This document shows, piece by piece, positions 1 through 64,000 of a stretch of 64,000 nucleotides of DNA. Below the pieces are notes generated by a model. That model worked only from the letters and a program-made list of their open reading frames with translations, made no database searches and was not told where the DNA came from. How positions within the stretch are numbered: the stretch's first letter is position 1; each line of letters begins with the position of its first letter. A program made the position numbers and the translations under genes. The stretch comes from Dicyema japonicum. Lineage: Eukaryota; Animalia; Dicyemida. The DNA is taken from contig RDEW01000007.1 of NCBI GenBank assembly GCA_011109175.1, positions 153,424 to 217,423 of the forward strand. Direction: 5' to 3'.

Positions 1-1810
1 TGAAATATAGGACGCGGAAGATACGGAATAATGACTGATAATACAAGTTTCTCCATAATTTTTGACAGTGTGCTGGTAACGGAAATAGGCCTGTAGGATG
101 CAGGTTCTGTCTCTGGTTTCCCAGCCTTCAATATCGGTCTGATGATAGAATTCTTCCAAATCTTAGGAATAATATTATAGTTAATGGACAGATTGTATAT
201 ATGCGTGAGGTAGCCAATTGCGTAGTGGCTTAGGTGTTTTAGGTGAATAGAAGATACTTTGTCAGGCCCGCACGCCCGTGAGCTCTTTAATCTGGTGATC
301 ACATCCAAGACTTGGTCATCTGTGAATAGTTCGTGGTAAGGTTCCTTCTTCGGTTTATGGGCACGCACCTTAATGTCCAGGTGTTTCGAGAATGGTTTGA
401 AGCTAATTCCAGCGTAATGTTTCATAAGGATGTTAGGATGTAGGTGGCATAAGTGTTCAGGAGAAGACTTTCCGGTTCCGTCTGCATCATCCAGCTCCGA
501 CTTGACTTGTTTAAGAGTTTTCCAGAAGTGTCGGGATGTACTTTTCCTGTCGAGGTGGTTAACTAGATGCTGCCATCTCTTGTCCTTGTGTTCTTTTATG
601 CTCTGACAGATCTTTTATTCAGTTGTCTGAGGGCTGTCAAAGACTTCATGTCCAACAGATGGCATCTCTTCAGCCGGTCTCTTTGTTTTATAAGACTTAT
701 TGTATAAGAGCTGAGGGTAGGAATAAACTTCTTGTATGACGATATAGGAATAAAAATATGGTCAGCTTTCTGAATGGCAGCGCTGATAATTTCAGCGGCC
801 TCATCAATGGAGCGTATTGGAAAGGATAATCTCCGAGCCAAGAATTTATCCACAAGGTTACTGAAACCAGACCAGTCAACCTTCGTATAATCCTTGAATC
901 TTTTTGATTTCGCCGCCGTCTCCTGTATCGTCGAAGACCTCTCAATTTTAGAAGGATTGGATTGTGGTCACTGGGAAGCCGTAAAAGACGTTCCAGGAGA
1001 TGAGTCCAGCCAGAGAAGGTGAGCATATGTTAAGTCGGGGGATGTGCAGCTATCAGTCATCCTTAATGGGTCCTCGTATGTGAGTTAGGGTTGTTCAGTA
1101 TAATCAGGTCAGGAAGATAATTTGCAATGAGTTTTCTTCGGTTATCAGATAATTGGGAAGTGAGCCAAACTGGATGTCGTGCATTAAGATCCCCACATAA
1201 CAGTAGATTTTTCAACGTTGAAATGCGTGATAAATCAGGGGTGTAAGATGACGGACACGATCCTTGTGGAGGAATATATAAATTAGCTAAATGGATCCAA
1301 AAGAACGGGAATAACACCATTTTGACAGTAATCTGCTCCAAAGTCTTGTCGGAGCCAAGAAGCTCTGAGGTTAGTTGAGTTGTATCCACAAAAAGAAAAT
1401 CGTTCTTTATAATAGTAAGTAGTCCTCCTCCGCGTCTTCCCTGACGATCTTTACGGATCACTGTGTATCCGGGAAAAGAGGGTGTTGGTATGGAGGGAGA
1501 TAGCTTGGACTCCTGTATTAAAGCGAGGTCAGCCTCATTTTCGCGGAGGAGAGCCCGGAGTTCAAAGATTTTCTTCCTGATCCCATTTGTATACAGTTGT
1601 ATAATTGTAAAACCTCTCCATGGACCAGGATTGGTTTCGACGTCTCCACATAGAAGAATCAAAAGTCTGGACAAATGGGACACCAGACAGGGTCGAAGAC
1701 ACAGGGGATGAAAGGACCACCAGACGGTGGGGAGAAGCTGTTGGCTCTTTTCGTTCCATTTTGGAATGGGTGACACCGTTTCTGGTGAGCCACATGACAC
1801 CACGCTAACA
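1..1810 (-). mobile_element. APE-type non-LTR retrotransposon (I/Jockey-like), frameshifted ORF2 with N-terminal 2A-like peptide; runs off the left edge
   Basis: ORF 1063..1803 contains APE endonuclease motifs (LALIQESKL, NLYIPP, LLCGDLNARH). Positions 1..180 on the minus strand read as the RT start (IPKIWKNSIIRPILKAGKPETEPASYRPIS). Confidence 0.9.
1621..1680 (-). other. 2A-like StopGo ribosome-skipping peptide (HLSRLLILLCGDVETNPGP)
   Basis: Exact GD(V/I)ExNPGP consensus (GGA GAC GTC GAA ACC AAT CCT GGT CCA, 1647..1621) preceded by a Leu-rich stretch and lying immediately before the APE domain. Confidence 0.85.
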
Positions 1811-2226
1811 TTTTCATTCCATACATCTAAGATATATTATAACACACTTAATATTATCATAACAGAAAAGATAAATTAACAAAGTGTATTTAATAAATAA
1901 AATTAAATACTAAAAAATGGAGTAAATAAAAGAATAGTAATGTGCTAATCCACAATAAACCTCAGTTAATATGACTGATGCATCCCAAGTCCATTACATC
2001 CATCAAGTATATAATACATAAGTGGAATTCCTTGATAAGGTCCGATTATGTCAAATAGAAGAAATAAAAAGATGAAAAATGACTGATTGACTACTTAAGC
2101 ATTAATTTTTTGTTATTTCAAACCTCGAGTAAATAATTATATTGAAAAAAAACAATGTTTGAGGATTAAATAAATAATTAACTTTAAATATCTTTTTTAA
2201 ATAAAAAAAAGACATTTTTGTGAGAT

Positions 2227-4665
2227 TTGAATCAATATAATCAGTTCTTGCCCGAAAGGATTCTTGTTGGACTTATCCAGAATAAACAACAACTAGAAAA
2301 CCTAATACTTTGTGGAGATTTTACTGCAAAGCACCCTGCCTGGTTGAAATCACAAACAACTGACTCAAGAGGACTATCCTTAATAAACCAACTCTCCTCC
2401 ATGACAATCCTCAACAGCCCCACTATGCACACGAGAACTCCGTTCAAGGAAGGTGATTCATCTACATCCCCCGACACACTTTCTGTTCATCAACTCTTGG
2501 ACCCAACATTTCATGGACATTACATTACGGATTATCCTCCGATCATAATCCAATAATCATTCGATTCAAAAAATTTCTCTATCATCCAAAAACAACTGTT
2601 TTTTCTTCAACTACAAAAAAGCAAATTGGGACGGCTACTCAAAACATGTTGACCAGGCTCTACTTTGCTTTGACTTGAACATATTCCGTTCTATTGATGA
2701 GACCGTCGACCATTTGAACAAAATAATTCTTGATGCTCGTAGTAGATTCATCCCTCGTGGAAGGTTCAAATATTACAACGAAATTTTGGATCAGAATACC
2801 AAATCACTAATCAGAGAAAGAAACCGCTTGAAAAGACACGTACCTCTCTTTCCGGGACAGAAATCCCAGACAAAGGCTCTCAATGATGAAATTTCAAAAA
2901 GGAACAGAAGGGCTAAAGCAAACAAGTGGGAAAAGCAAATCTGCTCTCTCCCATTTCAGAAATCTGCCCAGATGGTCTGGAAGGCAATAAAAAGACTTGG
3001 CCCTAAAGAAAACTCCACCTCGAAACAAAAGACAGACCAACACAGCTTAAATAAACTAATGAAGTATTATACCGGTATAAGTCACAAAACTTTCAAGAAA
3101 ATGGATGGACCCTCTTTGTTTCGATGAGACCTAAAAGAATCCCGCCGATCACTTTTATTTCTCATTCAAACGTATTCGAAGGCTTGAAGATGATTAATCC
3201 CTCCCGCTCTTGTGGTCCAGATGGCATCCCTTCAATACTTCTTAAACACCTTGAACCGATACTATTGGGGTAATCTCCCTTATTTTCAACTATTCTTTGA
3301 ACATGAATTCCATCCCTACGATTTGGAAACTTTCCCACATACGCCCAATACCAAAACCTGGCAAGGACAAAAACAATCCCGCTTCATACCGACCAATTTC
3401 TCTATTTTGTTCATTTTTTAAAATTATTGGAAAAACTGGTACTTGATCTCATTTCCCCGTCCCTTCCCTTCAGTTCCTCTCAACATGGCTTCAGAAAGTT
3501 CTATTCAACGTCCACCCACCTTACTTCTCTCAATCAATTTATCCTTGATGGCTTCAACTCAAGTCCTCGTCACCTCAAAACCATCGTCTGCTCTGTGGAT
3601 CTGCGTAAAGCCTTTGACTCTGTCTCCAGGAAAATCTTAACCAGGAAATTATTTGGACTCTCCATTAACCCCAATCAAAAAACTCTGGCTTTCGAATTTC
3701 CTCAGCGGGAGAAGGGCCCGGGTTTGTATGAATGGGACCAAATCACTTTCGAGACTACTTCCCAATGATGTTCCGCAAGGCTCTCCTTTGTCTTCCGCCT
3801 TATTCAACCTTTTTATGTCCGATTTGCCACGATCAGTTGATAAAGACGATCTTCTCCTCTCCTATGCTGATGACATTCTAATTGGATCTCGTGACAAGGA
3901 TCTCCTAAAAGCCTCAGAAAGAGTTCAAAAACAACTAGACGTGATTCAAAATTGGTTAATCTCCAACAGACTTGATATATCTCTTGAGAAGTCCTCCACA
4001 TCCCTATTTACCTCAGACAAACGTCTTGGAAGAACGACCGTTGATTTATTTATCAACCAAACTAAAATACCTTTTACGAAGAAATTGAAAATCTTAGGAG
4101 TCGCCTTTGACACGCACATGACCTTCTCCCCTCATGTCGAATATATCTCCGGAACCTGCTCAAGAAAGCTTGGTTTGGTCAAATCTATTTTTGGTGCCAT
4201 CAGAACCTTTTTCCCAGCATTGAAACTACTACATAAACAATTCATTGAGCCATCTATCAGCTACGCCTGTGCGTCTTAGGGAATCAACCTATCCTGGACA
4301 AACAAACAGAAAATCAGTGATATTTAGTCCCTATCAGCTACAACTATCGGCAAGCTCGTGAGAACAGTCAGTCTCACACCCACCTCTCTGGACGACCTTA
4401 TCGGACAAAATGGGAAGGGATTCGCCGCTCTGTGCCGAAAATCCAACTTCCTACAATGCTCTAATGGATTGGGTCTTACTAGAAGACTTTACATCACCCC
4501 TCTTGTATTTCTTCATAACCCTCCCGTCCTCAGAGAAGCTGTGTTGGATCTAGGAAGGTCACTGGAAAAAGATGAGAGACCTAATGGAGGCGGCCGGGAT
4601 CACCTAATTAGTTAAAAAGAATTAAATTAACTATTGGTGTTCTTGGATTAAATAAATATAATCAG
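2227..4665 (+). mobile_element. I/Jockey-like LINE, 5'-truncated, degraded APE+RT with 3' end
   Basis: ORFs with LILCGDFTAKHP (APE), QHGFRK, SVDLRKAFDSV, DVPQGSPLS and SYADD (RT). ORF2 ends ...EAAGIT* at about 4607, followed by a short UTR and an AT-rich tail. Confidence 0.9.
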
Positions 4666-4739
4666 TTGCGGAGATTTGACGTTTTGAAGGTCGTAATTCC
4701 CGGATTTTTGAATTTAAGAAAATCATATACATGTGTGAG

Positions 4740-5805
4740 AAGTACTTTACTGCATTCTTGTTAATGGCAGAGAATGTGTATTTTACAAAGTGTTTCAACT
4801 GCCAACGCAATGGACACACATCCTCCTTCTGTAAGGAGAAGACAAGATGTCTCCGTTGTGCATGGGAACACGACATGACTGCTTGTAGAAAGACTCCTGA
4901 GAACACAATGAATTGCATAAATTGTGGCTCGTCCACACATTGTGCCAAATATGGTGGATGTCCAGCTGCCAAGAAATCTGATCAGAGGAGAGCAATTAAA
5001 AGCGATGGACAGGGGATATTGGGAGAACGTGGACAGCAAAGACAGTTACGTCAAAGTCGACATCTAAAATTCCCACTCTATCAGAGAAGATATATAGTGA
5101 AATATCGGAGATTATGTCACGGCTAAACTATTTGTGCTCGATTGCATATGTGGATTAAATAGAAACCTTGGCTTTGAAGAAACAAGGTCACCCAAATGTT
5201 TGAAGCAAGGACTAAAAATAGTGCTAGCGAATGCCCGATCCCTAGAGAAAAGGCATAATGAACTTGCACTACTTTCGAGGGCCTCCTAGATCGACATCTT
5301 GGTGGTCAATGAGACGAAATTAAAGAACGCGAAGAGTAACACAATTCTGTGGACGTTTTATGAAAGGCTGGAGCTGTTGCTGGTACGGAAACGTCTATTT
5401 TCTACCGGGACTGCCTCCGAATTCGTAATCCAAAAGTCGTTTGTGATGCATTGTGTGAATTTGAAAGCATGGACGTTTGTTGCGAAGGAGTATGGATTAG
5501 TGTTGGAGGTCTATACTCCAAGAATCTTGAGAATTTTCTACAGATATCTCTGACTTCTACTACAAGAATGTTTATACTATCTTAATTGGCGAACTTAATT
5601 CGAAGATCACTAGTTATGGTTGTAGCAAGACAAATTAAGATGGAAGACGTTTAGAATTATTGATTCATGCGGCTTTGTGATCCTTACGTCGGATGACCCA
5701 AATCATTTTTCTTATCATGGTGGCGACAAACTCGGCGTATTCCTAGTATCGTCAGCTCTATTTGGGAAAGCCAAAGACTCTATGGGATATCGGGAGCGAC
5801 CATAT
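4740..5805 (+). mobile_element. Jockey-like LINE family J1: ORF1 zinc-knuckle part plus APE remnant
   Basis: CFNCQRNGHTSSFC, CLRCAWEHDMTAC and CINCGSSTH knuckles. Collinear nucleotide similarity with 52600..53700. Confidence 0.85.
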
Positions 5806-6432
5806 TCCACAAGAAATAGCGACCATATTTCATTACCATTACAGATTCGTCCAACTATCTTGGGAGTGACATTTGACCCTTTGATGACATTTTCTCAACA
5901 TGTGAAATACGTTATGACAAAGGGTCTCAGGAAACTAAATATAATCAAACCGCTCTTGAAGTCCAAGCCGTCACAAGAATGCGCTGTTGTCTTGTTCAAT
6001 CAACTTCTAAAACCGACGATTGAGTATGCTTGTGCCTCATGGGCCTATGGGGCTTCGATATCAAATTCATTCAAGATCAATTCCTTGATTGGCAATCTAG
6101 CACGTCTAACGAATCTATTCCGATATTTTCCCTCTAATTCTTGAACACGCCGCAATCAAAAATAATCGCTCCAACTTCATCTGTCTGTGTGGCCAAGAAA
6201 CAAGTCGTTTCTTCCATTAAAGGCTAGAGGCCTCAAATACACGAAATTTGGGTAAAAAACCCACCACTCTTAAAACTATAATGAAGGATCATCATCGTCT
6301 ATTCAAGAAAGCCGTGGGTATTCTGGAGGAACATAGGAAAAACCTCTCGATCCTGTTGAGGCGCACCGGGATCACTTAAATAGTTGGTTTACTCCTTTCT
6401 TGGTGTTCCCTTTTCGGGGTTATTAAATAAAA
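5806..6432 (+). mobile_element. 3' fragment of an I/Jockey-like LINE
   Basis: ILGVTFDPLMTFSQHV...KPTIEYACASW; ends ...RTGIT* at 6365..6379 followed by the family-type UTR. Confidence 0.8.
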
Positions 6433-6439
6433 TTAACAT

Positions 6440-6536
6440 GACAGATGTTGACACCTATTTTAAATAAATAATGTTGACACCTGTCAAATCACCTGTCATC
6501 ACGCTCAGCGCTCGATCACTCTCAGCGCTCGCGACA
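6440..6536. mobile_element. Solo terminal remnant of a Ginger-like DNA transposon
   Basis: Ends AGCGCTCGCGACA|TATT, identical to the right terminus of the element at 39804..42086. Carries short subterminal direct repeats (TGTTGACACCT x2, CTCAGCGCTCG x2). Confidence 0.55.
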
Positions 6537-6544
6537 TATTTAAA

Positions 6545-7826
6545 CATTCCGACGAGGAAGTGCATATTGCTGATAGCACAGTCAGCGTCTTTGAAGTGAT
6601 GACAGCTATCAGGGAAATCAAGGTCAATGCTCCAGGATATGACCACATATCAATGAAACTTATTAAAAAGGGTCCGGATATTTTATTTGACTATCTGCGA
6701 TGTCCTTATGATGAGTGTTTACGACTTGACCACTTCTTTTAATATGGAAGAAAACTGTTGTGAGGATGATTCCAAAACCAGGGAAGCAAAGAGAGATCCG
6801 GCAAGCTACAGAGCAATTAGCTTAATATGTTCTTTCCCGAAAGTGATTGAATGCATCATTTTCAAAAAGCTAAGCAGACATATAGAAGAGAATGACTTTC
6901 TGATTCCGGAGCAGTGGGGTTTTCGTCCCGGAAAAGGCTGTGCAGACTGTTTCTATCTACTGAATTCTGAAATCATGAAAGCAAGGAATTCCAAGAGGCA
7001 AATAAACTTATTATGTCTTGGATATCTCGAAGCATTCGACAGTGTATGCATGAAGTTGTTGTATCAGCATGTGTTCCAAGAAACCTATTTGTTTGGCTAA
7101 GAAATTATCTTCAAGAAAGATAATCTTTTGTGAAGGTGTGTGGAAATATATCCGATCCAACATCATTCAAGAGGGGAGTACCACAATGTTGAGTCCTATT
7201 TTGTTTAATATATTCATGGCGAGATTTCCACGTCCGAGGAATATTAATACTTATTTATACGGATGACGTAATCGTGGTGGACACATTTCTAAAATCTTCT
7301 ATATCTGAAGGAAGAATCCGGGAGTATGTCGACCAGATTGAGCATTGATGCAACTTGAGAGGGCTAAAGCTCTCTGCTTAAAAATCTTGCGCACTCTGAA
7401 TAAGCAATGTGAAAAAGCATCTGAAACAATAATACACACTGGGAGTAAACAATGCACACAGTCTGCGCTACCTGGGGGTCGACTATGGACATGGACGACA
7501 TAAAAGGGAGGAGAAAGAGAGCCTTTAGTCTCTCTGTACACGGAAGTTACACGTTAGTCGCGTCACTACCTGTTCATCTTCAAGGGAGTTATTCTTCCTA
7601 GACCTACTTTATGGGTGCGAGGGGTGGTTCTTCTCTCCGAAGAGGGAGAAGATCTTATCCCTCCTAGAGAAGACTAGGAGAGCTGCAATTAAGCTCTCTT
7701 AAACAAGAAACTGAAAGACTGTCTAAGCGAGGACAAAAACAAGCTCTTAGAACCGATTAGCAGGATTGTGGAGGATCGGATCAATGTTTCAGGAGGAGAT
7801 CAAAGATCCAGGACACGTATATAAAG
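6545..7826 (+). mobile_element. LINE family J1, RT and 3' part (degraded)
   Basis: DPASYRAISLICSF, EQWGFRPG. Collinear with 54345..56006 and shares its end CAGGACACGTATATAAA. Confidence 0.85.
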
Positions 7827-8470
7827 CTGGGAGAAACGTCCTGAAAAAATTAATAAAAAAGGGGAGGAAGGGTCTAAATGTGGAATCCAAGCCTTATGGT
7901 AGGACTCAGATGTAATACCCTCCAGAAAACTTCTTAACTCTTTTGTTAATAAATCGTTGTTGTTGTTTGTTGTAGAACGTTCCGATCTGAATCCTTGTTG
8001 GTAGTGACTAAAGAACAAATGACGTTTAATATTCCAAAGTAAGAGTTTTTCCACGAGGCCGATAAATCACAGGATAGGGATATGGTAAGATGAAGGTGAG
8101 GCTTTCGTTTTCCCGGTTTTTAAGAGAGGTATGATATGATTTCTTCCATTTACTGGGGATAGGGTTGAAAACAAATTAAGGCCAGTAAGGCCAGTCTGCT
8201 TTCTTATAGTTCTTGAAGTTTACTTTGTTCCTATGTGGGCTTTTGAAACGGCACAACTTTAAGTATAATTGGATTATGATCACTATGAAAGTCGTAGGAG
8301 ACGTTCAATAAATTAGCGGGGCAATCCTTGAGGAGAAATGGACAGATGAAGTTGGATTATCATTACTTATGACTTGTGTCCTTGTTTTGGATGTTCGGGC
8401 TGATTAGAATCACCAATTCGATTACCTCTCTTGTCGACCGATTGAGTAGTTAGCCATTGCAGGTGTTTGG
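7827..8470 (-). mobile_element. LINE RT fragment
   Basis: EKLLLWNIK...QQGFRSERST in ORF 7800..8054. Confidence 0.65.
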
Positions 8471-8550
8471 CACTGAGGTTATAATATAAATTACTCAAAT
8501 TAATTTAAAAAATTAAAATAAATTAATCAATAAATATTTTTATTTTCAGA

Positions 8551-10609
8551 ATGTTAACCGATATTAATGTTAAGTAAATTCATAACTTAAATTTAAGCGT
8601 TTCCTTCAACTGTCTATTTTTTAAACGAATTTCATTCCTATTATCCCTAATGATTCCGACTATTCTTAGTAAATACAGGGATTGGCTTTTAGGAATTTTA
8701 ATTCTCATTTTCTGTGCTGCTGGTATTTCTATTACATCAACGAAAGAACAAACGGTGGCCTATTACTCGGGACTTATCCCTAGTAAGTTCTACGCAGTCA
8801 TCCCACTCCTTGATTGGAGTAAATTCGGATTCCTTGTGTTTCATGCATTGTTGCTAACAACTGGGACGGCTTTGGTGGACTGAATAATGATTTAAGATTG
8901 TAAGCCTTAAGGAGTATCTCTCCCGGATCATTTATGTTGTTTGGAGGAGGAACCTCTGTCAGACTTTAAACACAATTTACTTCCAAAACTTAAACTACTA
9001 TAACTTAAACACGCATTCAAGACAAATCGACAATATGTTAGCCAACAAGATGATTTCAGGGATCAGAGGTTGACCCAGGACATCGACTTACTAACGTCGA
9101 CGTTGGTGGAGACACTCACTGTGGTAATTATCCTACCATTCACAGCGATTTATTACTCTTACGACATTTTTGTAAAGTTTGATGTTTTCTGATTAAAGTT
9201 TGCAGTATTACGGGTTCTTGGGACCTCTGGTTTACTTTATATTCTTTAGTATCATTAACAAATATTTGATTGGCTGGGTCTCCTCTTACATTTACGAGCA
9301 GGAACGTCTGGAAGGGATATATCGGTTTATGGTGGCAATATTAAAGTTATAATCACGTGCGTGTTAGACGGGAGTGTGAAGAATTAGCTCTGTCCAAAGG
9401 TTCTAGGTTTGAGAAGTTGGTGGTTAATCGGTGGTTGGAGAGCCTAATATCTATTTTGTTCAAGCGAATCAACCGGGAGTTGCTACTTAGAAGTATTCTA
9501 TAAACTTATTTGCAGTCTGGGAGAACTTTGCCGGATATTTCGGTTCCATACTGAGTTACTTGATCGTGGGAATTGCTATTCTGGAGGGTAACTTTGCGGG
9601 GGAACCAAATATTTCTTCGATCATTAGTCAGGTGAATAACCCGTAATTTCTAGTATTCCTTCAAAATTATGTATTTGATATATGTATTCACTCAGCTCAT
9701 ACAACAAAACACAAACGTGACTATTATGGTGGGGGCTGCTACCAGGTTGTGTTTGAGGTAACTAGAATCTCCGTGGCCATCGAGAAATTTGAATATAATG
9801 ATTCAGCAACCAGTATAACCACAGTTTATGACAAAGACGTTATTGTTTGTTTTAATAATGTTACCTGTGGTCTTCCAAATGGACTGAAAATATTTTTTTC
9901 CGGTTTTGGGTTAAGTTAAGCCAGGCTTTAGCTTTGACCTCAAAAGGAGGGAGTTTGTCATTATTACGGGACCCAGTGGCTGTGGGAAGACATCTCTTTT
10001 CAGGACCATTATGGGAGTTTGGACTTGTTTAAATGGCATATAACTTTATTTTACTCCAAGGAAACATAGACTTTTCCCAGGATGTTTCGGATAAGGACGT
10101 AATGTGTCTCCCACAGACCAGTTACTGCACTTTTGGGAATTTGATTAAGCAAATAGTATTCCCAAGTAATGATAAATTTGAATTAAAGGAACTGAGGATC
10201 AACTTGATGGTCCTCTAATTGAGAGCTTACTTGATGAATTTAATCTCTCCCACCTCATCGGAAGAGATGATTTGAATATAATCGATAATCTGACCTGGTA
10301 TCCTCCTATATTTTTATTCAGGTACGAGAATCTTTCTCCTGGGGAACGACAGAGGTTATCTTTTGTTAGATTGTTTTACCACCAACCAAGATTAGTTTGT
10401 AAGTATGTGGCTGAGTCCGTTTTAGTATTTGACGAATCATTTTCTCACACAGACGAATCTATCAGAATAAAGTATATAAAAAGTGCAAAACATGTGATAT
10501 GACTGTTATGACAATTTCTCACTTACCCAATCTTATCAAATACCACGACAGGGAAGTCACATTTTCTGATAATGGCAATTTATTAGTTAGAAATGTCACA
10601 AAATATTAA
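8551..10609 (+). CDS. ABCD4: ABC transporter subfamily D (ABCD4-like half transporter), 14 predicted micro-introns of 20-27 nt
   Basis: Spliced product shows DQRLTQD, EQERLEGIYRYNHVRVR (EAA region), Walker A GPSGCGKT, signature LSPGERQRLSFVR and LFDES. One apparent single-A deletion at 10478..10482. Assignment to ABCD4 rather than another ABCD is from recalled similarity. Confidence 0.85.
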
Positions 10610-10624
10610 TTCAATAACTAATTC

Positions 10625-11680
10625 TAAGACAAACCCTCTAATATTATTCATTTTCTCCTATAGTATATATAACTTGTCCACCAAGCGGAACTCCACCCCG
10701 ACCATTTGAATTTATAAGGCTGATCCTGAAGATTGAGCAAACAAAGCATTCTTTCTCTCTTTACTGACCTGTATTTCTACTATGATCATAAACAAAAATC
10801 TTGAGAGAAATAACGTTCGATATTATCTAATCTCCCCAAAACCTTTGAGAAGGGTCTCAACGACAACCCACCACCAGACAAACCTAACAAGAATCTTTCA
10901 GAGGGCCTACAATGGAAACTAGGAGATTAAAAACATTAGTTCTATTTACATATAAAAACTTTTGACTCAAGAAAATACAAAAAAATGTCATCGGGTATTC
11001 CAAGCAAATCGAAAAGGTGAATCGGAAATTTTCTCAGCGGACAAAGGGGTAGAAATTCCAAATCTTTTTCAAAGCTCCTATCAAACTGTCTGCCACAAAT
11101 ATCTCATTTACATATCACTTTTTAATAAATGTTTATACAACCTACCAACCATCTCTAAAGACAACACTAATATTTTCTAATACAGATGTCATAGTCCTTC
11201 CATCCAAGGACAAACGCGGTAAAAAAACCACCATACGATTACATCTCCTCAATCGCCTAAACAGATGATTGGACATAAATTTAATGAGTGAACCATACTC
11301 TTCAACTTGAGTGGAAAATTGACTATCTCTACCCAGACTGATTATTTTTCTCTACCCGCACACTTTGTTTTTGTAGCTCCCAGTAGATCTGAAATTGAGT
11401 CCTCCCATATCTCCGGATTTGCAACGGACTCTCTATGAAAACTTCAGTGCCATCTGTCGCTTGTACTAAGATTTATTCAAAAAACTTGGAAACCTAATCC
11501 CAGCCCGCTCAGGAGATCTTGATGGACATACTATTCAAAACGGATTTTCCTCGAAATTCTAAAAGGAAATAGCCCTGCAATTATGGCTGTGGCCCTCTAA
11601 CGGTTCCCATTCAAAATGGCCTCCAATTAATTTTTTCAGGTTTTCGGTAAGTTCATCAATATACATCACTAGATTTTAGC
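10625..11680 (-). mobile_element. Degraded L1/Tx1-like LINE 3' half
   Basis: Remnant motifs GKSVLNSMS, KIWNF..FRFAWN and a C..C zinc-finger-like region. About 240 bp are shared with 18890..19130 and about 60 bp with 15181..15240. Confidence 0.5.
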
Positions 11681-11685
11681 GAAAC

Positions 11686-11998
11686 GACATCTTTAGGTAA
11701 AAAAGTCATCTTTTTTAAATCTTATAAAAATTGATTTTAAAGGGTCCTATGAGTAAGCGGAACAATTTACCAAAATCCTCGACATCTTTAGGTAAAAAAG
11801 TCATCTTTTTTAAATCTTATAAAAATTGATTTTAAGGAATCCTATGGATAAGCGGAACAATTTACCAAGGTCCTCGACATCTTTAGGTAAAAAAGTCATT
11901 TTTTTTAAATCTTATAAAAATTGATTTTAAAGAGTCCTATGAGTAAGCGGAACATTTTACCAAGGTCCTCGACATCTTTAGGTAAAAAAGTCAATTTT
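11686..11998. repeat. Tandem repeat, 95-bp unit, about 3.3 copies
   Basis: Unit GACATCTTTAGGTAAAAAAGTCA... starts at 11686, 11781, 11876 and 11971. Confidence 0.95.
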
Positions 11999-12049
11999 TA
12001 AATATTTTTATATAATTTAAAATGAAATATTTATTTTCAAAAGAAAAAA

Positions 12050-12660
12050 ACTAGACGTTTGCCAGGAGCACCGATGCCGATGCGGGAAAACAGTCGATGC
12101 GAAAGGATTGCACCCGCTGTCCTGCAGAAGAAGCGCCGGAAGGGGACCACGTCATGCTGCTCTGAACGATGTGATCGTCAGAGCTCTGAAGGCTACAGGC
12201 TTCCCAGCACAGCTTGAACCAGTGGGTCTTGATCGAGGAGATAGGAAGAGACCTGACGGGATGATTCTTTTCCCCTTCACGTCTGGACGATCTTTGGTCT
12301 GGGACGCAACTTTTGTAGACACGCTCTCAAGCACGAATATTTTCAAATCGGTTCAGACACCTGGAGCAGCTGCTTCGACTGCGGAGAACCTAAAAATCAA
12401 GAAATATTTTTGCCTCGGGGATCGCTACCGATTTACTCTTGTTGAGACCGAATCATCGGGAGCCGTTGGTCCAATGACGGCTGAGTTCTTGCGAAAACTC
12501 GGAGGATTGCTTGCCAGAAAGAATAGGGATCAACGAGAAGGGTTATGGCTAAGACAAACGATTGGAATAGCCATACTCCGAGGGAACTCGTTTGCAATCC
12601 ACGCAGCAGGCTTCTTGAACTGACATTTGTTTAATTGTTAAAGAAACTTATAATAATAAA
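12050..12660 (+). mobile_element. CRE-clade-like non-LTR retrotransposon, 3' CCHC + restriction-like endonuclease fragment
   Basis: CRCGKTVD..GLHPLSC..GRGPRHAALND, KRPDG, LVWDATFVDT, AILRGNS; A-rich tail. Confidence 0.85.
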
Positions 12661-12779
12661 ATTTTTCACAAAGAAAAAAAAGGAAAATGATTATAAATGT
12701 TAATAGAATACATATTCTACTAAATTGAATATATATTCTGTCGGATCCATATTAAGTAATATTTGTTCTTCACATTTTT

Positions 12780-13487
12780 TTTAGAAAAAGTACGTAATTT
12801 ATAAAGTAAAATCGTTCTAAAGTCCAGCGGATATGATCGAGTGGCTGTTACCTCTGACTACTGCCAGGGATATCCTTTGGAAAAGCCACTCGGTTTCCCG
12901 ACGCTCCCTCGAGGCTTTGGTCAATAGACACCCAAGTGCTCTAAGGAAAGAGACCGTCTTGGGGCCAAAGACTCCGCTCGTCTCGACGACCACTGGCTGT
13001 ACATGGAAACGGTTTAGGAGGCTGCTGTATTTCTTTATTTTTGAGTTTTCATATAAACGGGCGGCCTCTCCCGCTTTCATTGCCGACCTCAAAAGTTTCG
13101 ACTGGGAAAAGCTGTCAGTACAGGCAGCATCCCAAATTAAGCATTTGCCCCGAGAATAGGGGAAGACAGTAATTCCATCGGGTCGCTTCCCATCATCCCT
13201 ACTCAAGCCCGTTGGCTCTAGAATGGATGGGTATCCCGCTCGAGGGCGCGCTTCACCACTTCATTTATAGCCTTGTGTCTAGCGAATCGACCTGCGCTTT
13301 TTCGACAAGAAAGGGCATGATGTCCATAGCAGTCGACCTTCCTGCCGCATCGGCACTCATGGGGTTGACAAACTTTCAATCCAAGTCTGATGGAGACTCC
13401 GGTGCGGACCGTTTCATCGTATAGGTGAGTTCCCACGTTTCCAATGGGTAGGGCATTGATCCAAGCCCCGCTCCACTCGCATCTTGC
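12780..13487 (-). mobile_element. Second CRE-like RLE 3' fragment, convergent with the first
   Basis: HECRCGRKVDCYGHHALSC..GRFARH, DGKRPDG, LIWDAACTD, QRISLAVVRGNS. Confidence 0.85.
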
Positions 13488-13832
13488 TCAATATATTCTC
13501 AGATAAAGCGATATATTTAGTTTTTCTAACAATTTTTTTCCATTTTGTAATCTGAAGAATTTTATCATTATGCCTTCATCTTTTATCAATTTCTTTACAA
13601 AATTTCTTGGCGTCTTGTTTAGTGTCCCAAATGTACTTCTAAAAACGTTGTGCCAGCATTCAATTGAGTTATTTGTCCGAAGTAAGTCCTCATATAAATT
13701 ATCCAGATTATTCCAATAATTAATTGGAAATCTTGGAATTAATGTATTTTCTTGATTTCCAATATAATTGATCGAAAAATATTGATATAATTGATTTAGA
13801 ATCTCAAAAAATCTGATCTCGACACTATCCAA
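13488..13832 (-). mobile_element. MULE (Mutator-like) transposase C-terminal fragment
   Basis: YF..NYIG...PRFP..YWN....RTNNSIECWHN motif. Confidence 0.75.
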
Positions 13833-13849
13833 TCAAAAGTGTTCTTTAC

Positions 13850-15180
13850 AGTATTATTATTATTAGCACTTTCACGAGAGCCATAATATTTATAGCATGT
13901 GCAGCAAAAAATATAAGAGAATTAGTTAGATTGCTCCAAGCTCTTCTGTTCTTTGCTAGGTCCCTCAGTGAGTCCAAATCGTCACCAGATGCCAATGTTT
14001 TCTTCACGGCTTTCAGATCGTTTTGTAGAACGACCGGGAGGGTAGTTCTCGGTCTTCCACGAAAGCGTTTTACATTGGAGGAGTAATCTTCCATTGCGAT
14101 GTTCGGAGGGGATATCGGGTCCAACTTCAGGACGTGTCCAGAAAGTCTCCAACGAGAGCTAATGATCTCGTGGCTTAATGGTTTACAGTCACACTTATTG
14201 TACAGTCCATTCCGCGAGATCTTGGATGACCAGGATTTTCCAGTTATGTTTCTTAGATGATTCCTTTGAAATGAGTCTAGCCTCTCCAATTCCTCTTTAG
14301 AGGTGGCTCAGGTCCCAGAGTTGTATAGTAGAATTGGTTTGATGAAAGTTTCGTATAACATAATCCTTTGTTTTATGTTATATCCTTTCCGTTTTAGCCA
14401 AAGATTTTTAAGCCTTTGTAATGCCGCATTTGCCAATGTTTTTCTCCGTATGATGTCTTCGCTATCTCCTAGTAGTGAGCCAAGTTTCTTTATGTGTCTC
14501 CATTTTTCTTCGAGTGAATTGTTCATTCTTCTTATCTCTGTCCGTTTGTTTTTTCCCTGTTCACGGTGAGAAACCATTTCTCAAGTATATCTGGTGCTCT
14601 TTCTAGTACATGCTCCAGGAGTTCTTTGTCTTCAGAAATTAGGTCGACATCATCAGCATAAATCACTTCTTCTATTTTTCCTTGGTATAATAGTCTCAGT
14701 TCCCTCATAGCGGCCTCCAAGTATATTGTGAATAGTAGGGAAGAGAGGGAGTCTCCTTGAGGAGTGCCTGTGTTTGTTTCAAATTTTCTTGAGTAGGTTT
14801 TTCCAACTCTCACAAGGAGCTCTGTGTTAGATAGAAGGATTTGAATCATTCTTAGACTCGATTCGTCAATAAACCCTTCCAGCACTGTCATCAATTTTTT
14901 CCTGTTAACTGAGTCAAAGGCTTTTGATAGATCTATTCCAGAATGTGGATGGCATTGCAATATCTTTGATGTGTTACACATCTCCATCTGTGACTCCAGA
15001 CTGCATCAGTTGTTGATCTTCCTTCTCTGAACCCACTTTGACTTTCGGGTAGGTATTCATAGGCGAGTCCTTTTATTCGTTCCAATACAATGTTAGGTAA
15101 GACTTTCCGTAGAGAATTTGATAATATAATTGATCGTAAGGTTTCAGCCGGTCCTTTGGGTTTATTGGGATTTGTATCTT
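13850..15180 (-). mobile_element. RTE-clade LINE (RT and 3' end)
   Basis: QSGFREGRST, IDLSKAFDSV, GTPQGDSLS, YADD, GRPRTT; tail GTGCT(AAT)n. Confidence 0.9.
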
Positions 15181-15419
15181 TATTGATGAACTTACCCAAA
15201 ACCTGAAAAAATTAATTGGAGGCCGTTTTGAATGGACACGCCTCTAACATATTCAATGTTTTTGCACTTTTTTTACCTTCAACGACCTGGTCTGTCACTT
15301 ACTACTCAAGCAGTGACCATTCTTTTGATGAGAAACCTTGAATATAAATATGATTATGTTACAATATGTTATTTATTAACCGAGGATCACCGAGAAAGAA
15401 AGACAAAAGTAATGCCAAC

Positions 15420-16580
15420 TAGTTAGATGATCCCAGTTCCCGCAATCAAAAGTGCCATTCGAAGCCTGTGCGTCTCCATTGTTCCCACTGTCGAACGGAA
15501 ATGCCTTTTTTGATCCTTGTAGAGGAAGTCGACTGGGAAAGGAAATTTCTTAGCCAACCAATTTTCTTTAGCGTGGAATAGTGAGAGGCTAAGTGGTTGT
15601 CAATCTTCCTCGCAGATGCGGAGAAATCCAGAACCACATCTACGAGTTGTGGATTCCGTCAGCAGGGGAGGTATTTTTGTTCCACATTGTGATCCCACAT
15701 CCGTATTGTTTTCCTTTGCAATAAGTTTAGTTTTTGGATAGTGGCCTCTCATAACGCGAATCTCCACGCAGAAAAGGCATATTCCACGGCCGGCGCGATT
15801 GTCTGGCGGTATTTGATTCCGATTGCTTTATTCTGTAGTCTTTTGAAAAATTTTTTGGCATGATAGGTAAAATTAAGCAGCCTGTCCTATGTCACTCCCT
15901 GGATTGAGGGGTTTCTTGTGACAGGTATCCGAGTATGTCCGATGAAGATTTCTGGTTCTTCTTTGAACCGCCGGTCGGAGGTGAATAGAGTGCATGTTGA
16001 TTTTGGAGCAAATACCGAGAGACGGTTAGCTATCAACCAATCGTGAATACAATCCACTTTTTTCTGTGCGAGTGAAACTGCTTCTGATGTCGAACTGCTT
16101 CTTGCTGCAATGATGATATCGTCAGCATAAGAAAACAGTAGAAGTCCTTGTCAATATCTGCTGGCTGGTCGTGGAGGAAAAGGTTGAATAGAGTGAAGGA
16201 CAAATGTGATCCTTGGGGCACTCGGTTTGGTAGTATTCGTGATCTGTGGTTGCCACATATGACCCTCCCACGTCATCCAGATAAAAAATTGGCCAACCAA
16301 AACTTCAAGTTAGGGCGAATTTTTGAATCAAAGATTTTTCCAATTAAATGTTTCCTCGGTACCGAGTCAAATGCCTTGTTGATGTCAATCGAGACCATTA
16401 TTCTCCCCGTGTATTTTGGGGTAGTGTTGAAACCCATCCGCAACCCACATTATGAATTGGAGTGATGAACGAGTTCTTCCATATTTGGGGGATAGTGTTT
16501 CAGAAATGTCCGTTAGGTAGCTAATTGCGTATTTGCTTAGGTGTTACACTGTGTGTATCGAAGTATCGTCCGCCTTTAAT
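15420..16580 (-). mobile_element. I/Jockey-like LINE RT fragment, related to the element at 1..1810
   Basis: PQGSHLS and SIDINKAFDSV-like motifs; 16510..16550 resembles 205..240. Confidence 0.75.
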
Positions 16581-16589
16581 TTAAATATA

Positions 16590-18200
16590 TTATTTTATTT
16601 TATTTTTTATTTATTTAACCCAAGACCACGGTAAAACAAAACTAATTATCACGTGATCCAGATGCACTCTAACAGAGACCTCATCTTTTCCCGTCGTTCT
16701 TCCTTCGTGCCCGCGCATGAACGTACAGGACGGCTTCCTGAATTTTCAGGGCCAACATCCCGTGATCTGGAGTCAAGTCTCATTAGGGCTTCCAGAGGTG
16801 TAGGTCCGGGTCGATGATCTTCACAAATCCAACGCTCCGTTACTCTGTAAGCCCTCTTTTACATTTCCTCAATTTTCCTCATATTTGTCCAAGATATGGA
16901 CGAACCCCAGGAGGCGCATGAATATGAGAAACTTGGCTCGATGTATTGTTTGTAGACGTTCATCAAAACTGGGTGAGTACCACTTTTCCATATTCCCGAT
17001 AAACTTTTCAATACGTTCAGTTTCTTCTCGCATTTCAATAGAATGTTTTCTACGTTAGGTGTTAAACAGAGATGCATATCAATTGTTACACCCAAGATCC
17101 TTTGACATCTGTGGAAAGGGATACCGACCTTGTTTAACTTCAAGGTGACTATCTTCCTTCCCAATCTTTTGTCCGAGATAAATAGTGACGTATACGACTT
17201 CTCTGCATTCATCACGAGCCGGTTTTCCATTATCCAGGCATTAAGCCTGTCCAGGTTAATTTGTATTCTTTCTGTGGCCCTCTGGATGTCCTGATCTCGC
17301 GAAGCCAACACAATATCATCCGCATAGGATAGTAGAACATCAATATCAGATTCAAGACTCGGGATATCAGCCAGAAAGAGATTAAACAGAGCAGGGGATA
17401 AAGGCGATCCTTGAGGGACTCGGTTTGTGAGGAGCCGTGAGATTGATTTCAGACCTCCGAGGTAAACACGTCCCTTCGTCCACTTAGGAAGTTAATAATG
17501 CAAAGCTTTAGCTTCCCTGGGATCTCCGATTGAAATATTTTTCTCGATAGAAGCCTCTCCAGAATTTTTGACATTGAACATAGCAGTGACACTGGTCTAA
17601 AAGACGCTGGGTCCTCTCTCGATCTTCCTGGTTTCATTAGTGGCCGTATTAGAGCCTGTTTCCATAACAACGGTATCACATTCTGATTAATTGAATGGTT
17701 GAATATCGACGTTAGGAAAGTGATTCCTCCGTCTTTAAGATTTTTTAATAAGATAACAGGAATGTTATCTGATCCGTGGAGTATGTCGTTTTTACGGAAT
17801 GTATTGTATCACTCACCTCTCTCTCAGAAAAGAAGAGTGGTTCTAATATATATTAAGTTTCCTGCGTGATGGAAGTGTATCAGACTTCATGTGCTCTTTG
17901 TGTCAAATTTTAGTATAGAATTTTATTAAGTTGTTCACATCACTTTGAACATAATCCTCCTCTGTTGAAACTTCATCGCCTTTTGCCACAATTCGAATAG
18001 CTTTCCACACCTCTCCCGTAATGCGATTTCTATTCACCATTGTAACACACGATTCCACTTCAACCTCTGGGCCTTGAGCTCTTTTGCCTTTATTAATTCA
18101 ATGTTCTGATCCGGAGTTTCATGTCTAAGGTTATCCGGTTAGATTTTTTAAGCCGATTTTTTTCTGAGGAAGTTAGAACATTCTTAATGAGAAAAATATA
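16590..18200 (-). mobile_element. I/Jockey-like LINE (RT and 3' end)
   Basis: DPASFRPVSLL, SYADD, YIEPSFSYSCASW; family-type terminus at about 16600..16665. Confidence 0.85.
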
Positions 18201-18529
18201 ATCTTTAATAATAAACTACGGAGGCCTTTCGAGAGCTTCGATTATTTGACAACCAACGTTAGTTTCTTCTGGGACATCCACAGCTCGGATTTGTATACTT
18301 ATTAAAGCTCAATGTTGTAGACACGATAACTCAGGTGTCTATAGTATTGATTTAAAGTGCTTAGGAGACTTAAATAAGTATTTTATTATTATTATTATTG
18401 CATTTGCAAGGAGTAGAGTGTTTTGATTGTTTTACCCACATGGGCTGTCTCCAATTGTCTCCCATCTCTGGGATTTTGTATTAGTGCCCAGAAATGATTC
18501 AAGTTGAAAGTTTTTGAAATGAGCATTGA

Positions 18530-20403
18530 AGGTCAGGAAGAAATGTATTGGATAATAAAGAAAAAACTGAGATTATTGCCGAACATTTTTCAGGACTTTT
18601 GAATGAAAATGAAACCTCATATGTGGAGCCATTTGAGAAATCACCAAGAAGTCTGAATCTACCTATCTCTACAAAGGAAACTAACCTGGCAATCATTAAA
18701 TTAAACAACAGCAGGGCAGCGAGACCAGACAACATACATGGAGAAATGATCAAGTATGCACCAGGCGAACTGACAACCCTCATTACAAAGATTTTCAATA
18801 AGGTATTTGAGACGCATTCCCCCTTGAAACTTGGTGATGGAATTTTGATTCCTCTGCATAAACCAGGAAAGAGCAAGGGACCGATAAAAACTATCTCTAC
18901 CCAGACTGATTATTTTTCTCTACTCGCACACTTCGTTTTTGTAGCCTCCCAGTACATCTGAAATTGTGTCCTCCCATATCTCCGGATTTGCAACGGACTC
19001 TATGAAAACTTCAGTGCCATCTGTCTCTTGTACTACGATTTATTCAAAAAACTTGGAAACCTAATCCCAGCCCGCTCAGGAGATCTTGATGAACATACTA
19101 TTCAAACGGATTTTCCTCGAAATCCTAAAGTTATTTATTTAAATTATCAGTGATAAACCTTAGTCGGATATCTTCTGATATCTATGAATTTTTGTCGCCG
19201 GGACAGAGTGGTTCAGAAAGGGACGTTCGAACGCAGATGCTGTTGATTTCACAGGTGGATATGTGCCATGTGTCAACGATACAGGAGTGATTTAAAAATT
19301 TTTGAAGTGGACATGTCCACTGCGCTTGACACTGTCAACAGAAAAACATTGTTGGACGTTGTTGAGAGTTTTCTTGATAAATATAACACAAGAATTGTCC
19401 GTTTCCTATTATCTAACACTGAATTAACTGTAAGAATTGGGAACACAACATCAGCCTTTCGGGACAACAGTTGGAAAACTTCAGGGAGACTCTCTATCTC
19501 CGGTTCTATTCGTCGTATACCTGGAAGCGGCATTGAGAGCTCTTAGAACAAAATGTGAAGAATGCATGCCGATGGAAATTATATATAAGATGACATAGAT
19601 TTTGTGTCAGAAAATGATCTGGAACTTGGACTTTCTTTAGAGAATTCCCTGGAGAATTTAAGAATTGGTCTCTGCGAGTTAATCAGGAAAAGACTGAACA
19701 CATAAGAATCACAAGGGAATTAAAATATATTGATGAAAATTGGAAGAAAAAAGGAAATTGAGATTCTTACTTGGTTATAGTGAGGACATGATGTATAGAA
19801 GAGTTCTAGCCACTGCCATGTATAAGAAAATGCAGATATGGAGTCGACGAAAGCTAATAAAAACAAATCTAAGAATAAGACTATACAACGCATATATAAA
19901 GCCGGTGCTTATGTACAACTCGGGTACATGGGGTATCACAAAGTTAGAGCTCAAGAAAATGGATATATTTCATCGAAAACAATTACGCAATGTAATGGGT
20001 CTAGGTTAGCCCAAGAAGATATCAAATAAGATAATATACTCTGTGGCACAATCGAGGCCAATAAGCATCGATATTATTGAATCAAGATGGAGAATGTTTG
20101 GGCACGTGCTTAGAATGTTCATGAACGCTCCTGCAAATATAATAATGGATAATTACTTTAACAATGAGAACAAACCATCGTTCAGAGGAAGACCCATAGT
20201 CACTCTACCCGTGGCTCTTAACATCTTAATGGAATTGGAAGAAAACTTAAATCTGCAGATGACCTAGAAGATCTAAAAACAGATGCGCAAAGCAGAAAGC
20301 GATGGAGACTCCTAGTGAAGTAGATTTTGAAACGTGTGAGACAAACGGACCTTAGTTAATATAACGTTCTTTGGTTATGTGAAAGTGCTTATAATAATAA
20401 TTA
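18530..20403 (+). mobile_element. RTE-clade LINE, degraded, interrupted by an L1-like piece at 18890..19130
   Basis: AARPDNIHGEMIK, DMSTALDTV, YIKPVLMYNSGTW, GRPIVTLP; tail GTGCTT(ATA)n at about 20385..20403. Confidence 0.85.
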
Positions 20404-20659
20404 AAGGTCAGCCACTTGACAGAACGATATTGATCGAAATTTTAGAAACTCAAATTCTTTATATCTGATTCACTCAATTTTTCGACTATGTTTTTATTTG
20501 TTCAAAACTTTTCTTTTAAATTAAAATCCGTCCATTTATCTGCGAGTTATCGTGGCACAGACATACAACATTGAATTTTGATAAGTACTAGACACCTGCG
20601 GAGGGCTTTTCGGGAGCTTCGATTATTTGACAAACGACGTTAATCTCTTCTGGGACCTC

Positions 20660-21300
20660 CACAGCCCGGAATTCTAGGAATCACTACTACGTCGCCTTTA
20701 AATTGACCAATTAGTATTTTTCCAACGATTAAATTATTGTACAACTCAATGACAACCATTAAACAGTTTGGGAGATTGCAAATTTCGCATCGACATGATT
20801 GGACAACCAATCTTTAATTCTATGATCTGGAAAGTCCCGAGATTTCAACAGACTGTAAAAATTAACGTTACATTCTAATTATTATCCTTGGATATTTAAT
20901 TTTCCCCAACACGCAATTAAAATTCAGAATATAAAAAATTGGCATGTTTATAGTTAACACAAATTTCTTAATGTGTCTCCATAAATATGTTTTTTATGCA
21001 GACATTGATAACATCTTCATTTGTGTTTCTCTTCACGATTGGAAGAATTTGACAAAAATCACTACATAACACGGTCAAAATTCCTCCAAAAAACGAATAC
21101 AATCATTGACATCCTGAAGGGTTCTATCTACCGCTTCAAGACACTTTTTTATAAGCATAGGACTTTCGTCTCACTAGTGCTTCATTTTGCATTTGTTGTG
21201 TATGTGTTCTCAATTCGGTTAACTGACTACTCTGCTGTTCTAGTAATTCTTCAGGCCGCATTTGTTTTGCATGCTAACTAACAAACTGTCGAAATCAAAC
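20660..21300 (-). mobile_element. Helitron PIF1-like helicase remnant (internally deleted)
   Basis: Minus-strand pieces KKCLEAVDRTLQD, DFCQILPIV, LWRHIKKFVLTINM, IGCPIMSMRNLQSPKLFNG and GQFKGDVVVIPRIP match Helitron helicase motifs. Confidence 0.75.
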
Positions 21301-21528
21301 CCCCAAAGTTCATTTGACGCTCCAGATAACAGTAATGAAGAATATACACATTACTCCTATATAGCCATGTAGCCATCAAAGAACAACCTCAAACACCCCC
21401 AAATCAAATCAACCAGGTGAGACACAACACATCCAACAAATACAACATCAAAGACCTTCACATGATCAACTAATTGATAAATGGTCACAATGTAATTGAC
21501 TAAGGAATATTAATAGGAAATAGGACAA

Positions 21529-22320
21529 TCATTTAATATAAACATATTTTCTCTCCACCGCAAGTCCATTCCACGTGCTCAATCTATCCATCACTCTCTT
21601 CCAGTAGTCATCATCCCTTATTCTACAACTTATAAAGGTTTCACCCATCTCGTCATAATATCCCAAAACCTACACTTACAACACCATTTACCTTTTTCCG
21701 CAGTTTCCGTATTTTCACCATCCTATTCATGTTAACCACGTGATCTGTATGCCTCAAAATGTTAATCATCCCTTCAGATCACAAGATTGAGTCACTTTCT
21801 TTCGGCGGCACTTTTATCACCAGAGTAGATGTTAAGGGACGTTCTTTAGAGGTTTCTCGGGGTTCCTTCTTAGAGATGATCTCCCAGACATGGTCTATCA
21901 ACTGATAGTCGGTGGTTATCTGTTCCATGAAGTTCTTCCATCATAAATACAATAAAACCTTGAATTTTCGGTCACTGACGGGAAGGTTTTCTATTTTTTG
22001 GATCATTTCTAGCATTGATAGGACATTTGGGTGGACTCTGAGATTTCTTTTGTAATCGTTGATATTCTTGGATATTTTATTTGCCATTACCTTGAGAATT
22101 AACTCCCGTCCGTGTCTTTTGGCACGTTTTTTAGCACCAGAGTAGCAGTTGTGCTTTCGTCCTGCAAAATGACTTGAATTATATAAATTTAATACTCGAA
22201 CTTTGTCTTACATTCAATGCAAAAGACAAATTGAAATTTACAGAAACGGTAATGGTTTTTTATATGTCTTCGTGTTAAAAGTATTCCACATTCAGAACAA
22301 ACAAAGTCACACACATACAT
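21529..22320 (-). CDS. LYAR: Cell growth-regulating nucleolar protein LYAR-like, 3-4 micro-introns of 22-24 nt
   Basis: N-terminal C2HC fingers (FVCSECG...FCIECKTKF..H.C), middle region ENLPVSDRKFKNFM...IDHVWEII, C-terminal KLRKKVLGYY. One apparent single-G deletion at 21770..21772. Ends in TGA. Confidence 0.85.
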
Positions 22321-22419
22321 TCAAATTAGCAAATTTATAAAATTATTTTATTAAATTTAAATCTACCATTATTCATTCAAATTTATAATTTAATATTTAA
22401 ATTATAGTCATTACGAAAA

Positions 22420-22540
22420 TGGCCCATGTAGGATTCAGGACTTGAGAACATATTCCAAGTCGACTCTGTTAATTGCCGGGATCACGTGATTAGCTAGTTT
22501 GGTGTTACTTTGGTCTTTGGGAATTTTTTAATTTAATATA
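22420..22540 (+). mobile_element. Extreme 3' end of an I/Jockey-like LINE
   Basis: LLIAGIT* (GCCGGGATCACGTGA, 22475..22489) plus the family-type UTR. Confidence 0.7.
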
Positions 22541-23399
22541 CTTCCTACTTATCCGACATATCAGAACATCGGGTTTCCAATCACCCATTTCATCTATCAT
22601 GGTATTAAGTAGACAAGTGGTACGAGGAGGTTCCTATAACTTGTCAAGGACATGTATCTGCCTTTGAAATAAATACACAATGGACATTAATTAACTCTTA
22701 ACCTCTTTCCAGTATATCACGATTATTAAATTCTCTCATTTGATTGAATTATCTGGAGAAGCCGTTAGAGTATATGGACTTTCACGCTTTTTTACAACAT
22801 GGCAAATCTTGGTAATAAATAATATACTTGGTAACCTCTCCCTCATTGTATATGAAGAATTAAATATAACCATAACTTTATCTCGGCAAAATACATAACT
22901 AGAAAACACAAAACCAGTTTTTTCCAGAGAACAAGCATCCAAAAAAGTCTGATTCATTCTTGAACATAGCATATTTCTGAATGGAAAAGAATTCAGAGAT
23001 TTCTTTGCTTGCATTAATTCTCTAAAATTATTTCGAACTACAGATCTTACTTGTATCTTTCTATAACACTTCACTATTACTTTATTTATTAAACCCCGGA
23101 TACACCGAGAAAGAAGTTAAAGTAAACAACTAATTAAGTGTATCCAGTTTACACTTCGACAGAAACAGAGTCCATCCGGAATCAACATTACATGCAGTTG
23201 TGGAAACCTCTCCAGTGGAGTGGGGGAGAGCAAATGATCCTTTTTCGTGCCGGCCGGCGCCACCTAGATAGGTGGATCACATGACAGCACTCTAATAGGA
23301 AGAGAGGGAGGAACAGACGAACAAAACTGAAATTTCAACCAATTAACCACAAAGCACCACATGGCGCCACGCGGCTATTATTTCTTGATAACACATTGA

Positions 23400-23800
23400 C
23401 TAACTTTATACGATATGGTTTTTCGCACAGGCCGGGACACATAAAGAATGTACTTTGCTCCATAGACGTCCACAAAGCTTTCGACTCTGTATCAAGGAGG
23501 ATTCTTACTTCGAAAATTTACCAAATAAAGAAAGCTTAAACTCTAACTAGCTAATTTCCTTAGTGGTCGGAGGGGACGCGTCTGCAATGTCCAGTCAAGA
23601 TCTATTTCCCGGCTTCTACCTAATGGTGTTCCCCAAGGATCCAATTTGTTTCCATTACTATTCATGAAGGATCTCTCCACACAGGACGCCGAAAATGATA
23701 TTATTCAGACTTATGCCGACGACATTGTAATTGCGTCACGTGCTTCCACATGTTTGCGGAGCACTGGGCGCTTACGTCCATAACATGAAACTGAATCCAA
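23400..23800 (+). mobile_element. LINE RT fragment
   Basis: SIDVHKAFDSV, GVPQGS and YADD remnants. Confidence 0.7.
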
Positions 23801-24399
23801 CAGTGAGGGAAATGTTGATTATGTCCTATGAAAATAATAAATAATATGCATTTTCATCTCTGCAGAATTTACATAATCAATAAAGCCAAATTGAATTTAG
23901 TCAGTTTATTGATACATAACGTTGAGATGCGATATGTCAATGACTGCAACGAGGGTACAATTCGACAAATCCGATACAAGCTTAAAAATGAAGTAAGTCT
24001 AATGATGTTGGTATTGCTTCACATGGCCGCCTCAAACAAATTAAAATAGAGTAGTGTTATAAGTACAAAGGGAGATTTTACTTCTATAAAACTGTCAAGT
24101 AAAGATTATTCCGTTGGTTATGAGGTGGAGTCATATCAAAATGCTTTATAAGAAATATACTAAGGAAGCAACAAGGACTTTCGTGTAAAGAGAACTCTTG
24201 AAATTATGATGACTGAGCTTAAGAACAGGATAAATGTCCCCTATGATGAATATAGTTATAATATAAACAAGTAAATAAAGTACTACCTTATTATTAATTT
24301 AAAACTTGGACATTTATACAATTATTATCAAATCAATTGTCCAGGACTTGAGTTTATTTATCTTTAGGAGGTCGCTCCCAGAGATTTTACACTTCCATG

Positions 24400-25500
24400 T
24401 TTAATCTTAATCCTTAAGTCTAGAACTTCTTTCCCATCCAGAGATAGACTGTGTTCACATCATAAGCTTGCAAATTCCACTCTGAATGTGCCAGAGTGCA
24501 AAAGAGCAGGATATTGTAATTCAGTTTATTAACTAACGGAACGAAAATATTTATTTTCTACTTGGATTGATGTAAAGAAAGCATTCGACTCTGCTGATCG
24601 CGAGTTTTTATATCATATATTGCAAAACTCATGTTTTTTTTCTTGGATTGACAGAGTTTTCAGAAGCTTGTCACAAAATGGACGATACGGTTAAATTATG
24701 AATACAAATGATTGGGAGATGTGAAAATAAGAAGTATTTTGTAAAGAAACTCCCTTACCCCAGATCTTTGTTTTGTTAATGAAAATTTTGAGTTCAATAC
24801 TAAATGGGAAATTCCCAAAAGTAACAATAGAAGATCCCCTTGGAAAGTCACATGTACGACTAATCACATGGATAAATCTGTTGTCTTATCAAAGTGATAC
24901 AATTGAATTGATGCTGGAAGAAGTTGAATCGCTTTTTGATGCATCTTCGTTGGACAGAATTTTTAACAAGTCTGCAACAAATGTGAAATGTTTCTCAAAA
25001 AAGCTCGTTTCCTCGATGGATATATCTTGGAGTTTAAAGACTAGAATAGTACTGTTCTTGATAGAGAAATTATGGAGATTTGTGAAAAAGCAATCAAAAA
25101 TTTCACGAAAACGAATTTAAACTCAGTAAACCTACTCAAAGAAATGAACGACTATGCATTTTGAAATCATTAGATTGATTCATATCAAGTCTTTGAACAG
25201 ATAGATAAAAATATCCGTCGAATTCTTACGGACAACCAGATCTACGAATAAGAAAATAATTTATATTCCGAGATAAGTTTGTTAGAGGCCTCGAATCTGT
25301 CAGTTACATGGCTGAGCGAATGCTCCTCCATGGAGACTTGGAACATAAAGCTAAACACAGCCTGAAGATCTGAAATTCTACATTAATTTAAAGAATACAA
25401 ATATGGCCAAAATCGTAGAATTCATTTCTCAAAAGTATAATGCTTGGCCGGCATAAAGAAAATCCAACTATCCTTACATCGGGGACAAACTCGTTACTCG
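24400..25500 (+). mobile_element. RLE-type (R4/NeSL-like) non-LTR retrotransposon RT, heavily degraded
   Basis: AKEQ...TWIDVKKAFDSAD and LFVLLMKILSSILNGKFPKVTI. Confidence 0.65.
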
Positions 25501-26169
25501 GAGACAAGTTCTGGAACGCTGGAACGAGTCAGGATCAAGGTGTTAGTTAGTTTGGTTACCCTTGGTCTTTGGAATAAATTTAATTTATAACATTGAAGAT
25601 ACAAATTGATGACAATCCCTGATGGATATTTATCATTAATATCTACTGGAGTAAATTGAGATACCACTACAGTCTATTATATATCATTGTTTGAAGGACA
25701 TAACTAAATTCTATTAAATCTGTTTGGTGGATAATGCATGAAAATAAATTAGTCGCAACCGTCTGCTTCAAATCACAACTTAATCGGAAAATTACCCCAA
25801 ACGGGTTGAATTGGATAGGTCCCATAAGTATGAACTATTGGCCAATGATAATTCACACCTCAAAGGTGAAAATAGTTCCAGTTGGACGGAATTGTCTCAA
25901 GATTCTTTAGATGTCGTTTGGACGTGTTCAAAGTGGAGGAGAGTGAAAACGTATATGGAGACACTCTTGCTGCGAAAAAATTAAGAGCACTTAAGTCGAG
26001 GTGAGACACGGAGTATTTATGTATATTGAGGAAAAGGAAGAATGTCAAACCAGGGAGGTCTTTGAATTATGAACGAGGACCAGAAAGTTGGGTCCAAGAG
26101 AAGAAGGGTGTTTTGAATATTTTTTAGATTATCAAATTTGTTTTAAATTGCTATAATTAAACTAAGGCT

Positions 26170-29097
26170 GGATACTGATCTAGAACCTTTATCCAATTTT
26201 ATTTTTATCAATCGTAATTAAGAGTTTTTTGGTTGAGGTGGTGACGTCCCTCTTTGAAAATATGTCTTCTTCGCGCTTAATTACCCGTTGCCCATTCTCT
26301 CTTGGTACTTTCAACACTCGAGGCTTGAAGTCATCACCAAAAAACATCAACTCGCACGTGATTTATCTATCCATGGTGTCAGTATTTGCTGCATTCAAAA
26401 GGCAAAGATTACAGCATATTCTATTACGAAATTGGATGATTACTACATGATCACTTTGGACTCTGACTGCCGACATTATGGTCTTGGATTTGCGGTTCAC
26501 AGGGATCTTTACGTTCACAGGGATCTCGGATCGTATTGCAGTCATGCAACTGAAGTTTGGAACAAAGCCCAACTCTGTTATTTCTATCATCAATGTTTAT
26601 GCTCCGACCGCTGTCCGGGCTGATGCCAATCCTGAAGAACTTGGTGCGTTTTACTCATGTTTGACAGGGACATATGACTCACTTTCGTCGTCATATCTGA
26701 CGTTTATTGGTGGAGAATGGAATGCCAGAGTTGGTAAAGTACGGAATGGGGAGACTTGTATTGGATCACATGCTCGGAATCGTCGAAATTCCTCTGGTGT
26801 CTCATTGGTTCAATTCTGCGAATCCTACAACTTATTTATTACGAACACTGCTTTTGAACACCCAGCAAGACATAAAACTACCTGGACTGGATCACGAAAG
26901 GACAAAAATGGCAACTTGATTAAAATATATAATCAAATTGATTATATCTTGTGCAGAAGAAAAAACAAAAACCTAATACGAAACTCGAGATCATACGATG
27001 GGCTTGAAACATCAAGTAATCACAAATTGGTGATCACTCGGTTCTCTTTGGGAAGTTTGTACAAACCTAGAAGATATGGAAAAACGGAATTCGAAAGATT
27101 GGATACAGAAACTCTAATAAACAATGAAATAAAGATGAAAGAGTATGGCGAAAAACTCAGAAAGGAATTAAGCAAGATGAATACAAACAATAGTGCACAG
27201 GATTTGTGGAATGACGTTGGAGTTGCAATGAAGAATACCGCGTCGTTGGTTTTGGGGACTACTCACAAAAACAAATTCAAATATAACAACGAAGAAATGT
27301 CATACTTATCTTCAGAACAAAAGAATTTGAGGATTAGAATTAATAATTCAAATATACCGAGTCTAAAAAAAAGCTAAGGATGTTCGCAACTCAATTTTAC
27401 AAAAATCAAAAAACTTCAAAAATATCAAGTAAAAAAGGAATTGGAGGAACAGGTCTATGAAATCAAGAAATATAAGAACGGATCCAAAATGTTCAAAGCC
27501 ATTCGGATTATTAGCAAAAAGAAACGACCAGGGAATATTGTTATTCACGACCAACATGGACGATCAGTATTGAATGTTATTGAAAAGGCGAACATAGTCT
27601 CTTCACACTACTATGACATCTTTAACAATAAAGAAATTGAAAACAAATCTCCAATAACATCAACGGCTCCTCTTAACTGCCCCATTATTATCGCGGAAAC
27701 TATCAAGGCAATAGGAAAACTAAACTACAGGAAAGCGACTGGTCCTGATAATATACCTGCAGAGTTAAAACATAGAGGTCCCGCAAACAGTAACCAATAA
27801 TTCTATTATCGGTCTTACGGAAAACCCTCTCTATCATTGTATTAAATCGAATCAAAGGGAAAGTCGACAAATTCTTATCACCTGGACAAAGCGGTTTCAG
27901 GAAAAAAAGATCAACCGCCGACATAGTATGGACGCACAGATGGTCTGGCGCTATATGTCAGAAATACAAAAAATGCATAGAAGTTCTGGGGATCGACATG
28001 AGTCGTGCATTCGACTCTGTACACAGGGGACTACTTATTAACATTCTGAATACATTTCTAGACACGGATGATGTTAGAATTATTTCCTTGCTCCTAGAAG
28101 ATACTCACCTGGCTGTCAAAATCGGAAATACCGCTTCCAATTTTTTTAAAACCACTCGGGGAGTTCCACAAGGGGATTCGTTGTCTCCTATTCTATTTAT
28201 TATTTATCTTGAGGCTGCACTGAGGGATTTCAGATTATCCATTAAAGGAAAATATTATAAGTTGATTTACGCAGACGATCTGGACTTTGTATCGGATGAT
28301 TCTGAAGTTCTCAAGTACATAAACGAACATCTTCCTAACATTTTCCAAAAATGGTTCTTGAAGATAAACACTGACAAAACGGAATTTACATCATTCAGCC
28401 GTGCAGAGAGGATATCCGACGAGACGTGGAGAAGACATAAGAAGGTCGGATCGCTCTTGGGGGACGAGGAAGATGTAGCTCGACGGAAAATCCTTGCATC
28501 TGGTGCTTTCAGAAGCCTATCTAAAATATGGAGTTCGGAAAGAAGACTGTGGAAATATAAAGCTTATGATATACAAATACTTTGTTGTGCCCATCCTAAT
28601 ATATAACTGTGGGACATGGGGTTTGTCTAAACAGGCAATGGAGTCTATTGACAGTTTCGACCGCAATATGCTTCGGAAGGCACTTAATATTCACTACAAA
28701 ATGAAGATCAAAAACGAACAATTATATAAGTTGAGCAAAACAGAACCATTATCCATGGAAATCAGAAGATCGAGATTGAGACTGTTCTGTCACATTCTGA
28801 GGATAGACCTGGGTGTCTTGGCAAATCACGTAATAGATGAATATTTCATGGAAAAAACAAAATCATTCCGAAGAAGGCCTAGAACAACCTTACTTATCAC
28901 GTTAAATGAGGACCTAAAAGCCATATGCAGGGAGTTGAAAACAATGGATGACCTCGATGAACTAAGAGATCTTGCGAAACGGAGAGGCCTTTGGATGCGA
29001 TTGATGCAAAGAGTGGCCGCCGCGGCTCAAGAGAACCTTAATTGACTTTTGTTTTTTTATGTGTTCTCGGCAGTGCTGATAATAATAATAATTAAGA
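26170..29097 (+). mobile_element. Near full-length RTE-clade LINE (APE+RT, several frameshifts)
   Basis: GTFNTRGL, INVYAPT, IYNQIDYIL (APE); MSRAFDSV, GVPQGDSLSP, YADD (RT); RRRPRTT; tail GTGCTG(ATA)n. Confidence 0.92.
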
Positions 29098-29586
29098 GTG
29101 AACAGATCTCCTGTGAGTGAATGACCATTACTTCACAGGGCCGACTCAAACAAACATTCATAAGAAAAAAAGGAATAATTTTTAGAAATACGTACAGAAA
29201 TCTCTTTAAATATAATTTTGGTTTGAAAGGAATTTTCCAAGTTTTGATAAATTATGCAAAATTCTTCTTTCTGGAGATTGAACATATTTACCCAAGAGGG
29301 AATACCTTTTATTTTTTAAACAACTACTGAAATTCAGGGAGTTGATTTTATGGAAATAATTAAGGAGGAGATGTTTGTGAATCAAAATACATCGTCAGAG
29401 TTGTCCGATAAACTATGTTTAGAACACAAACGAGTTATCTTTTAAAAAGTTATCATTATAGATTCTAGGGACACCCGAAAATGACTACATAAAACATTCA
29501 GGAAAGGTTCAGAAAACCTCATTCTTCAGGGTCTGTTCGATGCAAGTTTAGTGTGGGCACGTCCATCGGCGTCAGAAGGTCTAAAC

Positions 29587-31500
29587 CAGGGGTTCCCAAA
29601 CTTATTCAGGTCATAGTTGCCTTTAACAAACTTTTTAATAATTAATGTGAACAATGATGTTGCAAAAAGTTAGAGACAAGTTTCTCAATATTTGGGTTCA
29701 TGCTTGTAAGCCTAATTCGTAATCTCCTCTTTCAACAATGTCCAAGCGGTTTCTCCTTTTGGTAATTACCTGTGATACAATACTGAAGCCTCTCTCAACC
29801 AAATAAAGAAGTGGAGAAAGCAATAAAAAAACAATTTTGATTTTTTCCATAACATATTTTTCAGGAATATCTTTTTGTAACCAAAAATCTTGATACGACC
29901 TGTGGTTAAAAGTGGGTTTAATTTCAAATCGTTTTTTAGCATAATTAGTTCCTCTTGACAACAAGATTGAACGTCATATTCTGAAAGGAGTCTATTACCC
30001 AATCTGGAACTTTTAATTCACATAAATCTTTGAAACGTCCCTTCATATCTTGTTCTTGAATGCTCAAATGTTCAATATAAATTTCGAAATTATCTTCAGA
30101 AAGGAAGTCTTTAAGACCGTGGAAATTGGATTAATTCTTTCCTGCCAATATTCCTACAAAATAAAGGTAGTTTCGAACTAAAAGCAGAAATAAGTTACTT
30201 TGCCTAAATTAATTTAAAAATAATACCTTGTTTGAATTAATATCAGCAAATTTTAATTTCATTAAATTTAGCAAAAATATCTGTAAGTAAGCCTCATCAT
30301 GTTTAACGGATTCTAGTTCCGGGCCAATTTAAGAGTTTAAAGAGTTGAAAAATTCTACAACACTACTGAACAGAGAGAAAATCCACGCCAAATAATAGCC
30401 ATTTGATAACCACTATACTTCAGTATGTATTAATAGTCGTTTTTCGATACATAGCACCTGAAAAAGACGTGAATTTAAAGGGTTGGATTTAATTTTGTTA
30501 ATAGCAGAAATAGCTGTATTGAGAAAGTCATGTAGACGACCATTTGTAAGGTACCCCATCAGTTGCACATGCAACTATATTTGTTAATGGTATATCTTTA
30601 AGACAGAGAAATTCATGGACTTTGTCGAACATTGATTTCTCCTTTGTATCAGTTTCAAGCTTTCGAACAAAAAGTAATTCCTGTATAATTCGACCATACA
30701 TGACAAAACGTACATATACAAGCAATAATGTGCCATCCAGGAAGCATTGACTCATCTAATTGTAGATTGAATTTCGTATTTTTTAATATTAAACAAAGAT
30801 CGTTTTCCACATTGAAAGCCATATCATCAATACGTCTCTGTATCGTATTGTTGCTAAGCGAAATCGACTTAATAATATTCTGGGAAGGTTGGTGTATTAC
30901 TGTTTTCAGTACTTCATGAATTGATAGTATTATCAGTTCCTTCCCAATTGTGTGCAGTTTCCCCGACTTGGCGATAAGTAAAGCGATGCTATATGATGCA
31001 ACAACGCATCACTATGTTTATTATTACTGGAGAATACTTTCTTCAGGCTTCGTTGATTTTTTTGTTTCCCCCGATACTTTTGAAAAACCGTCAGCGGCTT
31101 GTTGGAATTATTTGGATGGACCTATATTTTAATAAAATACAAAAACCATTCGTAAATGGTGACTTAATCTAGAAGGCTTCATAGCCTCGTTAGAAAATGA
31201 CTTTGAGCATAATAATCAGCAAGGTTGTCTTTCATCAAAGGAAATGCGATGAAACCATATTTTAAATATTGAATATTATATTGACGAATTTTTTATTTAG
31301 TGTCTGCTCAATTGTTGAATAATACAAATACACCGCAAATCACGCTAGTGTCAATTTAAATTACTGGTTCACCATACTGAAATTCTATTATATTAATAAG
31401 ATGATATAAAATTTTACGAATAATTTATTATCTCCCCAATAAATGATTTACTCATAAACGCCCCCTTTAAATTTTTTATCGGCCACTTTGGGAAACCCTG
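29587..31500 (-). mobile_element. hAT (Buster/Charlie-type) DNA transposon, degraded transposase
   Basis: TIRs CAGGGGTTCCCAAACT and CAGGGTTTCCCAAAGT; 8-bp TSD GTCTAAAC/GTCTAAAT; IVACATDGVP and AYLTDIFAKFNE remnants. Confidence 0.9.
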
Positions 31501-31899
31501 GTCTAAATTATTCAGATGGTTCGAAACAGGGAAAAGAAGAACCTCATGAATTATAAGCATGTTGTCATTTCAGGTAATATTGTCATCAGGAGACTATGAT
31601 CGGGCACAAGAGATGAAAACTGGGGCAAAATAAAGAAGGAACTCATCACGTGATGGTTTGGTTTTTACTATTGTCTTGATGTTGCTAAATAAAGTTGGAT
31701 TGAATATCGTGTCTAAACTGTTAAAAGATAGATTACCATCCACTGGAATATTAAAAAAACTGATTGAACAAATAAGAATGTGAGATATTAATTTGCCATA
31801 CCTTTCAGAAACCATTGAACTAAAGAGAATCTTTTTACTACGCTATCATAACAAGAGAGTTTTGATATGTCACAGACAAAGTCCTATGCCAGGAGCTTT

Positions 31900-32750
31900 T
31901 AGCATACATCAGCCATAAATCGATAAAGTCGATCACTATAATAAAAAGAGCCATCGCGTCATTCTAGATTCACCCTTCCGCAGCCCTACAAGTCGCCTGA
32001 TTAACCTGATAAAGTCAGACGTGCCCGTGCAAATAACGCCAGACGTTTCAACGGAGATCGGTTGGAGAGCGAACCAGTCTACTATGCCCTAGTACTTCCT
32101 TTTCAAATTTTCAAAAGAGATCGCAGTGGAACACGCGTGCAAAGATGACTTAAGCGAATTCCCATTAGAGAAATGTCAATGCACATTGAATCCCAGCGAG
32201 TGAATCTCCCAGCGCTTTATCTGCATGACATTGGATATCCTGCTTTCCTGTCATTTATCCCACCGAATCGGCATCGGTATTCCAAGCAGACGTCAAGGCT
32301 TATCTGAAGAGCAATTCCAACAAGGATTGAATTCCAATCAAGTAGACTACCAACTGCACGTATGGGAAAGTATTGAGCTAGGACCCCGAATTATCAACAG
32401 ACGCCTCATTAGACATGTACGACGATGGATATCTGCAGATTTTCAAAGTTCATTTAGCCTTTTTTCAAAACGGATTTCATCCCGTTCTTTTGAAAGGTAA
32501 AGTTCTTGAGAACACCAGTTTGTTGTCCACTGCTATACAACCGTGTCAAGCAAAGGATCCAGACTTAATCCGGGGCAGGAACACAAGAATGAGTTGACCA
32601 AGGCACGACAGCTTGCGAAAGACGACATAGAGCTTCGAATTCCCAAATCGGCAGGATACCCTTAAACCTATTCAATCAAACCTTATAGGGAGCTGTCCTG
32701 GACAATTCAGTGCTATCAAATCGGATATTTAGAAATTTCGAGAGAATCAG
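31900..32750 (+). mobile_element. Highly degraded LINE RT remnant
   Basis: YDDGYL and LFNQT..AVLDNS-like pieces only. Confidence 0.4.
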
Positions 32751-33267
32751 TCTTGTGCAAACAAGGGACCTTGTCATAACAACTAACTTTATAATATTTT
32801 TAGGTCAAAATTTGAAATCAAGTAAAGTATTTGATCGATTTTAATTAATCTCTCATCTTACAATACCCAGAAGACGTTAGTTAATTAAGTAACCCCAGAA
32901 AACATTGGATGCTTGATAAGGAAGTATTTTTGGTTTAATTAGTGATGGAACTCAATCACTCCTAGTCTTAATTACATACGAGACTATCAGAGGATTACAT
33001 TCTATTATGTCATAGGCTTATTCCAAACGAATAATCTTATGCAGGAATACAAATGATTTCAATGGACGAATGTCAAGTGTGGACTAGATAATTTACACAA
33101 TGATTACCGAATCATCCTCAGATCTTATATATTTGACATTTGCTAATATCATAGTGTTAATAATAAGGAAACATCGACTATGTCTCAAATAATTTTAAAC
33201 ACAAGCACAAAACTAATTGATTATTAAAGTAACCCCCAATAATAAACAAACAAAAGATAAACCCGAA

Positions 33268-33746
33268 TCATGATCGAATATCGAAGGTTACACAAGCAAT
33301 AACATTATTATTCTCATCTTTTGCAACAACTTTAATCATAATTATAACAATCTAAAATAACAAAAATGTGTAACATTTCGTAAATTAATATTATATTGTT
33401 CATCAAAGGAAATGTAATAATTGTTTCCCTCAGCTAAAGCACAGTCTTTACAACAAAATTTTCTCTGTTCATAGCAAATATTCTTACGAGAAATAAAATA
33501 AGCCTTAATTTTACCAGTGAATGAGGTAGAATTGAAATCTAATAATATCACAAAATTACCAGCATGAAAAGTTAATCTTCCAGTAATCAGACATTTCCTG
33601 AATAATATTGGAGTGACGTTAATTAAATTGGTGATTGTATTATGTTTACCATCTAAGTATAATTATTTACTATTACTGCAATTCTGATATGTTATATTTT
33701 TACAAGTGACAATATAAAATAAAATGCTGAGCCCCGTCACATACAT
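33268..33746 (-). CDS. Secreted ML-domain (NPC2/MD-2-like) lipid-binding protein, about 137 aa, 3 micro-introns (24, 21, 23 nt)
   Basis: Spliced product MYVTGLSILFYIVTCKNITYQNCNG...KVVAKDENNNVIACVTFDIRS*: signal peptide, N-terminal Y..C and C-terminal D....IAC.....I pattern. Confidence 0.7.
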
Positions 33747-34559
33747 TTTTTATTTAAATAAATTTTGTCAAAGAAAATAAATAAAAATATTTTATTTTAC
33801 CAAGTATTAAAGATTTTATTAATACAAAATGACCATCGATACAACGACGTTAAAACTTTCTCGAATGAGAAAAATTGACTGATTTAATAACAATAAACCT
33901 CCCAATTGTAACTATTGATATCAACTAAGCTTTTCACCGATCATCGAGACACGTTCTGAGCAGGGTGACTTTTACTAAAAATATGATTACTAGTGCGACT
34001 TTTGTCAATAATGTCAAAAATTCATATGTTCTTTAAAATTGTTTAAAACTTATATTTTTTAATCAAAAATATTATATTAAAAAAAAGTCATTAAGTAAAA
34101 ATTTTGGGCAAAGTCAAAAAAAGGTCAAAATTTAATTTTTAGGTCAATAAAGTCAAAATGATTTTTATTAAATTTTTATGATATATGATATTCTTTGAAA
34201 GTGAACATAAAGTTTGTAAAACTTGTTTGAGGGTATTGGTGTAAGTTATTTTTGAGTTTTTTACATGCATTTATTATAGAGTTAAAAAATTGGTTTGATC
34301 TAAGAAATCGATATAAATATGTGTGAATACACAAATAAATTTACTCCATAAAAAAACATAAAATTTTATTGAACGCCGGTTATCCGGCTCACTGCCTTTG
34401 AGTCTCCATTAACAAAAGAAGTATTCCCACCGTTTCTGATAAAGTTTGTATATTTGAACATCCAGAGAATGAGCCTTCTCAGTCTCGTCTGAAAACGATT
34501 CACGACTGGATTTCCACAAATACGAGCAGAAGTCTTAGCTACAACAATCATCTGTGAAA

Positions 34560-35990
34560 TCTTCCACCGAATATTTATGGAAGCTAAGTGTCCCTACTGC
34601 GAAAAATTTGTTTCCACTTGGCGCGCTTCCTCTATTGTCACCACGTGGAGTTATATTCTTATCTGAGTAGAATTGAGCAATCGTTCTTCCAATTCGTCTA
34701 TCCTGCCTTCTTGACACCTCTTCTCTTGTCCAGGCCCGCTTCGAGTTATACACAGCATTAAATACATCTAATGGATATCTGGGAGCGTCCGCACTTGTCT
34801 TTGCTGTTTTTGTTAGCCACCGGTTTTCTTCATTCGAAGGGAATGGGGGAAATAAATAAATGAGTGGCGTTAAATCTCAGTTTGGCATACTTAATCTCGG
34901 ATAATATCTGAACTATGACTCTGGATGAGATTCTAAATGCAATTTCAAACACTTGACGCAGGAAGATTATCCCTGTTAGGATCCCAAAGGCCTGCCACCA
35001 CAATTTTGCCTCTGCTCCTGCTTCCTGTAACGAGAAAGTAATTCTCAATGATTCAACGAGATGATGCTTATCTTTTCCCAGGTACTTGCACTGGGCCTAG
35101 AATCGAAGCCTACTCTCTTACAAAAGCCGTGTTTGTCAAGTCTAATTAAAGCACAATTGACTATCTTGATGTAATCCAGGGAGGAATTTACTGCAAATTT
35201 ATACTTTCGAGGGCTCATTCATCGGTCAACCTTCCTCTGGGTCTGATAATCTTGTTCATACGCTAAAAAGATACTAATCGAGGGAGATCTAACTGTTTGA
35301 AAAGTGTGTACCGACTTTAGCCCAATGAATTGCTCCCCTGAGACAGTTTCTCTTATGAAAGCAAAATACCTTCCAATGCCAGATGATCTTTGTACACCCG
35401 TCTTTCATGAGTGATGCTCTCAGATCATATCAATTACTTAGAATTAAAGAAATTTAAAATGTTAACTTGCATATGAATGTGAAATCATTTGCTTCCATCG
35501 ATGTGGAATAAGGAATGATCGAATAAGGGAGGAGTTAAGTGACAAAAGGACGCCTCTAGGCAAGTTTCCTTTGCTGGCAACCGCTGCATTTTGGAACTCA
35601 TTGTCTCAACTCCCTGACGGGATGTCAATATTCTTATTTGCTAATGGTCGGATCCTGGTTTGAGATACTACGTGTGTTGATGAATACTCTAGAAAAATTT
35701 TTAGGCTTCAGTCTCGTACCTAGGTTATGCTTTTAAGCAAGTCGAGGATCAGAAGAGAATGAAGTACTCAAACATTTCGGAGGATCAGTTATTTGTCCCA
35801 TTTGCTGTTGAGAAGTCAAGAATCCTTGGCCCACAAGCGGAAGATCGTCGGATCAGTTCAATGATCCAAAGAGTCACCAAGGATTTACGTCAAACTAGAT
35901 GGCTTTGATAGCTTATCTCGATAGTGATTATCAGAGGAAACAGTCATTCAAGCTCCCTAATTAATTACTTATTTTTGACTAAATAAATTC
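34560..35990 (+). mobile_element. CRE-like non-LTR element, internally deleted (N-terminal Zn finger, pre-RT region, RLE end)
   Basis: KCPYCEK, IPVRIPKAC; 3' part LV*DTTCVD, FVPFAVEKS, ISIVIIRGN. Confidence 0.6.
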
Positions 35991-36112
35991 ATTTAAAAAA
36001 TTAAAATAATAATTTAAATATAATGAAACGTGGAATAACCTATATATTGTCAGTTTGTGTTATTGTTATTGCATAGAAATTAATTAAGTATTGATTATAA
36101 TATTATAGTAGA

Positions 36113-37207
36113 ATGGATAGAGTTGATTCATTTGACAGAGATCTGTCCAAAATGACCAAGGAGGAACTAATTAGTCATATTCATAAACTTGAGAATACTC
36201 ACCGAGATCCACCTTTAAAATCTCGTGCTAAACTAATGCGTCGTCGTGATAGAATATCCGAAATAAGTGAAACAAGACACGTGGCATTATTAGTAATGTA
36301 TTTTGGATGGAATTATGGAGGAATGGCTAAATTGGGATTGAATGAGGGTGATTTAAGTGTGGAATATCAAATTATATTAGCTTTGGACAAACTTGGTCTT
36401 GCAAATATGGATTGCATACTTCAAAGATGCGGAAGGACAGACAAGGGAGTCTCTGCTATTTCTCAAGTTGTTTCATTAAAACTTAAATCTAATCTAAATT
36501 ACAATAAGGAGTTCAACTACACAACCATGCTGAATTCAGTACTTCCAACAGATATTAGGATTTTGGCATGGTCTCCTGTATCAGAGACGTTTAATGCTAG
36601 ATTTTCATGTAAAAGTAGAACATATGTCTATTATTTCCCGCCAAATGGGTTTAATATTCAAAATATGAATAAAGCTGCTCAATATTTAATTGGGACTCAT
36701 AATTTTTCTAATTTTTGTTGTAAATCAGAAATTCAAACAACTGTTCGTACAGTATTGGAAGCTGAAGTGAGCATACAAGAATCATTGGCCCAATTTAAAG
36801 TAAAAGCAACAGGATTCCTTTATCATCAAGTTAGAATGTTTATTCACTGCCTTTTGTTGATTGGTAAAGGATTAGAGGATATTGACTTGATTCAACGTTT
36901 ACTGAATACGGAATTAATACCAGAGAGACCAACGTATGGTCCTGCCCCAGCCTTTCCTCTTGTTTTCTTTGATGCATCTTATCCGGAGGATGAGTTAAAT
37001 TGGAATTATGATTCATATGCCTTGGAGAGATCCTATTCACTATTATATAAGGAGAGAATTCAATTGGAGACAAAAACACAAGTAATTAAATTAGCAGAAC
37101 AGACTATTAAACAAAGAATATGTGATTCTAAAGTTATCGAGGATTTATCTATTTCCAAGCTATTCCTCAATAAATCTGGAAATAATTATAAAAATGTTAT
37201 TAAATAA
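36113..37207 (+). CDS. PUS3: tRNA pseudouridine(38/39) synthase, TruA family, eukaryotic PUS3/Deg1 type, intronless, 364 aa
   Basis: RHVALLVMYFGWNYGG, RCGRTDKGVSA (catalytic Asp), LNSVLPTDIRILAWSPV, ARFSCKSRTY, FLYHQVR. Confidence 0.95.
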   Translation: MDRVDSFDRDLSKMTKEELISHIHKLENTHRDPPLKSRAKLMRRRDRISEISETRHVALLVMYFGWNYGGMAKLGLNEGDLSVEYQIILALDKLGLANMDCILQRCGRTDKGVSAISQVVSLKLKSNLNYNKEFNYTTMLNSVLPTDIRILAWSPVSETFNARFSCKSRTYVYYFPPNGFNIQNMNKAAQYLIGTHNFSNFCCKSEIQTTVRTVLEAEVSIQESLAQFKVKATGFLYHQVRMFIHCLLLIGKGLEDIDLIQRLLNTELIPERPTYGPAPAFPLVFFDASYPEDELNWNYDSYALERSYSLLYKERIQLETKTQVIKLAEQTIKQRICDSKVIEDLSISKLFLNKSGNNYKNVIK

Positions 37208-38036
37208 GTTTTTATTTAAAATTAATATTTTTTTATATTTAGTAATAATTTTGACATTTTCATATTACCTTTATTAAATATTTAATAAATTTGGTCATTT
37301 CTATTCTCCACTCTAAACTAATGTTCAATGTCCAGTCTGATTACATCAACCTTTATTCATTGAGACATTCTCTGGGCACTCCATTGGGATGTCCTCTCGA
37401 CCTTAAATATTATAGATGTCCTCTCGACCTTAAATATTATTATGGATAAATTAGATTTCAATAATTTTAGATAGTTTTTTTAGGAGCGAAGGGATTTTCC
37501 ACTCATTTCTCTAGTTGCCTAGACCATAATGAGATTGTACGCGAATCGGTCGCATTGTTTTGCTTATAATTTAGCTAAAAATTATAAGTCATAATTTTTT
37601 ATTGTTAAAACAAAATAAACAAAAAAATCATCCAACAACCAGCAGCGATCATGAGGATCACCTGTTCGTGCAAAAATCTGATTCCTAGACGACTCAAGAA
37701 TTCAGAGTCACAGGTCCAAGAAAATTATACGATTCAACAGCGACTGGAACAAACAAAAAACCTCAGTTAGGATCGCGTACTTTGCCCGTTTGACCACGGA
37801 GTCTTCTCAGTAGCAGAACAGGCGGCCCTGAAGGGACGTGTGAATTATCGATTTAGTCCTGACGTTAAAAAGCTTCAGAAACCCTGTTGTAGATCATCAG
37901 TTTATATAAGAAACAGATTCACAACCATGAATTATATTAAAAAGTAAATTGACTCTAATAACTATTCTGACACACGTGTCAAACCCACGACCTGTTATCT
38001 ATTATAAAAAGAATTGATATCCACAAACTTAGAAGA

Positions 38037-38990
38037 CAGGGGTGTCAAACTCATTTCGAGGGCCGCATTATGTAATAATTTTGCGTCGAGGGCTGCATGT
38101 ATAATGAACAAAATAATAGAACCTTAATAATTAAATCACCACCCTTTAATTTTCTTTTTTGGATACAATTTTTGATATCTCGAGTTTAGCTATTCATGTA
38201 ATTCCTATTTTTATTATAGCGGATAAATTCATATCGTTTTTTCCTGGCGATGAGCAGCCGGTTCTGCTTAGCAGGCGATAAGCGATCTTGTTCTTTGAGT
38301 AGTTTTTGTCAATTTCATAAATGGAAGAAGCTGTTCACGCATATATGTCGAACCAAACATTGCAATGATTTTTGTCGCAAACTTTTTATAGTTTTTAAAC
38401 TTTCTAAAAAGATATGAAAAGAAAGCAGGTATTCCAACCTCCAAATATTTAGCTTTAAGTATATAATCTGATTGGACTTCCAATAGTTCCATTTGCAAGC
38501 TTTTATATGTTTTTCATTTCGTCTTTGTTTTGTCATTTCCATAAATAGAATTATTTCCGGTCTAAACAAATAAAATCTTTAACAACTTTATGAAGTGATA
38601 ATCAGAGGACTGGAGTGTAAAAAGGAATATCGCTGAACTGGTTATTAATATCAGCAGTTTACTAAACTGCTGATGATTGAGGGCATGATTTCTGATATAT
38701 TTACTGTCTTGTCGTCCAATCATATTCGGAGCACTATCGGTGTACAAACAACAAATTTTTCAACTCAAACCCATAATCAAAGAGAATTTGTAGTAGTTTT
38801 ACAAAGCAACATATTTACAAGGAATTGTTTGATGAAATCACCATCGCAAAATTATTTTTCATTCACCGCAAGCACTCTGCTGATTTCATAGCTTGCAGTA
38901 ACTGATGCAGTACTTAGATTATGATTTTTTGTGTGATGAGTCTGTAACGCAATTCATTTATCTTTAAAACACGCATTGGACCTTCTTGGT
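38037..38990 (-). mobile_element. hAT (Buster/SPIN-type) transposon, 3' part
   Basis: TIR CAGGGGTGTCAAACT at 38037; MFGSTYMREQ..FMKLTK..R dimerization-domain remnant; cut off by the adjacent RTE. Confidence 0.8.
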
Positions 38991-39919
38991 TAATTATTAT
39001 TAGCACACCGCAAAACAACGTTAGTAAAGTTATCTCGCTTGTGCCACCCTCTCCTGGATGCGTTTTGTTAATCGCTTCCAGTTCCTTCTGTTCCTCGATA
39101 GGTCCCTCAGGAGGTCAGGATCATCTGCCGACGTCAACCTTTTCACAATCGAAGTTATGTCTTGATGTAGAAGGGTTGGTAGAGTAATTCGTGGTCTTCC
39201 TGGAAAGTCGATCCCGGATGAGGAACATAGTGGTGTTCCATTGCAAGATTAGCGGGAGTATTCCTGTCCATTCTTAAGATGTGACCAAATAATCTGTTAC
39301 TTCTTATTTCTCCGTCCAATGGGTGGATATTGTAATGGGAATAAAGGTATTTGTTTGATATGTGCTTTGGCCAGGAAATTCTTAGAATGTATCTGAGCTG
39401 CATTCTATGAAAGAAGTTCAGACTTTCCATTTCCGGCGTTGTGAGTGCCCAGGTAGAAGAGTTGTACAGTAAAACCGGTTTTACGAAGATATTGTATAAT
39501 TTGATTTTTAAAGAGGCAGAAATTTGTTTACCTCGTAACCATACGTTGTTTAGTTTTTTAAGAGCGAAAGCAGCTGGTGATTTTATTCGTAGTATTTCTT
39601 CTGTCTCTCCTAAGAGAGTGCCAAGTTTCTTCGTATGCCTCCATTTTTCCTCGTGTCGTTGTTTGCATCGCTTTACTATTGTATATTCTGTTTTCTCGGT
39701 GTTAATTTTTAGGAATGATTTTTCAAATGTTTTGGCCAATTTGTCGATTTGTCGTCTGTTGTCATCTGCGAAGATAACTTCCATTATATGTTTGGAGATA
39801 TTATGCCGCGAGCGCTACTTGCAACTATGCGCTACCTGCAACATCGATTTTTTTTCATCGAAAATAAACGAATAGTCTTAAGACACTCACAAGTCGAACT
39901 CACTGAAAGAAACCAGTTT

Positions 39920-40250
39920 ACTCAATAATAATAATAAAGCCTTTTCACGAGAGCCATAGTATTTATAGCTCCGCATAGGCAGGACACACACTTTATTTAA
40001 GTAAAGAACAGTTAATTTTAACTAATCGTAGAACCAAGGAATGATCTTCACTTCTTTTTTTCTTTTCTTGTGTGAGTGTCCTTTCTAGACAATCCAGTTC
40101 CGCAGTGAGTATTCACTGATGACGGCGTCACTCGTCAAACCATTTCTGCATCGTAGATGCGTGGAACCTTCCACCAGGTGAACAGCAGCGAGATTCGAAC
40201 CTGTAGCCTAAGCCACTTAAGCCCGACACCTAACCACTAAGCCACCCAGT
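39920..40250 (-). mobile_element. tRNA-derived SINE, copy 1
   Basis: A box TGGCTTAGTGG and B box GGTTCGAATC, followed by a non-tRNA core shared with 46740..46925. Confidence 0.8.
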
Positions 40251-40490
40251 TTAATCAAAAAAACATAAAATTAAAATTATATAAAGATTTATGTTATGCT
40301 TTAAAAATTATAAAATTGAATTTATTTTTTAAATCATTAAATTATCTTAATAAATTAATTTCAACAATAAAACTCTTAATTTTCCAATATTTTAAACAAT
40401 TTAAAATTCCAGGTTAGACGATTGTATTCATTTAAGTTTCAATTAAGACAAAAAATTCAAAAAAATATTTTATTTATAAGAAAGGATAAG

Positions 40491-41914
40491 TCACTTCTTT
40501 TTAAGCTTTTTAACGCGACTCATGTGGACGATCTCGGTATGTCCCTCATTTGATTGAAGTGCCATTCGCTTGTTAGACAATATATCTACGACTTTCACTT
40601 TTTCACTGTAGGGAAATTCAAATTTCCCTAACTTTAGCGAGGGAATTGTCCCATGGTCTTTTTTACGCAAACCTATATTGTCAATGTAATTAACTAACCT
40701 CATCTCCTTTGTCGAATGTGTATTTTGAGCAATGAACACCCATTTTTCTGTTCATTCTTTTGAAATAAGGGGAATTCAAATCTAGTGGACAATGCATAAA
40801 GTCAAATTCTATGAAATAATAAAAAATTGATAACCTGCCTCTCCAATTAATTTAACGAATCTCTCTGTTTCAATTTGAGTTTCTAAATTTTCGCTTAACT
40901 CTCAAACCATTCACAACTGCTTCATTTTTTTCAATGTAGCCTACATAATGGAGAATTGGATTAAATCCTTTGATGCCTCTGTAACGACGAAACGGATTGT
41001 CACCTAATTTATATATAAGGCCATACAACCTGTTGAACTATGATAACTAAGATTATAAAATTGGACAGCTTTTTTAATCTGTTTTTTCCAACATTTATTT
41101 GGATCATCAAACAACATCTTCGACAAAGTTCGAATGATTGTCTGATTGAATCTTTCTACAATTCCTTAAAAAATAATTCAATTGTATACCTTGACTACGT
41201 GGGTTGTTTGGACGTGAATGAATTTGAATAATGTTATATTTCTTGCAAATTGCAGTGACATGTGAGTTTTTAAACTCGGAGCCATTGTCCGACTGTAAAT
41301 ATAAACATGGTCCATAATCCATGAATATATCCTCAAGGTTGTCAGCAACTTCCAAACCACTTTTTTTCTTTAAGCTTTTTGTAATAGCATATTTTGAATA
41401 AATATCAATAGCCGTTAAAAGCCACGAATAACCATCATTATACTCACTAAACCTAGAGAATATAAAAAAATGATACCTTTTAAGATCGATTAAATCTATT
41501 TGAAATCTCTCATTGGGCCGAGTTGCAATTATATGATTTTCTTCATCATATTCCTTAAGACTTCTGGCAAAAAGACATGTCTCACAATTAAAAACAACAT
41601 CGCGAATAACATCTCTTTTCACAAAAAAATATCATTCTTTACAATATGTTTCTAGGATATTTTGGCCACAATGTGTTAAATCATGAATTTGAGTAGCGAC
41701 AAACTTCATTTCCTCAACGTTGTCAAAAAACAATAACCAATTTATCGCCTTCTGGGTCTTTTAGATACATTCTTCCTCCTTTAAGAACGAAGCTCTTGGA
41801 CTTTTTTCGGATCCTGTACATAGCATATGCAGGCACATCAGTAGGTAAGCCTCCTTCAAGAATAATTTTGAGATTAACATATTCAACAGATGTCTTAACA
41901 AACAAGCGTGACAT
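40491..41914 (-). pseudogene. Ginger-like integrase/transposase (H2C2 + DDE core + GPY/F-like tail) with micro-introns; disrupted
   Basis: HDLTH...CETC, FQIDLID, AIDIYSK, QSDNGSEF, SQG|IVERFNQT, VHMSRVK. Introns at 41453..41476 and 41165..41189, candidates at 40809..40834 and 40673..40698. In-frame TGA at 41632..41634 and frameshifts. Confidence 0.8.
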
Positions 41915-43699
41915 AACAATTCAAATTAGTATTAATAGTTTATAATAATTTTATATAAAATATATTTATATTACTAAAAATTAGAATTTTAATCCAAAAG
42001 AACAATTTTTATAGATTCAAAAATTCAAAAAATTCAAAAAAATCGATATTGCAGGTAGCGCATAGTTGCAAGTAGCGCTCGCGACATATTATTCCTGGCC
42101 TCTCGTAGGGTTGCCTCCAGATATGCGATGAATAAGACCGGGGATAGGGCGTCTCCTCGGGGGGTGTCTTTGTTCAAAATACTCTGGATTTCTGATTTCT
42201 GAGCTGGATAAATAGTTGAGTGGAGGAGAGTAGATAACGAATTATTTTGATGCAATCTTCCTCGAGTAGTGGTGTTAATATTTGTATCATTTTGACTCTG
42301 CTGATTGAGTCAAATGACTTAGATAGGTCGAGTCCTATTATGTGGTACTTCTCTTTATATGTTTGGCATGAAACACACATCCATTTGTGTCTCCAAAAGG
42401 CATCAGAAGTTGATCTTCCAAAGACAAACCCACTTTAGCTAGCTCCGATGAATCCACGTAGTGGGGCTTTTATTCTGTCCAGAGCAATTAGCGATAGAAT
42501 TTGCACAGTGAGTTGAGTAGTATGATTGGTCTCAAGCTGTTTAGCTTTCCTTTTTCCTTCCCCGTTTTATGCAAAGGGATTACTTTTCCGATGTTAATTC
42601 TGGAGTGTTCCTCAAAAGATTTGTTCAGATTGTGAGTAATGAGTTTTTGAAACTCTTCAAAAGCGTATTTTATGAGCTCTGCATTAATATTATCTGAGCC
42701 TGGAACTTTTGAGTCGTTTAGTCTGGTCACAGCCTTTTTAACTTTTGTTAAAATTATTTCTGGTGATGGCTTTCTGGGGACTCCATCAAAAGGATAAAGC
42801 TTTTCTTCGTTTACAAAATTGAAATATTTTTGTATTGATCAGCTATGGTGTCTGTGTTGTTGTAAATGGTTCTTCCGAGTTTATCATGAACTGTTAGATT
42901 TTCAGATTTCTTCTTTTGTCCTAGCATTTTTACAGACGCATACATTTGCGCTTCGTGTACTTTCCTACTTTATTTGCAAGGTTTTGTAGCCCTGTTACGT
43001 GGTTTATCTGACATTTTTTCTTGATTTCTCGAATAATTTTGTTTCTTTGGATTTTAAACTCAGTTGCTTTCACTTTGTTATGGGTGTTCATGCATTTAAT
43101 AGGTAGATCCTTTTGTAAATGGGGGAGGTGATCTATATGTGGATCGTGTATTCCCTTGAAGGTTTTTGGAATTGCCCCAATCGTGACAGAGTGACCTCCT
43201 TTTGATCGACGACTTTAGTCCTCGAACGTTGAAGGATGGTAGCATGAACAGAGAGTTTGAAAGAGTAAAAAAAACATTAGTGCAATTTGAGATGCGTCAC
43301 CAACCTCAACCAAAAAAAATCATCTTGGTTAATAATCAACTTAATATTTTCGAAATAATTGTATGAGTAGATTGGTGATGACTTTTTAGGTTGTATTCGT
43401 TCGATATAGCAATAAACTGACATATCATACAATGTATTTTTCGTTCCAGGACTTGTCTACAGGTAACGACATTGTCCCCGGGGAAAGAATAGTGGATCCT
43501 CTTGATGCCAGCCAGGTATGGGATGTCTCCTCAGTAAGGTGGATCCAATGACGCCATCGAAAAGAGGGAAAATAATTTTTGACAAACTAGCCACATAGCA
43601 CCACGAGGCCACGTGAAGATCAAGAAAAAATTTACCCTACGTCAACACAAAATAGAATGGCTATTGATGTGAATCTATCCCCACGTTATTTCGTTCATC

Positions 43700-44910
43700 A
43701 GACAGGCCACTATGCAAAAGTGAGTCAAATAAACATGAACAAATGCTTCCGATCATGTAAATTTAAAAACTTTCATACTGAATGGGTTTCTTAGGTCCTT
43801 GCAGAAACGTAAGAAACCCTGACCATTATCAGCGTCGTCTCCTTAGAAAGGAGACTGTTGATGGATGAACTGTCGGCTTGCATGAGCCGTGTGCATTTGC
43901 GTCTGAGAGAGTTTATACGCTCCATCCTTGAAGAGGGAAGGGGAAATCTCCAGGTGGAACAAGCTTATTCAATTATCGGCACTATAATCTGAAGGTAGAG
44001 TTTACTGATAGAAACTGCAGATGGGAGGGTGCTCTTGTTTATGATAGTCTTTAGAACGTTCTACTTTTGAAACTCCCTGGTTAACACTTGCTCTATGTGA
44101 CTGGAAAACGTCATTAGAGAGTCAAAAGTTATTTCAAGGATTTTCTGGATTAGCGTAGAATGAATAGGGATGTCTCCAATGAATTTCTCGAGTACACCCT
44201 TAAAACTCATTTCCGTAGTGAACATGGTGAACTGAGAGTTGGATGAAATATAGACAGCATATTTTAGGATAGCCGGTCACACACCTGGTTGAGGTGTAAC
44301 TGCACAAACGTCCCGCGGAAGGAAATCTTTCCCCTGCAACAATAATTAGGTCCACATAATATAAAACAGGATCCCATCTTTGATAGTAGGTAAATCGTAT
44401 ATAAATAATTTAAATATGAAAGAAGACAGGGGGAACCTTGTGGGACCCCATTAGGGAGTAGTCTTGATTTTGAAGTAGTTCTCCAATCTGGATTCTTCCT
44501 CGTCGGCCAGTTGAGAAATTTTTCAGCCATAGAATGATGTTGGATGTAAATTTGAATTAAAGATTTTTGTGTTAGGAGTGTCCTCGAAATAGAGTTGAAG
44601 GCTTTCTGTATATATGGACACCAGAGACGTCTGTAAGTGGCTCTTCACGTTGAAGCCGTCTGTGATGAACTGGGAGACAGATCCAAAACGAGTCGTTGTA
44701 GAACGGCCTGCTTTGAGTCATGATGGCAGAACAGGATAAATTAATATCAGCTTTTCCAACACTTTTTGACAAAACGAAATTAGGCGGTAGGAGAATAGAT
44801 TCTCTTTTGGTTTTCCAAACATGAGAATTGGTGTAATCAGGAATTCTCAACATATTTGGTAGTGTATGGGAATTTATTGAATTGTTATATAAACTCGATA
44901 ACACGATATG
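43700..44910 (-). mobile_element. I/Jockey-like LINE RT region, degraded
   Basis: LPNGVPQGSP, ILEITFDSLMTFS-like segments. Confidence 0.7.
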
Positions 44911-45344
44911 CCTGAGCCCCTATTCGCTTAAGTGAATAGCACAGACACTGCCAGGGTCACAGGTAAGACTTATCAATTTAAGAGACCTGTTAAAGTCATA
45001 GGGAGTGAAGAAAATAGTATATTGTTTCTGTGGACCACATCGTTTGACATGCGGAGAACGAGAGAAATTCTTGTGACTGACCGACACATAATATTTTATA
45101 AGATGTTTTTTCATAAGGTTGCAAGTTTACGTGCGGCTTCCTAGGTACTAGAGGTAACAGCTTGCACACCGTTTCCATCTTCATTGATAAGACTGTTGAT
45201 CCTTCTTAGCGTTTTCCAAAAAATGGCACATAAGTTTTTGTGGCATAGTCGTCAAATAAAACAGATCTACATGTGCCCTTGGTTAACTCAGATTAGTTGG
45301 AATATTCTGGAGCATAGCTCAGCCTCCAAAAAATATTAATGTTT

Positions 45345-46735
45345 CCATTATTAATTAGTTAGTTAAGTAACCCCAGCCTCACTAACTTGTAGGAAGCCAG
45401 CAGCTATTAAGTAGTATGCAGCAGATGTTGGTCGCTCTCATAGATCGGTCAGTTCCGGCATTGTGGAGAAATGTTGTGCCAATTCATGAAATTGAAATAG
45501 GTGATTTGTTGTCAGCACATGGAGGTTGCAAAAGGGGCAGAGTATATTGGTAGATATGGGTGGTTCCCACATCGTAGACGAGCCAGGTTTACTCGCACGT
45601 CCCTTGAAAGAGAGGATTCTGATTGGTCTATTGGAGGAGTGGGTCGCTGTAATATTTTATTGTCTTCGAGTCTTCGGATACTTCTCGTAGAAACAAAATC
45701 GTGTATCTGTTTCAGACGACTCCTGTCATTGGGGATGGATGGAATGGATGATAACATTCGAGACAGGTCACTTGTTGTCATAATAATTTTCCTTTTGTTT
45801 TGCGGCTTGCATAGGAAGTGGCAGAAATGTTCTAGACTGTAGGCTTGGGAGAGGAACTGCAGGGCTCTCATTTCCAGATGGTCTCCAATTGGAAGGATCT
45901 TTGACTCCCAATGTAGATGATCGACACGAGTTGATCTAAGACATCCAGTAATTATCCTGAGCGCGATGTTTTGTACTTTTTGTAGTTTGTCAATAGAAGT
46001 AAGAGAGGCAGAGGTTGACCAGCAAGGGCTTGCATAGTTAATAGTTGTTCGAATGAATTGTTTATGATGGTTAGGGATTCTTTGTTTTGGCCAAGGGAAT
46101 GACCTGACACAGCTTTAAGTATGTTGATCTTTTGAGAGGCCTTTGTACATTGTTCCTCCACATGTTTAGAGAAAGTTAGTAGTTGGTCATAAATAACTCC
46201 AAGTATTTTGGGATGTTTCGTAACGGTGAGTGGTCGTCCATGAATTGTTAAAATTGGTTGAAAATTTAGTTGGCGGCGGTTGGACGTGAATACAGTGACG
46301 ATGGATTTCGATGGAGAGGGGGATAGGTGGTTTGCTTTAAGCCATTCTTCAAGAGTGTTCAAGTGGATCTGAACATTTTTCATTGTTTCGTTAACGTCAA
46401 TGTCTTAGAGGCAACAATCATGTCATCCGTATACAATAGTAGAAGTGTCTTGGAATTGATTGGAATGTCGCTTAGGTGTAAGTTGAATAAGGTGGGTTAT
46501 AAAACGGGGAACTCCATTTGGAAGAAGTCTGTAATTAGATAGACATGACATAATTTAGCTCGACCAATTCTTCCAGAGAGGAAATTTGTTGACCAATTCT
46601 GTAGACGTAGAAGAATTCCAGATACAAGAATTTTGGCGGCGGTTGGACGTGAATAAAGTGACGGTGGATTTCGATGGAGAAGGGGATAGGTGGTTTGCTC
46701 CAAGCCATTCTTCAAGAGTGTAATTAATCAAGGAA
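45345..46735 (-). mobile_element. I/Jockey-like LINE 3' half
   Basis: PKILGVIYDQLLTFSKH, LARLRCGNHP; ends ...EAGVT* at 45363..45377; internal re-duplication of about 100 bp (46240..46345 and 46630..46720). Confidence 0.85.
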
Positions 46736-46739
46736 ATTA

Positions 46740-46925
46740 TTCCTAGACAATGTTCTTTGATTTGTATTTGTGTGAGTCCATAGTTCCATAGTGATAAAAC
46801 ACTGATGACGGAGTCACTCGTCCACCCAGAAGCATCGTAGATGCGTGTAAACCTACATCAAATGGACATCAGCGAGATTCGAACGTGGGACTTTCTGCTA
46901 TTTAGTCCGGATCTTATTAAACTGC
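46740..46925 (-). mobile_element. tRNA-derived SINE, copy 2 (diverged)
   Basis: B box GTTCGAATCTCGCTG, core CACGCATCTACGATGC and GACGAGTGACTCCGTCATCAGTG matching copy 1. Confidence 0.75.
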
Positions 46926-47289
46926 GTCATATAAAAAACTTTTGTAAGATGAACTAGAAAACCCTATCAAAAACTAAAAAAACCTATGCCAATGAGCTAA
47001 ATGGAATCCGCATTTTCAATTTGAAGCACCTGGACCTACATGACCTTAAAGTAACCACTGGCATCATTTCTGCCTTTATCAATATTTATGGAAAAATAAA
47101 AAATAATGCGTCCTTAAAGTTCAAAAAATCATTCAGTATCTTTCCGACCCATTTAACTACTATGCATAGTATCCATATTTGTTGAACATTACTCCATTAA
47201 AATCTACCGTCATTCTATTCACGTTTTACCATCGTCAGTAAAATTTTTAATAAGTACTCTTGGAAAAACATTTCCCATCACTAAACGCC

Positions 47290-47870
47290 TCAAATACTTG
47301 AGTCGAATTGACAACCACTAACTTTCTCAAAATACATGGAAGAGCAGTACACAGAGGCCTTTCGCGAAATCAACATAACAAAAGTTGTGTCAGGTGTAGA
47401 TAAGGGTCCTGTTTGAGATGTTGTTTTCATGAAGTCTGTTCCAGACGCTTTGACAACGTCTTCAAAGGTTCTGAGTTCAATGTCCCTTATTTTCGTTGCT
47501 TTTATTTGAGCATTATGACTTTTTAAGTTTATAGAAGCAAGATTTGTTCCCCAAACAACACAAGCATAAAACATTGTAGGTTCAATGTATTGCAGGTAAA
47601 AAACATCAAATCCATTGAGAAATTTAAAATTCCATAAAAAAATCTTCAAGAAATTAAACTTATTGGCGCTAGCAGCTATCACATACTCAACATGCGGGGA
47701 AGAAGTTAATGCACGTCGAAGGTTACACCCACAATTTTCTGGGTCTTTTTTGGTGGATTTTATTTCCATCGATGTAGCACTCTCCAAAGATTCAGTTAAT
47801 CGTAAACAGTCAAAGGTGACTTTTCTGTAAAGTTCTGTCAATTATAATTTCTGCACTATTGCAATCCTAA
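47290..47870 (-). mobile_element. LINE RT C-terminal fragment
   Basis: YIEPTMFYACVVWG. Confidence 0.6.
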
Positions 47871-47968
47871 ATGTGAATTATTAAAGAGAATCTGTTTAGA
47901 AAGTTGGTTATGTAAAAGTATTAATAAAGTCTGGTTAAAATAATCCAAAACATGTTGTTAGTTTGTTA

Positions 47969-48951
47969 TTATTTATTAGTGGAATTGCGTCCTTTCAAGA
48001 ACACGAACTTCCTAGATTTAATAACAGTTCATTTATGTCGATTAAAGTACACCCAAAAGGGTGTAATCATAATAAGAGCAATTAATATCTTTATTAATTA
48101 GAAATAAAACCTTAATAGCCATTCGTTTGTGATCATCAATATCGGGGTCACTCACCCATTTTAGAAAAGAACAGACATCCTTAGCCATTTGACTAATAGT
48201 AGCAGGTGTACCTCTAATATACCATAATAATTACCATCATCAAAATCCATCATTCCATCACTAAGAGGAGGTGCCATGGCGATAGCACAATCAGGGAAAT
48301 ATGGATTGTAATGTAATCCATCCCCCATTACAAAATTATTGGGTGGTTCTTCTTCATAGCCTGTCAGTAGTGAGAAAATATAATCCTAAACTAAAGCAAT
48401 AATAAAACTTCAGTTCCAGGACGTGCTCTACATATATAACTCATATCTGGAGGGACAGCACCATTATTAGCAAGTCTAGCAGTCTCTTGATTAGGATAAG
48501 GTCGAGGAAGGTAATCGTTTATAATGCCTGAACGTTCAAACATTTCCCCCTCATCATTAGGTCCATCAACAACATCATTCTTTGAATATTAATAATAATA
48601 ACCTCAGCAGCTTCAGTTATAGCTTCATCTTCAGTTAAAATGACATTAATCATATGTCGATATCTTAAAAACTTAATGGAGTGGCATGTTGAACATACTT
48701 GTTTGTACACAAAGTATCCTCTTCGAATACTATAAATATAAGTTAATTATAACCTTTTGTGGTCAAGAGCAGAAAAAGGACCACTATGAGGCCAACTATA
48801 TTTGTTGTGAGCAATCATTGTTGATTTTGAGTAAATTGTAAAACAACTACCAGCCAACACACCAATTCCAACGGAGGAGTAACCCAATAATTTATAAATC
48901 TTAATTATATATAATAATCACATTGGATCTAAAACGACCAAACGAAAACAT
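47969..48951 (-). CDS. CYC1: Cytochrome c1, heme protein of complex III; 6 micro-introns (22, 24, 23, 23, 23, 22 nt); in-frame TGA at 48029..48031
   Basis: [32 protein letters not shown] (CxxCH), [51 protein letters not shown]-terminal TM helix then RHK*TVIKSRK. Confidence 0.95.
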
Positions 48952-49020
48952 GTACGTATAATTATTAAATTTAATTATTAATTTAATTATTAAATTTATT
49001 TTTTAATTTTATTTAGTTCT
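48952..49020. promoter_or_regulatory. Putative 69-bp bidirectional promoter between CYC1 and the orphan ORF
   Basis: Head-to-head ATGs 69 bp apart; almost pure A/T with repeated TAATTATTAA. Confidence 0.55.
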
Positions 49021-49302
49021 ATGGATGGCTGTGGGAATGATTATTCATTAAATAATCTGAAGTATCGATGTCATCAATTAATAAAGAATCAAAATAATGT
49101 TAAACAAAAGTGGTACAACTACATGACATCTCATCTTACTCCAAATTATCAATATATCAACAATATTCAACATAAGCTTGTACCGCAATATAGAAAGGCG
49201 ACTGAGAAATACTACTACCCTAATATGTACTACTATTATCCACAAAATATGAGTGAAAATGATGATATCACAGTATTTAACTCTGATGAATCAAACATTT
49301 AA
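49021..49302 (+). CDS. Hypothetical 93-aa Tyr/Asn-rich protein
   Basis: ATG-to-TAA ORF exactly filling the gap between CYC1 and SEL1L; no recognised domain. Confidence 0.55.
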   Translation: MDGCGNDYSLNNLKYRCHQLIKNQNNVKQKWYNYMTSHLTPNYQYINNIQHKLVPQYRKATEKYYYPNMYYYYPQNMSENDDITVFNSDESNI

Positions 49303-49317
49303 TAAAGAATGTCTTTA

Positions 49318-51590
49318 TTATATTTTAATAATATTAATAACAAATCCAGAAATAATAATAAGTAATAGAGTTATTCCAATATTGACAATATTATAGTGAT
49401 TAACCAATTTCATTTTATATATTGCCAATTTAGATGATAACCACGTCTCAAATAATTGTCCAGCATTCGTATAATATAATTCAGCAGAATGCAAATCCTT
49501 ACCAATTCCCAAACCATGTTCATACATATATCCAATATTAAACATTGCTTCATAATCAGTGAGTGATATAGCCAAATAATGATTAAAGGCGGAGGACATA
49601 TCAGTCGAAATACCCAATCCATGGTAATACATTTCTGCTAATATTTTGTGAGCACCCATATTATTATGTTTGACCAATCTCTTGAGTAATTGGACAAGTC
49701 TTTCATTAGCATTATTTATATTCAATTTAATGATTCCCTTCAAATCTATGATAATACTACACTTAACTTTTATAGAGAATATAGACTGCATTATCAATAG
49801 CAGGGACAACCCCTATTTCAATCAAAAAGGTATAATAATTGTATGCTCTCTGATAATCCCCATTCTTCCATAATCTATAAGCTTTCATTGCTAAATATCT
49901 CCAAGGACCATTATCTGTGACTACTTGGTTGAGCTATAATATCACAATTTGGTAACCTCAGCAGATATTGAACATGATTCAAATATTCCCAATCCAATAG
50001 CATGTTGCTCAGCCAAATAGAAAATAGAAGGAATATTTTTCATAACACTTCCCAAAGTGAATATTTCTCTTGCATTATATTTTTCACTATCATCATATCC
50101 AATCCCGAACAATTTCATTATTCCATAATGTAAACAAGCATTTCCATCCTTAAATGTATTATCGTCAGTAAAATAGTTAGCATAACTAGTATTGAGGTAT
50201 TCTCTAGCACGTGTATAATTCTGATCAACTCCCAATCCATATAAATACATAATTCCAAGTCCAGTATATGCCTCTGACATATTATAACTAACTCCTTTGT
50301 CAAACAGAAACTTTGCATAACTATAATTCTTTGAAATGAAGGGAGTTCCCTCCAAGTAAAACTATTATAATAACAATACTAACATGGCCAAGGAATGAGG
50401 CGGCTTCCATAGAACCATGAGAATATGCATCATTAAAAATATCAAATGCTTGTTTTAAAGCATTAGGATTATATGATGAATCACCCAGAAGGAATTTAGC
50501 CACATCAAGCTGAGTTTGGGAATGTTTTGAAAAGAATAGAGACACATAGTTAATATATTCTGATTGAGAACTATCCCATGATATATAGTTGTGTCTATCC
50601 TTAGAAATGGTAGGGAAGTCACCAATAATACTCTCCCATTTGGTCATATTTGTGACAACTATTAATTAATCACTAAAATACTTAATTTAGATATATCCCT
50701 AAGACGATCATTCGCCTGATGACAATCCTTCTCTACTGATATTCCACGTAAATATCTATGAGCCTTATATTATTCAAACAATAACCATATTAAGACCAGC
50801 AAACATATTCTTCTCATAATCTGAACTTTGAATGAACATTAGTCCACGTGGAAGATCAGCATCAACATAAAGTCCTACAGAATAGAATAAGCCAATAGCC
50901 TTAATAAATAATAATAATACATATTGTGCGAATGAAGAACCCTCCAATGCTAAATTAGTAAGACTATTTACATGTTCTGTCTGGTTATCATACAAAACAT
51001 CCATTAAAGTGATAAAGCTGTAAATAGCATTACCATTATTTCCGAGTCCTTTAAGGGTATTCAATCTCAATATACAACTAATTGTACTCAGAGTTATTCA
51101 AATCCTCAATAAACCATTTGTTAAGAATGTCATTGTGGGGAAGTGAAAATGAATCCTTATGAGTAGTCCAAAAATCATTGAAATCATCAATTCCACTAAA
51201 AGACATGTAAGGAGAGGAGATAACTAATATATATTTATCAATTACTTCGAATTCTATCATTATTTTTCACAACGTTCAATACTAATCATTATGAATCCTT
51301 ATGAGTAGTCCAAAAATCATTGAAATCATCAATTCCACTAAAAGACATGTAAGGAGAGGAGATAACTAATATATATTTATCAATTACTTCGAATTCTATC
51401 ATTATTTTTCACAACGTTCAATACTAATCATTATATACATAAATACGCTTAGAAGATGATCTTTTGTCGTGGGAATCTATATATTTGATGTTATAATAAT
51501 ACTTATTCTTTCATATAATGAATTGTCAAATAATTGTCGGGATTCTACTTTTAGTATAATTATGGTTAATAAGAACATGGTACACATCAT
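49318..51590 (-). CDS. SEL1L: SEL1L/HRD3-like Sel1-repeat ERAD protein; 10 micro-introns of 21-26 nt; 5' part affected by exact tandem duplications
   Basis: Signal peptide, Sel1 repeats (AYTGLGIMYLYGLGVDQNYTRAREY, AMFNIGYMYEHGLGIGKDLHSAELYY) and C-terminal TM. The frame stays open after splicing when the 142-bp duplicate is removed. Confidence 0.85.
51149..51432. repeat. Exact 142-bp tandem duplication inside SEL1L
   Basis: 51149..51290 equals 51291..51432. Confidence 0.95.
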
Positions 51591-51808
51591 CCCTTTTATT
51601 TATTTTAATTTTATGTAATTTAAAATAATTATAAATATTGGGAATCTATATATTTGATGTTATAATAATACTTATTCTTTCATATAATGAATTGTCAAAT
51701 AATTGTCGGGATTCTACTTTTAGTATAATTATGGTTAATAAGAACATGGTACACATCATCCCTTTTATTTATTTTAATTTTATGTAATTTAAAATAATTA
51801 TAAATATT
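51471..51808. repeat. Exact 169-bp tandem duplication spanning the SEL1L start and promoter
   Basis: 51471..51639 equals 51640..51808. Confidence 0.95.
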
Positions 51809-51839
51809 ATTAAACATTCTTAAAGAATACTCATACAAA

Positions 51840-54800
51840 CTCCACTTCACTGGGGGATTTCCATAAATACGAAGAATGGACGTTTTCCACTTCTCTACCG
51901 ACGTTTTTCTTTAATCGAACTACTCTCGTCTATTGTTAGAAGGTCGTTGTGATACTTTTTCATGCCTGTCGTTAGAAAAGCTACTACAAAAAAGAATACT
52001 AAAATCAAAAAGACTAACTCTGGAGAGGTCTTAAAGGAGAATTATATTGAAAACGATGAGACTACCTCTGGAGGGGTTTTAAAGAATAGCTGTATTGAAA
52101 ATGTTAAGGATCTGTCTCTGAAGCCTCCTTTTGAATACTCTGGGAATGCTTTTATACAAATCACTGTTATGTCAAATATGGGAGCCATCAAAATCTCTAA
52201 CTTACTGTACTCGTTCGACTTGACAGGGTCTATCAGATTGAGCCACAAAGGCTCCGGGATCTTCCGCCTCGAATTCAGGAAGGAGGAGGACAAAAGAAAC
52301 TTTTGTGAACATGTGAATGCTACTTCACCTTTTGGTCTTGGAAACCATTGCTTCAGTGAAATCCGAGTGAGACCGCCTGAAATTGTGTTGAAGAACCTGC
52401 CCTTTTGTGTTGATGATAACGACCTTCATGAATTTGTCAAGAAATTAGCTTCCTCTACTACGAGCATATGCCGTTTCTACAAGGGAGATAGGACACTCCC
52501 TCTTGCAAAAGTTCTAGTTGGATCAAGGGCGGAGGCTACATAGAATGTCACTCTTGGTTTCAACGTTGCCCACGTGCCAATTACATGTAAATAGTACAGA
52601 AGAGGCTCACCTAGGTGTTTCAAGTGCTAACGCTATAGACACATATCCTCCTTCTGTAAGGAGAAGACAAAATGTCTCCGTTGTGCAGGGGAACACGACC
52701 TGACTGCTTGTGGAGAGATTCCTGGGAACATAATGAATTGCATAAATTGTGGCTCGTCCTCACATTGTGCCAGATATGGTGGATGCCCAGCCGCCAAGAA
52801 ATCTGATCAGAGGAAAGCAACTAAAGGCGATGGACATGCGATAATAGGCAATATTGGGAGAACGTGGACAGCAAAGACAGTTATGTCAAAGTCGGCACCT
52901 AAAATTTGTCGAAAACCGAAGGATGTCTCACCCAATCTATCAGAGAAGATACACGCTGAAATATCGGAGATTATGTCTCGGTTAAACAGTTTGTGCTCTA
53001 TTGCACATGCGGATTTAATGGAAACGGTGACCTTGGCTTTGAAGAAGCAAGGTCACCTAAATGTTTGAAGCAAGGACTAAAAATAGTGCTAGTGAATGCC
53101 TGATCCTTAGGGAAAATGCATAATAAACTAGCACTACTTGGAGGGCCTCCAAGATCGACATCTTGGTTGTCATTGAGACGAAATTAAAGAAAGCGAAGAG
53201 TAATATAATGACTGGATACAATTCTGTGGACATTTTATGGAAGGCTGGAGCAGTTGCTGGTACGGGAACGTCTATTTTCTACCGGGAATGCCTCCGAATT
53301 CGTAATCCAAAAGTCGTTTGTGATGCATTGTGTGAATTTGTAAGCATGGGCGTTTGATGCGACGGAGTATGGATTAGTGTGGAGGTCTATACTCTAAGAA
53401 TCTTGAGACTTGTTCTACAGATATCACTGAGTTCTACAACAAGAATCCTTATACTATCTTAATTGGGGATCTTAATTCGAAGAACACTAGTTATGGTTGT
53501 AGCAAAACAAATCAACATGGACGACGTTTAGAAATATTGTCTGATTCATGTGGCTTTGTGATCCTTACGTCGGATGACCCAAATCATTTTTCTTATCGTG
53601 GTGGCGACAAACTCGGCGTGTTCCTAGTATCGCCAGCTCTATCTGTGTATGTGGAAAAGCCAAAAACTCTATGGGATATCGGGAGTGACCATATTCCACA
53701 AGTATTAGTTATTACTTTGAGACCAGATGTTTGGAAGATGTCTTCTTGAGGTTCAACATATCTAATTTGGATTGGGCCCACTATAGGGTCTTCATATCCA
53801 ATAATTTGTTTGTTCTACTGAGAGAGTTTTCAACCATAGAAGGTATCAATGCTGCAAGTAGAGAATTAACAAATCTACTGCAGTCATATCTTCGTCTGTA
53901 TTCACGAAGGGTTTTCTCAAAAAAATCATTATTTTGTTTCGTCAATTATTATGAGGCTTATTTGGGAGAGGAATCGCCTAAGGGCAAAGCAAAGACGTTG
54001 TGTTGACAAAATAGACGGGGAATTCATATCAGCCAGAATCAGGATGATGAAGGAAGCAATCAGCAATATATGGAAGGAGGAGACTGACCGTATATGGAGG
54101 GCTGAGGCTGCAAAAATTGATATGAAGAATCCCTCTTTTTGGAAATGCTATCAGAAGATAATGTGTCCGAAGTCAGGTGCAGAAAAAATTATACTGGATA
54201 AACCAGACGGGGGAGTATGCATAACGGAGGAAGCACCTTCAATATTCAAGGATCAGCTCCAAAAAATTCAGGGTGTGGATCCGTGGAGTTTGATCCTTGA
54301 TAACAAAAAGAAGGTGTCTGCCGATATATTTAAACACTCTGACAAGGAACTACTTATTGCTGATAGCACTGTCAGCATCTTTGAAGTGATGAAAGCTATT
54401 AGGGAATGCAAGGTCAATGCTCCAGGATATGACCACATATCAATGAAACTTATCAAAGAGCGTCCGGATATTTTGTTTGACTATCTGCGATGTCTTTATG
54501 ACGGGTGTTTGCGACTTGGCCACTTGCCTCTAATATGGAAGAAAGCTGTTGTGAGGATGATTCCAAAACCAGGGAAGCCAAAAAGAGATCCGGCAAGCTA
54601 CAGACCAATTAGCTTGATATGTTCTTTCGTGAAAGTGATTGAACGTATCATTTTCAAAAGGCTAAGCAGACATATAAAAGAAAACGACCTTCTGATTCTG
54701 GAGCAGTAGGGTTTTCGTCTCGGAAGAAACTGTGCAAACTGTTTCTTTCTACTGAATTCTGAAATCATGAAACAAAGGATTCCAAGAGACAAATAAACTT

Positions 54801-56006
54801 ATTATGTCTTGATATCTCGAAAGCATTCGACAGTGTATGCCATGAAGCGTTGTTAAAGCAGCTTGTATCAGCATGTGTTCCAACATACCTATTTGTTTGG
54901 CTAAGAAATTATCTTCAGGAAAGATAATCTTTTGTGANAGAAGAGAATGACTTTCTGTTTCCTGAGCAGTAGGGTTTTTTCCAGAAGAAGCTGTGCAGAC
55001 TGTTCCTTTCTACTAAATTGTGGAATCATGAAAACAAGGGATTCCAAGAGGCAAATAACTCATTATGTCTTGATATCTCGAAAGCATTCGACAGTGTATG
55101 CCATGAAGCGTTGTTAAAGCAGCTTGTGTTCCAAGATACCTATTTGTTTGGCTAAGAAGTTATCTTCAGGAAATACTATTTTTTGTGAAGGTTTGTGGAA
55201 ATATATCCGATGCAATGTTATTCAAGAGAAGAATACCACAAGGTTCAGTATTGAGCCCTATTTTGTTTAATATATTCATTGCGAGTTTTCCACGTCCGAG
55301 GAATATTAATACAGTATGACCTCCATTTGGAACAGACCTCTGTTTTGGGAAACCTCTGTTTTTGGGACAATTTTTCAAAATGGATGCTCCGAATGGAGGT
55401 TATACTGTACTAGACTTCTTATTTATGCGGATGACGTAATCGTGGTAAACACAAATCTTCTATATCTGAAGGAAAAATCCGGGAGTATGTAAACCAGATT
55501 GACCAATGGTGCAGCTTGAGAGGGTTAAAGCTCTCTACTGAAAAGTCATGTACACTCCGAATAAGCAATGTGAAAAGTACCTGAAACAGAAATACACACT
55601 GGGAGTAAACAATGCACACAATCTGCGCTACCTGGTGGTCGACCATGGACACGCAGGATATTACATGGACGACATAAAGGAGAAAAGAAAGAGAGCTTTT
55701 CAATCACTCCTATGTACAAGGAAGTTATACGTTAGCATTGACACCTACCTATTCATCCTCAAAGGAGTTATTCTCCACAGCCTACTTTATGAGTGCGAGA
55801 AGTGGTTCTCCTCTCCGTAGAAGGAGAAGATCTTATTCATCCTAGAGAAGACTAGGAGGGCTGCAATTAAGCTTTCCGTAAACAAGAAATCGAAAGACTG
55901 TCTAAGCGAGGACGAAAACAAGCAGTTAGAGCTGATTGGCAGGATTGCGGAGGATCGGATCAATAGTTTCAGAAAGAGATTAAAGATCCAGGACACGTAT
56001 ATAAAA
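51840..56006 (+). mobile_element. Near full-length Jockey-like LINE family J1 (ORF1 with three Cys/His knuckles; ORF2 APE+RT), degraded
   Basis: ORF1 51962..53068 (IVLKNLP, knuckles); ORF2 IDILVVIETKL, GSDHIP, DPASYRPISL, LDISKAFDSV, IPQGSVLSP, YADD. Internal duplication around an N at about 54937. Confidence 0.92.
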
Positions 56007-57469
56007 CTCGGAAAACCTCTTTATCACATTTCCATCGTGTTCTTTTAGACATATTTTCTCCACAAATCTGTATACTCTTGAATGCCTTTTCGCGTGCTCT
56101 ACTAAGGTTGTCTTCTTCATTATAAACAATGGGCTCACATGATTATGGATTTTACGGGTAGGTTGAACCCATAAAATTATAAAATGGAATCTGTCTCGTG
56201 CTTTTATGAATAGTAATATTTTATTGAAATAAAATATATTTGTTTCTAAATCGGCCATTCCGTATTTTTAAAAACTTTCGATTACTACCACAACCTTTTA
56301 ATTACTTAATTCTAATACCCATGAGTATTCGTCGTTTATGTGAGAACAAGTCGATAAGATCGGCTAGATATTTGTCACGAGGTTTTTTTTAATTATAAGC
56401 GAAATTGGAGGTTTAGTCGACATTATTCTTGTGGTTTGACAAAAGATGCACCTATTACTTCTTGAACTTCTTTTCTCGTTAGATTGTACATTCTTTAAAA
56501 GACTGTATAACCTGTCTCTACCAAAATGGCATAATTGTGTTCAGTATATTTTTAAATCAGCAACACTAGTTACCTCAATCACTAGAATCTTTTATTCTGT
56601 TTGATCAGACGTAAAAAATCTCATCATGAATCCATTTTAAGGTAAAATTGTTTTTTATTTTCAAACTCAAAAGATTCACAATTTACTGAGCTCATATTTT
56701 GGCCTTTTATGAATTTGAGGACAATCATAATTCATTTTTAATTTTTATATTTTTTCCATTTCGTACGGCGACAGACTCAGGTAACTCATTTTATCGTGTG
56801 GAATGGATTATACTTTATTAAAATAGTATTAAAAAATATATAATAAATTGATATCATTATCTCATTATTTTATAAAATAATATGTTTTATTCTAAAAATG
56901 TGAAGTACAGTCGGCAAATGGCGGGNTATTTGGAAACTTTGTGACCAATTCTGAAACACGAGATAAAGGAAACCAATCCAGCCTCATTCGGGTCTCTTCC
57001 GTTCCTACGTTCAATGTCAAAAATATTGGAAAAACTAATTTTTTTAATAACTAAGGACGATCTACTAGACATGTCAATTCAGCACATGTTCAAAACAGAA
57101 CACTCAACTTCCACCTAATTTTACACACTGACAGTTTTGATCGTCATTGGATTCGCAAACCAATCATCTAAAAGCTGTTCTCTGTTTCGTGAATGTTCAT
57201 AATCGAATCTGTTCCTATGAGAAAATTAACTTGGAAAATATTCCATTAGGAATTTCTAGAAACTTTAGTTGATTAATTTTTCTTAGTGGAAAAGGTGGTC
57301 AAGAATTACATTCTACATGAAATATTTCGGATAACATTTCAGACACTTGGGCGACCCACTAAGATTTTGTAAGGAAAAAAGAGAACATGTGACTTTTACA
57401 ATTAACAACAGTGACATGAATGTAAAAAAAATTTTTTTCTATTAAAGTGTCACGTACGTACAGGAAGTG

Positions 57470-57570
57470 AGTCAGTTCTCTGGACAAACACCGTGAAAGG
57501 ATGAGGCGGATTTTAAAGAACGCCGGGATCACCTGACGACCACGTATCTTTTTAATATGTCTGATTTAAA
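57470..57570 (+). mobile_element. Extreme 3' end of an I/Jockey-like LINE
   Basis: LWTN.V...ILKNAGIT* (57522..57536). Confidence 0.65.
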
Positions 57571-57649
57571 TAAATATTTTGTGGATACTCAGATTGGTAG
57601 TTTATTTATTAATATTTATTCTATTAAGGAATATTTTGATAAAGTTATT

Positions 57650-60600
57650 AATAATCCCAATTAAATTAGTAAATATCTAATGTGCGTAAATAATCCTTAA
57701 AAGGCGGCAATTTCATTTTCATCGAACAAACCGATAATTCTCTCAAACAAATAATTCATTAAGCATATTTCTGTTTTATATCATTCTTAACATTATCGGA
57801 TATATGTGCTTTGTTTATTCTTCCAGAAAATATATTGAGGGAATTGAGCCACACAAACATCTTTCTCAATATTCTATTATTAATAAACATGCCATACATC
57901 TATAATCCTACTTGATAATATTTTGTCTAATTTATTCACAAATTCATCCAAATCACGTCTGAATTTCATTACATCCTCATTTGTAATACTACTTGGCATT
58001 AATTTATTGCATTCATTAATAATTCCAATATTCAATCTGTCATATTCATCACACATATCTCTTAAATGGTCATTATGCGGATTTATTCTCAGTAGATTTT
58101 CAGCCCAAATACGTGGATAACTCAAAAGCCTTTCATTTTCTGTTTTAAACTGCAAAAGTTAGAAAAGTCAATTACTCGTATAATTGAAGGAAACTTATTG
58201 AATTTTTCTAAATTTTTAATAAAGTTTATTGTCAAATTAATAATATTTATTATTTCATTTTCATTTTCTAATCTAAAGTCTTCCAAAATAATTCCAGTCA
58301 AGGAGATCAAATTATTCCACGCAGAAATAACATGTTCGAAATTTTCAGTAATATTCCCCTTCAAGTCATTCCTTCCTTCTAAATCAAGATTTTCATAGGA
58401 AACAATCAATTTCCCCATAAGTAATAAATTTTGGTATAATAAATTAATGTTAATCTGTAAAATATATCAATATATAAACCAAATCATCTCTTTCCTCATT
58501 TAATATATCATGGAATTGTTTATTCAGTTTTACTATTAATTCTATATTTTGGTGACAAATTTCCGTAAAATTATTCCATTTGCTGAGAGTCTCTTTAAGC
58601 CAATGTTTACGATTATTAATCATTATTTTAGCCTGTTTAGCATATTCGGATATATTTTCTAGTGATTTCTGTAATTTTTTCTGTTCATTATTACAAATGT
58701 TCCCGGTTAATTCACATAAATCACTCAATGATTGTATTCCTCCTACATGTTCATCAATTTCCTGTTCCAATTCCTAAATAAATTAATATAGAGTAACATT
58801 TAGTTTGTTAGTAAATGAATCAACTTCTGCAGATGTTCCGTCAACAAACACTAATGGAATGTTTAGGGAGTCTCTAGTTAACGACAACCATTCCTCTAAT
58901 ATATCAAAATCATGATTTATTGATAATGACTCTTTTGCATTGACAATACTACAATATAACATGATAATACTATTTTATCCCCCGGTACAGCAGTGATTTC
59001 CATTTCAAGTCAACTTCATCTAACAGTCTAGATTTTTCGGGTGGTACATTTCCTAGTTTTGTCAGCTGTGTTTTATGATTTTTGAATTGTCTAATCAATG
59101 CCTCGACATATGGTAGAGGATTTTCTGAACTTTTCATATTCTTTAGTATGTCTTCAGCTTTTCTACAATTTTATATATTTTGTCTGGTAGATTAACAGGT
59201 ACTTTAAGTCTTCTTTTAATTTCCTCCTCAATTTTTGAAAGTTTATTAGTTATACAAACAACATCAAAAACCCAATCAAATTTTGTAGGAGCAATCTTTT
59301 TGGCAATTATTTTTAAGTGTCTGTTTGTAGTCTTTCCTTTCTTTATATATTTTTTAAGTTCAACGAGTGATTCATCAGACACATTTTTGTTCATAATATT
59401 TTCAATATAAAATAATATCTCATTCAATGATGTTAATAATTGTTTCAATTTATCTTCGTCATCTATTCCACAATATTCACTTTCAGCAGTCTCATTCTCG
59501 TTTATGCTAAATTTATGATAACAAATACTTTAACATAACACCCGCTATTTTTGACATTTCATTCTTAAAATAGTCCATTACTTTATTATATTTTGTATTA
59601 TTTGATATTTTTGATAATGGTACTTCCATCTTCTTTATAATGTCTTGTAGTTTTTTCATTTTGAGGGGAATTGTATCTTCTGACCTGTTATTTAACTCTC
59701 TGTGACATTCTTCCAATATATTCTGTCCCTTCTCTGCATAAATATTAAATTCTTGTTGGGCCTACAAATTTATACTTTCAATCACATCTTTTTGTATCAT
59801 TTCCTCGTTTTCGACAAGTTTAATAGATTTTAAACTAATTTTATTTAAAATGGAAAACTTTTCTATTTTCTCATTAACTGAATTCAATCGATCTCTAAGT
59901 CTGTTTACTGTAAGAGACATTCCATCATTTTGTGCAAATTCACTCAAAATTTCAATTTTTACATTTAATTGCTTTAAATGTGAAAGTATTTCTTGGATGT
60001 TTTCCAATTTAAGCTCCGCTTGATTTTCGTATGACTCAAGACTTTGAACAATTTCTTCATGCATATCATAATATGTAAAATTTTCGTATTTAAATGATCT
60101 ACGGTTATTAATTAAATTACATTGTTTCATCCATAATACTTAAATCAAACTAATTTGCTCATTACAATAAAACCTGATTGCTTTCTTTCAACGAAGCTTC
60201 ATGAATTCGGTTAAACTATAATATACATACATTATACTTGTGAGGACAAACAATTGTATCTTTCTCGTAAATTAAACTTTTCATTTTCAACCCATTGTAT
60301 TGTCCTAAGTGATCTCTCAATCGCTAATAACAAGGGCTCTTTATGCTTGATTTCCCTCAATATTTTATCAATCTAGTAAATTATAATTTATTTGACCTAT
60401 TAAGAAAATTCCTGAGCATTATAAATACTATATTTGTCAAGTTTCCTTTCATGATTGATAACCCATTTGTCAAAATCTTCTTTTTTATCTTCAATTACAC
60501 CCCACTCAGCCTTTTCCGACTTAAATCTCGTAGCAATCCCATTTATCTACCAGTCAATCGTTCGTTAAATTTATTATGACAATTTACTTATTCTGCTCTT

Positions 60601-63600
60601 AATTTTTGTACTTTCATTCCAAATGAACCTTCAAATTCGTCAAATGAGTAATTTATGACATTCTGCTCTATTATTTTGTCAAGTTGTCCATGTTTTTGTT
60701 TAATATTTTCAATAAATTGCTTTAATAGGAAAATAATAAATTTCAGTCGCCTCACTGTAGTATCTGAAAGCTGTTCTGGATGAGGTTGATTTTCTGTTCT
60801 CATTTTCTCTAATCCGCAAATTTCCATTGAAATTGATAAAATTCGAAATTTCTGAACATTCCTTTTCATGTATCTTTTCCTTTTTAAATTCATTTTCAAA
60901 TAATTCCTTTTAAATAATAAAATACAAAACCTTTTCCTCTTTGATTTTAATAGAAATATCTTTGCATTCATTCTCAAGTGCTTTAAGTCTTGGATAAATT
61001 TCATCAGGATGTTTTAATAAATCACAGGCAATTCTAGAGATGTAGTCAATTCGCTCCTTCAAGGAACTCAGCATTTTGTCACATTCTGAGGATAAATGAT
61101 ACTAAAACTTTCAAAATCTGTAATTTTTGTGGCAAACCATATCTGCCATTGTTGACATTTTCAAATGTATCTTTCAAACATCCCAAATCACTTTCAATTT
61201 TTACGACTTTATTTAATAAATCTTCTATTTCCTTACTTTCGGCAATCAACTGAGTCTCGTAACTCTGGGATCAGTTTATAAAGTGATACCAAAATATCTC
61301 TATAAAGTTCATTGTATAAAATGGCAGTTCGTTCATTAATAATACACGACGAAGCAAATGCACTCTTTAATAATATTAAAATATTCATAAATTCCTTAAA
61401 ATTTATTTCACTTTTTTTCTAATGCATGGATAAGCATCTTAATATTACAAACTATAAACCTTTAATTTTTTTAATTTTTCTTTATTGGATAAGGATTTGC
61501 TAGTAATTTCATTAAAGTAAGACTCAGTTTCTTTAATCCAATTATTCAACTCGATCTCTACAATTAAACGAACGCAGACTTGCTGTTAACCAAATAAATA
61601 CTTTGGCATCAATCTCTCTATATTAAAGTGTATTTGGTTGAATTTAAGTTCTAGGTTCTCCCAGTTCTTACTATGGAAATCAAAATCATTCCGAATTGAT
61701 CTCTTTAACTCATCACCAGTAATAAAATTACTCGCATTATCACATGCTGTTGTGAAATGACTAAAAGAGTCACCAACTGTAGTTTTCATTTCGGTCATTT
61801 CCTTTAATAAAAATAAACTAAACATAAGTCATCTCTGAAAGGGTTGATTCATTGATTGTTTTATTTTGACTTGGAGATAACTTTAATATTTTTTCCAATT
61901 TCTTTTGAGCATAAATAAAACTATTTTTATGTTCTGTGTACAATTTACATGATTTATCAACATTTTCCCAATATTCTTTCATTTTCTAAATACAAATATT
62001 AATTGTAACTTTTAATTTTATTGTTAATTCTTTCAACTTAACAATATAAATTTGGGTATCATTGAGGCAAGTCACTGAATTATCCATATTATTTAAACAT
62101 CTCTGAAACACTAAATCACCTTGGGAGCTATTTCACAAGCATTTGAAAAATATTCCTACTTTTAAAACCACTATTAACTCCAATCTGTTGGGTATGACTT
62201 GAGACATCACTCAACAAAATAAATTCATCTTTTGAAGTAATTTTATCCGTTTTTACGATTAAGTCTTCAATTTCATCCCACAGAAATTTGTCAGCCAAAT
62301 GACTGCGTTGAGAATCATTGATAAAAGTTGATAATTTGCTACAAACTTCGTTTGCAGACTGTAAAAGGGTAGAATAATCATTCTTTAATTGTTCACAACT
62401 CATTCCTTCCAATTTTGTTGAAAAATCACTTATTTTATTATCAATGACTTCTCTGTGTTTTTTTACTATATTTTCAATTCTAGGACCTGTTCTCTTGATA
62501 TTCCTTATTAATTCCTTAAAATTATATTTTTATAATAACGCATAATGCTTTCAGATTTTCTTTAATCGCATTCAGAGATACAGAGTATCATTCAAGATTC
62601 AATTTCTCTCCACATTTGTCCCATCCATTGTAGAAGACTGTTTGTCTCCATCAATATGTTTAGATTGTCTTGATTTCCATTATCCCTCTCCTTAAATAAC
62701 ATAATAATACTTACTTTGCAAAGAGAATCAATGTGATTCAATCTTAAACGAAAATTAGTTAATTCTGAGTCTTCTCCATAAATTTTAGATACTCTGTTCG
62801 TACAATAATTGTCCAAAATTTTATGCATTTCAGGTATCTCATCACGTATTTTCTGGAAAATAATATAAAATGGACTTTTAATTGAAAATATTGTTCTGAT
62901 GTTAAATTTAGAGATAAATTTCGTAGAAAAATCTCGGCATTCTCTATTTGTTTTTCTAAGTTTTGTTTAAGAGTAACATTTTCATCAATCTGATCTCTCA
63001 TTCGACCTTAAATAAGTTCAATTTAACCAAAATTTCCTTTTAATGTTTGTAGTTTGTTTTCTTGGATTATAAACTCTCTGTTGTTTTCTTTTATAAAGTT
63101 TTTGTAAAAAATTAGGACAATTAAATAAAATTTCGCAATACTCTATTCTGAATTGTTCTGAGTCTAATTTATAGCCTTGGAGAGTATTTTCAACATTCTT
63201 AGTTATTGTAATATTTTTATACATTCAACATTTCTTCGTAAATCATTAGATCTTGTTTGTTTATTGGAGGCTGGTTTTCCAACTCTTCAATTTTGTCTGA
63301 ACTAAATTTGAGAGTCAATTTTTGGTTTGACAATTTCTCCATGGAACAATCGATGATATCATTTACTCGCAAGGCTTCCGAAAGAATGTTCTACCCAATA
63401 ATACGTACAACAACGTTAATGCCTTTTTTTAAATTTTCATAATTTTGAATAATTTTAACAATTTTACCATTCAAACATGAAGAACTGGGAACATCTTTAA
63501 TTTCTTCAATAGAAGGTCCCAGTTTTTCTATTGATTTCTTAAGGTTCTGTCAGTTTAAATACTCTTAGTTACCTGTGAACTTAAATTAATTCTGGGACAT

Positions 63601-64000
63601 TCCAGAGGTTTATGGGAAATATTTTTATAATTTTTTTGAATTTGTTCAAATTTTGATAAATATTGTTCAATTTCATTTGATATTATATTTATCTTTTCAT
63701 TGTAACCATAAAATTCTTAACATTCTTTTGATCTTGTACAAAGCTGTCTCTCAACAACTTCCAGTTGCTCACCATATTTTGAGATTTGCTCATGAGGTCG
63801 AGGTTTTCTTTAATCGGAGTAGCAGCACAAATTGATTCTTTAATTACTTCTCCTTCAAGCAATAATCGTTCAATATCCTATATTTAAAACAACAATTACA
63901 TTTTCTACATTCCGAGCCATAACCGAACTGTCCAAGTCCTCAGAAATAGTTCTATGAATACTCATCTTTTGTTTAACAAATTCTTGTATTTGTCCAAATT
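57650..64000 (-). CDS. Giant spectrin-repeat protein, nesprin-1/SYNE1-like, 3' portion; many micro-introns of 21-26 nt and several single-base frameshifts
   Basis: Spliced segments LDEVDLKWKSLL, ILEEWLSLTRDSL, ELEQEIDEHVGGIQSLSDLCEL and RKHWLKETLSKWNNF resemble C-terminal spectrin repeats of nesprin-1 (recalled). The exact stop is unresolved. Confidence 0.7.

Follow-up and report, generated by a model that had tools for sequence, protein, structure and literature searches.

A broken, intron-bearing Ginger-type transposon in Dicyema japonicum with likely microsporidian ancestry

A stretch of 64,000 nucleotides of the Dicyema japonicum genome (contig RDEW01000007.1; hereafter, the window) carries a broken copy of a multi-copy transposon bounded by terminal inverted repeats (TIRs). 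We consider, with moderate confidence, that this element came horizontally from a microsporidian and that the five or six introns in its transposase gene were gained afterwards.

Structure and insertion site of the element

The element splits an RTE-type LINE remnant and has the following boundaries (window positions):

39155..42400, minus strand: RTE-type LINE remnant split by the transposon (outer limits approximate)
39799..39803: left target-site duplication (TSD), TATTA, from sequence and empty-site test
39804..39854: left TIR, 51 bp, starting TGCCG, at the 3' end relative to the gene
42036..42086: right TIR, 51 bp, starting TGTCG, at the 5' end relative to the gene
42087..42091: right TSD, TATTA, from sequence and empty-site test

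The two TIRs are identical at 49 of 51 bp, which bears out the near-perfect repeats of about 52 bp with a TG(T/C) start described in the first-pass annotation, and the 5-bp TATTA TSD that it had named was confirmed by an empty-site test. When the element was removed together with k = 0–8 bases, the flanking RTE reverse-transcriptase frame was kept only at k = 2, 5 and 8; of these, k = 5 had the highest scores with two RTE paralogues from the window (122/108, compared with 112/101 and 108/98) and yielded an RTE alignment that was gap-free across the junction. Taken together, the TIRs, the TSD and the restored empty site point to cut-and-paste transposition. The family is dispersed and multi-copy, with a summed depth in run X2 of 530–970 over the transposase gene (a measure that does not equal copy number) compared with 22–36 at host genes, and many variants are shared.

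The transposon also harbors a nested SINE, which was absent from the first-pass description of the element:

39925..40247, minus strand: SINE, 323 bp, with a tRNA-like head, an RTE-like 3' end and a (TTA)n tail
40248..40257, minus strand: SINE TSD copy 1
39915..39924, minus strand: SINE TSD copy 2, 9/10 identical to copy 1

Over 27 bp, its 3' end is 96% identical to the RTE 3' end at 13870–13896. A second, partial copy was found at 46782–46887, and a summed depth above 100,000, compared with about 25 at host genes, indicates a very high copy number. The A and B boxes of the tRNA-like head were recognized by eye only, and the head was matched by neither ARAGORN nor Rfam.

The transposase

40491..41914, minus strand: transposase gene, ATG at 41914, TGA at 40493..40491, conceptual product of 423 aa
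41914–41477, 41452–41190, 41164–41030, 41003–40908, 40882–40835, 40808–40699 and 40672–40491, minus strand: exons
41632..41634, minus strand: premature TGA of the window copy, an Arg codon in other copies

The 423-aa product, which requires the removal of up to six GT-AG segments of 24–26 nt, aligns end to end with 16 relatives. It contains a Pfam rve match (E = 1.3e-14), an H2C2 finger (H77/H81/C110/C113) and the DDE triad D140-D201-E237, with 35 residues from D to E (D-D35-E). With regard to the H2C2-DDE-GPY/F integrase proposed previously, the rve match, the finger and the triad thus stood, whereas GPY/F, like YPYY, is degenerate as a literal motif; regions homologous to both seem to be present in degenerate form. 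A profile of the relatives matches the Ty3 integrase over positions 41–426 of 427, and a model of the relative P0122 aligns along the foamy-virus integrase. Homology of the predicted C-terminal domain to the GPY/F type is supported through the relatives only. The C-terminal end at 423 aa is level with those of the 16 relatives, in which no OTU or Ulp1 Pfam family was found. Reverse transcriptase and RNase H are absent, and the element has no space for further open reading frames. Its earlier assignment as a Ginger-type TIR transposon is supported by the TIRs, the TSD and the H2C2 plus D-D35-E integrase.

In line with the earlier description of a disrupted copy, the TGA at 41632..41634 was found together with two frameshifts of one base each (near 41727 and near 40658); most family contigs read otherwise at these places. 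The position of the TGA is an Arg codon in 635.6 of 699.6 depth in run X3 and in 23.7 of 23.7 in run X5. The window copy is broken by its premature stop and frameshifts, which other copies lack.

Introns of the host and of the transposon

In the window, 12 introns of host genes were parsed; they measure 21–24 nt, in agreement with the intron sizes of myxobolids and a dicyemid; introns below 30 nt have been documented in animals only recently, in the dicyemids and the myxosporeans (PMC13644364). Run X5, which carries the label 'DNA?' and is taken to be RNA from its behavior, yielded contigs that are short by 155 letters over SEL1L and by 115 over cytochrome c1. These values equal the summed lengths of seven and five GT-AG introns, respectively, whose removal restores the frames; the SEL1L introns were parsed by hand, and the parse then agreed with the 155 gap letters. 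Runs X2–X4 come from one sample, possibly the window's own source, and therefore provide no independent support.

In the transposase gene, the following segments were delimited:

41453..41476, minus strand: intron 1, 24 nt, phase 2, stop-free and in frame
41165..41189, minus strand: intron 2, 25 nt, phase 1
41004..41029, minus strand: intron 3, predicted, 26 nt, phase 1
40883..40907, minus strand: intron 4 candidate, doubtful, 25 nt, phase 1
40809..40834, minus strand: intron 5, predicted, in a variable linker, 26 nt, phase 1
40673..40698, minus strand: intron 6, predicted, 26 nt, phase 0

The 24-nt (41476..41453) and 25-nt (41189..41165) GT-AG introns of the first-pass annotation were both recovered as described, and its broader claim of host-sized spliceosomal introns finds support in one of them, which is removed in the RNA-like run. 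It had further listed two 26-nt candidates; instead, three are present (41029..41004, 40834..40809 and 40698..40673), together with the doubtful 25-nt segment (40907..40883). Intron 6, likewise a predicted one, had not been singled out. At 24–26 nt, the transposon introns are slightly longer than those of the host at 21–24 nt (Mann-Whitney p about 0.0002–0.0008).

All six segments have GT-AG borders, as expected of U2 spliceosomal introns, four of the six sites lie in an AG|G context, and the sites of introns 1, 2, 3 and 6 are colinear in 16 of 16 relatives. Intron 1 is exactly removed in one X5 contig, and its absence accounts for 0 of 1292.8 depth in the DNA-like run X3. Profile scores were 451 spliced versus 285 retained for intron 2, 451 versus 344 bits for intron 3 (top of nine candidates) and 451 versus 401 bits for intron 6 (top of four). 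Among three candidates, intron 5 is the sole one that opens the frame; it is colinear in none of the 16 relatives, and a one-base length variant among the copies lies within it. The intron 4 region requires a change of frame, two rival candidates there score equally well or better, and the segment is kept in the sole X5 contig that crosses it. Counted per junction, removal is recorded for one of six and retention for one, with no splice evidence listed for the other four. Of the five non-triplet length variants listed in the gene span, three fall inside introns, which make up 11% of the span (binomial 0.01, with the window copy's two frameshifts set aside and homopolymer bias uncontrolled).

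A survey of intron-less junctions, which rests on the loose ends listed, revealed an exact intron-2-less junction in the DNA-like run X3, in a variant that carries two synonymous changes; an intron-1-less genomic copy is hence also possible. Another X3 loose end, at 41475, may reflect either a second kind of intron at site 1 or a duplication there, and was left out of the argument. Tandem duplication as the source of the introns found no support, given that 6–11 of their 24–26 bases are identical to adjacent exon stretches.

Relationship to microsporidian proteins

In a search of 1.84 billion representatives, the top match of the transposase core was a protein of Dictyocoela roeselum (KAG0418124.1, 55%), and full-length identity to the microsporidian 'Gag-Pol' relatives is 42%. 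Organism names were available for six relatives among 30 proteins looked up, and for six rows among the best 13 of a further match list; all are microsporidian.

A tree of 44 rows (LG+C20+F+G4) was computed, with its root placed by assumption on animal KRBA2-like and fungal proteins. The window protein groups with five Dictyocoela rows and one row without an organism name (support 100/99), and this clade sits in a 27-row group (94/95) that contains all 11 named microsporidian rows. Within the clade, the window protein is sister to, and outside, the five Dictyocoela rows (82/53), on an end branch of 0.82 changes per site. Grouping of the 11 microsporidian rows without the window protein was rejected by an AU test (p = 0.006) that was picked after a first tree had been seen. 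Four genera of microsporidia are represented in the 27-row group, and none of its rows is a named animal. Since 16 of the rows lack an organism name, and any intron-rich animal copies left unannotated would be invisible in protein databases, the direction of transfer is thinly supported.

At intron sites 1, 2, 3 and 6, no insertion was present in any of the 16 proteins, nor in 71 of 75, 75 of 77, 32 of 34 and 3 of 3 metagenomic DNA loci, respectively. Many of the relatives stem from assemblies of runs that may themselves be RNA; we infer that the named microsporidian genes are intron-free (P0122 leaves 98 spare bases on a 1475-bp contig). Scanning 80 loci for TIRs gave five candidates; the scan overlooked the window's own true ends and is thus insensitive. 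Among distant TIR-bounded relatives, a 4-bp TSD was found in L032 and L008 and the 5-bp TATTA in L020. Of ten pattern matches in viral contigs none was confirmed, and when longer proteins were searched by word index for the transposase core, 0 of 219 candidates held up.

History of the element

With microsporidian transposases as the nearest named relatives, entry from a microsporidian parasite is likely, and Microsporidia have been recorded in both dicyemids and myxosporeans (available text of PMC4150386). The element would have entered the host without introns and acquired them singly, in four of six cases at an AG|G site, new introns being kept when their size fell within the range that the host spliceosome recognizes; this spliceosome, handling introns of 21–24 nt, would then remove them. 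By analogy with the mechanism proposed for Ginger/Tdd, the integrase, with its four domains (an N-terminal extension, the H2C2 finger, the D-D35-E core and an SH3-like C-terminal domain), may recognize the TG...CA ends, cut the element out and join it to AT-rich target sites through cuts staggered by 5 nt. The SINE would have inserted later in the 3' flank, and the window copy would have gained its stop and two frameshifts.

The first-pass annotation had instead proposed long vertical co-evolution, with introns that shrank to, or were gained at, the host's size; such co-evolution with shrinkage is at odds with the grouping of the transposase among microsporidian proteins and with relatives uninterrupted at the four anchored sites. 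Inheritance within the host lineage, with ancestral Ginger introns shrinking alongside those of the host, would account for the long end branch (0.82) and for transposon introns near the host size, and Ginger1 elements do have 0–4 introns (PMC2836005, Table 1). We nonetheless judge it improbable, given the lack of any named animal protein in the element's group, the relatives without insertions at four intron sites and the intron-2-less variant, with two synonymous changes, in a DNA-like run. Gain after horizontal transfer fits better than shrinkage, and the end branch of 0.82 changes per site and the five to six gains imply some residence time in the host. The sister position to the five Dictyocoela rows (82/53) and the 16 nameless rows of 27 would also suit an intron-bearing animal element that passed to microsporidia and lost its introns there, or an unsampled donor to both, and transfers between microsporidia and animals are recorded both ways in the available text of PMC4202319. 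This appears unlikely, as the wider group spans four genera of microsporidia without any named animal, and more distant metagenomic DNA loci are also uninterrupted at the sites, so that the intron-less state looks ancestral whichever direction the element moved.

A host that is itself an intron-rich, respiring relative of microsporidia, with the element native to it, would explain the microsporidian affinity without transfer. Pneumocystis PUS3 does occur among the best 120 matches to the host PUS3, and one cytochrome c1 exon fails to split animals from fungi (52–58 bits against both chain sets). The other exon, however, is clearly nearer the 16 top chains, which we take to be vertebrate entries (72–80 bits, versus 50–54 for the lower, budding-yeast-type chains). 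PUS3 matches are almost wholly animal, at about 33–44%, and the 21–24-nt introns agree with myxobolid and dicyemid sizes (PMC13644364), and we therefore give this scenario little credence. Still less credible is that the segments are insertions in decayed copies and that the X5 contig derives from an uninterrupted genomic copy: a single junction seen spliced, an intron-2-less junction in DNA and candidate 4 kept in X5 are in keeping with it, but GT-AG borders at six of six, exact colinearity on removal of four segments, the presence of intron 1 throughout the DNA-like run (its absence accounts for 0 of 1292.8 depth) and the three of five listed non-triplet length variants in 11% of the span argue against it.

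If transfer followed by gain is correct, tiny introns can arise anew, and not only by shrinkage, and the element would record a past microsporidian infection in the host lineage; it also suggests a group of TIR transposons hidden beneath 'Gag-Pol' labels in microsporidian annotations. The origin of new spliceosomal introns is a long-standing question, for which the element is a likely test case, since the transposon is multi-copy and one or more of its variants lack an intron, so that the order and mechanism of gain could be read from one genome. More tentatively, gain may still be in progress, the element having been taken from a microsporidian hyperparasite and having amplified while gaining introns serially, so that coding copies with and without single introns coexist, as the exact intron-2-less junction in a DNA-like run would suggest; a tree of copies would then show in which order, at which sites and from which source sequences de novo introns arose at the lower size limit of animals.

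Comparison with known systems

In the literature, each ingredient has a precedent, and no report of their combination was found; Ginger is not mentioned in PMC8855578. The earlier suggestion of a probably undescribed family is supported. The transposon fits the Ginger superfamily, in which TG...CA termini and a TSD likewise flank the gene, but neither Ginger1 nor Ginger2 cleanly, a comparison made with their descriptions and, in the tree, with KRBA2-like outgroup proteins, which sit a long branch away from the window family. With Ginger2/Tdd it shares TIRs of about 50 bp, a TGT terminus, an AT-rich target, H2C2 plus DDE and the lack of OTU/Ulp1, and with TDD-4/TDD-5 a TSD of 5 bp; animal Ginger2, in contrast, has a 4-bp TSD and is described without GPY/F and YPYY (PMC2836005). 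The window family appears, through its relatives, to align with Ty3 and foamy-virus integrases via its N-terminal extension and C-terminal domain. As in Ginger1 (PMC2836005), there are introns in the transposase gene, a segment before the zinc finger that may correspond to YPYY and a putative GPY/F-type C-terminal domain, whereas Ginger1 has a 4-bp CCGG/CCGT TSD instead of the 5-bp TATTA, and carries an OTU or Ulp1 domain, of which the window element has neither; the latter is also shorter (about 1.95 kb without the SINE), with introns of merely 24–26 nt.

Other assignments were rejected. Polintons/Mavericks, as described in PMC2836005 and the available text of PMC6839031, require a 6-bp TSD, AG...TC termini, a DNA polymerase and an integrase without a zinc finger, and GingerRoot (same text of PMC6839031) has a 6-bp TSD, mostly TA termini and no HHCC motif; the element matches neither. 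A Gypsy LTR retrotransposon fragment was dismissed because the terminal repeats are inverted, not direct, and enclose a single short gene.

The microsporidian 'Gag-Pol polyprotein' integrases (KAG0418124.1, Nosema granulosis, Cucumispora, Pseudoloma) have the length and domain order of the window protein, but are uninterrupted at the intron sites. Exchange of transposable elements between microsporidia and animals, with donor and recipient of the same kinds, was described by Parisot et al. 2014 (PMC4202319, available text), in whose main text the word 'intron' nowhere occurs. Tc1/mariner transposons of Paramecium (Arnaiz et al. 2012, PMC3464196) likewise have open reading frames in which introns are predicted, and their host, too, has tiny ones; they belong to another superfamily, and the available text describes no intron-less donor group. 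According to the available text of Da Lage et al. 2013 (PMC3584928), an intron-less foreign gene similarly gained several host-sized introns, but there, in fungi, one enzyme gene had been domesticated, whereas the present case is multi-copy and mobile, with introns below 30 nt.

Boundaries and target site of the element

The Ginger-type element (39804–42086; 2283 bp) is inserted within an RTE-type LINE remnant and is bounded by inverted repeats of 51 bp with two mismatches, with TATTA at both flanks. When the element plus five bases was excised, the reverse-transcriptase frame of the LINE was restored, and this offset scored highest among nine when compared with two RTE paralogues of the window, which independently confirmed the boundaries and the 5-bp duplication; ends, duplication and empty site were thus observed directly. 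The 3′ flank of the element harbors a 323-bp SINE (39925–40247) whose 3′ end is RTE-like and which is flanked by a 10-bp duplication of its own; without it the element measures about 1.95 kb. Since the 3′ end of the SINE matches the RTE LINE family of the window, sequence likeness suggests that it was probably mobilised by that family. The SINE has a very high copy number (summed depth >100,000) and a partial second copy at 46782–46887.

Transposase gene and its introns

Coordinates, strand and product of the gene are as follows:
41914 (ATG) to 40493..40491 (stop), minus strand, transposase gene, 423 residues

This reading was obtained by removing six GT-AG segments of 24, 25, 26, 25, 26 and 26 nt and passing over three lesions of the window copy. 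The product aligned end to end with 16 relatives, matched Pfam rve, and contained the residues H77/H81/C110/C113 and D140-D201-E237. For the domain structure, the model of the closest relative served as a stand-in (mean pLDDT 72) and aligned along foamy-virus and Ty3 integrases, and the family profile matched Ty3 integrase over positions 41–426 of 427.

Scored with a profile made from relatives only, the six-intron reading reached 451 bits, and retaining introns 1–6 singly gave 439, 285, 344, 368, 369 and 401. Introns 1, 2, 3, 5 and 6 were each the top local GT-AG choice; the doubtful candidate 4 was not, with alternatives reaching 453 and 452. Sites 1, 2, 3 and 6 were colinear across nine residues in all 16 relatives, as against 7/16 at site 4 and 0/16 at site 5, both of which lie in a variable linker that accounts for these low values. 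An exonic AG precedes five of the six segments (AG|G in four), and four of 12 host introns follow AG, counts too small for a firm conclusion. The transposon introns showed no sign of a tandem-duplication source.

With regard to splicing, contigs of sequencing run X5 lacked 155 letters over SEL1L and 115 over cytochrome c1, and those of the DNA-like runs X3 and X4 were gap-free there. The missing letters equal the sums of seven and five GT-AG introns, respectively, whose removal restores the frames, with one late TGA still left in cytochrome c1. On account of these intron-sized gaps X5 was taken as RNA-like, as it behaves, though no run is recorded as RNA. Removal of intron 1 was seen in this RNA-like run: one 191-nt X5 contig over 41373–41587 omits exactly this segment (depth 48.5/48.5, vs 0/1292.8 in X3). 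Among the junctions listed in X5, none corresponded to introns 2, 3, 5 or 6, and candidate 4 was retained in one low-depth X5 contig spanning it. The 12 host introns measured 21–24 nt, and the six transposon segments were slightly but consistently longer (24–26 nt).

Copies of the family

Summed contig depth in run X2 was about 530–970 over the transposase gene vs 22–36 at host genes, which is not a copy number and is read as a family of many copies. In the majority of contigs the codon at the premature stop reads Arg, the extra base near 41727 is lacking and the base missing near 40658 is present; the lesions are therefore specific to the window copy or to the way it was assembled. A variant of the family with an internal deletion (40741–40987 and 41157–41358), likely a non-autonomous subfamily, reached high depth both in the DNA-like runs and in X5.

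Two X3 contigs diverge at 41189, and their next 18 letters match the start of the following exon at 16/18, both mismatches being synonymous third positions by hand comparison. A variant lacking exactly intron 2 hence exists as DNA, and could represent a subfamily in which the intron was never gained, a processed copy, or another organism's DNA within the sample. A record of serial gain, kept in intron-bearing and intron-less copies, is a possible but less probable reading.

Relatives and origin

The top of 4249 matches was a protein from Dictyocoela roeselum (55% in the core, 42% over full length), and all six organism-named proteins among 30 examined were microsporidian. A search with the D. 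roeselum protein retrieved named microsporidia first, the next named eukaryote being a glomeromycete (27%). Both a quick tree (60 rows) and a careful tree (44 rows, 16 long or redundant ones having been dropped) placed the window protein directly with five Dictyocoela rows and one row without organism name (100/99), nested in a 27-row group holding all 11 named microsporidian rows (94/95). Constraining these 11 rows together without the window protein was rejected by the AU test (p=0.006), the constraint having been picked once the first tree was known.

Among the best 80 of 197 confirmed metagenomic loci, sites 1, 2, 3 and 6 had no insertion in 71/75, 75/77, 32/34 and 3/3 covering loci, so that, as judged from these relatives, the intron-less state looks ancestral. 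Some relatives were TIR-bounded, with 4- or 5-bp duplications, including two distant ones:
L020:2009-4910, metagenomic locus, TGT ends, same 5-bp TATTA duplication
L032:842-3603, metagenomic locus, TGT ends, 4-bp duplication

On balance we favor a compound account, in which an integrase-type cut-and-paste transposon with a 5-nt stagger would have arrived from a microsporidian parasite and then gained its introns serially in the host. Transfer in reverse or through a third party has a minor share of the probability. The first-pass annotation had recognised the element and its introns, both of which were borne out, and had proposed long vertical co-evolution, with introns shrunk to, or gained at, host size; that history is probably wrong. 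Introns are on record in Ginger1 elements (PMC2836005), but vertical descent with shrinkage is unlikely given intron-less relatives at sites 1, 2, 3 and 6.

A non-animal host appears somewhat less likely still. PUS3 matches were almost all animal, and in the intron-rich cytochrome c1 one exon clearly favors vertebrate chains, a second being neutral; these features set the host apart from typical microsporidia, which are not known to have a respiratory chain. Least probable of all, the short segments would be non-functional insertions, against which stand the GT-AG borders of all six and the exact colinearity that four of them restore.

Other features of the window

The cytochrome c1 gene (about 47990–48860) has its in-frame TGA at 48029–48031 (minus), late in the gene at a position where cytochrome c1 carries a conserved Trp, with matching sequence continuing beyond; it could reflect an error, an allele, read-through or a truncation. 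The stop codon of both PUS3 and SEL1L is TAA. PUS3 (36113–37207) is one open frame without introns, and neighbouring genes have 3–5 introns per kb. At the SEL1L 5′ end (51149–51807), sequence is perfectly duplicated in tandem (142 and 169 bp), which may have arisen in assembly.

LINE copies at about 4680–7700 and 51950–55900 (about 83–96% identical in matched blocks) both contain zinc-knuckle, endonuclease-like and reverse-transcriptase-like frames. Inverted repeats at 11607–11666 and 15176–15235 (60 nt, 93% complementary), with LINE fragments between them and no flanking duplication seen by eye, are possibly another DNA transposon. The exon 8891–9070 matches ABC_membrane_2 (E=2.7e-5, slightly below the curated cut-off), a family of peroxisomal-type ABC transporters, and could be of use in placing the host. 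The AT-rich series of 60–140-aa open frames at about 57300–64000 (minus) gave no Pfam match at E 0.001 except one weak one, and is probably a long intron-split host gene.

Comparison with known systems

In the titles and abstract beginnings searched, neither this family nor the combination was described, and Repbase or supplementary family lists could already hold the family. There is precedent for each ingredient: introns in Ginger1 (PMC2836005), Ginger-type calls in a microsporidian (PMC5751038), transposable element exchange between microsporidia and animals (PMC4202319), intron gain following transfer (PMC3584928), Paramecium transposons with predicted introns (PMC3464196), myxobolids and a dicyemid as animals whose introns fall below 30 nt (PMC13644364), and microsporidia in myxobolid and dicyemid host groups (PMC4150386). 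The Ginger2 origin of KRBA2/SCAND3 follows PMC3575427, and the GingerRoot group follows PMC6839031.

The element has the sequence characters of the Ginger superfamily and, by analogy, would work like a Ginger element. It differs from Ginger1 in the target site duplication and the protease domain, and agrees with Tdd in the duplication. Compared by description rather than by tree, it seems to keep an N-terminal and a C-terminal module, both of which are described as missing from Ginger2.
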